Shown in pieces: positions 1 to 64,000 of a DNA stretch of 64,000 nt. Below the pieces are notes generated by a model. That model was not told where the DNA came from and did not search any database. It saw only the letters and a program-made list of their open reading frames with translations. Every line of letters starts with the position of its first letter. Within the stretch, counting starts at the first letter, position 1. The DNA comes from Antedon mediterranea (taxonomy: Eukaryota > Animalia > Echinodermata). A program made the translations under genes and the position numbers. Location of the stretch: the NCBI RefSeq assembly GCF_964355755.1, contig NC_092674.1, positions 28,272,001-28,336,000 of the forward strand. Reading direction: 5' to 3'.

Positions 1-1169
1 TCATCCCCCCCTCCCTCATCAAACAGTTACGGCGTCCCCACCCAATCGGAGCAAAACCTCATCAAGAACACACCACCAATCAAATACGACCCATAATGAA
101 ATTACAAATGAACTATTATTAAGTGCAAAGAACAATTGTCACTCATGTAATACATATGTTATTGGTATAATGTTAGCAAATATTTTAATGGTTATACCAA
201 GTACAATAATAGTTTATGAGTGAGATACCTTTAAACCAGAGACGCGAGGAGATCGTGCTCGGAATGTGCCCAGATGTTTCAACTAAAATCGGCACTTGAA
301 AAGGCGGACTTGAAAAGCCTAATTAAAAACCTGCGGTGATTTTTATTTTTAAATTAAATGGTACTATAATTTATGACTTCTGAGAAGAAACTCTATAAAC
401 TGTATGTCAACCGTTGTATTGACCAATAAAACAGTAAAGAAATGGAAATGGAAATGCTATCAAATATTGGCTCACATGTGCGAAATAAACGTTCATAAAT
501 ATTTTAATATTTTTTTATAAATAGTATTATAATCGTATACACATAAATAATGCATATTTAAAAAGATAGAATCTCGACCAAACCAAAACAGAATAAAGTA
601 TATATTATTCAACGATAAACATAAATATTTCAGATTTAAATTTAAAAAGATAACTTCTTTTCATTTTTCTTTAAAATGAAATACATATTATTCAACGACA
701 GATGGTTAAATAAATCATCATTAATTATGATGAATACGATGAATACGATTATTACGGATTAGACAATCTAAGATATAATCGCACTATTGTCCAACAGTAA
801 ACAAGCATTTTTAACGTCATTAACCATGACCATTTGCAAAAAAACGCGAAGCGGACGGATAGATACAAACTGTACGTGGGACAAGCTACGCGGTTTCCGT
901 TTTAGCGTCACCGCTCGTCTGTGTAAACAATTCAGATTTAACAAACAAGACAGAGAAGCGTTTTATTTCAGAAAAGCTCAATTTTATTGACATATTTCAG
1001 AAAATAAAAAATTGCACGATAAACATGACAAAATACTAAATATATAATATTAAACAGAAAACCAAAGCACTATTTTAATCAAAATGTATCTTCATTTCAT
1101 TGGCTTAATACTGAATAATTTGTAGCAATTACTTCACATCCATGTTTTATTATTATGATAAGTAAGGTT

Positions 1170-1305
1170 AAAGGTTAAACGGGACTGCTGACTCTTGTAG
1201 TTACAGTAATCGTATTACTTTAGCAGTCCCTGACCAATTTCATCTTTGTACATTGTATATATGTTTTGTTGGTCGAATAAATAAATGAAATGAAATTAAA
1301 TGAAA
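1170..1305 (+). mobile_element. 3' tail of a LINE/SINE downstream of the gene A stop codon
   Basis: Stem GGGACTGCT..AGCAGTCCC, then gtcgaataaataaatgaaatgaaa; the layout matches the tail at 43180-43312. Confidence 0.45.
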
Positions 1306-1470
1306 CGACAAATACTTAGAGGCAATTACTTTTTTTTACAAACTGCCATTTTAGCTCCATATCATTTAATAGGGTGATACCATTATAAAAGTAGTGAGAT
1401 TATGTTATCTAATATTACTCAGTAACAACAAATGAAGATTAACTTATAATAATACTGTGTAAAATTTCAT

Positions 1471-2081
1471 TTAAGGCCAATCACATACTTTTAAGTCGTC
1501 TTTCCATACAGTTCCTGGTCCACATATGAAATGATACGCATTGCCGTACGAACACATATACCACATGTTAGGGTCAGCAGGATCCGCAAACATACCATCT
1601 CCACGTCCCGTACACGAAAACTCTACTATAGTATTAACGGTCTCTTCAACAGACATCTGTCGATTCTCACAATCCACCAAATGCTCATGGTCGCAGACAG
1701 TTTTCTGGGCATGCCATTTGGTACCCTTCGGGCATGTGCGTACCCGTCGGTGGCCCTGCACATGACACAAAACAAACTTGGCACAATCAAAGGGATGTGG
1801 AAAATATCCGAAACGCTTTCCTTCGCAAAATGTATCGATGACACGTTTTTCCTCTGCCTTTTTCTCTTCATCTTCATTTACTGGTACGCTTATGATGTCA
1901 CATTTTGCTATGCTTGGCCAATCACAGCGCCGTATATTCTCGTTCCAATGAAGGCCATTGGGGCATCTTCGTTTGTGGTAGCCGTAATATTTACATTGGA
2001 TAAATTGTGAGCAATGCAACGGGTGGCCGAACATAAAACCGTAACGTCGGTTTTTACACAGTTTCAGTAAGTCAACATCAG
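1471..2081 (-). CDS. Terminal exon of gene A: three chitin-binding type-2 (peritrophin-A/CBM14) domains
   Basis: Three Cys-patterned repeats: [54 protein letters not shown] and [28 protein letters not shown]. Acceptor cttccccag|CT is phase 1. An in-frame TAA lies just upstream and there is no signal peptide, so this is an internal or terminal exon, not a separate gene. Confidence 0.88.
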
Positions 2082-5000
2082 CTGGGGAAGTAAAATATTA
2101 TTTGTTAGGGTAAAGTGCGTGTGCAGGGAAGGTTCGTGGATTAAATTTTTTAGTACAATTAATTCACAAAACAAGATAACAAGAAACGAAACAACAAAGT
2201 GCTGTGAAGACTGTGTTCAAACATAAAGTAGACCTTGTAAGTCTCCCAATAATGGCGGATGGAGCTTCCAGGTATTTTAAGCGACCCCTCATCTTCCGCT
2301 ATAGGTACGATTTCTCATGATTGGATATACAAAAGAAAAGATTTTGATAGCGCATACATTTCCCTTTTAAACCAACTAAGACCTTTTTGGTCAATTAGCT
2401 ACTACACCACTCCACGCATTATACGGCCTCCAAATACGTTGGGTCCTCTGGTACAGTATTGGAGGTTTTTTTAACTGCACAAACAGAAACAGCCATTGCA
2501 TAGCATCCATGCACATTACTAAACCAATTAGCATAAATTTAATAATTTCAAAGTTGTTTATTGACGTTCTTTCCCTAAGGTCTCTTAGGATATCTATCAA
2601 GTGATAGTTGCAGAATCTATCACATTAACTATGCCAGGTTCGTTAAGCATGCATAGCTGCGTCAATTACTGTTCGATACTACATAAAGTAATTATAAAAC
2701 TCCCAGCGACAATAGGATAGGACAGGAGGGTATTATAATTAGAAAATTACAGTACTAGAAAAGTTCAAATATTGGAATTAATAGAACGGAAGTGCTACAA
2801 CAATTATTAATGATGAAATGTACTATTAAAGAGGACGGCGAGTGGCCAAGCGGTTAAGACAGTGGAACCGTAATACCTTGCCATAATAACATCGGCAAGG
2901 GGTTCAAGCCCCTCTCACTCCTGGTGGTAGAACAAGTTTTTTCGGATAAGGACTATAAACCGTAGGTCCAGTGAACACATCTCGCTCATGTGCACTTAAA
3001 AGAACCTAGTAGGGGGTTACTCCGGTGTACAAGTATACACACAGCCACTGTCACTCATCCACTTGATTGTCAGCATATGCTGTTTACGGTCACCCTCTAT
3101 AAATAAGGTGTAATAAAATAAATAAGTAAAGTGCTTACCGATAACTTTGACGTTGAAATAGCATTGGTTCCGATTCCCATACTTATCGATGGCGGTACAA
3201 TTCACGACAGAGTCTCCGATAATGAAGCGTGAGGGTGACGTTGCGTTGCAAAATGATTGTACTTCTTCGTTAGAGTTATCCGACACATTTGGCGATTCCC
3301 AAGAAACTAATCCACGATTTGCGTTTTGCTCGGCGTCGACCGTGATATCATTTGGGCATTCAATAACAGGAGGTTCTTCATCTAAAAGTACAAACAACGT
3401 TTAATATGACATTTATATATTATTTTTTATCAATTTTAGAATTTTATATTTTTGCCCTATTGAAATTCCCATTCTTAAAATTGTTATGCCTTGCAAGATT
3501 TTATTCTTTAAGTTGAATTTTTTAATTTACATACGTCACATTCAACAGGGGGAATTTCACTAATTAAAGAATGGATAAACTATAATTTATTTTTATAAAC
3601 TCAAGTCTCATTTGAGGCTTAGAGAGTGGAGTAGTATAGTTACAACCAGGATTGAACCATGGACCTTGGGATTGGAAGGCAAGCATGTTAACCACCAAGC
3701 TACAGCTCTATTACATACATTTCTTTAATCAACATCTGAATACATGTAGGATTTTAATGAACTTACCAAAAACTTCAATATCAAACTTGCACACAGCGTA
3801 ATTTCCAGATCTGTCAATCGCTTCACACATGGTTTCGGTTCGACCAATCGTAAACATGTCCAAGGGACCAGGAGTGCAATCAACCGTTGGCTCGACGCCT
3901 GAATTGTCATGCACTCCTTCCAGGCTGAATTTCGGAATAGCCCACGGAACACCACGTCTTGTTGGTATCCTCATTGGAGGTGGACAGTTTATGATTGGCG
4001 GCTCAACATCTATGTAAAGAAAATAGTTTTTAATACAACTTTAGAAAAACTATTTGATATCAACTCTACTTGACATGAAAAGGCTAACATAAAGCTCTGT
4101 CTACACTATCAAACTAGTTTGACAACAAAAGTGTGATGGGCCAAATATGGTAGTGATATGACATCATCATGTCCATATATGGGCACATCACAATTCTTTG
4201 TCACATAAAGTTTGATAGTGTAGACAGAGCTTTAGAGAGGTTTCGATTTTTCTGGGAACTAGTTACATTATGTTAATTTATTGTGTACCTGCAGGGACAT
4301 TGGGACACAGTTTGATGGATTCTAGGGCCAAACAATGAACAATGACACAATGTGTGTAGATCATACACCAAGGTTGTCACAAATTAAAAACTCACTATTA
4401 TCTCTCAGCTAGGTAAAAAGAAAAATTAAGTAATAATGTATATACTATATCCTTGCAATAAGACTATATTTTTTTTACTTTATGTTTACATTTACATATA
4501 TTTTGTAATTGCAATAATTTTGTTTAATGATGACTATTACTTTACTTGTCTTTTGAATGTATATTGTCCCTTACCATGCAATTCAGCAGATTTGCTGCCA
4601 ATTGGTTTGTTTTTAATAAAGAATAAAGAAAAAGGTCAAATAGGGTCATTACCTTTTACAGTGATGACAAAATAGCATGGTTGTACATTGCCAGAAGAGT
4701 CGGTAGCCAAACACGTAACATTAGTGTTACCAATCGGTAACCGTGGAGGCTCATCGCAGGAAACAGTCACAGGTATACGGGAATTATCAGTCGCTTTTGA
4801 GACATTGTGAATAGCATTGGCGTAACTCAAAGATGGAAGTGTATTGAGTTCATAACTGGCTGGACACATTATTGTAGGCTTTTCATTGTCTGTGTAAGAT
4901 AATTAATTGGATGTGAAATCATAGTCTAAAATAGTTCCGACAAAAAAAAAGTAATGTGGCAAAATATGGTAGTAATATGACATCATCGTCTCCATAAATG

Positions 5001-8000
5001 GGCACATCACATTTTTCTTGTCACATAAAGTTTGATAGTGTAGATATTACTGTACTGTATGTACACAAAGCTCTGTTTACACTATCAAAGTAGTTTGACA
5101 AAAAAAAAGAGTAATCTGTCCAAATATGGTAGTGATATGACATCATCGTCTCCATATATGGGCACATCACATTTTTGTTGTCACATAAAGTTTGATAGTG
5201 TAGATATTACTATACTGTATGTACACAAAGCTCTGTTTACACTATCAAAGTAGTTTGACAAAAAAAAAAGAGTAATCTGTCCAAATATGGTAGTGATATG
5301 ACATCATCGTCTCCATATATGGGCAAATTTTGTTTGTCACATAAAGTTTGATAGTGTAGATATTACTGTACTGTATGTACACAAAGCTCTGTTTACACTA
5401 TCAAAGTAGTTTGACAAAAAAAAGAGTAATCTGTCCAAATATGGTAGTGATATGACATCATCGTCTCCATATATGGGCACATCACATTTTTTTGTCACAT
5501 AAAGTTTGATAGTGTAGATATTACTGTACTGTATGTACGCAAAGCTCTGTTTACACTATCAAAGTAGTTTGACACAAAAAAAGAGTAATCTGTCCAAATA
5601 TGGTAGTGATATGACATCATCGTCTCAATATATGGGCAAATTTTGTTTGTCAAATAAAGTTTGATAGTGTAGATATTACTGTACTGTATGTACGCAAAGC
5701 TCTGTTTACACTATCAAAGTAGTTTGACACAAAAAAAAGAGTAATCTGTCTAAATATGGTAGTGATATGACATCATCGTCTCCATATATGGGCACATCAC
5801 ATTTTTTCTTGTCACATAAAGTTTGATAGTGTAGATATTACTGTACTGTATGTACACAAAGCTCTGTTTACACTATCAAAGTAGTTTGACAAAAAAAAAA
5901 AGAGTAATCTGTCCAAATATGGTAGTGATATGACATCATCGTCTCCATATATGGGCAAATTTTGTTTGTCACATAAAGTTTGATAGTGTAGACATATCAA
6001 ACAAAATACAGTCAACTATCCCTAAAATCCTAAACAATATATAGACTGACAAACCTATTACTGCATGTACATAAAGAATATCAATAAAAATTAACTTTTA
6101 GACTAACCAACAACTTTGACGTCAAAGTTGCATTTCTCGGTGTTTCCGCTTGGGTCTTCTGCAAGACAGTAAACAGTCGTTGAACCAATTTGAAATTGTT
6201 GACCACTAATATGGTCACAAGCGACCTTCACAGTCTCTTGTGAATTGTCATACGTAGAGAGGGCGTTCCATCTAGCGATACCATAATCCATTCTGGGTTC
6301 AGTGAACATGATGACCTCTGCTGGACAAGTGATGGATGGACGTTGTTTGTCTGGATAAAGAAAATAGAAATTTTTATTCTAGCCATATTAAACTTTCAAC
6401 ATTTATTTTTGAAATTTATAGATTATATTATCTTGTACACTAAATCCCATGTTTTGGGATCATTCTATCCAAGACACATCCCTATTAAGAGGACATTTGT
6501 GAAAGCAAAAAAATAAGAGATAATATGTTGTAACACTATGGCCAAACCATAAGAAGACACTCCTATAGATTAGATTAACTATTAGGCTTTTTCTTTTGTT
6601 ATTTTATATATATGTTTTTATATTTATAAATCCAAAGGCAAATTACTGAAAAAGTGACAATGCTGTGGGTATCAGTGGCTGGATCTCAATGGAGATACAA
6701 AATAAAAGCGAAAAGCTAAATCAAAACGAGAAGTAAAACAGCCAGAAAAGTTAGCAGAGCTTTCGGGCAACACTAGCCCTTCATCAGTGCAGTGTTTTTA
6801 TATTTATATTTATATTTTCATCCTGTAATTGTTGTATACACTGTGGGATGTAAAAAAATAATTAAAAAATATAAATAAAATATATGTTTAATCAAAGGAA
6901 TACAGCTGAGGGGAACTTTTTTGGTACCAAAAGTGTCCCTCTAGGGATCTACTTTGTTTCCACTATACCTTTAACATCTACATTGAATGCGCACTCCGCC
7001 TCGTTCTGTGCCGCATCAACAGCTTTACAGATTACGATACTCAATCCTATATCAAATGAACTGCCTTGTTGCTTGTTGCAACTAACTACTGGTACAAGCT
7101 CAGAGTTATCTGTAGCTGTTGGTAATTGCCATGTTGTGGTAACATATTGCTCATCAGGGAATGTGTTTAATTCTATGTCTGATGGACACTGGATATCTGG
7201 AGCCTGAGTGTCTGCAAGAAATAATTAAGTTAAATGCAAGGTGCTTTAAAAGTGACAGATTCTAAAATATATTAATTGTCGTATTCGATATTGGGACTTT
7301 TTACCATTATTTAATGGAGTATTTTGAGATTATTATTAACGAAAAAGCTTCCATTGTCAACGTTTTCTATTCAAATGATGTTCTGTTGAGAACAATATTT
7401 GCCAATTGAATACAAAAAGTACTCAACGAATCTTTATGTTGACAACGAAAGTTCCCATTTGAATACAACAAATGCAATCAATATAATGCTCTGTATGTAT
7501 GCATTGTACTCCAACCAATAATAGTTTATCCATACTGTAATTGCCGAGTTTTTTGTCGCTGTTGGATGTTTTTCTTTGTAATTTCTTTTTGTTTTTTCTC
7601 TCAGCGCTTTGGGACAATCTTTTGATTGTATAAGCGCTATATAAATCGAACAATATTACATTACATGAAGTAAAAACATTTTTTTTTTAATAAATAAATA
7701 AATAACAAAAAATTATAATTTCACTTTCATTTTATTCTGTTTAGGTAAATATATTTATTTTCTAAACCCAATTTTTTATATTAAATAAACTCACCAATAA
7801 TGGTTACATTAAAGGAACATGTTCCGGTATTACCGCTGGAGTCGGTGGCCTGACAGTTGACCTTTAAACTACCAATTGATATGGAACGTCCACTAGTGTG
7901 ATCACATGACGCTGTTAGCACTTCAAATGAGTTGTCAGCCACTAATGGCGCTTGCCATGTGGCTAAACCGTCGGCCTCGTCCTGATTGGTTGGGAACGTT

Positions 8001-11000
8001 TGGGATGGTGGGCAGTACAATATTGGGTTTCCAATATCTGTAATAAAAACAGGTTTGAAATACTGTATTCTAAATAAGAAATAATAAAGATTTTGGTAAA
8101 TTATTTAAAAATTACTAAATTATAAGACAAATATAACTATAACAAATAGAACAAAAAAAAGAGTAAAAAATATATCAAAAAGCGATTGCTGATGAGAATT
8201 CGAAACTATAGAAAGGTTCACAAACTGCTACTCATTTCAAGATAAAAGAGTTCTATGAGATTTGAACCAAAACCTTGTGATTGTAAAGCTGCAATTTCGA
8301 ATTTTTTTACCTGCGACATAAACTGTAAACGAACATGAGGCTGCGTTGCCATATCCATCAGTAGCAATGCAATCGACCTTTGACATCTGGAGCGGCAGAT
8401 CAGAACCGGACGGTGGGTAGCATGCTGTTTTAACAGTACCAGAGTTATCATTGGCCTGTGGATTTTGCCATGTTACCTGTAGTGTTGAGTCAACGGCTGC
8501 TTTTGAGGTGATATTAGCAGGACAGGTAATTGTAGGTGGTACAGTGTCTAATACAAAAATATATCATTTATTTATTGGAGGAAAACTGCAGTTGCAATAT
8601 TAATATCATTTGTTTATAGTTGCTTTTTCCCAAAATTAACCAATGAAGTGTTTTTTTTTTGTTTTGCTCCAGAAAAATTAACCAATAATTATCTCCTTCA
8701 AATCAGATATTATCGGATAAATGTGATAATTTTTACCTTTAATTTGATGGATTGGTTAATTATTGGTTAATTTTTTGTTATTTTGTAATAATAAAGGTTT
8801 AACAATGAAGAAAAATCAAGAGTATAAACAACAGAATAGAATAGATAGATATTAATAATGATAATTCTGATGTAACAAATAACAAATCATGTATAAATAA
8901 AACAAGGATTTTAATGCTTCAAAAATACTCAATTTTATTGTACTTATTCCAAATAATTATTGTACTGTACTTCAGACAACACTAAAATATTTTAAATAAT
9001 TGAGCCTACCTGCCACACAACATGTGCAACATCCGTCAGCACAGGTAGATTCTATAGTTCCCTGGTAAAAAGTTATAATTTAGTTAGTTAAAAACTGAAA
9101 TTGCTAAGATAAAATTTAAGTTTGTACTTTTACGTTTAGTTTAAAGATGTATTGTCCCCCTGAAAATAATTTTTTTTAAAGTTTTTTTGTTGAATATGCC
9201 ATTTTAATGTTATATAATAGTTATTGACTTCGACCAAGAATTGGATCTGAAAAAAATGTATTTACATTAAAAAAACTGGAATTTATTAAAGCTACAAAAT
9301 AACCTATTCAAAGTCTGATTTAATTAATCTTTATTTTTCATGTTTTTGGGGGACAATACATCTTTAATGGAATCTGAGAACATATGAAGAATGACTGGGG
9401 GTATATATTGTAAATTGGTACACTAGTATTTGTATATTGATGTAAATGGTGTATGTTAATAGAGAGGTTTCACAACGCTACGAATACAATAATGAAAACG
9501 GATATGTCATACACACATATTTGATTTTGTAATCCAGTAACAATCTGTTTCGCATGGCAATGAAATATTGAGGGCACTGTCCAAAACAGGACATTAAAAA
9601 CTGCTACTCATCAAAATTGACCTGGCATTTTTAAATTACTTTTGGTAAATTACTTTCAATAAATCTATAATTATATTATAATCATGAATCATTCTTGATT
9701 CAATGCAAAATGTGCAAAATAGATAAAAAAAACTATACTCGTTTTGTAAAATGTAGTTACGAATATGACTGGTGATATTCGTCAACACGAATACGCTTTA
9801 CGAATATGAAATGGGGATCAGCTCAAAGCTTTCACAAATATGTGACGTATCCATTTTTGTTATCGTATTCATAGTGTTGCCAAACCTCCCTAATGTAGTT
9901 TGATAAACTTAATACTTACAACAGGACAACTGATTGGGGGGCATTGATATGGGGTACACGTAATGATACCCCCTTGGCAGGTACATTCCTCACAGCCTAC
10001 TCGCCAACTTTGATCGTTCTAACAAAATAATAATCTATATAAATATTTTTCATAATGATTTTTAAAATATTTGTCTTTTAATGCTTATTATTGCATTTTA
10101 AATTATCAATTTTCATAAGGTCTCAAATTGTTCTGATATGTGAAATAAACTATGAATTTATTTATTGGGTGAACAATTTAGAAAATGTTCATATATTTCT
10201 TACCCTGTAAATTATTCCATTTTCTTCACAAAATGATGTATCTAAAAACAAAAAAAGTTAAATGTGAAAGTATATAAAAGTTGAAAATATATATGTTCAC
10301 AATATTAAAAATGAAAATCAGAAACATTTCGTATAGCAGCATACTTATTATTATATGGAAGACAAGTAAGTATTACCTTTGCATGTGAGTCCCTGAAGGA
10401 AATAACCAGGTGGACACTGACATGTAAATGAACCCATGGTATTTGTACAGGTGTGGCTGCAACCGCCATTATTAGTATCGCATTCATTAATATCTGAAAA
10501 ATAACAAAAAATTAATCATTATAACAAAATCTACTGCAAAAGGTTGTTATTGTTAATGAATGCCTTTCAAATTATGATAGTGATGATAAGTTATAAATAT
10601 ATATAAAAAAACAAGTACAAAAAAGTTAATTAATTTGCCATAACTTATTTTAAAATGTGATACATACCAAACTGACATGTCTTGCCTGCGAAGCCAGATG
10701 TGCAGTAACATTTCGCTACAATGCCAGATATGAGACAGCTAGTCCCTTGCTGACAAGTGATGTCACTACATCCAGTAGTGGGCACCACACAGGTTCCTAA
10801 AAAATAAAAATATTTTATAAAGTTATTATAAGATTTTGCAACCTTGAAAGTACAGTGGTCTTACCACCACCAGCTTAAAAGATTATATTGTCCCCCTGAA
10901 AATGTTTCATTCATTTTAATGTCACATAATAGTTATTCACTTTACCAAAAATAGGATTGAAAAAAAAAATATTTACTTGAGGAAGCTGTAATTTAAAGCA

Positions 11001-14000
11001 AAAATAGTCAAATTGACTGGAAGTAAATGAGATTTTGGTTGAATTCAATTTGTCTTTTTATAAGTGAAAAACTTTTTTTTTACTCCAAAACTGCAAAATG
11101 ACCTATTCAAAATCTTTTTTCGATTAACCTTCATTTTTTTTTCTTCATGTTTTGGGGGACAATACATCTTAAGTTTTGCTCATGAAGTGTTTGCAATGAC
11201 ATCAAAGATACAAATGAGCTCAGTTTAAAAGTTTTAACTTTCAAAGTATAAATAAATAATATTATCAAACCTGCAGGTCGTGTTGTTGGCGCAACTGACT
11301 GGACATTGCCTGTCAAGCCTTCTTGTACTGCTGCCCAAGCTAAGACATTTCCTGAGAACTTGCAGTCGGTGTATACGGAGTGGATCTCATTAGCAGTCAG
11401 AGCATAATCCCATATATTCAGCTGAAAAACATAAGCACATCATTTATTGTACAAGTGTTGTTGCTAACAAACATTAAGCTCATTCAAGCTTTGGATATCT
11501 ACCTGGGTAAGTTGGTGTCACAGACCAATTATTGGTAAAGTTGGGGGTAAATAATTAAGTCCACCTTAAGGCCTTATCTACACTATCTTTATGTGTCAAA
11601 AAAATGTGATGTGCCCATATATGAGCATGATGATGTCATATTACTACCATATTTAAGGATAGCTCTACCATAATTTTGGGACCACTCTTATTTATACTTT
11701 ATGTAAATGATCTAACAAAGCATGTAAATAGTGTACAGATTAGTATGTATGCAGATGATACAGCTCTTTACGTTGCATCTTCTGATATAAATGAAGTACT
11801 TGCAAAAATTAATGAAGATTTTAAAAAAATCAAATCATGGCTAGCAAGTAACAAGCTTAGTCTAAATGTAAATGTTTATATTAGCAAACATTGATCTAAA
11901 TTTAAACATAGACAATGTTCGGCTACAAAGAGTAAAAAGCTGTAAACATCTAGGTGTTGTTATTGATGAATATTTACTGTGGGATAAACAAATAGATAAT
12001 GTTAAAAGTAAAGTATTGCCAGGCTTGTACTACTTAAAAAAATCTTCAAATCTCGTCCCAAAACATGTATCTTGCTTAATGTATAATAGTATTATCTCTC
12101 CACAGTTTAACTAATATAATAATATAATATTGTGTGGGGCAAATCAAATAAAAAAAAATACTAATAAACTACAAATGCTACAAAACAGAGCAGCCAAAAT
12201 TATTACAAAAACAAGGAAATACGACTCAAGTACACAAGCCCTGCAAAACTTAAACTGGATAAATCTTAATACTCAACTACATAATAATGAAGCCAAAATG
12301 TTATATAAAATATTCCATAATCAAGCACCGTCATATCTAAACGAACTATTTACACCCAAACTAGACACATACAATACAAGATCAAAGGATGTATTAAAAT
12401 TGGATAAACCCAAAACAGAATATAAAAAAAAAAGTTTTTCATATCATGGTGCTAGTTTATGGAATACTCTAAAAAAACCAATGCAAAATGCCACAAATTT
12501 AAATACTTAAAAAAAATTATTGGTGTGATTTATTATTTATTTTGTACTCTTAGCATAAATGTAATTAAGGTTTCTGTTCATATATTTTTGTTCTCTAATT
12601 TGTTATTTTTAAAATTTGTTATTTTAAAATTTGTAATGTATTACTGTTAGTTGATCACGGCCTTGTAGAAGAACACCTTTATGGTGACACAAGCTTTTCC
12701 GTGTTAAAATAAAGTATTTATTATTATTATTATATATATGGGCACATCAAGTTTGATAGTGTATACAAGGCTAAAGTGGTTTGCATTAAAAACTTTGATA
12801 GCAGAAGAGAAATGTAAATGCAATGGTCCATTGGAAACTGAGAATCCTACAGACAATGTTACACTAGAGTCAAGAAAAAAAGAAAAAAAAAAAGAAAAAA
12901 GATGAAGACTAAACACAAGTTGTTCTTACCTGGTTTAGAGTACCAATAAATGCCTCATTGCGGACAAATGATCCTCCATAGCTATCCTGTTCCTGGCCTA
13001 CAACAAAGATTCCTCCTCCTTTGATGACATGGCCGGATTGAAGGCCAGTTCCCTGTTTTTGTAGTACATCATCCATGTAAATAAACCATGATCCGGATAG
13101 ACTTTCCCAGGTCAAAGCAATATGATGCCAAGCTGAGTTACTGTGAATATTAACATCAGTGTTTAGGGGAGGAGTAGATAAAATTAAGTTGCAAAGGGGC
13201 TCCATCTTGGTCCATTTGGTATCCTCTACAACTAGCTGTACTATGTAATTGCATTGGTTGGGATAAGGGTGTTGTGTTACAATTACATATGATTTTAGTG
13301 TGTTGCACATCTAAATAGTATATAAGTTAGTTTGAACTTAAATAATATACAAGACATTGTCCATTTTTAAGTTTGAACTTAAATACAATAGAACCTCTAT
13401 TAAGAAAACACTTTCTGGTCTAAAAGTGTCCCCTTACTTTTAGACCAGAAAGTGTTTTCTTAATAGAGGTGTCCCTGAATAGGGATTGGCCATAGTGTTA
13501 AAACATATATTGCCCCTCGTTTGTTAGAAAAGTGTGCTTTTACCTTTTGGGGTGTCCCCTTAATAGAGGTGTAACCTTAATGAAGTGTCCAGTTAAAGTG
13601 GTGTCCCCTTAATAGGGGTCTCTCCTTAATGGGTTGTCCCCTTAATGGGGGTCTATCTTTAATGGGGTGTCCCCTTAATAGGGGTGTCCCCTAAATAAAG
13701 CGTTCCAAAGTAGGTAATTAAGAGCAAGAAACCATACCTATTTGCTTGAACATATGTAAAAGCTGCCTCGCCATTGACATAGAAACTGAAACTATTGTAA
13801 TCTTGCAGCGTGAGTGCGTTGTCCACCACAACGCCCATGTCGTCCCTCGTTGAATACGATATCGGACAACCGTAGTTGTCTTTGTCTGCGGTTTTCATCC
13901 AAAATGTGATTGTAAACTCGTACAAGTCTGGGATGCCTCCTAACCGGCAATAGTTACTGACACTCGCTGACAGGAAATTTAAATCATAATTTGATGTCAG

Positions 14001-17000
14001 TTCTGAAATGAAGAAAAAACAAAACATTGTAAATATAACAAGATTAGAAAATCTTAAGGCTGTGCAAACTTAGTTTTATTTATTTACTTCTTTTTTATAC
14101 AAGCCCGTAACCACAAGGGGTTTGAAGGTTTCAATGAAACTTTTTTTCTTAAAGTGTCCTTTTTAAACAAGAGAACAGCAGAAGTAAATCAGTAACTGAC
14201 TTACCTGTCTCACAGAATGTTCCAGAAAATCCAGAAACACAACGGCAGAAAAATGCATTAGCTCTGTCCTCACAAACACCACCATTTTGACAGACTACAT
14301 TCTGGGTGGTGCATTCATCGATATTGACATCACATACAGCGCCAAGGAAACCCGGAGGACATGTACAAGTGAAAGCACCATTCGTGTTTAAGCACGTTCC
14401 ATTATTCTGACAGGGGGAGTCGTCGCACTCATTTTTATCTTGCTCGCAGCGTGGTCCTGTGTACCCTGGTGTACAGTAGCACGAGAAGCTCTATTAAAAA
14501 AAGATTTAATAACAGCAATTTAAAAACTGTCATAATATTTAATTAAATAATTTAGGCATTCTTAAGCCCTTTCTACACTATCAAACTTTATGGGACAAAA
14601 AAATTGTAGATGGAGACAACGATGTCATATCACTACCATATTTGGGTACATCAAAATTGTTTGTGAAACTAGTTTACTAGTAGACAGAGCTTTACATTGT
14701 TAAGGGAAGAGGGACATCAATGTTGTGATAGGTATGCAAATGATATATTAGAGGCACTACTTTAGCAATAAAAATTGGTTATTTATCATCTGTGCATCAT
14801 AGTAAAATAAAATACTATATTTAATGTACTAATATACATTAGTTCCTCCAGTAAGTAACTTACGTTAACTTCATCAATACAAGTAGCTCCATTAGTACAA
14901 TTATGTGTAATGCAATCATTGATATTAACAGCACAGTTTGTTCCTGTAAAACCGGATGCACATTGGCACGTGAAGGAGTTGACAGCATCGATACAGCGTC
15001 CACCATTGAGACATGCACCTATGAAAACAAGAGGTTATTGACAATGGTCTACTGAATGGTTTCCATCATACACATATTCATATGCTACAAATCTAAGGTT
15101 TTTTCATTTCATTTCAATCTTTATTTCGTTAAAAAGTAAAATATGAGTAAAATAAACAGACAATTAAAAATTACTAATGAAAATGGAACTAAAAAAACTT
15201 TAAAATTTGTAATTTATTATTTTATTTATTTATTATTTCTTTATACTGGGTAGAATCTTCAGTCAAAGACTGTTCTCCCAAAGGGCCTAGTTCTGGTTCA
15301 GTGGCTATGTGTGACAGCGGCTGTGTGCGTACTAGTACACCGGGCTAACCCCCTAATTGTCTCGAAAGATGTACTATGTTCTTTAAAGTGCACCTGAGCT
15401 AGATGTGTACACTAGACCTACAGTTTATAGTCCTTATCCGAGAAAATTCATTCTACCACTAGAACCATGAAGAAATATTTATATAAAAGGTAAACTTAAT
15501 GGGGATTTTTTTTAAATCTTTGAAAACTATATAATGTCCTTGATTCCATACCTGGTCCACAATCATTGATGTTTATCTGACAATTAATCCCTACGAATCC
15601 TACCGCACACACGCAGTAGTATGTGTTTGTTCCATCTAGACAACTGCCACCATTCATGCAAGGATTACTGAGACACTCATTGACGTTGAGGTCGCAAGTA
15701 GAACCATAAATTCCGGGAGAGCACGAACACTGGAATCCATCAACCGTGTCGGAACAAGTAGCGTTGTTTTTACACGGAGATAACACCAAACAAATGTCAA
15801 TATCTGAAATTATTAATATAAAATATCGTAAAAATTACCTAACAAAAACCTTTTAAATACAACAGCACCTTTATTAAAGAGATAGCTTTGAATTGTCTCC
15901 TTAGTAGGGGTGTCCCTTAAGTATGGTTTTATCCATAGTGTTAAAATGTACATTTTCCTTTATTCATTTCAGAAGTAAGCGTCCCCTTAATAGGGGTGTC
16001 CCTGAATAGGGATATCACAAAGAAGAGATCTACGTATAAAAAAAAAAGTTTCAGTAACCTGAAAAAGCATGATGGTGTCGTATAATTTAACTATTCTACG
16101 GCCAAAACTCACCTGCGCATTCCGAAGATGATGCCGCACCTTTAGCAGAGGTTGTAAATCCTTGTTGACAAGAATCGCATGACCTCTGACCTTCGTTGGA
16201 TTGGTATTCACCAAGAGGGCAGAGTTCGCACGGTTCATAACCAGTTCGAGAGTAGTGTCCAGCTTGACAAGCAACTAAAATTAGAATAAATATTGTTTAC
16301 TCAATGATGGCATTATGGAAACTCGTCCTGTAAATGAGAGGTTGCTGGTTTAAATCTTAAATCAAGAAAGTCTTAAAACTTAAAACTTGGGCTGGTATCA
16401 ATCTTTCTGCTTACATCAATATAATTATGAAAAGTACAGTAAATAGTTCTCTAAATTTTAAGGAATGGACTTCCCCATCTAGGATTTAAGGAACAAATCC
16501 GGCAAAACAAGTTGCTTAGGCTAATTTTAAAAATGACATTAGCAAGATAAATTAACTTACAAAAGGTTAAGATGATTTTTTTTTCTGATAATCTGACCCC
16601 TGACATTTTGGACCAACAGAAAGTCAGGTTTAGGAGAGTTAATTGCAACATGTAATAGGGAGGTTTAGCAATCTTACGAATACGATAACGAAAACGTCAC
16701 GCACACGTATTCGTTTTTCGTTAGTCAGCAAAAATTTGTTTCACATGGCAACAAAATATTGAGGGCGCCGTCCAAAATATGACTGCGGTAAGTTTGAGCG
16801 AAGCGCATGTACGTGTTGCTTGGCTGCCTAGGCCTAGCGTAACATCAAAGCGAGTGAGGACTTTAAAAACTGCTATTTATCAAAATTGACCTGGCATTTT
16901 AGTAAATTACTTTAGTAAATTACTTTCAATAAAAGTATAATTATATTATAATCATGAATCATTCCTGATTCAAATGCAAAATGTGCAAAATAGATCAAAA

Positions 17001-20000
17001 ACTAAACTCGCTTTGTAGTTACGAATATGACTGGTGATATTCGTCAACACGAATACGCTTTACGAATATGAAATAGGGATCAGCTTAAAAGTTTCACAAA
17101 TGTGTGACTTATCCGTTTTCGTTATCGTATTCGTAAGGTTGCGAAACCTCCCTATTAACTGGAAGAAAATTGCTGAAATGCCTAACAAGTTTGAATGATA
17201 GTTGCTCACCTGTGCAGTCTAATGCAGACGTAGTTCCAACATTCCACGTTGTCAAACCATCTGGACATCCTGCACACATCGTAAATCTTGGATTTGGTTG
17301 GAAAAAGCCTTTCATGCAGGCAACACAGGGTTTTAACCCACTTGAAGACGACGTTCCTGGTTCACAAGGTTCTGGTAATCAACAACAGAAAAAAATAAAA
17401 AAATAAAATAGAGAAATGCGATTTTGATCGAGAAGTAAATGTAAAGTTTCAATGGCAATAGCTTTGATATCAATCAAGAAAACATCTTTTAGGTATTAGG
17501 AATTTAGGTAGAAGATTTAAAAAATGAGTGATTGCTGTTATTAAATAATAACACAATTGTTTTTTTAATGGAAATACAAATTTATGTTAAAAATAATTGA
17601 AACAATTATTATAAAAAAATTTAATTATAAATATTTTTTTTTTCTTTTCCAAAATCAATAAAAAAAAATTCAAAAAAATAAAGAGACTAATAAATTTAGT
17701 TACAATTAGAAACAAAGTTTTTTTTAAGTCGTAATATTGACAATACTGTTTCTCTTACCTCTGCATTCAGACAATTGTTTAGTTTTAGTTGTCAGTGTAT
17801 ATCTATTGTTTGGGCACACTTTGCATGTAGTCTGTGCTTCTATATCTTGATACATGTCAATTGGACAATCTTCGCAAATTTCAGATCCAACATCAAAAAA
17901 TGTTCCAACGGGACAGCTTACTGTAAAACAAATAGTCAAAAAGTAAAGAATTATATATCATACAAATATAAATAATATTTATTTTAGGCACATGTGGCCA
18001 ACGATTTAAGTCAGGTCTCGAACAGGCATGGTCCAACCACCCTCTAAAATTTGCGCCGTATTCGAGATTTGATGTCATTTTCAAGAGGGGCTTATAGGCA
18101 TGCCTAGCCTCGACTCCTTATCCAGAAAATGCTGAGCTCCGGAAATAAGTAAGTAAACAAGGATTACCAATAGTAAATTCATTTCTATCAGATACTGTAT
18201 GGGCTATTTGTGAACCAGTTCACTGGGGCAACTCCCTGCTCGTCTCTCTTAAAGTGCACATAATTGTGTACACTGGACCTACGGTTTATAGTCCTTATCC
18301 GAGAAGACTTGTTCCACCACCAGAACTAGGAGCGAGACGGCCAAAAACCCATGCCAATATTGTTGGATCCTCCTGGTGGTCCCTTTTATCTTTAAAAATA
18401 TGTTTTACTCCTTGTTTGTTTATGAGGTGAATAAAGAGAAATTAACAGCGCCTCTGCCTTAAACGCTCAGCTAAACTAGTTCGACATACAAAGTGTGATG
18501 TACGTGCCCAAATATGGTAGTGATATGACAACATTGTGTCCATATATGGGCAAATTTTGTTGTCACATGGGTAATGGTTGGTTATAAATAAATCAATTAA
18601 CACTAACCACAACTCAGATTCCTTAGAACCTGTCCAACATCGCAATCAATTGTAATCTCTGACATCACAATATCCTGACTGGTTTCTGGAGCCAGAATGT
18701 CACCATCCAGTGGGATTGATAGGTTACCTGTTGTCACTAACTTTTGTATTGTGTTCACATATTCTTGTAGGGCACCGGTGACATCTATTTCAGTTTCATC
18801 CGGCATGTTGCCCGACATCTTTTGTTGCTGTGGACAAAATAGTTCATCATTTACATACAGTACTGACTACATATCATATACCAAGCCCACACATTTTACA
18901 CGGGTGTGAAAAACGCGTGACTCGCGTGTAATTAGGTACTAACAATACTGTCCATATTCACTCATGCATTACTGCATTGAGTAATTCAACTGCAGCGAAC
19001 TGTATTTATAATTTGTTGATGTTTTGTTCATATATATTATTATCATCAAACAGACAATAACTGGAATTACAGTACAGGATAACAGCATTTTATTTAACAA
19101 AATATAGGCCTATTTGAAATAAAAAATCGATTTATTTATCATAGTGCAATCATGGAGGTAAAAACCTCCATGAATCATGATGCAATCTGTGATTGAAAAT
19201 ACTAGGCCTAGTTAGTAGGCCTACTACCGGGATCGGAGTACAGTACTACTATTCTAGGCTTTCAGGGTTTGTTTATATATATTTTTAAGTCATATTTATT
19301 AAGTATTTGAGAAAACTCATTAAAAAAAACAAGGTAGAAAAGACCCAACAATATCTTTCAAAACACGATCGTTGCTGGTGGCCGAATGACGTACTTTCTG
19401 TACGCACCACGTTGTAGAGTTCATCCATTGAGTACACACAGTAATTGCTAGGCCAGATAATAACATAAAGGTTTTACCATTCCCCGTCGGGGAGGAAAAC
19501 ATTTATATAGTATTACAACGCCAGTATTGACATGCATGTATTTAGCGCGGTAACTAATGTACACCCCTGTTACGGACTGGACCATTAATCGCTCCACGAA
19601 ACCACGTTGGAGCGATTCTCCTCCGCACACAGCCAGAGCGAGAGAGAAGCGAGGTCGAATAAATACAAGTTTTTACCATTTCCCGTCCAGGGGAAATCAG
19701 TTCTCTTATAATTACAGCCCCGATACCGTGCGCATATGTTTACGTTGATATTATTTAATTGCACACCTCATTTTGGACTGTACCATTTTCGGAACCTTGT
19801 TTTGTTTTCATTATAAACATGGGCTGATGTCAGACAAATATCTGCTTTAAACGTCAATTTAGCAACTTATTAAGTCGTTTCATAAGCAGAGAATGTATAA
19901 AGCAAGTATACAATGCAGACATGTTAGATAGAAATATACTAAAAGACATGTAATAAACGTGTTAGAAGAACGTAATAATTGTACTTTCTACACCGAGCGG

Positions 20001-23000
20001 CGGAAAACCCATTCACAGTCACAGTTATTTGAGCGAATACTGTACTTGGCCTAAAACACTAGCGCTGTATTTTAATTTAAATATTTGGCTTACGGTTACG
20101 AAAATACAGGGAAACATCATTTTATAATTTTACTATTATTAGGCTATTTATTGACCTATTAAAGATCGCTAAATATGTTTTTTTTTGTGGGGGGCTTAGG
20201 TACAGTAGCTCTCTATTCTAGCCTCCCTGTTGTACACTTCTCACTGTACGCCTCACATTATATAAAATAATACGACGTGAACTCTAAACAAAACCCCGAT
20301 GAAAAACAATTTACATGAATTCTATAAACCTTCTTATTTATTGTTTGCCTAAACAATAGAGAAAAAATAAACTTTGTTACATACAGTAACGGGCGGGTTC
20401 AGATTACCTAAATATGATGGTAGAGGCCTAAACAATAGAAACAAAACAAACTGATACCCACGTGTGTGTTGTCACGGGCGTCGTACCGGGAGTTCCATAT
20501 TTTACCAGTAAAAAGCTACAAAGTGATGACGTCATGGTCCACACGGCAAATACAGGCACGCGGCAATTACACATATTTTACACGCGCGACAAACGCGGGT
20601 TATGGTACATGATTTGTAGTCAGTACTGTAAATAGTATTAAACGTTTTAAACCAATTCACCACTAAAGTGTATGATGGGCTACCCTTAAAGTGAAATCTT
20701 AAATTGACTTAAGTGAAAAAAAATAATGCATCCCGGCAAAGTTATAGCTACAATTACCTTTATACCGTATGTAAACATCAACAACAAACTAAATTACGAT
20801 AAAAAAAAAACAACATTTCAAGTTTTACCTGGGCTGCACTGCCACTGACCGTTGCCGTGGCATTGACGGTAATCACGTACTGGACAACTTGACGCCTTCT
20901 TCGTTTTGATGACCCGACAGCGCCAGCACTGTCAGCTCCACAGTACACATTCACGTTTTCCACTTTACACGTGTCGGGATCGTTACAGAGACCAGGAAAG
21001 ATTGCATTCAAATCTTGAAACTGACTGATCAAGTTATTTTGGATTTCTAGTTTTCCTTCTGGTGATGCGCAATGGTCAGCATAGTACTGGACACTCAGAT
21101 CAACATTAGCATTTGATGGAACCATTACTATTTAAAAAATTAATAAAAGTAAATTAGCCTGCTTGAAAAAATGAGAAATATTCATTGTAGAGTGGGGTTT
21201 TTTTTTTTTACTTTTCCTGTGATTTGACAAAAATAATATAAAAATAATAATTTAAAATACAGAAATACATTAGGTCTATTTAGAAGCATTCAATTTACCA
21301 CTGCTTAGGATCTAGTTAATGTAAATTAATTGTGTGCATATGAGGGTATTTGGCTATGTGGGGATTCTAGGCCACATCATAACTGACGACGCAATATACG
21401 TCGCAAAGCAAAAGCTCCTTATTTTAATGGTAGTAATCTTTTATATATTATATTTATATAATATTTTTTTTTAATTTATAATATATTTCATACATAATTT
21501 AACTTTACAAACATTATTAAGAATAAATTAAATAAAAAATAAAATTAAATAAATTAAACCTACCAGAACAATCTGGCCATGGAATTACAAACTCCATTGT
21601 GGAATCTCTTGTAAATGATGGAAACAAAACCCATGCTGGCGTAGCACCAGTGGTAGAGCAGTAGTACAATTCCTCTGGCGTGCGTGAAAAGTCAAAATCC
21701 TTCTGACAGGAAGCGGTGCAGAATTGACCTCCAAGCCAAGTCTCACAAGCGAGAGCTCCATTCAGAGGAGAGGGATGGAATGGGCATGAATATTCTACAA
21801 AAAATGGTCATTTAATAACTATTAACAGTTCATAAATATAATTACTGTAATTTTTTTAATTATACTTTTAATGAAATATATTTGTACTATTTTTCATATT
21901 TTTATATTGGAAAAAATAAATTAAAATTTTGAATCTGTAACAGTATGAATAGACGAATACGAATAGAACTTTATTGCAATCAAACGAAAGATTGAAGTTT
22001 AACAAAAGCGTTTCACTCAGAAAAATAAAATGCAATATAAAAATATAAAAGACATTTAGAAAGGTAGAACATACAATCAAAATATTAAAACCAAATTACA
22101 ATTAAATATCACTTATTATAAAAACAATAAATATATATTCAAAATGTTAAAAACAAGTTTAACTGAAAACATCAGAATATTGATATAGGCCAGCATTATA
22201 AAAATGTAAAAGTTTAAAAAATTTTTAAAAATTTAAAAAATGTTAAAAACTTCACAAATTTTCAAAAATATTTACACACAATGGTACGGAAGGTCGCGAA
22301 AACATAACACTAAATGTTTACCATTTTTGGAATAGTCCGTGATTAATAATGAAACGTTTTTGAACGGTTAGTTTTAACTCTGGGATACAGAACTCACGGA
22401 GTCTCTCTAAGATTATAAGCAGTAGAAGGAGCCTCCGGTAACAAATGATTCAATCTGTGACTGGGGTCTTTGATTTTAACGAAAAAATCCTTGCATAGTC
22501 GAACACGGCGGTCTTCTAAGGTAGAAAAACCAAGGAAGCTGCGGGCATCGGAATAAGTAGCATGCAGAAAAATACATTTAAAGGCCCTTCTCTGAATTTG
22601 TTCAAGTTGTTGACTCTGTTGCTTCGTAATATTTGATCCTCAAACTGGGGCCGCATATTCTAATATTGGTCTAATGATACTAGTATAAAATTGGACAAGT
22701 GCGGGGGCATCCAGGCCTGCCCTCCGCACCTGTTTGAGAAAGTACATTCTAGAATTACATTTACTAATCATTTTGTCAATATGAGGTTGCCATGACAAAT
22801 TATGAGAAATAATTACACCAAGGAGTTTAAATTCGTCAACACGTTCCAGATTACAATCTCCAACATGAAGTGGCTCAAAAGCAGTCTTTGACCATTTACA
22901 ACTAATTCTCATCTCTTTCGTTTTCTTAATATTAAGGGACATATTGTTATCCTTAGCCCACTGGACAGTTTCGTCAAGAGTGGTTTGGAGTACAGTTGCC

Positions 23001-26000
23001 CCATCTTTGCCGACGCGTTCATGGATGGAGGTGTCGTCCATGTATTTCATGCACGGCACCCCATCCAGAAGATCGTCGACAAAGATGATAAACAACATGG
23101 GCCCCAACCAGGATCCCTGTGGGATACCGCCCTTAACGACTGTCCAAGGGGACAATTCATCGCCTAGTTTAACACGTTGTTTTCTATCACATAGAAAAGC
23201 ATAGATCCAAGAGATTAGATGGTCTTTGACCCCTAAATTATAGAATGTGATGTGATGTGATGTGATGTGTCCATATATGGACATGATGTCATATCACTAC
23301 CATATTTGGGCACACAAACTACTTTGATAGTGTAGACAGAGCTTTAAGCTTTATCTACACTATCAAACTTTATGTGACAAAAAATGTGTGGACATGATGA
23401 TGTCATATCTCTACCATATTTGGGCACATCACACTAGTTTGATAGTGTAGACAGACGCCCATATTCTTAAACCGGACTTTAGTTGTAGTTCGAAGTTCGA
23501 CTTGAAAAAGTTGTAGTTCGAACTATTACTTCAAATTCGATTAAAAAACAAAGTAGTCAAAGTTTGCAGTTCGACTTAATGAAGTCGAGCTTTTAGTCGA
23601 GTTGCACACGTCTGGGTAACAAAGGCTATAAATTGGCCAATGACAAGAGAGTATTTGAGGAGCAGACAAAATTTTGCGCATTGATATCACTTTCCATTTT
23701 CTTACAACACTTTTTACGCATCAGGACTATATACATGAAAAGCAATTTTAATCGTTAATTATTAGAACAAGATCAGTATTAATTTAACAATGAGGTACTT
23801 TTGATTAACAACAAACAAAATATTCAAAATATATTCAGGAACCATGGCGGTACGGTAACTTTTATATTTTCTAGGCCCCCAAACAAAGTATGATCGCGAC
23901 GAACCACGCACTTCATAGCGTGACAAGAAAGCGCTAGGCCCCCTAAACATTCCATCGCGTGGTGAATTTCCGCATCTGCCATTGTCGCTATGGCGTGACG
24001 TAGTTCAAGTTGGACTTGCGCGAAGAAAATAATGTAATTTGTATACGGTTGTAAATAAAGATTATTTTCATTATTATAACTTATACCAATGTATACTTAA
24101 TTTTAAACTAATATAAAAATAGATATTTCATTCTTCAATATCTGGCCAATATAACAACTCAATGACTGTTACATTTTTTCATAAACATCGTTTAAAAACC
24201 ATTTAGTCAACCATTTAGCCTGCCCCCTCTAGGACTAAAAAAATCGATCAAAATTCGTCTTGATTTAGTCGAGGTTGGCCTGAATTAGTCGGCGATTTAG
24301 TTGAAGTTCGGTTTATGAATTAAAATGACGTCATTTTTAAAGTTTTAGCTCCAATTACGACTAAAGTCTGGTTTAAGAATACGGGCGAGAGTTTTACAGT
24401 AGTTAAAAATGTTTACTTACGTCTAACTTGTACAAAGAAAGTACAGACTTCTAAGTTGCCAGCCTCATCTCTGCCCTCAATGCGTATTTCTTGTTTCTCT
24501 CCCCAGTAGAACTCGCTACCTGACTGCCTAAGGTGAGTGAGTATAACATCTTTGTTGGAATTATCAATAAACACTGGGTCTTCCCAGAATACATTTGTTT
24601 TAATTTCATTACTGCTTTCGGTTATATCTTCGGGACAGGATACTAAGGTTGGTTTTTCCACATCTGGACAAAAAAAGACAATAGAAATAGAATGAAGTAT
24701 TTTATGACTGTGAAACTGCAAAATTGATATAATGGCACTTACAACATACATTACAATACAGATCCCCGATAGGATTTTTTACCTATATGTATATTATATG
24801 ATTTTATATTTCTGTCTATACCAAACCCTTTCTATTTCCTTAAATAATAAAACTGAATTATTTACATGGCTGCAGTTTATCAATTGTAAAAAACACATTA
24901 ATTTAAAACCAAGCTTGCCACAAAAGAAATGCCAATTCTTCGGTCTTCGTACTAAATTCTTAAATTGTAAAAGGGTTAAATACTAACCTTTGACCGTTAC
25001 TATAAAAGTACAAGGCTGCGACTCCAAGTTGTTGCCGTCCGTTGCGGTGTATCGAACGGTCGTTTCACCGATTTCAAACGCATCCCCGGGATTGTGACTT
25101 GTGGTGATGACAGGTTGAAGACCGGAGTTATCAGTTGCTAATGGGGGTACCCACATTACCACTGCTGAGCTTAAGCCAGGGTCATTGCCCTGATCTATTT
25201 TGTCTGGACAGTTTGTCAGCTCTGGAGCAGTGGCATCTATTGAGAAAGAGAGAAACAAATCTTTGTTTTATCTTGGAGAGTTGAATGAGTGAAGAAAACA
25301 GTTGTCTAAGGTTAAGGACCATATTGATGGCAATGTTGTTATTTCTTTTAATGATCACTTAACTTACCTTCACATTGTGGTGGCTGATCCTGTCCAGACC
25401 ACGATTCATCAGCCCGACAGATAGTATTGTCAATGCCATTCAGGGTATATCCTGCTCGGCATCGATAGGTGCAAATAAACTGGTATTTCTGTGGTGAACT
25501 CTGACATTCTGCAGGACTTACTTCCACATTAGCAATTACAGGAAGAGGTTGGCATTCCCTTGCTGTAAAGATAAAATTGATAATAATAATATTTTTTTTT
25601 TCTATTTTTCTCCTTTACCATGCCACCTAGATTGTTTTAGATCTAATTTAGTAGGACAGGAGGCGCCGGAGTCCGGGATGACAGAGACTGGTGCTGACCG
25701 GGGTACAATTAGACCGATCTCTGGTTAGCGATGAAGGCGCATCCCTTTACTTCGGTTTGGCTTTTTTTTTGTAATGGTTGGAATTCCCTTTTTTCGTATT
25801 AGTTTATGTACAGCACTTAGAGGTTTCACAACATAGGCGCTTTATAAATCAAGGATATTATTATTATTATTATGTACAGTTTTCAAAAAGGATTTGAGAC
25901 TACATAAAAAGATCTTGAAATGTGCGATAATGGGAAAGAGTTAAGTTGTGATGTTAAGCTGTTGATTTTATGTACACGAAGAGAACATCTGCATAAAAAA

Positions 26001-29000
26001 TAAGGGATAATTGATTTGTTGATTATGGGAAGTGTTTAATAATAATAGTCGGTGCTTTTGCATGAAGTAACCGTCCATGACTATGATCATATAATTGCTA
26101 ATAGATACTGGCACACAGCAAAAATAAATTGTGTTTATTATTATTGTTCTTATTACTGGTTTAACATTAGGCTGTACAGTCATACATGATATAACATTGT
26201 ATGTTGTATATTCTCAAATGCTTGAAAATCTTGGAAGGCAACGCACCTACACACTGTGGTTCAACCCCTGACCATGTTCCAGTGTTATCTTGTGTTTGAG
26301 TACACGTTCGTGTACTATCGCCCTCATTTAGTTCATATCCTTCGCTGCAGACCGTTTGACAGGTTGTGCCAATCTCAAGATCTGTTGATGAGCAGTCACG
26401 CACTCCATTTGCAGGAATGGGTAGGGCGTCACATGTTATTTCTGTCAAAAACAGGGTGTTAAAGAAAATGTTTTAAATAGTTTCAAAGAGTAAATGAGGA
26501 AATATTCTACAAAGAAGTTGGAACCATTTCCAGTTTATAAAGATCATTGCATGAAATCTTGTTTGCGGTCGTAATTTCGACAATTTGTAAAACTCAATTT
26601 AACTCACTGGTACATTGCAAGGGGTTGGCGGACCAAAGGCCGTCTATGAGGCATGTAACTTCTGTAGCTGTTCCAGTAGTTTGTCTATATCCTTCTTGAC
26701 AAAGAAATGAGCATTTTGTATCAAGAACGTTATCGCAGTCTGGTGGGAAAAGATCTACTCCTGTGCGGCTCACAAGTTTTTCACATCTGATTGCTGGAGA
26801 GAGAAAAAATAATATATTTATTGGTTATCCGCACTTGGCGGATAACCCCTTGTTATTGTCAGGATCTTTTTTTTTTTTTTTTTTTTTTTTGGTTATCCGC
26901 AACTTTAAGTTGCGGATAACCCTTGTGATTGTAAATATCTTTTTTTTCATCTTCTTTGTTATTAGTTATCCGCTTAGTAGCGGATAACTCCTTGTAATCG
27001 TCCTGTTTCATCATCTTTTTTTTTTTTGGTTATCCGCAACTTTAAGTTGCGGATAACCCTTGTGATTGTAAATATCTTTTTTTTCATCTTCTTCTTTGTT
27101 ATTCTTCTTTCTTTCCCGGATTTTTGTGCGTCGCATATCTCTCATCCTTGTCAACATAAGATTGTATAACTTTGTCAAAAGATGGACCTGTAGCTGTAGA
27201 TGTGCAAGAAACTTCGTTATATGACGTTAGAGTTGCGCAGCGTAAGTTACGCGTGATTTTATGAATTTCAATGATTGGTCATAGATTATAAACCAAAAGT
27301 AATTTTATATTGAAACTTGGTGAAAATTTAAGTTAAATTAAGGGCAAACTTTCTATGGATTAAAAATGACATGTTTCACAAGAAGTTACGCGCGCACGCG
27401 CATTTAAAAATTAAAAATGCGCAAAATTAATTTCTAATCAACTTTCTATGCTGATCATGACATTTTGACCATGTCAAAAATTCCCACGCGCGCGAAAAAA
27501 ATTACGCGTAAAGTGCGCACGGAGCATGAAAATCATGTGTTTTTCTCTTGAATTATAATTTTACAGTCTTTCCTAGTTATTTTAAAAAAGATTGACATCA
27601 TTTCAAATTAAAATGACGTCATACGAACACGTTGATTTACACCATTTGCGTGCGTTTTAGTTGCAAAAGTGACAACATATTGTCAAAATTGAGCCTATTT
27701 TTAATCTATTATAGCTCCTCAGGATCATCCACGACCCCCAATTTTTTTAATTTAATATGTAAGCAGATATGTTGTAGATATGAATTCATGCCGAACCTTT
27801 ACCACTCGAATGTTATGACGTCATCGTATGGCCACACGAATGTAAAATATAGGATTTTTTACTCTTTCGTTATTGCTCATCACATTCAACAAACCGCATC
27901 TCGCTTATACGTATTCCATTTCCCCCGAAATGGTAATATTGTCTACGTCAATCAACTATCTTTCGCATGAATTAAAAATATTTTAATTTTTATGACGTCA
28001 TCATGCCTAAAAACGTAAATAACTTGGGTCACTTATTTTTATCTTTACAGTAAATATCAATCTGTTATAGCTCGTCAGATTAAAAAGTGATAATCATGAT
28101 TAAAACGTTTTCTGGAAGCTATTGGATTGTAGATATGAATTGATGTGAATATTTTGCCAATCAGATGTTGTGACGTCATCATATGGCCAGTTGAATTAAA
28201 AAAGTCATATTTTCATCTCTTGCGTCAAAGTTCATTGCGTTTAAACGAGAGCGCATCTCACTTTTACGTTCCCAAATTTCTTCAAATTTTTTTTAATGTA
28301 ATTATTTAGATAATTATCTTCGAAAGTGGTTATCTTTATATGTCAATTTGATGATGTCATCGTGTTAATAATTGGATTTAAAAGATGGGTCTCGTAATTC
28401 CGTCTATGCTACACTGTATATAACATATATACAGTTTATTCTGTAAAATACTGTAATATGGTGTATGTTACATAATAGGTACAATTCAGCACTGTAAACA
28501 TTTTTATTTCATGTCAAAGGATGGCATAATAATTGTCGAGGTTCATATAGTTTAAAGTACGTGCATGTTGCGTATGCGCGGATAACCCGAACTCGTCAAA
28601 GTGACGAGTTCAAATCTAGTTTTTTTCTGTATTATACTTCTTTCCTTCTGTCATTTTTGTGCGTCGCGTTTCTCTAAAACGTGTAAACAGAACATATCGT
28701 AACTTTGTCAACATATCGACATTTACGTGAACTTGTGCACCTCCTATTTTTGAATGACGTCAGAGTTGCGCAACGTGACTTACGCGCGATTTTATGAATT
28801 TCAATGATTGATCATAGACTAAAAACGAAACATAATTTTGTTTTGACACTTTGTGAAAATTTAAGTCACATCAAGCGCAAACTTCCTATGGATTAAAAAT
28901 AGCATGTTTCACAAAAAGTTACGCACGCACGCGCGTTTAAAATTTTAGAGTGCGAAAAATCAACTTCTAATCAACTTTCTATGCGTTTCATGTCATTTTG

Positions 29001-39794: not shown

Positions 39795-42700
39795 TTATCC
39801 CAAGTCAACACCGTCAGTTCCACAATAAACATTCACGTTTTCCACTTTACACGTGTCGGGATCGTTACAGAGACCAGGAAAGATTGCATTCAAGTCTTGA
39901 AACTGACTGATGAAGTTATTCTGGATTTCTAGTTTCCCTTCTGGTGATGCGCAACGGTCAGCATAATACTGGACACTCAGATCAACATTACCATTCGTTG
40001 GAACCGTTACTTTATAAAACAAAAGTACTAAATTAGTCTGATTCCACCATTTTCTATAAGCTTTAGTCACGGGGTGTATTTGGATGTTTATGAATATCAT
40101 AAACATGTATTAAATTTTGTTTTCATCTCCTTCGAATTTAAAGTTTGAATCCAATGCTTGTGTAACTTCATGATATAACAGTAACCATGATGATGTTAGC
40201 ATCTCAAGTAATCTTGATCTCAATAATTCACTATGATATAAAAAAAAGGATAACTTACCAGAACAATCTGGCCATGGAATTACAAACTCCATTGTGGAAT
40301 CTCTTGTAAATGATGGAAACAAAACCCATTCTGGCGTAGCACCAGTGGTAGAGCAGTAGTACAATTCCTCTGGCGTACGTGAAAAGTCAAAATCCTTCTG
40401 ACAGGAAACAGTGCAGAATTGACCTCCAAGCCAAGTCTCACAAGCGAGAGCTCCATTCAAAGGAGAGGGGTAAAAGGGGCATGAATGTTCTACAGAAAAA
40501 AGGTGTAATTTTATTTACGAACTACGGTTTGTAGGACAGAATAGGTAGAGGATGTAAACATGTTTACTTACGTCTAACCTGTACAAAGAAAGTACAGACT
40601 TCTAAGTTACCAGCCTCATCTCTACCCTCAATGCGTATTTCTTGTTTCTCACCCCTGTAGAACTCGCTCCCAGACTGCCTATGATGAGTGAGTATCACGT
40701 CTTTGTTGGAATTATCAATAAACACTGGGTCTTCCCAGGTTACACTTGTTTTATACGTATTACTGCTTTCAGTTATATCTTCAGGACAGGATACTAAGGT
40801 TGGTTTTTCCACATCTGCCATGTAAAAACAATTTATACTTTGTTTACCTAAAACTCTGAAACTCCAGAATATATTGAAACGATAATTTTGACAAATATAC
40901 AGATCCTGTAAGTAACAATATTACGTATATTGCCTTTCTTCATACTGAAATCGTAAAAAACTGACATTCTAACCTTTGACCGTTACTATAAAAGTACAGG
41001 GCTCAGACTCCACGTTATTGCCATCCGTTGCGGTGTATCGGACGGTTGTTTCACCGATTTCAAACGTATCCCCAGGATTGTTACTTGCATTGATGACAGG
41101 TTGAAGGCCGGAGTTATCAGTCGCTAATGGGGGTACCCACAATACCACTGCTGAGCTTAAGCCAGGGTCATTGCCCTGATCTATATTGTCTGGACAGTTC
41201 GTCAGCTCTGGAGCAGTTGCATCTATCAAAATAACAATAGATCATCAAACGATAAATACAATTAAAGCTATAATTAAAACCACAATTTGATAATCCAGAG
41301 TCAAGATTTGAACTCATTACTTTGGAATTGGTAACCAGGCAACATGGACGACTAATTATTAAGAAAAGCATATCTAACTAAGTACAAGTAAATCGTAAAA
41401 CATCAGGGTCAATACAGTACCTTCAGTTCCACAGTAAACATTAGCATTTTCCACTTTACATCTATTTGGATCGTTACAAATACCAGGAAAGAATCTATTC
41501 AAGTCTTGAAACTGACTGATCAAGTTATTCTGGATTTCTAGTTTCCCTTCTGGAGATGCACAGCGGTCAGCATAGTACTGCACACTCAGATCAACACTAG
41601 CATTTGATGGTACTATTACTATTAAAAACAAAACCAGTAAAATTAGTCTGATTTAATTTAGGTTTTTATTATTTTTGTGCGGATTTCATTTCAAAAGTAT
41701 ATATAATGGCATTCAAAAAAATATTTTTGCATATACAGTTATTATATTTCGTAACTTTTAAAACGGTTATATTGCTGTGTTAGCGCTAGTTAGAATTCGT
41801 TATGCATGCGTAATTAATACATGACGTAATACATCCGGGCATAAATAGAGAAGAAACTACACCCATCGTTCAGTGCGAGTACAGGTAATGCGTCATGGTG
41901 TGTAAGAAGCCAGAGATGTAAATAAAGGTGGAATGAATTAGCTGTACTTGACAGAGTAATTGACCGACATCAATTCTAGATTTAATTTTGTGGTTTCTGC
42001 TTTTCTAATAAGAAGTGGTTTCATCTGTATGACTCGTATTACATAATAAACACCAATGATATTTAGTAGCCCCAAGGCAACCCAACAACAGGACGCTGAG
42101 CTCGCCTTGCCAAGATAGGAACTTGTAACAGTCCTTTGATCTTATGTATAGGTGCGACAAATACCAACAGTACTGTACTATGTACATAATTATTCTCCGT
42201 GACAGTGTCTTTAAACCAAACATTTCAAGAAGACAATTAGCCAATCAAAAGGTATTAGGAGGCGTGGAACTGGTCATGTCGCAGCCAAAGAAACCCTTTA
42301 ATCTCCTCCGGAGATCAGTATCTTTGTTGTTAGATTGCTTTGGTAGTTCTATGATCAATGATACTCTTATCTATAATGCAATTAACTCTCGTCGGGATTC
42401 TCTAAACCTTCAAGCTGATCTGGACCGACTTGGTCTGTGGAGCCAACCAACTCGCATGCCTCTCAATGTTATGACGAATGTCCTGCATGTATACGTTGGT
42501 GTAACAGACAGTTGTCTAATTATCTTTTGGCTGGCTCTCCAATTCGTCCGGTGACATCTTTTAAATACCTTGGTGTTACTTTTAACTCAAAATTGACCTG
42601 GGATGACCATTTCCATGTCATTGTTTCCAAAGCTAAACGTGTGTTGGGCTTTGTTTGAAGTGTGGCTGGACAGTGCATTTTTGTCTTTGTACAAAGGTCT

Positions 42701-45700
42701 TGATTTGCCTGGTCTGGAGTATGCGCAACGTAACCTGCTTGGTTTCTATGGACGATGTCTTTGTAAGATCGGCTTGAGAGGGTCCATAGGAGAACAACTC
42801 GTCTTGCTCTTGCAGCATCGTGAACAGATGTGCTATGAGGAGAGGTTAAATTTGCTTTCAGTTTCATCTTTGTCCGTTAGAAGAGATACATTTCTTATTC
42901 TATTTTGTTTCAAAGTTCAGGTGGGTTTCTGGAATGCAGCACAGTTCATGACTGTATTTTAATAAATACCTGTCACAATGATCGCCTGTGCTTACGTCAT
43001 CAAGCATCAAGAACACAGGCTTTTTTTATTCGATAGCCATCAGATTACCCCGTGTCTGGGACCAGCTTCCCAGACCACTGACAGATGCTGCAGTCCAGAA
43101 AGCCCATTAGCCTTCATTAGAAAAGTTCACATTCATTTTGATTCGCTTTACCTGTATTTTGTGTCTTTTATGTGTAAACTGACTTTGGGGTTGGGTCAAC
43201 TGGTTCAGCTACAGTGATTAATTTGACTTATGTTGACCCTGGTCTCCCCAATTTCAGTTTTTTGGTTATATATAATTATACTGAAATAGACCGAATAAAT
43301 AATGAAATGAAAATGTTCTATGAATCTGTTATTTGAAATAGCAATCATCAAGAATTGCAAACAAAATTCTGAGAAAATAAAAAAAAAGAAAAAGTCCTTC
43401 TGAAAAAAAAATCATTGTGATTTATTTATTTATTTAATGTCTTTAGGCAATGTGGCCAAGGATTACCAATAGTGAATTAATCACTGTCCTATCAGATAGG
43501 TGGTAATCCCCCTGATACAGGGGCTATTGTGTGAACCAGTTCACCGGGGTAACCCCCTACTCTTTTTCGAATAATGAACTGGGTTCTTTAAAGTACACAC
43601 AGGTTATAACTGTGTACACTGGACCTACGGTTTATAGTCCTTATCCGAGAAAACTTGTTCCACCACCAGAACTAGGAGCGAGTCGGCCTCGAACCCTTGC
43701 CGATGTTGTTGTTGGCTCTTTAGGTACGGTAAACGGCGCCCCTGCCTTAACCGCTCGGCCATATGACATGTAAATGTCATTCGTTACCCAGACCCATACT
43801 TACACAGGACAACTCAATCTCAATAGAACAATTCACGTTAGTATATTAAAAACCATTGTTAGTACGACTAAGCCAAGACAAACTTACCAGAACAATTTGG
43901 CCATGGCATTATAAACTCCAACGTGGGATCCCTTGTGAATGATGGAAACATCGACCATTCTGTCCCATCACAATAGTACACTTCCTCTGGCGTGCTTGAA
44001 AAGTCAAAATTCTTCTGACAGGAAACAGTACAGAATTGAATTCCAAGCCAAGTCTCACAAGCGAGGGCTCCATTCAAAGGAGAGGGGTAGAATTGACATG
44101 GGTAAACTACACGAGAAACAAAATGGTACTTTAGTACTGTTTACTTGCAGATCAGAGCGACTCAAACACAGAAAGCACTTTAACATTACTAAATACGGAA
44201 CATATTAATTCATTAACTTTTCCATCCTTATGCGTGTTTTATTACGGTAATTGTTGAGATTTATCTTGTTCTTGGTTTTTTTTTTTATTATTCAAACATA
44301 TTATCAAATACTTGGTTGGCTTCTATGTAAAAGGTATATACATTAACCAAACATACGTTTTTGGCATGGGATATCGGCTGATGGATCTCCGATGTAGCCC
44401 TCGACACAAGTAGGCCTACAGTCAGTTTTACTTGTGCTTCCTTCAGATGCAGTGGTTGAATGCATTGGACATAGTGTGCAGTCTTGATTGCTATAGGACC
44501 CTTTGTATGTTCCAATAGCACATTCTAATTATGATTGAAAATAAGTACATAGATAAATAAATAAAACAAAATATGATAAAGTAGCCTCAGTGAGAAATAA
44601 AAATTACATTAATAATTATTACATTTAAGTGAACAATAATAACGATGATATTCATGTATACATATTTGTTTTGTGACGACCACGCTTGGTTCCCACTACA
44701 GACGCAACACAAGGAAGTAACGCAACGTAAGTCAGTTGACCAATCACAAGCGATGGCTTATTCGAACTGTCGCTTGTCATTGGTCAACACGCTTACATAG
44801 GGAACCAAGCCTAAGTAACTCTTACGTCTTATGTTACCTACGTGTACATTGTCCCTTAGTTCCTTCACCCGTATATCCTTCAGCGCATGCGCACTCTATA
44901 GAGCCACTATTCGTAGCGCAAGCACAAAGTGCGTTGGCATCACAACAGTCCGATCCAGCGTCACATATGGCATTACAAACAGACCCATCGATATTATAGT
45001 CCCACGAGTCCGAATCTTGCACATCTTTAAATTGAAATAGACTGATTAAGTAACATGAAATGTGTCGCATATCATTCCAGTACTGCTGTACGAGTCTGGT
45101 ACCAGTTCATGCAACAAAAAATAATCCCAAACCCGTGTCTCACCTCCTTTCAACCTAGAGGAAAGATCACTTATCTTCCCAGGTTGATCTAACAAGTAGA
45201 CGTTGTCCTCTGAAGCTATTCCAGTCAACTCGACTTGGTTGATTCCTTCACCAAGCCCGATGGAAAATATCGTTATTCCTTTGGCCTTCATCTCGTTAGC
45301 TTTAACTACAGGGTCACCTCCATTCGATTTTCCAGCAGTTAGAAGCATTACAAGTCTAGAACCAAAGATGATTATTCTTGATTTTTGTTTTAGTTTGAGC
45401 ACGACATACAGAAATATAATGCTGACAATGGGGGAAAATGAGAATAAGCATTGGAATTGCTTTTTCCAGAATTCACTCTTCCTTGTTTTCTTTCTCGAAT
45501 AGCCTAATTCTAAATGTAGTTGTTTTAGCTATTAGTGTAAAGGTTCATCTGGATCTCTGTATAGTATTGATAAATTTCATAAAGCTGTGTCGATGAACCA
45601 GCGAAAGCTCGAGTAAAAACATTAAAGTTTCCGATTTTATTCTCATTGGTTTTAGTTCTTTTTTAAGTTAATGATTTTTATTTAAAATGCTTTCAAACAG

Positions 45701-46401
45701 TCTTGGCGTATCGTTTTTCACCAACAGCACATTTTGATAACAATATCATTCAAACTTGATCAAACAAGAGAATATCATTAGGCCTATTTACTTTCAACAT
45801 TTTATATCCTTTTTTTATTTGATTGAATCTTTTTTTTTCTATTTTGTGGGTTTATCCCACATTTATTCTGTCCATTTATACATAAATTACATAGAATTAT
45901 AGTCTTAATCCTGAATTATATTATTTAATTTTATACTAACCTTGGAGCACCAGGTCTGCCATTTGCCAGAATATTATCAGCTCGATTGAGAGCTCCTAAA
46001 GTGTATCTTCCACCTCCAGTGTAAGGCAGATCATCTTCAAGCTGTCCAAGAAGCGTACACTTATTTTTACCAGTAGGTTCAGTGATATGATCTATCCTCG
46101 TATAAATCTGCGTACCCGACGAATACGACACGATCGCGACACGAGCTGTATCCGCTGACACGGTGAATATTGTTGAAATCTGACGAACAAAGTCCACCTC
46201 TAAAGGCCATCTAGAAGCTCCAATACTATCAGAACTATCCAGAAGGAATACAATTTCACTTGGCGCGTTCTGGAATTCTTCGAGATTACCCAGCAGTCTC
46301 AACGCGTTTTCTTCCACTTGATCTTGGCATCGACCAAATGTTATAACAATTGCAAAACAGACGGCCTGGCAGAGGCGGTATTTAGAGCCTAAAGACAGCA
46401 T
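39795..46401 (-). CDS. Gene B: short exon-shuffled paralog of gene A, 10 exons, ~792 aa (SP-vWA*-Cys-rich/GCC-[Sushi-like+X]-HYR-HYR-[Sushi-like+X])
   Basis: Exons 45941-46401, 45144-45355, 44842-45024, 44357-44524, 43888-44106, 41421-41618, 40974-41222, 40572-40814, 40259-40489 and 39795-40009 (TAA). All have GT/AG and compatible phases, sum to 2379 nt, and show no internal stop. AATAAA lies on the minus strand at about 39671-39676. Confidence 0.8.
42340..43312 (+). mobile_element. Degenerate LINE (CR1/L2-like) 3' fragment in an intron of gene B
   Basis: LQADLDRL, FKYLGVTFNSKLTWDDH, LEYA and YEERLNLL occur in shifting frames, followed by a 3' stem-loop and a (GAAAT)n tail. Confidence 0.75.
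43440..43762 (-). mobile_element. tRNA-derived SINE, same family as 2831-3050
   Basis: Reverse complement has TGGCCGAGCGGTTAAGGC, GGTTCGAGGCC and the GATAAGGACTATAAACCGTAGGTCC core. Confidence 0.72.
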
Positions 46402-47409
46402 GTCTTACGCTGGTCAACTTTACTGCATTACTGTCTTTCGTAAGTGATCTATTCTGAATTTCATACCGTAGGCCTACACTTCCTTTCCTAGCAATCGTTT
46501 CCGTTCACCCTGGAAAAGGGGCAAGCTAGGGAATTTGCACAACTTTACCGCACAAACCGCACACATTTTCGGGATTAGCCTACATATACAGTAATCCAAA
46601 TGTACCTGAAATTGATATGGTTACCAATCAGGATTCGCACAAAATTCCAGTATGCATCAGCAAATACAAAACATACGATTCTGAAGAATGGCGATGGAAC
46701 CATAAAAATAAACCGCCTACTATTATAGGTCTATTTTTTTGTTCTTGAGCAGGGGGAAAATACTTGTACAAAGTGTAACTATACGTCTTGTATCTTTTTT
46801 GGGATGAAACACATTGGTCATCTCGGGATATTCCGATTATTTGTTTTTGATTGAATAAATAATAAGAAGAAATGTTTAATCATGTGAAACATGATGACAT
46901 ACGTTATATAACGTCATAATTTTACACTGAAAATGCTATGCCAGATCTGTTTGTGAGAAGCAAATGGCAAGTAGAGAAAAAAAAACACGGAGCAGCATGA
47001 CATTTCTTTTATTATTAACAATATATTTATATACAGTAAATCAAATTGGTTGAAACTAGAAAATAGGTATCTGAAGATTCTGGTGTAACCTTTTGTTACC
47101 TTTATGTTATAGAATGAACTCTATTTTGCCTTTGTCACTTGTTTTCATTTTTTTTTTCATCCTAGGCAATAAAACTAATGTAATTATTTCCTTGTTCCTG
47201 TGTTTAAACAGATAAAATCCACCGGGTCAATGTGAAAAGGGCCATTATCCCTATCCTATCACATATCCTGATCATATACAGCGATATGTGGTTATTATAA
47301 ACGTGGAGTTTACTTATTGTGTGGAAAATGTTGTGAAATTGATAGGACCGAATTATTCCAATGAATGGGTGTGGTGAGTTTTTTTAAAATAGAGACAATT
47401 TTATCCATA

Positions 47410-47895
47410 ATGGGGAAATTTCGTCCAGAAATAAGTGTCCAAAATAGACAAACTGTCCAATATCAAAAAATCCGATTTATTCAAAATGGGAAATTTTGTC
47501 CAGAATAGCGAAAGTTGTACTCTATTGTGTCACAAATAGAGAAACTGTCCAATATAGAGAAATTCAAATTTGTCAAAAATTGGGAAATTTTGTCCAGCTA
47601 ATAGAGAAAGTGCTGTGTCCAAAATGTCAAATTATAAAGAAATTCAGATTTTTCCAAAATGGGGAAATTTCGTCCAGAATAAGTGTCCAAAATAGACAAA
47701 CTGCCCAATATCAAGAAATCCGATTTGTTCAAAATGGGGAAATTTTTTCCAGAGCGAAAGTTGTACTACTGCATATTGTGTCACAAATAGAGAAACTGTG
47801 TCCAATAGAGAGAAAATCAAATTTTTAAAAAAATTGGGAAATTTTGTCCAGCTAATAGAGAAAGTGGTGTGTACAAAATGTCAAATATAAAGAAT
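47410..47895. repeat. ~230 bp direct duplication built from aaatggggaaattt..gtccagaat subunits
   Basis: 47410-47645 is repeated as 47658-47895. Confidence 0.75.
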
Positions 47896-49583
47896 TGTCC
47901 CCTCAAAATGTATTTCCCTTCGTTCACTCCATAAAAAGGTGTTTCATCCTTGAATAAGGGGATCCTAAGGAGGGGTTCTATTGTATTAGATAAACATTAG
48001 GACGGTACGGTAGTTTTGATGTATTGTTCGAAATGCGTGCTAGATAAGAGTGTACAAGTTATTGTTGATAAGATAATAGTGGTAAAATCCAAAGTAATGT
48101 GTTCGATAATAACAAGTGTCCACAATAGTATATATTTCAATAAACTTGTTTTACGACTTTTTAATGGCCCATTAAGTTATATTTAACATATGAGCATTGT
48201 TTGTTTTTTCTATTGAAGGCCTAAAAGTGAGAGATAGAATACTACAGTATATCCCGTCTTTGTGCGCCACAAGAGTACCCTGCTAACCCACTTACACACG
48301 GCACATAACTTACAGCAATGTTTTCTATGTCTTAAATAGTTCTTATCTCACACAATACAAACGTAAATATTGACTTGATAGCCAAAGAGCATTGATAATG
48401 ACAATGAATAATCGATTAATATCAGAAGTATCGTAAACACCTCTCGACCTATGGTTCCATTCAGGCGATCAACAACAGATTGTGTTGTGTTCTTTAGTTT
48501 CATGTGTTGATATTCAATTTCTACAATCTGAAAAGTACACTAAAGATTTTATTGTATCACTCCCTTTCTATGTACATAGCGACCTGTGACTGGTTACTAT
48601 GGAACATAAAGGCAGGTAAATACTACACTAGGTCACTACTTGACTATTATAGCGTTAGGCAAAGATTATGCTATCGTTATCTTAAGAACAGCGTGTTAAC
48701 TTGTGTAAGATACAAGCTTTTGATGACCGCTCTACACAAACCGTAATCCAGATTTCACCTTGTGAAAATCAAAGTGGATTTTAACTTGTATTCTGAGGTG
48801 AGTTTTCATTAACACATAATATGAATATATACAGTAAATCAGAATGTAAAAATGTAGGTCTATACTAAATAGCTTATTTTCAAACAAAACTATTACGCAG
48901 TATAGTGATTGGATGTAATAGATAATTGAAGAACGTGATCGTAAAAATGTAAACTGAATTTCTAATTTGGAAACAAAATTATTTAATGGAACTTAAACAA
49001 TTACAGTAAATTAAGTTAAGGTACCATTCGGCCTAACCATAGAAAATATAACATAAATATATTTTTTGACAGTTACTTTAAAAGAAATATTAAATTCTTT
49101 AAACAATTATAAAATTAGAAAGTTAACAAAAATGTTCAAATAATGGAACTATGTCTTTTTTTTAATAAAAAAAATGTTCTTGCCTCCCACAATTACATAC
49201 AGTACTGTTGGTATTTTTCGCAGTCCGGCATAAGATCAAAGGATTGTTACGAGTTCTTATCTTCGCATGGCGAGCTACTCAGTGTCCTGTCGTCGTTGTT
49301 TTGCGTCCACGTGGGAACCAAGCTTTAGGTTCCATCCTCGGCAGCCATGCCTGCCATATTTTTACTAGAAATAGTCTAAAGCTCTGTCTACACATCAAGA
49401 AAAATGTTATATGCCTAAATATGGTAATGACACGACATCATATGTCCATATATAGGCACATCACATTCTTTGTCACATAAAGTTTGACAGTGTAGACAGA
49501 GCTTTACTTTTCGTGAATATGTTTGTTTTCAGTGACTCAATCAATGCAGCTTAACACCAAAGACGCGTTCTTGTTGAATAGCA

Positions 49584-52500
49584 ATGAATCTTGACACAGA
49601 CCACGAGTTAGAACGCGTTCAACATTCGTCAACGCCGCACATCAAAAGACGAAATGCTGTTGGAGACATTACGGAAAATCTACACTCATCTCTACCAAAC
49701 ACACCAAACCACCACCACCATCCGGTAACACTCGTAGCACCAACCGGAAGTTACCATAGAATACCGGTACACAGACATACGCACCTAGCACGGAGTCCTA
49801 TATTTGGAAAAAGGGTAAGCGACTGTTTAAGGTTTTCAGATAAAACCGGGAGGAAATTTGTCGTCAATCTGGATTTTGACGAACCATCTTGTAACTATTG
49901 ATATAAAGTTTGTAACTAATTGTTTTTCTTACTCAAGAGATCTGTTGGGACATATTAACATAATTAGAATGGCCTAAAAACGTCAATATCTTGTAGGCTA
50001 GACTTGCCCTAAGTCTGAATTGTCTTTTTTATGTTAGTCCACCAGTCAGCGTTGCGACGTCTGCCTGAAACAGAGTAGTATACATATGAAACGCTATATG
50101 TGCCAAAATATTTATGCTTTTACTAAATATTAAGTATAAACTTCGTCTAGAATCAAACGTTAATTTACAAACGACCTATCACGTAACATGAGATAACAAA
50201 AACAACTCAACCAGAAGAACACGCCTAAACATCACGCATTTCCGTTTACTGAAAATTAATTTATCAACGTCAATACAATTAATGGGGTTTCAAATGTTTT
50301 GTTCTATTTCTGGATGTACAATGTTCACAACATACACATTGACATCATGACGTCATGGGTCTTACATTACGTGTAAACATTCGTGACTTGAATAAAAGTT
50401 CATGTTATATATGTACTAAACCTGAACGACAAAAGGAAGTCGTAGTCCGTCAGGCCATTCGTCAACAATGTCGATGGAAGTATACGCTAGAAGCCGCCGC
50501 AAACGGTTAAAGTATAAATCTGAACCGAAGATACTACCATCCGATAATGGGAGCAGCGAGTTAAACTGTAAAAATGCAAACGTAAATATTTAGTATTGTT
50601 TAGGCCTTAGTATTTCTGGTTGTTGTTGACGGAATGGCACGTTAAATAAGTAACACTACGGCTGCATATTACTGTTATTTTTTTTTCATTACAGGCAAAG
50701 ATAAAGTTCATCAAAGCCGTAAAGGTCGTCATATGTTTAGTAAAGTTTTTCGCAATTATTTTTAAAAAGTAAGTTATGTGTACACTATTAAGCCGTATTG
50801 TTAAATAGACCTAGCGTAAAGTGTTAGTATCAATTGATGGTAAATGGAAGATTACTAGTTACACATTTATATATACAAAGTCTGTTTTTTTACAGGAAGT
50901 CAAATGGGATATAAACGAAAGAGAACAATTTTATTCAACAAACTAGTCAACTAAAAAGTGTTAAAATTTTGTTTTTTTAGAACTAAGAACCAACCAAAGG
51001 AGACAATGTCCTTTACTGAGATTGCGCAGAACTTAGAATCAGACACAATGAAATACTCAGGTCTGTCGTTTGACCCCAGAATGTACAAAGCAAAACGAGA
51101 GGTATGTCAGCAATATTTTAAAAAACTGGTAACAAATTCGGAAGTGTATTTAACAGATTTTTCATAAATTATAAACGTTATAATAGACTAATCAATACTG
51201 AATCCTGCTTGGTTTAAAGGCGTAAATGAACCCCAAGCGAGTTGAACAATCACAAGCGACAGCGTTACTTCCAAAATATTATATCACCCACCCAAATACC
51301 AGATCCAAAAACAAAAAAAACCACTCTCAAACTTAGCTAAATTTATTCATGAAATTTGTATTTGTGTTAGTTAGATGTTGCTTTTCGATATATCAATTAT
51401 GTATAAGATCAAATATTTATGTCTGGAAGTGTTTAGTTATTTGTTTTTTTTATAAGATTGAAAGAATGTTCTTTCATACCCTGAAAAAGGGTCGATAAAG
51501 ATATAAAGGAATCATTGTCATTGTCATTGTCCATCGCGTCGTGTGATTGGTCAAATTACTTGCGTTGCGCTTACGTCCTAGTGGGAATCAAGAATATTAT
51601 TAATTATTTCGTAACATTTTGTATTTTGTTAGATAAATCTTAGTAATGATGTGAAGAACGTTCTTACTGTTCCAAGTGTTTATAGATCAACAGAGCAATT
51701 ACAAACGGTAAGAATTACACAATTACACCACTTTGACCAAAAATTGGATCTTAAACAAAAATTATTTACATGAAAAAACTGTAATTTAAAGCAAAAAATT
51801 GTCAAATTGGCTGCCAACCAAAAGATTTTTGATTGAATTTAACCATTTATTATGTTATTTTATAAGTGAAAATATTATTTTGTTAATCTTTTTTCTACGG
51901 AAGTGATTAACTTTATTAAAACTACAAAATAACCTAATCAAAGTATGATTTAAATAATTTAAATTTTTCATGTTTTTGGGGGACAATACATCTTTAATAG
52001 AGGTTGGTAGTGTTAAAACATAATATATACCCCCTTTGTCTGTTTCTGAGAAAGTGTTTTCTTAATAGGGTTCCCAATGGTGTCTAGGAACTCAGATCTA
52101 GAAAACTCTGATTTTCTAGACACCCGGTTCTCAATGGAGGGGTTCCATTGTAATAGGTGGTAATTCACTAATTTACAATTATAAAGAAACCAGTTTAATA
52201 AATTCGTATTTATATGCGCATTCAAATTTTAGTAAAACAATTTAGCCGAAAATATAGCCTCAAAAGTATAGGCCTTTCACGATTTTGCTGTTCTTTTAGG
52301 CACTTTATGGCTTACAAACAATGAAATCGTTTGCCGAGTATCCACTACATATGCAAGAAAAACTGGTAAAAGTGGCATGGTTTGAAAGGTAAGGATTTGA
52401 ACTTGCTTATATTATAAATTATTAGTAATGTAACTAGAAAAGATACCTCCCCACTCCCCCAACCTACCTATGAGCGATTTTAAAGGAGCAAATTCAATAT

Positions 52501-55500
52501 TGCAACAAGGTAAGCATTGTTGAATTTATTACAATAAAGATAGCAAATAATAAAATAAAGAAAATAAAAAAACAGCACTATGAGCACTATACATTGTTTA
52601 AGTTATTAAAAATTATCTGTTGATAATTTTTTTTTCATTTCAAATTTGGGGTTTTTAGTGTACGGTATTACATCACGTGTTCTTTTATTATTTTTACAGC
52701 GTACCTGCAAACAGGGTTATTATTCGACAAGGGCATTACGCTGAGAACTTTTACTTTATCATTTCTGGATCAGGTATAGAACACTCAATCAGTCAATAAC
52801 GATTAATAACTATGGTTAACATGATTAATTAACAGCTCTGAGACTTTCCTCAGTGCTCCCTTTTTATGTTTCACTGAAAGGAATAAATAAATAAAATAAT
52901 AATACCAAATATTGACCGGTTATGCGAAAGGACATTATAGAAAGTACATACGCATTACTTCTCATAGACCGCTTACTATTTATAGTCAATAAAGTCAAAA
53001 TCATAATATAGGAGCTATAGTAAATAGTGTTAGTGATCGTCAAACAAACGAAACTTTCAATATTTATTCCGCTGAGATTGATGAATAACTTGGCTGTCAC
53101 CTATCGATCTATCACACATCCATCACACAAAGGAAAGGTGTAAAGCTAAACTCGTTTAAGCGGCAGTGAGCAGGATAAATACAATGTCAATTGTAAACAT
53201 AGAAACCGAGGCGGTAATGTCTTAATTGTCGTTTTCCCCCAAGAGCTGGGAAAGAGCGTGACCCCATGGTTTTAAAAATATAATTTAAGCGAAGGACCTA
53301 AAGGTTAGTTCTTTCATATATAAACATATTGAATGACAACATATTATGTTGCCATTCAATATGCTTAAATATTGAATTCCTACACATTAAAATATTCGAA
53401 TAACACAATTTTTTTTTATAATTGTTACATTACACTGTATTATTCTATCTTTAAGAAGGTTGGATTCGCCACTTAAAATATTTGTTAAGGGCATTTGGGC
53501 ATAGATCTGCTCACAGCAGTCACATACAGTACCATTCATGAAATCATCTACCCTTGCGCACGTACTGTCCGCAGAAAAAGCGTGTGTCAATATAACATTC
53601 CGCGATGGATCGATTACGTAACTTACTGTTTAGAATAGCAGCTACTTCCTGCTAAATTTCTAATAATAATATATACTCTTTACCTCCTTTTCAGTAATTG
53701 TTACAATATTAGAACAGAACCACACGACGGGTGAAGCAAGTCTCCGAACTGCTGCTGTTTTAAGGAAGGGTAGCTCCTTTGGAGAGCTAGCGTTACTGCA
53801 CCATTCAAAGCGCACCGCTACGGTATCGAGCCAGGGAGCCGTCGAGTTGTTAGCAATTGGCAGGGACGACTTTTTTAGGATTTTTATGAGAGGGCAAAAA
53901 CCCGGCGAAGAACCCGAACACATTAAATTCTTAAGGTCAGAAATTAAAAATATCTTCAAAGCATATTTAAAATATTGTACTTACTGATTATATAACTGTA
54001 TTCGTATTATTATTTCGAAATAATCAATGCGACTACTGACTTATAAAAAACTAGAATGCGCATGCGTAATTGTTTTCTAAAGTTTAAAAAAAACGCATAA
54101 AATAATGGCTGCAATTTCGTAAATTAAACAAGAAAAAGCATAAACACAATAGCAAGTATTTTTTAAATATTTTTTTTTAAATTTACACGTAATTTGGATG
54201 AATGAATGATACAAAAATATCACTACCAAAGTTTATTTATTTTGTTTATTTTTATTTAAAGATATATTGTCCCCCTAAAAAAATATTAAAAAAAATTTTT
54301 TTTTGAATATGTTATTTTAATGTCACATAATAGTTATTCACTCTCACAAAAAATTTTTTCTTATGGAAGTGAACAACTTCATTAAAACTGCAAAATGGCC
54401 TATTCAAAGTCCGATTTTAAAAATCTTTATTTTTCATGATTTTGGGGGACAATACATCTTTAAATAAAAATAATTATTATATTTTGTGTTTGGTTCTCAG
54501 ACCGTTACCTTTTATGAAAGAATGGCCAACGGAAACATTGATAGAGCACCCTGAAATGTGCTTATTTCACTTTTACAAGTAAGTAAAGAAATATATAAAT
54601 ACTCATGTAGAAATTATACATTTCGGAAACACGCCGAACGTTTTGCAAGAGAGCTTTTTCAACTGAAGTTTATCTTAATTTTATTATGCTGTCGGTCGGA
54701 AGTTCGGCAACATTTCGGTGTCAATCAAAGAAATACAAAAGTAGGGAAAGCTCTCGAAAAAAACGGTAAAAGCACCAGCTGATTAATCTTAATCTGTAAA
54801 CATTTTTGTTTAAAACGTCATCATTACATCCTTTCCGAAGCTCATTTTTTTCCCCGAAATATTTAATTTCTGTAGACGTGGACAAGTTATTGTAAAAGAT
54901 AGCAACTCATCCGATTGGATTTACATTGTAAAATCGGTAAGTTGTAACAATTAAAACCCAAGTAATTTTGTTGATGTTCGTATAAGGAGATAAAATAAGC
55001 AACAATTATTGTAATGTTTTAGGGCATACCGTTAAAACTTAGTTCACACTAGGACGCAACGCAAGACGTAAGCGAAAAATATTTGACCAATCACGACGCG
55101 ATGGATTATCCGAATTGTCGCGTGTCGTTGGTCAATTCGCCTGCGTTGCGTGTACGCTCGTTCGCCGCGTCCAATGTAAATCGGGCTTAAGAATTTCTAG
55201 TTGTTTGTTTTGCAGGGCCGCGATGGACTATCCGAATTGTCGCGTGTCATTGGTCAATTCGCCTGCGTTGCGTGTACGCTCCGTTCGCCGTGTCCAATGT
55301 AAATCGGGCTTAAGAATTTCTAATTGTTTGTTTTACAGGGCAGTTGCCAAGTAATGAAACAACTCAAAGCTGTGAAACCAAAGATGCAACCATTAGAAAA
55401 GAAGAAGATTTCGTTACCAAAGATTCGAGATGATTTACAAAGTAAGGCTCTACATTACACAATACATATTAAATTATGTTATACAATATTGTTGTTGAGA

Positions 55501-58500
55501 AGCAACAGACTACCATACGTTAGTTATAGATACAATTTCAGTAAACAGCAAAACTCTATTACGGGGATACCTTCGATACGAAGTGTTCACTTATAAGAGC
55601 TGTCCCATGAATAAAGTAATGTATCGAAGAATCATTCGTTTCGCTGGAAATTGTCCTCTGAATAGGGGTGTACTCGGAGGTGTTCCCTGGAGGAGGAGGA
55701 TGAGTTATACTTCTACTTAGAAAATTTGGGCAATATTGAATCACGTAAAAAAACAACGATATAGGTCAATGATATAGTACAATAATCCAAAATCATTTCA
55801 GGATGCAATCTAGGAGTGTTAGTAGGCCTAATAACATACGGTGCACATCCCGTCTATATCCGATCAATGTGCAGCCACTTGACTTAAATCCGTCCGGGTG
55901 TCATCCGATTTGATACCATGCAAGCAAAGTGCGCTCGCTCTTCCAAAAGCGTGGTTCCCACTAGAACGCAACGCAACGAGGTATTGACGCAACGTGCTGT
56001 ATTGCGTAATCAGAAGTGGGAACCGACGACGCAACAGTGCTGCAAAAATCGCAGGTTTGATTTCACGTGGGCGGGGGCAAACACAATTATTAGAAGGGCA
56101 TTTTCTTCCGTTGCGTAGGTTGCGTTACGATTCGTCGCTAGTGCGAACCAAGCTTAAGTGAGGTACGTAGATCCTGCACAGCTTGGAAATAAATTTAAAT
56201 ATGTATATCTGAAAATTTTACTATGTTGTTTTACAGGTACATCGAGTACAGATGACATACCGGTGAATGCAACACGCACAAAGCTAAGATTTGACCGAGA
56301 CCACACTATACACAATTTACCAAGACCATCAATTGCAGAAAGCGACACAACCAGCGTAAGTGTTCATAATTAGGTTTATCGCAAATAGCGTGCGCGACGC
56401 ATGGTGGGAAGGGTTTGGGAGCAAACGTCACAACGAGTATGTCCGTGATTTGTTGTTTGTACGTACGCGTCGTGACGTTTGCTCCCAAACCTTCCCATCA
56501 TGCATTGTGCAATGAAGTTCCTCGGTAAACCACGCTATTTTTGATAAATCTTCATAAGGTAGTGGTCTGATAATACTAAAAAAATATTATGAAAAAAATC
56601 AATGACAATTATAACATCGTTTCTTTTCTAGATTTTTGATGATTTCAAAATACCTCACGATGTGTTTTTGACGCGATCTAAAACGGTAGAAAACATGTCT
56701 TATAACCAGTTTGACTCAAATAATAACATAGTTCCGAAGTTAGACCCAATGCGAGGGATTAGACCGACAAATAAATCGTATTCTAAGAGCAACTTTCACC
56801 TAAACAAGACGTTGCCAGGCGATGTAAGTATAGGTGAAGAAAACCACCAATAAATAATGAAATCCCCCAACAACGACGAGCTTAGAGTGTGACAACATCG
56901 TCGAAAAGATACTGTATCTTAGCACACGATACTGTACGAAAACCGAGCTTTCGTTTTAGGACGGCAGACGAAGAAGACGGCTGTGTAAAGTGGACGTAAT
57001 ACGTGTTGTCTTCTTCATCTGCCGTTCCGAAAGAAAACGAATGCCCGCTATTTAAGGATGACATGAACATGAAACAAACTCAGAAATCAAACTTTGTATA
57101 AAATACGATGTGCCAATAATATGGACCCGATGCCATACCATATTTGGTCATATCACTAGTCTGATAGTGTAAACAGAGGTTAAGAACAAATGCTATCAAG
57201 AAGGTCATGTCAGGCCTACATTGATAAGATAATACAGGAGGGGAATGGGCGTACGTTACAATACAATACATCACTTGTTAACCATTTGTTATGCTCGTCG
57301 TTGTTAACAGAATCTAAATGTTCGTTATAATAAATATACTGATCTGATTGGTCAATAGTCGTGTAGACTATTCCATTTTTGATTTTACACCAGTACGGTA
57401 CGAAGGAACACCAAGGGTATTATTCTTACTGTTACTTATATCAATCCACTGATCTGATTGGTCAATAGTCGTGTCGACTATTCCATTTTTGATTTTACAC
57501 CAGTACGGTATAAAGGAACATCAAGGCCTTTATTCTTACTGTTACTTATATAAACCCACTGATCTGATTGGTCAATAGTCGTGTAGACTATTCCATTTTT
57601 TATTTTACACCAGTACGGTATAAAGGAACACTAAGGCCTTTATTCTTACTGTTACTTATATAAACCCACTGATCTGATTGGTCAATAGTTGTGTCGACTA
57701 TTCCATTTCTGGTTTTACACCAGTACGGTATAAAGGAACATCATCAAGGCCTTTATTCTTACTGTTACTTATATAAATCCACTGATCTGATTGGTTAATA
57801 GTCGTGTCGACTTTTCCATTTCAGATTTTACACTAGTACGGTACGGAACACCAATATTATTTATACTGTTATAATACATCATTGGGATATTCGTCTTTGT
57901 TATTTTAGATGGACACAGGGTATATCAGAATATTAGAAAACAAATCAAAACCGTGTAACTCAGCAAGCGGTAAATTAGGTGTCGTCGTATTCGTGCACAT
58001 AGAGACTCTTCAGAGAAAAGATGTGTTTGTGAGTATTATTTCATATACATATATACATTTTTTCATACAACTAAAAAATACGGAACTTTCGCCGACGCGA
58101 TCATGTTCCGAATATGAGCACTGTTTCTATAACTTGACAGTATTATTTATATACATAATTATATACATTAAATGTCAACGGCAAGTACGTCAAACCAAGG
58201 AAGAGGTAATTTTACTCTTCTCTGATAACACATAACAAACTTGTCTTTATACAATATATTGGAATTTTGGTATTTGCAGGGAAATCATTTGTACAAACAG
58301 AAACTTATCAAGTGCGTGTTATTTCCATTAATAGAATATCGCTCATTTTTTTCATTTATAATAAGTCTCTTATAATATATTTTTTAGGGATTATCAACAA
58401 TCAGGCAAGAATTATTACACCCGCAGACTGGAGTAAGTCTCGTAAGTATTAGACTAAGGCTATACATCCATCCACTATTGGAGAGATGACGTAATGCATC

Positions 58501-58814
58501 ATTTACATAAATTCTAGGTCCTAGCAAATCCAACGCTTCCCATGCATTGGCTCATCACGTTTTCTTCTCTCTCATCCATCCAGGTCAGTAGAGGAGCCGA
58601 ATGTGTGATGATAAACAAAGAGTTCTTTATAAAACATGCAAGCGAACGGGTTCTCAGGAACATCAGGAGCATATGTAACCCGTATCCTTCTTCAAGAAGA
58701 CTCCAAAAACGTTTAGAACATCACGCTGTGTGGAACGAATTTAAAAACGAAGCTGTTGTCTCAATAATTCAAGACAAACGAAGAATGCGAGAACATACAA
58801 CAATTCATAAATAA
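49584..58814 (+). CDS. CNBD2: Gene C: CNBD2-like cyclic-nucleotide-binding domain protein, 15 coding exons, ~620 aa
   Basis: Exons 49584-49814, 50695-50768, 50981-51101, 51633-51707, 52300-52388, 52700-52773, 53695-53935, 54501-54578, 54876-54936, 55339-55441, 56237-56355, 56632-56823, 57909-58028, 58388-58441 and 58584-58814 sum to 1863 nt. Motifs RVIIRQGHYAENFYFIISG, FGELALLHHSKRTATV and VSRGAECVMINK. The first exon is the least certain, and the symbol is family-level only. Confidence 0.8.
55096..55341 (+). repeat. ~123 bp tandem duplication that includes a splice acceptor of gene C
   Basis: cgcgatgga.tatccgaattgtcgcgtgtc...ttgtttgtttt(g/a)cagggc occurs twice. Confidence 0.85.
57338..57852. 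repeat. ~110 bp tandem repeat, 5 copies, in an intron of gene C
   Basis: actgatctgattggt(c/t)aatagt starts at about 57338, 57448, 57558, 57668 and 57781. Confidence 0.9.
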
Positions 58815-59191
58815 TGACAATAGAAAATAATTTATGATCTAAAAAAGGACATTTTAACGCGGGTATTTAAAGCATTGATTTAGATATTTTTATAACCTCC
58901 ATTCAGTCAACCCCTAAAACTCAATCATCGTCGTACAACGAGGCCCGACGAACCGTCTCTTCGGGAGAAAATTAAACATGTTCAAAGTTCTCCCGACGAC
59001 ATAAACTCTACACCCGACGCTATTCCAAGACGCTATATCTCGTCGGGATTCAACTCAGACAGCACCGACGATTCGTCAGGCCTCGTCGTACGATGCTGTC
59101 TTTATAAGGGACACTTTGATAGGTCCAAAAGGTGTCCCCTTAATAGGGGTTTTACTGTACTTACACATACGGGAGTAAATCTACAATACTG

Positions 59192-62100
59192 TTACCGAGG
59201 AGAGTCGCCTTCCTTAGTTTTAGTTCTAATTTTATCAACTGATTTCATTAACGTAGATTTCTTAAACCGTTCCCATTCGGCGTTGAGATGGAATTGGTGT
59301 TGGAGCACATCTGGGCTAGGATATGGACGTATCTAATATGAAAAAGAAAATACGAAAAAAATACTTGATATAATGAGTAAATAAATGTAGACAGTCTCAT
59401 GAAATGTTGGTTGTGTGTTTGACTCCTGGACGATACCGTACATTGTATATGCGGATAATATAGAGTTAAAGCTATGTTATTGGAAATACGAATTAGGCCT
59501 ACGGTAGTTTTTTCAGATTAGCCGACTTGTTACATTAGCAGACTTGTTACATTAGCCGACTTGACACATTATAGTACTCAATCTGTATGGTGTCTTAACC
59601 TAATCTGTAAAGTGTTGGTTGTGAGTTTGAAATTAAATTATTATACTTGCCTGTGTATGCGGATATAGTGTTCGGACTACGTTACAAAAAATACGAATTT
59701 GTTTTCCCGAGTTCATCCGATTTAGCCGACCGAAGTTTACTGTCATTGTGTCTTAATTTACTCTGTAAAATGTTGGTTGTAAGTTTGACTCTTAAATAAC
59801 ACCGTACATTAAATGTTTATACTTTTCTGTCTATTCGGATATAAGGTTAGAAGGGCTATGTTGCTATAAGAAACACGAATTTGTTTTTCCCGAGTTCATC
59901 CGATTAGCCGACTTATACAGAAGTTTATTAGAAAAAACACACCTTATCGTTTTTTCAATATTGTGTAATGTGCTATCATTGTGTATTAATTTCTCTTAAT
60001 ACTTACCGTTCGTAGATAATGTTCCCGTAGATCATCTGAAAGGTGTTGGATAAAAAATCGCTTAGAGATTAAAATACACTCCGCTCCGTCTGACACAAGC
60101 GCCGAACACAAAGGAACTAGAATATCTTTGAAAATTAATTCCGCCATTCCCTAGCAAATTAAATTGTATTTCAAGTAAAAAATAGCGTCATAGTTTTATA
60201 ACCAATTTTTTATATAACAGTTGTATACTCGAACTATATAAAATATCGCCTCTATTAGTAGAAGGCCTTCAGTATTATTAAATATAGATATGTATTATTT
60301 TTTAATTGCCTTGCATAACTATTATACAGAAGATGAAACATTCTCAATTTAATTTTACATGGTTAAGTTTGGTTCACACTAGGACGTAAACGCAACGCAA
60401 GCGTGTTGACCAGTTCGAATAATCCATCGCTTGTGATTGGTCAAACTTACTTCCGCCGCGTTAAGTCCTTGTGATGCATCTCTTGTGGTGAGAACCAAGC
60501 ATTACCGCAAAGTTATTATTATATATATAGCAAGCTAGTAGTATAATTAAATACTTTCGGGTGGCCAAACAAAGTTTCCGCTGAATAGGGGTTGGCAAAA
60601 GTATTAAAACATATTATTGCCCCTCATTTTTTAGTGTTTCATTAATGGAGGTGTACACTGAATAGGGTTGCATGTACTCAACTTTTTTACTTCCAACTTT
60701 TACCTTATACTATTACTTACAAATATATCACCAACGTTAAGTTTCCCCAACTGGATATAGCAGCTCTGACATATTATATCTTCAGTTGTCCCTAATATGA
60801 AGAAATGGCAACTATAATATTTCAGAAGGCGGTTGTTACGTAACCAACGAAACATCGAGACTTTCTCAAAAACAAACTTTATTTATTTTTTGTACTGCAA
60901 ACTTTAGAACTAGAACGCAACGCAAAGATGTAAGCCGTGACGCGGATTACGTCATTGTGTTGCGTCCTAGTGCAAACTAAGCTTTACTGATAACCCAATA
61001 TTGTACTATATCGTAATCAGAAAATGACTGTAGTACATTTTTTACCAAATTTATTATGATTTCCCACAGAGCAGTCAATACACAAGGACGAGTCCAGACG
61101 TTGTAAAATTCGGCACGAACCCTATGAAACAAAAACAGGTTTTTTTTACCATAAAGGAACAGACAAGTGGTAACGATAGGCGGAAAACAGCGTAGCTTGT
61201 TCCACGTATAATCTGTATCTATCCTGAGCGATAAATGCCCGTCCGCTCCGTGTTGTGTGTAAATGGTCATATGGAATAACATTGATTCTATATTTTTATT
61301 ACCGTTGCCGCTCGTCTGTGTAAAATGGCCGTTATGCTTTTCATTTTAACTTGTTCGCATAATAATGTTCCGTTGTCAACAAAATGACGTTTTTACTTAC
61401 CGATTTGATTACGTACAACCATTTTGAAGCCACGCTGTCGGGTGTGATGATCTTCCCCCGACGAAAGTATGTAAATAAGCAAGTATTTGGTTTTTCGAAA
61501 GGTAGTTTATGAACTGGCCAATCAGAGAGTTGCTGGACAGTACGTAGGAATTCTATTACCTCAGGTGGCTGTTTGGTTTGAACGAAAATCGCCAAGAAAT
61601 CCTATAATTATTATTATAAAATATTAATTGGTTGACATAGAAAACGAGTAACATAAAACTAAGGAAACCACGATATGTAAAACCCTTATTTCCAATATTC
61701 TTTACAAATTATATAGTGGTATATACTAATAATACTTAGTTAAGCGTAACCTCACCTAAAACTAATGATTGAACTGAATAAAATGTGTAACTTAGTAAAG
61801 TATTTATATGTTTTTCTACATACCAAAAACTAATTTCTTCTAAATTTTCTTTTCAAGATAAAGACTTTTGTTTCCGAACCTAACACCTAGCAATTTGTAG
61901 ACTATACTTCTAATATAATTCTTATGGCCAATTTACACAGACAAGCGGTAACGGTAAGTGGAAACCCCGCTCCGCGTTGTCATAATAATATAGATTCTAT
62001 ATTTCTATTACCATTCCCGCTCGTCTGTGTAAATTGGCCTTAAAACTTGGTTCCCATTAAGCGTGGTTCCCACTAGCGACGCAACGCAAGGACGTAACGC

Positions 62101-63164
62101 AACGTAAGTAAAGCGTGGTTCCCACTAGCGACGCAACACAAGGACGTATACACGTGTATAATGTATCTTACCTCTCTGTCAATGGCGAGCAATTCAACGT
62201 TATTCTGGCACCTGACGCTTGCATTACGGGTAGCATGATGAATTAAAGCAAGCTCCTAAAAAATAATAATGCTGGCTCTAAAAATGTTCAATAGTCTATT
62301 TACCAGGTGTCCCATCTTTCCCATGATTGTTTAAAGCGTGGTTCCCACTAGCGACGCAACGCAAGGCCGTAACGCAACGCAAGTGGATTGACCAATCACA
62401 AGCGATGGCTTATTCGCTTGTGATTGCTAACTGTCTATAACTTCGCTTGTCATTGGTTAAAACGCTTGCGTTGCGTTTACGTCCTTGCGTTACGTTCTAG
62501 TGGGAACCAAGCTTAACGGCGCAACGCAACGACGTATTGACGCAAAGTGCTGCATTGCGTAATCACAAGTGGGAACCGACGACGCAACAGTGCTGCAAAC
62601 ATCGCAGGTTTGATTTCACGCAGGCGGGGGAAAACACAATTATTGGAAGGGCATTTTCTTACGTTGCGTAGGTTGCGTCGCTATTGAAGGAACCACGCTT
62701 TAAATCAGGTATATGTTTTCACAGAATAGATTTGTTCGTAAAGAAAACAAAGGCCTACCCCAAAACTGTCACCATTTCGTAGGAAAGCCACGTCATCAGT
62801 CCTCTTCTCGCCAGTAACCGGGTGTTTACTTGTGACATTCACAACTGCCGTCCCAGACAAGATTAGGTAAAACTGTTCGGCTCTATGTCCCTGGCGTATT
62901 ATCAACCTTCCTTCTTCAAAACTAGGAAAGATTATTGAAAATTATATGGAGATGATACCATATAAACTCTATTTTGTCGTCATAAAAGAACAAACAATAT
63001 ACTTACGTATGATACTTTTTAACTACTAAAGACGAATTCATATCGACGAGCGGTAACCATTTACACAAGGAGTGCGCAGCGGATAAGCGGTTCTCGCTAA
63101 GGATAGATACACCTTGAGCCTTGAGCCTTGAGCACTCTGGAGTGGTATGTGCGCTATACAAATC

Positions 63165-63196
<32 letters not shown>

Positions 63197-63780
63197 CAGG
63201 TTGTACGTGGAACAAACTACGCGGTTTTCCACTTACCGTTACCGCTCGTCTGTGTAAATTGGCCTTAAGACAGTAGGTCTAATTGCGTCAAGGACCAAGT
63301 CAGACGGTTGGCCCTGTCGCTGAAAGCTTAGTATATATACTTTGCGAAACATTCGTTTTTTAACCTAATACATATTGAAATACATACAGTACAGCACATG
63401 TTTTCCTATTGGTTTACCAGCCACTTAAGCGAGTTGACCAAGCGACTGTTCGAAAATCCCATTGCTTGTGATTGATCAAATCACTTAAGCTTGGTTCCCA
63501 CTAGAACGTAACACAAAGACGTAAACGCAACGCAAGCGTTTCAACCAATGACAAGCGAAGTTATAGACAGTTAGCAATCACAAGCGAATAAGCCATCGCT
63601 TGTGATTTGTCAATTCACTTGCGTTGCGTTACGTCATTGCGTTGGTCCCTAGTGGGAACCAAGGTTTAGTTTGTTCTTGCAAACTCACCTCTCAAACCAT
63701 CCTACTCGGACGATTGATTGCTGCATCTTGACGGGAAATTCCCTGAAGGTTGCCATACACATGTGTAAAGAAACCAGTGC
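59192..63780 (-). CDS. CNBD2: Gene D: second CNBD2-like cyclic-nucleotide-binding protein, 5' end outside the window
   Basis: Exons 63689-63780, 62759-62921, 62172-62255, 61401-61601, 61046-61121, 60721-60791, 60007-60150 and 59192-59332 (TAA). Motifs LIIRQGHRAEQFYLILSG, FGELALIHHATRNASV and LVSDGAECILISK; collinear with gene C. Confidence 0.82.
61922..62043. mobile_element. Short MITE with TIR GGCCAATTTACACAGAC(A/G)AGCGG
   Basis: The two ends are inverted repeats. Related half-copies at about 830-927, 61190-61331 and 63200-63268. Confidence 0.62.
62334..62702. mobile_element. Cluster of MITEs with TIR AAGC(G/T)TGGTTCCCACTA
   Basis: aagcgtggttcccactagcgacgcaacgcaag ... ctagtgggaaccaagctt. 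Relatives at about 37442-37567, 44684-44813, 55036-55160, 55947-56155, 60367-60500, 62046-62150 and 63487-63665. Confidence 0.72.
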
Positions 63781-64000
63781 CTAGAACAAAATATAAACAA
63801 TAATATACTCTGTCTTATAAAATAAAAAGACTATACAGTATTTACTATTGGTTTGTACATTTAGAAGTGTATTGTAGGTCATAATTGTTTTGTTTTTTTG
63901 TCTTGTGTGGGTTCGTCCCACTTTTATTATAGTTCTATAAATATAATAATATATGTATATATGCACATTTATATAATTCTGTTATTTATAAGGTACATTG

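What the first reader, a model, noticed from the sequence alone, without database searches (positions are those of the whole stretch)
1471..11421. SVEP1-like protein with its Sushi tail replaced by vWC, 7 HYR and 3 chitin-binding domains
Seen: after the pentraxin, phase-compatible exons encode EGF, EGF_CA, vWC, seven HYR domains and a terminal exon with three peritrophin-A/CBM14 domains. No transmembrane segment is evident. Known: vertebrate SVEP1/polydom continues after the pentraxin with about 30 Sushi modules and has no chitin-binding domain. Inference: this is a lineage-specific chimera in which a HYR rod presents chitin-binding heads linked to vWA and pentraxin modules. It could act as a secreted pattern-recognition or opsonin protein, or as a cross-linker between chitin and matrix or adhesive.
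Basis: partly seen in the sequence, partly recalled or inferred. Interest (0 to 1): 0.85.

Follow-up and report, generated by a model that had tools for sequence, protein, structure and literature searches.

The report
Feather-star protein with swappable capture heads
This is a real feather-star gene for a 2456-residue protein, predicted to be secreted, that ends in seven rod-like repeats and three chitin-binding-type domains; it likely arose from an invertebrate cousin of SVEP1, and may swap those heads for scavenger-receptor domains by alternative splicing, likely to catch foreign particles.

Summary
34 exons on the minus strand (36129-1471, all 33 introns GT-AG) give a stop-free 2456-aa protein: vWA ... 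pentraxin, EGF, EGF_CA, vWC, 7 HYR, 3 CBM14, no membrane span. It is identical to RefSeq XP_071951453.1 (feather star Antedon), and a 67%-identical ortholog with the same junction exists in Anneissia.

The interpretation needs correcting. The gene groups not with Sushi-tailed SVEP1 but with an invertebrate paralog group (sea star, sea urchin, acorn worm) ending EGF-EGF_CA-vWC-VWD-C8-TIL. So vWC is inherited, and what was likely replaced is VWD-C8-TIL.

The 3139-2081 junction was not displayed directly. Chitin binding is untested: the closest solved relatives (EHEP, Der p 23) do not bind chitin, though domain 1 keeps known contact residues.

Best reading: a secreted tether that captures chitinous or microbial particles. 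New variant of a known kind; moderate interest.

The parts
1471..36129 (-). Whole gene, 34 coding exons, ATG 36129 to TAA 1471, 2456 aa; identical to XP_071951453.1
35669..36129 (-). Exon 1: signal-peptide-like N-terminus (judged by eye, no predictor run) and first part of vWA; metal-binding motif DxSxS..T..D intact (the D lies in exon 2, 34805-34594)
13738..34805 (-). Exons 2-19: rest of vWA, EGF-like, ephrin-receptor-like, 3 Sushi, 2 HYR, a Sushi-like and an unassigned region, 3 ephrin-receptor-like, 6 EGF, start of pentraxin
20892..20903 (-). Four arginines (aa 846-849), predicted furin-type cleavage site, kept in Anneissia
   Evidence: cleavage inferred
11271..13140 (-). Exons 20-21 (13140-12930, 11421-11271): rest of the pentraxin domain
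10377..10796 (-). Exons 22-23 (10796-10668, 10493-10377): EGF and calcium-binding EGF; inherited from the VWD-tailed parent
9010..10241 (-). Exons 24-26 (10241-10204, 10018-9920, 9061-9010): vWC domain; inherited; similarity to VWD-tailed relatives ends at its last cysteines
8548..9009 (-). Phase-1 intron at the inferred shuffling breakpoint between vWC and the new tail
   Evidence: inference
3139..8547 (-). Exons 27-33: seven HYR domains, one per phase-1/phase-1 exon (8547-8311, 8037-7795, 7211-6969, 6350-6108, 4889-4653, 4009-3767, 3381-3139), 29-40% identical to each other
   Evidence: exons 30-33 spliced in one RNA contig
3133..3139 (-). Splice donor shared by two annotated isoforms: to 2081 (CBM14 x3) or to exons outside the window (HYR8 + SRCR x3)
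   Evidence: RNA contig ends exactly at 3139
1900..2058 (-). CBM14 domain 1 (aa 2262-2314), six cysteines, basic; keeps P2294, L2297, D2307, W2308
1669..1827 (-). CBM14 domain 2 (aa 2339-2391), six cysteines; His (Tyr in Anneissia) at the terminal aromatic site
1474..1614 (-). CBM14 domain 3 (aa 2410-2456), four cysteines, closest solved match Der p 23
1267..1470 (-). Probable 3' untranslated region of the CBM14 isoform; covered by contigs of the RNA run; candidate polyadenylation signals at 1370 and 1151

Best explanation
The gene encodes a 2456-aa mosaic protein, predicted to be secreted, that likely works as a tether: its front end would sit in the animal's own mucus or matrix while a rod of seven HYR domains would hold out three CBM14 heads to catch chitin-bearing particles. 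Shown: the exons, the frame, the domains, the ortholog in a second feather star, and splicing of four HYR exons. Inferred origin: a SVEP1 paralog ending vWC-VWD-C8-TIL lost VWD-C8-TIL and gained HYR and CBM14 exons by shuffling at phase-1 introns, before Antedon and Anneissia split. Inferred regulation: the donor at 3139 chooses between two last-exon sets, CBM14 x3 or HYR8 + SRCR x3, so one scaffold would be made with chitin-type or scavenger-receptor heads. Inferred action: after secretion and possible furin cleavage at aa 846-849, vWA (metal site intact), Sushi, EGF and pentraxin modules bind host proteins or cells, and the heads bind plankton cuticle, fungi or bacteria at a mucosal surface or in the coelom, trapping them for clearance or ingestion, much as VCBP does in tunicates.
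For: Stop-free 34-exon frame, identical to a public model. Ortholog at 67% identity over 2448 aligned residues, with HYR7 joined to CBM14 at the same place; the CBM14 domains are 66, 81 and 68% identical, as conserved as the rest (54-82%). One contig of the probable RNA run is spliced across exons 30-33, a second covers the CBM14 exon, and the non-repetitive part of the intron between them has depth 0-7.5. Trees and the shared cassette tie it to the VWD-tailed group. The second isoform shares aa 1-2253 exactly and carries SRCR domains. CBM14-1 keeps residues aligned to Avr4 Pro87, Leu90, Asp102, Tyr103, of which Pro87, Leu90 and Tyr103 correspond to the chitotriosidase chitin-binding residues (PMC6128652, passages). 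VCBP-C tethers bacteria to chitin and acts as an opsonin (PMC6109156 and PMC7947342, passages).
Against: No binding, tissue or localisation data exist here. The best solved match of the triple head is EHEP and that of domain 3 is Der p 23; neither binds chitin (bioRxiv 10.1101/2023.06.04.543649, passage). Avr4 Trp100, essential there, has no match in domain 1. Domain 3 of Anneissia lacks the terminal Asp-Trp. CBM14 domains can also bind hyaluronan and N-glycans (PMC6109156, passage), so the ligand may be the animal's own. The junction 3139-2081 was not among the 15 joints displayed (1125 more hidden). The SRCR isoform rests on one RefSeq model in one species, with its exons outside the window. 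Forcing the feather-star pair together with the Sushi-side group was not rejected (p-AU 0.07), and the trees have no outgroup.
Confidence: 0.45

Rival explanations
1. Structural cross-linker of the animal's own matrix: the heads bind self glycans (N-glycans, hyaluronan-like polymers, or endogenous chitin if feather stars make any) and the protein bridges them to collagen or cells in ligament, skeleton, hyaline layer or larval adhesive.
For: SVEP1 is a matrix protein (PMC10129328, passages). A gene annotated SVEP1 marks a mesenchymal cell cluster in regenerating sea cucumber gut (PMC11244903, one passage; which paralog is not known). HYR-rich echinoderm proteins named hyalin fill the hit list. 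CBM14 binds more than chitin. The vWA metal site is intact.
Against: The alternative heads are SRCR, a typical recognition module (established knowledge). A survey of animal chitin synthases lists only chordates among deuterostomes and does not mention echinoderms in its main text (PMC3942024, passages); that is silence, not a tested absence.
Confidence: 0.3
2. The triple peritrophin-A head does not bind chitin but sequesters polyphenols or other small aromatic compounds, as EHEP does in the sea hare gut.
For: EHEP, a triple peritrophin-A protein, is the best solved-structure match (E 1.5e-8) and lacks chitin binding.
Against: The match is weak and may reflect only the shared count of three domains. 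Domain 1 keeps the chitotriosidase-type contact residues in Antedon, and the terminal Asp-Trp in both species. A 2250-aa scaffold is not needed for a scavenger.
Confidence: 0.12
3. The SRCR isoform is an annotation read-through into a neighbouring HYR-SRCR gene, so the CBM14 end is the only real one and there is no switch. (This concerns the switch only and is compatible with either function above.)
For: One model in one species; the Anneissia cluster has a single member with the CBM14 end. The contig break at 3139 could come from unspliced RNA.
Against: The RNA contig stops at the exact shared donor, and nearby intron depth is low. HYR8 scores best with the tail HYRs h3 and h7 (116 each) rather than with the front HYRs (93, 60), as a continuation of the array would.
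Confidence: 0.3
4. The CBM14 exon belongs to a separate small gene and is not joined to the HYR array.
For: The joint itself was not displayed. The CBM14 contig is deeper (434) than the HYR contig (178).
Against: Identical junction in public models of two species. The CBM14 contig has 26 letters that run on beyond 2081 without matching the intron. The bin over exon 33 holds 21,299 base-depths more than the HYR contig explains, against 4-657 in four other exon bins, as junction pieces would give. None of 12 ATG-started frames of 18 aa or more in the intron has a fitting donor under my filter.
Confidence: 0.04

Closest known systems
VWD-tailed SVEP1-like proteins of sea star (XP_038057936.1), sea urchin (XP_011674027.2), acorn worm (XP_006816609.2) and two further RefSeq proteins (XP_070554253.1, XP_064481555.1); automatically named, no description found in the papers searched
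   Same: Same front cassette and same EGF-EGF_CA-vWC after the pentraxin (40-46% identity over about 135 aa in four, 109 aa in the fifth); same side of the tree.
   Different: They continue with VWD (and C8/TIL in four); this protein continues with 7 HYR and CBM14 x3, or HYR8 and SRCR x3.
SVEP1/polydom (Sushi-tailed; e.g. XP_014062513.2)
   Same: vWA, ephrin-receptor-like, Sushi, 2 HYR, EGF, pentraxin front half; secreted, no membrane span; basic cleavage-type site in the same region.
   Different: No Sushi run after the pentraxin (2 Pfam Sushi stretches in all against 31-33); separate clade; lacks the C-terminal half that was used to show Tie1 binding (PMC10129328).
VCBP-C and Ci-GFM1 of the tunicate gut
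   Same: Secreted; CBM14 joined to other binding or matrix modules; VCBP-C tethers microbes to chitin. This is what it most likely works like.
   Different: No Ig-V domains, no mucin D assemblies; three CBM14 on a long HYR stalk; no homology outside CBM14.
EHEP (25 kDa polyphenol-binding protein, PDB 8IN3)
   Same: Three tandem peritrophin-A domains; best solved match.
   Different: A free 229-aa protein that does not bind chitin.
Insect SRCR-LDLa-CBM14-trypsin proteins (P0001, Musca; the family name Tequila/Sp22D is recalled)
   Same: SRCR and CBM14 used in one gene (Pfam list).
   Different: Both are in one chain with a protease; unrelated scaffold.

Membership tests
SVEP1/polydom orthologs | Front cassette vWA, ephrin-receptor-like, Sushi x3, HYR x2, ephrin-receptor-like x3, EGF x6, pentraxin | tested here: met
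SVEP1/polydom orthologs | C-terminal half made mainly of Sushi repeats | tested here: not met
   No Sushi after the pentraxin in either isoform
SVEP1/polydom orthologs | Groups with Sushi-tailed SVEP1 in a tree | tested here: not met
   On the other side of a 100/100 split; a constraint joining it to the Sushi side as a whole gave p-AU 0.07; no outgroup
SVEP1/polydom orthologs | Binds integrin alpha9beta1, Tie1, angiopoietins | not testable with these tools
   Ligands from PMC10129328 passages
VWD-tailed SVEP1 paralog group (defined here) | EGF-EGF_CA-vWC directly after the pentraxin | tested here: met
VWD-tailed SVEP1 paralog group (defined here) | vWA and pentraxin group with these proteins | tested here: met
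   100/100, 97/95, 100/100
VWD-tailed SVEP1 paralog group (defined here) | VWD-C8-TIL tail | tested here: not met
   No VWD, C8 or TIL hit in P0004, P0156, P0170; a derived member by descent, not by architecture
CBM14 / peritrophin-A domain | Pfam PF01607 above cut-off, cysteine pattern | tested here: met
   120 bits against 22.1, 3 stretches; 6, 6 and 4 cysteines
CBM14 / peritrophin-A domain | Residues known to contact chitin | tested here: inconclusive
   Domain 1 keeps the chitotriosidase set, lacks Avr4 Trp100; domains 2 and 3 partly
CBM14 / peritrophin-A domain | Binds chitin | not testable with these tools
   EHEP and Der p 23 show that family membership does not imply it
VCBP | Two Ig-V domains plus one C-terminal CBM14 | tested here: not met
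   No Ig family among 17 Pfam hits

The most novel reading that the evidence does not exclude
Feather stars have built a single secreted scaffold whose recognition head is switched by alternative last exons: chitin-binding CBM14 x3 for plankton cuticle and fungi, or SRCR x3 for bacteria. It would be a splice-tuned capture adhesin in the feeding or gut mucus of a suspension feeder, derived from an undescribed VWD-tailed SVEP1 paralog.
Probability: 0.25. Interest if true: 0.68.

Novelty: new variant of a known kind. Interest (0 to 1): 0.42.

Why it matters
Domain shuffling in invertebrate extracellular proteins is common, and this gene model is already in RefSeq, so the architecture alone is of moderate interest. 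Three things add value. First, it exposes a second SVEP1-like lineage with a vWC-VWD-C8-TIL tail that is filed under the SVEP1 name; reports of 'SVEP1' in invertebrate proteomes and single-cell data may refer to it. Second, the breakpoint falls on one phase-1 intron, a clean case of exon shuffling that can be dated among crinoids. Third, if both last-exon sets are real, it is a testable example of ligand class chosen by splicing, and a candidate molecule for how crinoid mucus holds or screens particles.

Tried and rejected
No whole genome is held for this window, so the SRCR exons downstream and chitin synthase genes could not be looked up. The run search listed no holder on record as RNA; run X1 was judged RNA from its spliced contig. 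Reads were laid only on 1000-6800: exons upstream of 6350 have no direct splice evidence here, although the HYR contig has 420 further letters beyond that exon. The joint table was swamped by repeats. A single-sequence fold of the CBM14 exon failed (mean pLDDT 36.8), so no fold search was run. A longer-protein search with the CBM14 exon found 2 unrelated insect proteins among 110 candidates and could not reach proteins over 2000 aa. The Atlas gave generic vWA clusters and, for HYR6-HYR7-CBM14, only HYR clusters at 0.81-0.82 with no CBM14 shown; it holds only large clusters, so this is no evidence of rarity. The SRCR tail was not examined in the Atlas. The first concatenated tree timed out and was rebuilt with a simpler model. 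Earlier findings of the scan: none in 3 look-ups. Paper searches with no relevant description of this protein: 0 papers; 1; 0; 1; subscription papers are not covered and no supplements were read, so proteome tables may list these accessions. Rejected: a transmembrane form; a pseudogene (open frame, conserved, expressed); vWC as a crinoid gain.
Full report
1. The observation. I read the minus strand from 48000 to 1 and set exon boundaries by hand. 34 exons from ATG 36129 to TAA 1471 give 7371 nt and 2456 aa with no internal stop; 33 of 33 introns are GT-AG and 26 of 33 are phase 1. Pfam finds HYR in each of the seven exons from 8547 to 3139 and three CBM_14 stretches in the exon 2081-1471. On the whole protein it finds vWA, four ephrin-receptor-like repeats, Sushi, nine HYR, EGF, pentraxin, EGF_CA at 1589-1620 and a weak vWC at 1632-1688 (22.9 bits, cut-off 27.6). 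The highest 19-residue hydropathy is 1.24.

2. The gene is real and already modelled. A search with exon 1 returned a 2456-aa protein, P0004, identical to my model at every residue and listed as XP_071951453.1. The neighbouring paralog on a contig of the same length is named from Antedon. A search with residues 1540-2456 found P0170, XP_033116115.1 from Anneissia: 2465 aa, 67% identical over 2448 aligned residues, with nine HYR, three CBM14 and the same HYR7-CBM14 join. Identity by region runs from 54 to 82%, with the CBM14 domains at 66, 81 and 68%, so the tail is kept about as well as the front.

3. Transcript evidence. Four of the five listed runs were laid on 1000-6800. In run X1, guessed to be RNA, one 1388-nt contig covers 6108-6352, 4653-4889, 3767-4009 and 3139-3381 in consecutive pieces, so it is spliced at my boundaries, and it ends at 3139 exactly. 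A second contig covers 1435-2081 and has 26 more letters beyond 2081 that do not lie on the intron. The joint 3139-2081 is not among the 15 shown; 1125 were hidden. Indirectly, the bin over exon 33 carries 21,299 base-depths more than the first contig explains, against 4 to 657 in four other exon bins, and the 26 letters would account for 11,276 of them. In the three DNA runs that bin equals the depth of one contig. I take the junction as very likely but not shown.

4. A second ending. The cluster of P0004 holds a second member, P0156 (XP_071951452.1, 2807 aa). It shares residues 1-2253, which end at the donor 3139, and then continues with an eighth HYR and SRCR domains. Pfam counts four SRCR stretches; by inspection there are three domains, the third split by a basic, proline-rich insert. 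These exons are not in the window and presumably lie beyond its left end. A fork in the transcript graph at this donor would explain why the RNA contig stops there, but unspliced RNA could too. The isoform is one model in one species, and the Anneissia cluster has only the CBM14 form. I put it at about two in three that the switch is real.

5. Where it comes from. From the 150 hits listed (of 969) I picked 14 long or single-vWA proteins and scanned them with P0004 and the paralog, then six cluster mates. Two kinds of tail follow the pentraxin. Five proteins carry Sushi repeats there (4, 14, 31, 32 and 33 Sushi stretches in all). Five loci carry VWD after EGF_CA and vWC, four of them with C8 and/or TIL: Patiria, Strongylocentrotus, Saccoglossus and two RefSeq proteins whose organism the calls did not show. 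The others ended early. The segment 1546-1690 of our protein aligns end to end with the VWD-tailed proteins at 40-46% identity (5 of 5; one from residue 35 on), and only as generic EGF with the other six. Similarity stops at the last cysteines of vWC, at the phase-1 intron 9009-8548. Trees of vWA (16 rows), pentraxin (13 rows) and both (13 rows) split Sushi-tailed from VWD-tailed plus feather-star proteins at 100/100, 97/95 and 100/100. Against this: there is no outgroup, the position inside the VWD side is weak (83/90 with the sea urchin protein), and a constraint holding the feather-star pair with the six Sushi-side rows was not rejected (p-AU 0.07). That constraint only moves the pair to the base of the VWD side. 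The simplest history is loss of VWD-C8-TIL and gain of HYR and CBM14 exons in crinoids. The tail HYRs are 29-40% identical to each other, so the array is old.

6. How rare. CBM14 appears in 2 of the 120 hits listed (of 961) for the C-terminal region, the two feather-star proteins; the list is ranked by score and dominated by HYR-rich proteins, so 841 were not seen. A profile from the six feather-star CBM14 domains hit 4 of 288 stored proteins: those two and two insect proteins of other build. Rarity is suggested, not proven.

7. Do the heads bind chitin? Matches to solved structures include chitotriosidase, tachycitin and Avr4, but the best is EHEP and the best for domain 3 is Der p 23, and both lack chitin binding (bioRxiv 10.1101/2023.06.04.543649, passages). 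Domain 1 keeps Pro2294, Leu2297, Asp2307 and Trp2308, aligned to Avr4 Pro87, Leu90, Asp102 and Tyr103; the paper equates three of these with the chitin-binding Pro451, Leu454 and Trp465 of chitotriosidase (PMC6128652, passages). Avr4 Trp100 has no match. Domain 2 has His (Tyr in Anneissia) at the last aromatic site. Domain 3 has four cysteines and has lost Asp-Trp in Anneissia. CBM14 can also bind hyaluronan and N-glycans (PMC6109156, passage). I put chitin binding by at least one head at about 0.65.

8. Mechanism. Shown: architecture, conservation, partial splicing, an intact vWA metal-site motif and a four-arginine site at 846-849 in both species. Inferred: secretion; cleavage; an extended HYR stalk (Ig-like fold, recalled); host-facing binding by the front modules; capture of chitinous or microbial particles by the heads. 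The working model is VCBP-C, which tethers bacteria to chitin and opsonises them (PMC6109156, PMC7947342, passages). That feather stars feed on plankton caught in mucus, and that SRCR domains often bind bacteria, is my own knowledge and comes from no call. Whether crinoids make chitin is open: PMC3942024 (passages) names only chordates among deuterostomes and does not mention echinoderms. The main rival is a cross-linker of self matrix (0.3); a polyphenol binder is less likely (0.12).

9. What is known. SVEP1 is a 3571-aa matrix protein whose C-terminal half is mostly Sushi repeats and binds Tie1 (PMC10129328, passages). This protein fails that membership test and should not be called an SVEP1 ortholog. 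No paper in ten full-text searches described it or the VWD-tailed group (one search was about CBM14 residues). I also saw passages only of PMC6368272 (SVEP1-like names in shell proteomes), PMC10216261, PMC8878817, PMC10448888 and PMC11244903; no full texts and no supplements.

10. Verdict. A genuine, conserved, crinoid-restricted (as far as sampled) mosaic protein; a new variant of a known kind, already annotated but apparently undescribed. The possible switch of heads is the most interesting part. Interest 0.42.

Noticed in passing
window 39795-46401 (-): Tandem paralog (P0153, XP_071951454.1, 792 aa), 80-96% identical in DNA to exons 1-4 and 8-11 but in shuffled order (exon 10-like, 11-like, 8, 9, 10, 11-like), ending early. 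Its ten exons are open, but the vWA metal-site Thr and Asp are lost. It shows the locus still shuffles exons.
   Followed up: partly
outside the window, beyond position 1 (P0156 aa 2254-2807): Alternative tail HYR8 + SRCR x3; the third SRCR is split by a long lysine/arginine/proline-rich insert of unknown role.
   Followed up: partly
window 4928-5995: Tandem repeat of about 157-bp units in intron 30, with related single copies at 4084-4236, 14560-14694, 34846-35003 and 38208-38331; a very high-copy family by depth.
   Followed up: no
window 27089-32609: Tandem repeat of about 1.5-kb units (75-88% identity) filling intron 4.
   Followed up: no
window 22394-23293 (-), 11634-12510 (+), about 42129-42962: Broken reading frames that look like LINE reverse-transcriptase remnants, judged by eye from the translations; not scanned against a library.
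   Followed up: no
window 53673-53987 (+) and 62708-62941 (-): Exons with cyclic-nucleotide-binding domains from two oppositely oriented, similar-looking genes.
   Followed up: no
window about 1435-1440: Two contigs of run X1 meet here with about 65 unlaid letters each, suggesting an insertion of roughly 100 nt in the 3' untranslated region of that individual.
   Followed up: no
P0046/P0158 and P0121: VWD-tailed relatives also vary in module number (4 or 6 HYR in Patiria isoforms; 10 ephrin-receptor-like repeats and 6 HYR in XP_070554253.1), so the whole group is architecturally labile.
   Followed up: no

What the first reader, a model, noticed from the sequence alone, without database searches (positions are those of the whole stretch)
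39795..46401. Tandem exon-shuffled paralog that mirrors the N-terminal furin fragment of gene A
Seen: gene B exons correspond to gene A exons in the order 1,2,3,4,10',11',8,9,10,11. The three Sushi exons (5-7) are replaced by a diverged extra copy of the exon 10+11 module, and all frames are open. Both exon-11 copies end right after NV(Y)CGxx, one at a new phase-1 donor and one at a TAA. That is just before the SSKRRRR polybasic site in gene A exon 11 (about 20892-20912). Known: SVEP1 has a furin-type site at the equivalent position. Inference: B is a stand-alone, constitutively 'pre-cleaved' version of A's N-terminal fragment, so A and B may form a long/short or effector/decoy pair.
Basis: partly seen in the sequence, partly recalled or inferred. 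Interest (0 to 1): 0.82.

Follow-up and report, generated by a model that had tools for sequence, protein, structure and literature searches.

The report
Half-domain decoy twin of SVEP1-like gene
A feather star carries, beside its large SVEP1-like matrix gene, a spliced short copy that lacks two conserved metal-site residues and twice stops halfway through a predicted furin-cut domain, so it likely acts as a swap-in partner or decoy for the cut long protein, a design that appears to have arisen repeatedly in animals.

Summary
Gene B (10 exons, 792 aa, no internal stop) equals an NCBI Antedon (crinoid) protein, 792/792; A is the 2,456-aa neighbour. One RNA contig spans all three new B junctions, and a second study repeats one. 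dN/dS for A vs B is 0.21 (0.15-0.29). Other individuals carry both genes. B is therefore neither pseudogene nor mis-join.

(1) A's KRRRR lies in the predicted beta2-beta3 loop of a ferredoxin/SEA-like domain, whose cut halves normally stay together; B has two N-halves and no C-half. (2) B's vWA has lost two MIDAS residues (T132R, D161A). Of 35 related vWA domains, only a starfish protein that also has two half-domains shares this pair. (3) Half-domain-only proteins recur in coral, brachiopod, oyster, amphioxus and starfish, and trees reject a single origin.

Introns are far more diverged than dS 0.19 predicts, which suggests an older duplicate homogenised exon by exon.

Best reading (0.4): B is a secreted, metal-blind, two-handed substitute N-subunit that docks on A's cleaved C-fragment. 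Binding and cleavage are untested. Verdict: new variant of a known kind; interest 0.6.

The parts
45941..46401 (-). B exon 1: signal peptide (judged by eye) and vWA N-part; DSSDS at 46239-46225; T132R codon at 46008-46006
45144..45355 (-). B exon 2: vWA C-part; D161A codon at 45336-45334
44842..45024 (-). B exon 3: EGF-like
   Evidence: joint 44842>44524 in X5
44357..44524 (-). B exon 4: Ephrin_rec_like/GCC repeat; 12 nt longer than A exon 4, frame kept
43888..44106 (-). B exon 5 = diverged A10 copy (CCP-like), in-frame 12-nt deletion
41421..41618 (-). B exon 6 = diverged A11 5' copy: first half SEA-like unit (predicted b1-a1-b2), ends at a phase-1 donor
40974..41222 (-). B exon 7: HYR (A8)
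40572..40814 (-). B exon 8: HYR (A9)
40259..40489 (-). B exon 9: CCP-like (A10)
39795..40009 (-). B exon 10: second half SEA-like unit, then TDGVDLG and TAA
37860..39794 (-). Probable long 3' UTR of B; AATAAA at 39680 and at 37941, 37923, 37864
   Evidence: X5 contigs, motif scan; RNA end not shown
46402..46640 (-). 5' UTR/promoter stretch of about 240 nt alignable with A's upstream region
33373..36129 (-). A exons 1-4 (vWA with intact MIDAS, EGF, GCC)
   Evidence: A1>A2 splice in X5
25368..26793 (-). A exons 5-7, three Sushi/CCP, absent from B
20829..25236 (-). A exons 8-11 (HYR, HYR, CCP-like, SEA-like N-half plus furin loop and beta3)
20892..20912 (-). SSKRRRR polybasic site (A residues 843-849) in a low-confidence loop between predicted beta2 and beta3
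18608..18827 (-). A exon 12: rest of the SEA-like C-half (helix and beta4), absent from B
1471..36129 (-). Whole gene A (P0007, XP_071951453.1, 2,456 aa): continues with 3 GCC, EGFs, pentraxin, VWC, HYR array and CBM14 repeats

Best explanation
B is a spliced, constrained tandem paralogue of the crinoid SVEP1-like gene A that encodes a likely secreted 792-aa protein lacking two vWA metal-site residues and carrying two N-halves of A's predicted furin-cut SEA-like domain, and it likely works as a substitute N-subunit or decoy that docks on the C-fragment of cleaved A. Shown: gene structure, splicing of the new junctions, constraint, and the MIDAS changes. Predicted: the fold of A's domain and the position of KRRRR in its beta2-beta3 loop. 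Inferred: furin cuts A and the halves stay non-covalently joined; B's half-domains take up A's beta3-helix-beta4 half when A's own N-part is absent or pulled off; two halves per B could bridge two C-fragments; the swapped complex cannot make A's metal-dependent vWA contacts and lacks three CCPs, so B would tune or antagonise A's adhesion. Origin (inferred): an older tandem duplication, loss of exons 5-7 and 12 onward, an extra exon 10-11 copy, then exon-limited gene conversion with A that spared B's specific changes.
For: Splicing in two studies. dN/dS 0.21, bootstrap 0.15-0.29, over 635 codons; within-B modules 0.28 (0.17-0.47). 0 of 2000 neutral simulations keep the frame free of stops. AlphaFold model of A 694-997: pLDDT 88.8, strand-helix-strand, disordered basic loop, strand-helix-strand. 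Best single-domain matches include the MUC16, TMPRSS-type and Gpr126 SEA domains and TROP-2 at Z 7.4-7.9; the whole cassette matches thyroglobulin 1212-1514 at Z 13.1, rmsd 7.5, 248 aligned. Cut SEA halves stay associated, and the cut is in the beta2-beta3 loop (PMC6954182 section 11); MUC1 subunits reassociate (PMC5560680, passages). MIDAS D-S-S-T-D is intact in 30 of 35 distinct vWA domains; the R/A pair occurs only in B and in Acanthaster P0023, which also has two half-domains and lies on the same scaffold as a long gene. In the 34-row tree, half-only modules sit next to full ones in crinoid, starfish, amphioxus and oyster. B's halves keep all four cysteines.
Against: Small proteins made only of a signal-like start, the CCP-like unit and the half-domain (P0280, P0272, P0214; 151-163 aa) and a mostly half-only clade (11 of 14 rows) suggest the unit may fold or act without a C-half. 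SEA Z-scores are under 8 and tie with unrelated ferredoxin folds, and Pfam SEA does not hit the domain. The four-sequence pattern count is 2 vs 2, so the shared MIDAS pair rests on two sites. P0023 may be a fused gene model: its last third groups with another gene, P0170. Some half-only records may be truncated predictions. B is mildly relaxed: 24 B-derived vs 9 A-derived amino-acid changes, 14 unresolved. Patiria and P0190 long-type proteins also alter MIDAS (D>N).
Confidence: 0.4

Rival explanations
1. The CCP-like plus half-domain unit is autonomous (self-folding through its disulfides, or pairing with another half, including B's own second half). B is then an independent matrix protein or polymer that needs no A.
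For: Half-only proteins are widespread and some contain nothing else. Doubled halves recur in Lingula P0182, Oculina P0174, Branchiostoma P0216 and Acanthaster P0023. An ADAM-like amphioxus protein ends in the unit in 4 records. The ferredoxin fold is pseudo-symmetric (recalled).
Against: In most family members the half is followed by a basic site and more domain (68 of 109 complete hits by a loose rule, 49 by R-x-K/R-R). In the ferredoxin fold beta3 lies between beta1 and beta2 (recalled), so a lone half lacks a central strand. B sits beside A and is kept similar to it.
Confidence: 0.3
2. One reading: B is a ready-made, diffusible equivalent of A's shed N-fragment and does the same positive job without needing furin or force.
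For: B stops in the furin loop, with 89-98% identity per matching exon. Mammalian Polydom yields a 115-kD N-fragment (PMC10281526).
Against: MIDAS T and D are lost, three CCPs are lost and the half-domain is doubled, so B cannot be a faithful copy.
Confidence: 0.18
3. B is a transcribed but functionless relic that looks constrained only because conversion from A keeps repairing its exons.
For: Introns are unalignable while dS is 0.19, which suggests conversion. MIDAS loss and faster amino-acid change in B.
Against: The less-homogenised extra module (dS 0.41-0.43) is open with dN/dS 0.26-0.28. All three exon indels are multiples of three. The new splice sites are used. 3 of the 4 listed X9 coding differences are silent (tiny sample). 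The same MIDAS pair occurs in a starfish.
Confidence: 0.08
4. B is an assembly artefact (the second haplotype of A joined in tandem).
For: No single contig or long read listed spans A to B.
Against: A and B introns share no sequence. DNA-like runs X1, X6 and X8 have separate contigs on A and on B, including B intron sequence. B-specific spliced contigs exist in two studies.
Confidence: 0.01

Closest known systems
Vertebrate SVEP1/Polydom
   Same: A has the same N-terminal order (vWA, EGF, GCC, 3 CCP, 2 HYR, CCP-like, basic-site domain, 3 GCC, EGFs, pentraxin). Polydom is cut into 115 + 270 kD (PMC10281526), and a furin site is mentioned in PMC13722417.
   Different: A ends in HYR repeats and CBM14 or SRCR rather than the CCP array that binds Tie1. 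B is a separate gene with no C-part, no canonical CCPs, a broken MIDAS and two half-domains. My searches found no such paralogue in print.
Cleaved SEA domains (MUC1, Notch S1, GPR126/ADGRG6)
   Same: Ferredoxin-like fold with the cut in the beta2-beta3 loop; the halves stay bound until force separates them (PMC6954182 section 11). The model places KRRRR in the same loop.
   Different: Structural likeness is only moderate (Z<8) and there is no Pfam SEA hit. Here a separate gene encodes the N-half alone, twice.
Thyroglobulin 1212-1514; SCUBE spacer; ZPBP2
   Same: The same CCP-like + ferredoxin-like + GCC cassette: thyroglobulin Z 13.1; SCUBE and ZPBP2 TM about 0.7 between predicted models (a lead only). 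SCUBE1 and SCUBE3 have RXXR in the spacer (PMC10214685, passages).
   Different: These carry the whole domain; none is described as having a half-only paralogue in what I read.
Acanthaster XP_022091513.1 (P0023), Lingula XP_013402495.1 (P0182), Oculina XP_078373500.1 (P0174)
   Same: Two half-domain units separated by other modules. P0023 also has the identical MIDAS T>R and D>A.
   Different: Uncharacterised predictions. Trees reject one clade with B. P0182 and P0174 have no vWA, and P0023 continues into a further full cassette.

Membership tests
SVEP1/Polydom (gene A) | N-terminal domain order vWA-EGF-GCC-3CCP-2HYR ... 3GCC-EGFs-pentraxin | tested here: met
SVEP1/Polydom (gene A) | Long C-terminal CCP array (Tie1-binding CCP20) | tested here: not met
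   A ends in HYR repeats + CBM14 or SRCR; filed as SVEP1-like
SVEP1/Polydom (gene B) | GCC-EGF-pentraxin C-terminal part and three CCPs | tested here: not met
SVEP1/Polydom | Proteolytic cut into N and C fragments on secretion | not testable with these tools
   motif present in A, none in B; needs proteomics
SEA domain | Ferredoxin-like beta-alpha-beta-beta-alpha-beta fold | tested here: met
   predicted model, pLDDT 88.8; all top single-domain matches are ferredoxin-like
SEA domain | Closer to SEA than to other ferredoxin-like folds | tested here: inconclusive
   SEA hits Z 7.4-7.9 tie with unrelated folds
SEA domain | Pfam SEA (PF01390) sequence match | tested here: not met
   no hit in 11 homologues at E<=1, A isoform P0122 or the window exons; called SEA-like only
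SEA domain | Cleavage site in the beta2-beta3 loop | tested here: met
   KRRRR at model residues 152-156, between strands 131-142 and 161-172; prediction only
SEA domain | Halves stay associated after the cut | not testable with these tools
   known for MUC1, Notch and GPR126 (PMC6954182); needs biochemistry here
Metal-binding vWA (MIDAS DxSxS..T..D; motif recalled) | All five residues present in B | tested here: not met
   DxSxS kept, T132R, D161A; metal binding itself untested
Pseudogene | Frame lesions, dN/dS near 1, no spliced RNA | tested here: not met

The most novel reading that the evidence does not exclude
SVEP1-family proteins are SEA-type non-covalent heterodimers, and animals have repeatedly (coral, brachiopod, oyster, amphioxus, starfish, crinoid) evolved separate genes encoding only the N-half, which act in trans as interchangeable subunits that re-cap, cross-link or tether the cleaved C-fragment. 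Crinoid B and its starfish counterpart converged on the same two MIDAS knock-outs to make a ligand-blind cap.
Probability: 0.3. Interest if true: 0.82.

Novelty: new variant of a known kind. Interest (0 to 1): 0.6.

Why it matters
It gives a structural reading of the SVEP1 furin site (a SEA-like heterodimer and possible force-release point), which bears on a human lymphatic and glaucoma-modifier protein. It also supplies natural half-domain proteins with which subunit exchange at cleaved SEA-like domains can be tested directly. If B docks on A, this is regulation of a matrix protein by a gene-encoded swap-in subunit, apparently evolved many times. The pair is also a clean candidate for exon-limited concerted evolution that spares functional differences.

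Tried and rejected
No genome was held, so other Antedon paralogues and A-B adjacency beyond the window were not checked.

The look-up of sequencing runs listed no holder on record as RNA. I laid 5 of the 9 runs (X1, X5, X6, X8, X9); X5 and X9 proved spliced. One search was swamped by repeats. B exons 1-2 and the joints 1>2, 2>3 and 9>10 were not listed in X5 or X9, so the MIDAS codons were not seen in RNA or checked in other individuals; a hole proves nothing. The 'goes back' joint 41618>40259 is most simply A's exon 10-11 junction mapped onto B's copies (A11's first 54 nt differ from B6 at 4 and from B10 at 5 places), not a back-splice.

Single-sequence AlphaFold of B was useless (pLDDT 35). 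The complex job (two copies of B 645-792) returned 'no answer', score 0.00, my alignment not used; this is no evidence either way. The B-half + A-C-half pair was never folded.

The word search at near length found only B itself, so no B orthologue was seen in Anneissia; this is weak evidence. The PDB sequence search gave only CCP, EGF and GCC proteins among the 60 rows shown. Atlas feature hits were under 0.9. Rfam found nothing in 36-48 kb.

Ancient orthology of B with starfish P0023 is rejected by AU tests (p 2e-6 to 3e-5), but complete conversion would give the same result.

Rows dropped: one search used 107 of 116 modules (near-duplicates removed), one search used 91, and a hand-picked 34. 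The loose 'basic site' rule miscalls at least one half-only module (P0023 first copy), and the 20 'ends within 25 aa' hits collapse to 14 distinct proteins.

Literature searches listed no paper on this gene pair or on a SEA-like domain in SVEP1 ('SVEP1'+'SEA domain' gave 1 mucin review, listing only). PMC7545080 had 0 hits for cleavage terms and PMC10381214 had 0 for SVEP/polydom. Earlier-finding look-ups were empty.
Full report
1. Observation. Self-comparison shows that the only coding matches of 39.8-46.5 kb are to gene A exons 1-4, 8, 9 and (twice each) 10 and 11. With corrected boundaries B has 10 exons, 9 GT-AG introns and 792 codons without an internal stop. The first 23 exons of A translate to 1,627 aa without a stop. 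B is identical over 792 of 792 residues to P0001, which NCBI names SVEP1-like in Antedon, a feather star (name cut off; XP_071951454.1). The A model equals the start of P0007, 2,456 aa. The gene models are therefore already annotated; their relation is not described in any paper my searches listed. Pfam gives vWA, EGF (below cut-off), Ephrin_rec_like and two HYR for B, Sushi for A5-7, and nothing for exons 10-12. SSKRRRR is at 20912-20892.

2. B is expressed and real. Of 9 runs listed I laid 5. X5 has a contig joining A exons 1 and 2, so it is RNA. One 601-nt X5 contig joins 44357>44106, 43888>41618 and 41421>41222; X9, from another study and labelled another organism, joins 41421>41222. Six of nine B introns appear as joints; two of them (40974>40814, 40572>40489) may be shared with A reads. 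X1, X6 and X8 behave as DNA and have distinct contigs on A and on B, introns included. X5 contigs continue about 1.9 kb past the stop, towards AATAAA motifs near 37,900, so the 3' end may lie beyond 39,650.

3. Selection and history. Over eight exon pairs (635 codons) dS is 0.19, dN 0.039 and dN/dS 0.21 (0.15-0.29). The extra module is more distant (dS 0.41-0.43; dN/dS 0.26-0.28). Neutral point mutation left the frame open in 0 of 2000 runs. With the Anneissia protein as outgroup, 24 changes are B-derived, 9 A-derived and 14 unresolved: constrained but relaxed. Intron cores do not align. In simulations at distance 0.19, 1 of 600 scored as low as observed, whereas distances of 0.4-0.8 fit. Inference: the duplication is older than dS suggests and exons have been homogenised by gene conversion. 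Very fast intron turnover is the alternative.

4. What exons 10-12 are. An alignment-based AlphaFold model of A 694-997 (47 rows, pLDDT 88.8, pTM 0.78) shows a small beta module, then strand 83-94, helix 100-120, strand 131-142, a low-confidence loop holding KRRRR, strand 161-172, helices and a last strand. Among 48,161 chains the domain matches ferredoxin-like folds, with the SEA domains of MUC16, a transmembrane protease and Gpr126, and TROP-2, at Z 7.4-7.9, tied with unrelated proteins. The whole cassette matches thyroglobulin (Foldseek E 6e-12; Z 13.1). Atlas models point to SCUBE and ZPBP2 (lead only). PMC6954182 (passages and section 11) states that MUC1, Notch2 and GPR126 SEA domains are cut in the beta2-beta3 loop and stay associated until force separates them. 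B's exon-11 copies encode only b1-a1-b2, with all four cysteines. Mammalian Polydom is cut into 115 and 270 kD parts (PMC10281526, passages citing a 2012 paper I did not read). PMC13722417 (passages) mentions a furin site shortly before R997. In lizard and turtle SVEP1 an RVKR precedes the equivalent strand and an RLKR lies further on.

5. The vWA metal site. A has DSSGS, T and D; B has DSSDS, R132 and A161, each a single-base change (motif definition recalled). Among 35 distinct related vWA domains, 30 keep D-S-S-T-D, two have R/A, two have a final N and one is partial. The other R/A protein is Acanthaster P0023, on the same scaffold length as long gene P0036, with two internal half-domains lacking the basic site. 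Against over-reading: only these two sites unite B and P0023, two variable sites show the opposite pattern, trees group B with A and P0023 with P0036 and AU tests reject joining them, and P0023 may be a fused model.

6. The half-domain recurs. A search of 1.84 billion representatives with B's last module gave 237 hits, of which 150 were listed. In 173 proteins examined there were 112 half-domain hits, 109 complete: 68 followed by a basic site (49 by strict R-x-K/R-R), 20 ending within 25 residues (14 distinct proteins) and 21 other. Double-half architectures occur in Lingula P0182, Oculina P0174 and Branchiostoma P0216. A Branchiostoma ADAM-like protein ends in the unit, another has it before a Thr-rich stalk and hydrophobic tail, and three 151-163-aa proteins consist of little else (the organisms of those three were not looked up). 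The half-only label needs at least 7-9 changes on starred branches, and one clade is rejected (p 4e-5). Some records may be truncated predictions; B is the one verified here by RNA.

7. Mechanism. Shown: structure, splicing, constraint, residue changes and recurrence. Predicted: fold and loop position. Inferred: secretion (signal peptide and lack of a membrane anchor judged by eye), cleavage of A, association of the halves, docking of B. I favour B as a two-handed, metal-blind substitute N-subunit for A's C-fragment (0.4), over an autonomous or self-pairing half-domain (0.3), a faithful pre-cleaved effector (0.18), a conversion-maintained relic (0.08) or an artefact (0.01).

8. Verdict. Its interpretation needs the half-domain and MIDAS corrections. 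Truncated tandem paralogues and decoys are a known kind. A gene-encoded half of a cleaved SEA-like domain, doubled and paired with a convergent MIDAS loss, was not in the papers listed. New variant of a known kind; interest 0.6.

Noticed in passing
window 1471-2079 and beyond the left edge: Gene A has two annotated C-termini after residue 2253: three CBM14 chitin-binding repeats (P0007) or a further HYR and SRCR repeats (P0122, 2,807 aa). Starfish and acorn-worm relatives carry VWD/C8/TIL instead, so the C-end of this family is swapped between lineages.
   Followed up: partly
window 27089-32609 (A intron 4): Array of about 1.5-kb diverged units, 75% alike at one period and 88% at two, directly in front of the Sushi exons that B lacks.
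   Followed up: partly
window 22394-23293; 42129-42962; 11634-12510: Broken reverse-transcriptase-like remnants in introns of A and B; only the first hit Pfam RVT_1, the others were judged from translations.
   Followed up: partly
window about 49578-58814 (+) and 60977-62941 (-): Two convergent genes with cNMP-binding domains, apparently another local paralogue pair.
   Followed up: no
window 4928-5995: Tandem array of about 156-bp units built from a dispersed inverted-repeat element that occurs many times in the window.
   Followed up: no
P0036 (Acanthaster) residues 1-1180; P0032/P0124 (Patiria): P0036 has a second signal-like start near 1181, so it looks like two fused gene models. The Patiria long gene has internally repeated HYR pairs and a D>N MIDAS change.
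   Followed up: no
A residues 694-997 model: The CCP-like + ferredoxin-like + GCC cassette matches thyroglobulin 1212-1514 (Z 13.1) and the SCUBE spacer and ZPBP2 models, hinting at a shared ancient cassette with no Pfam model for its middle domain.
   Followed up: partly
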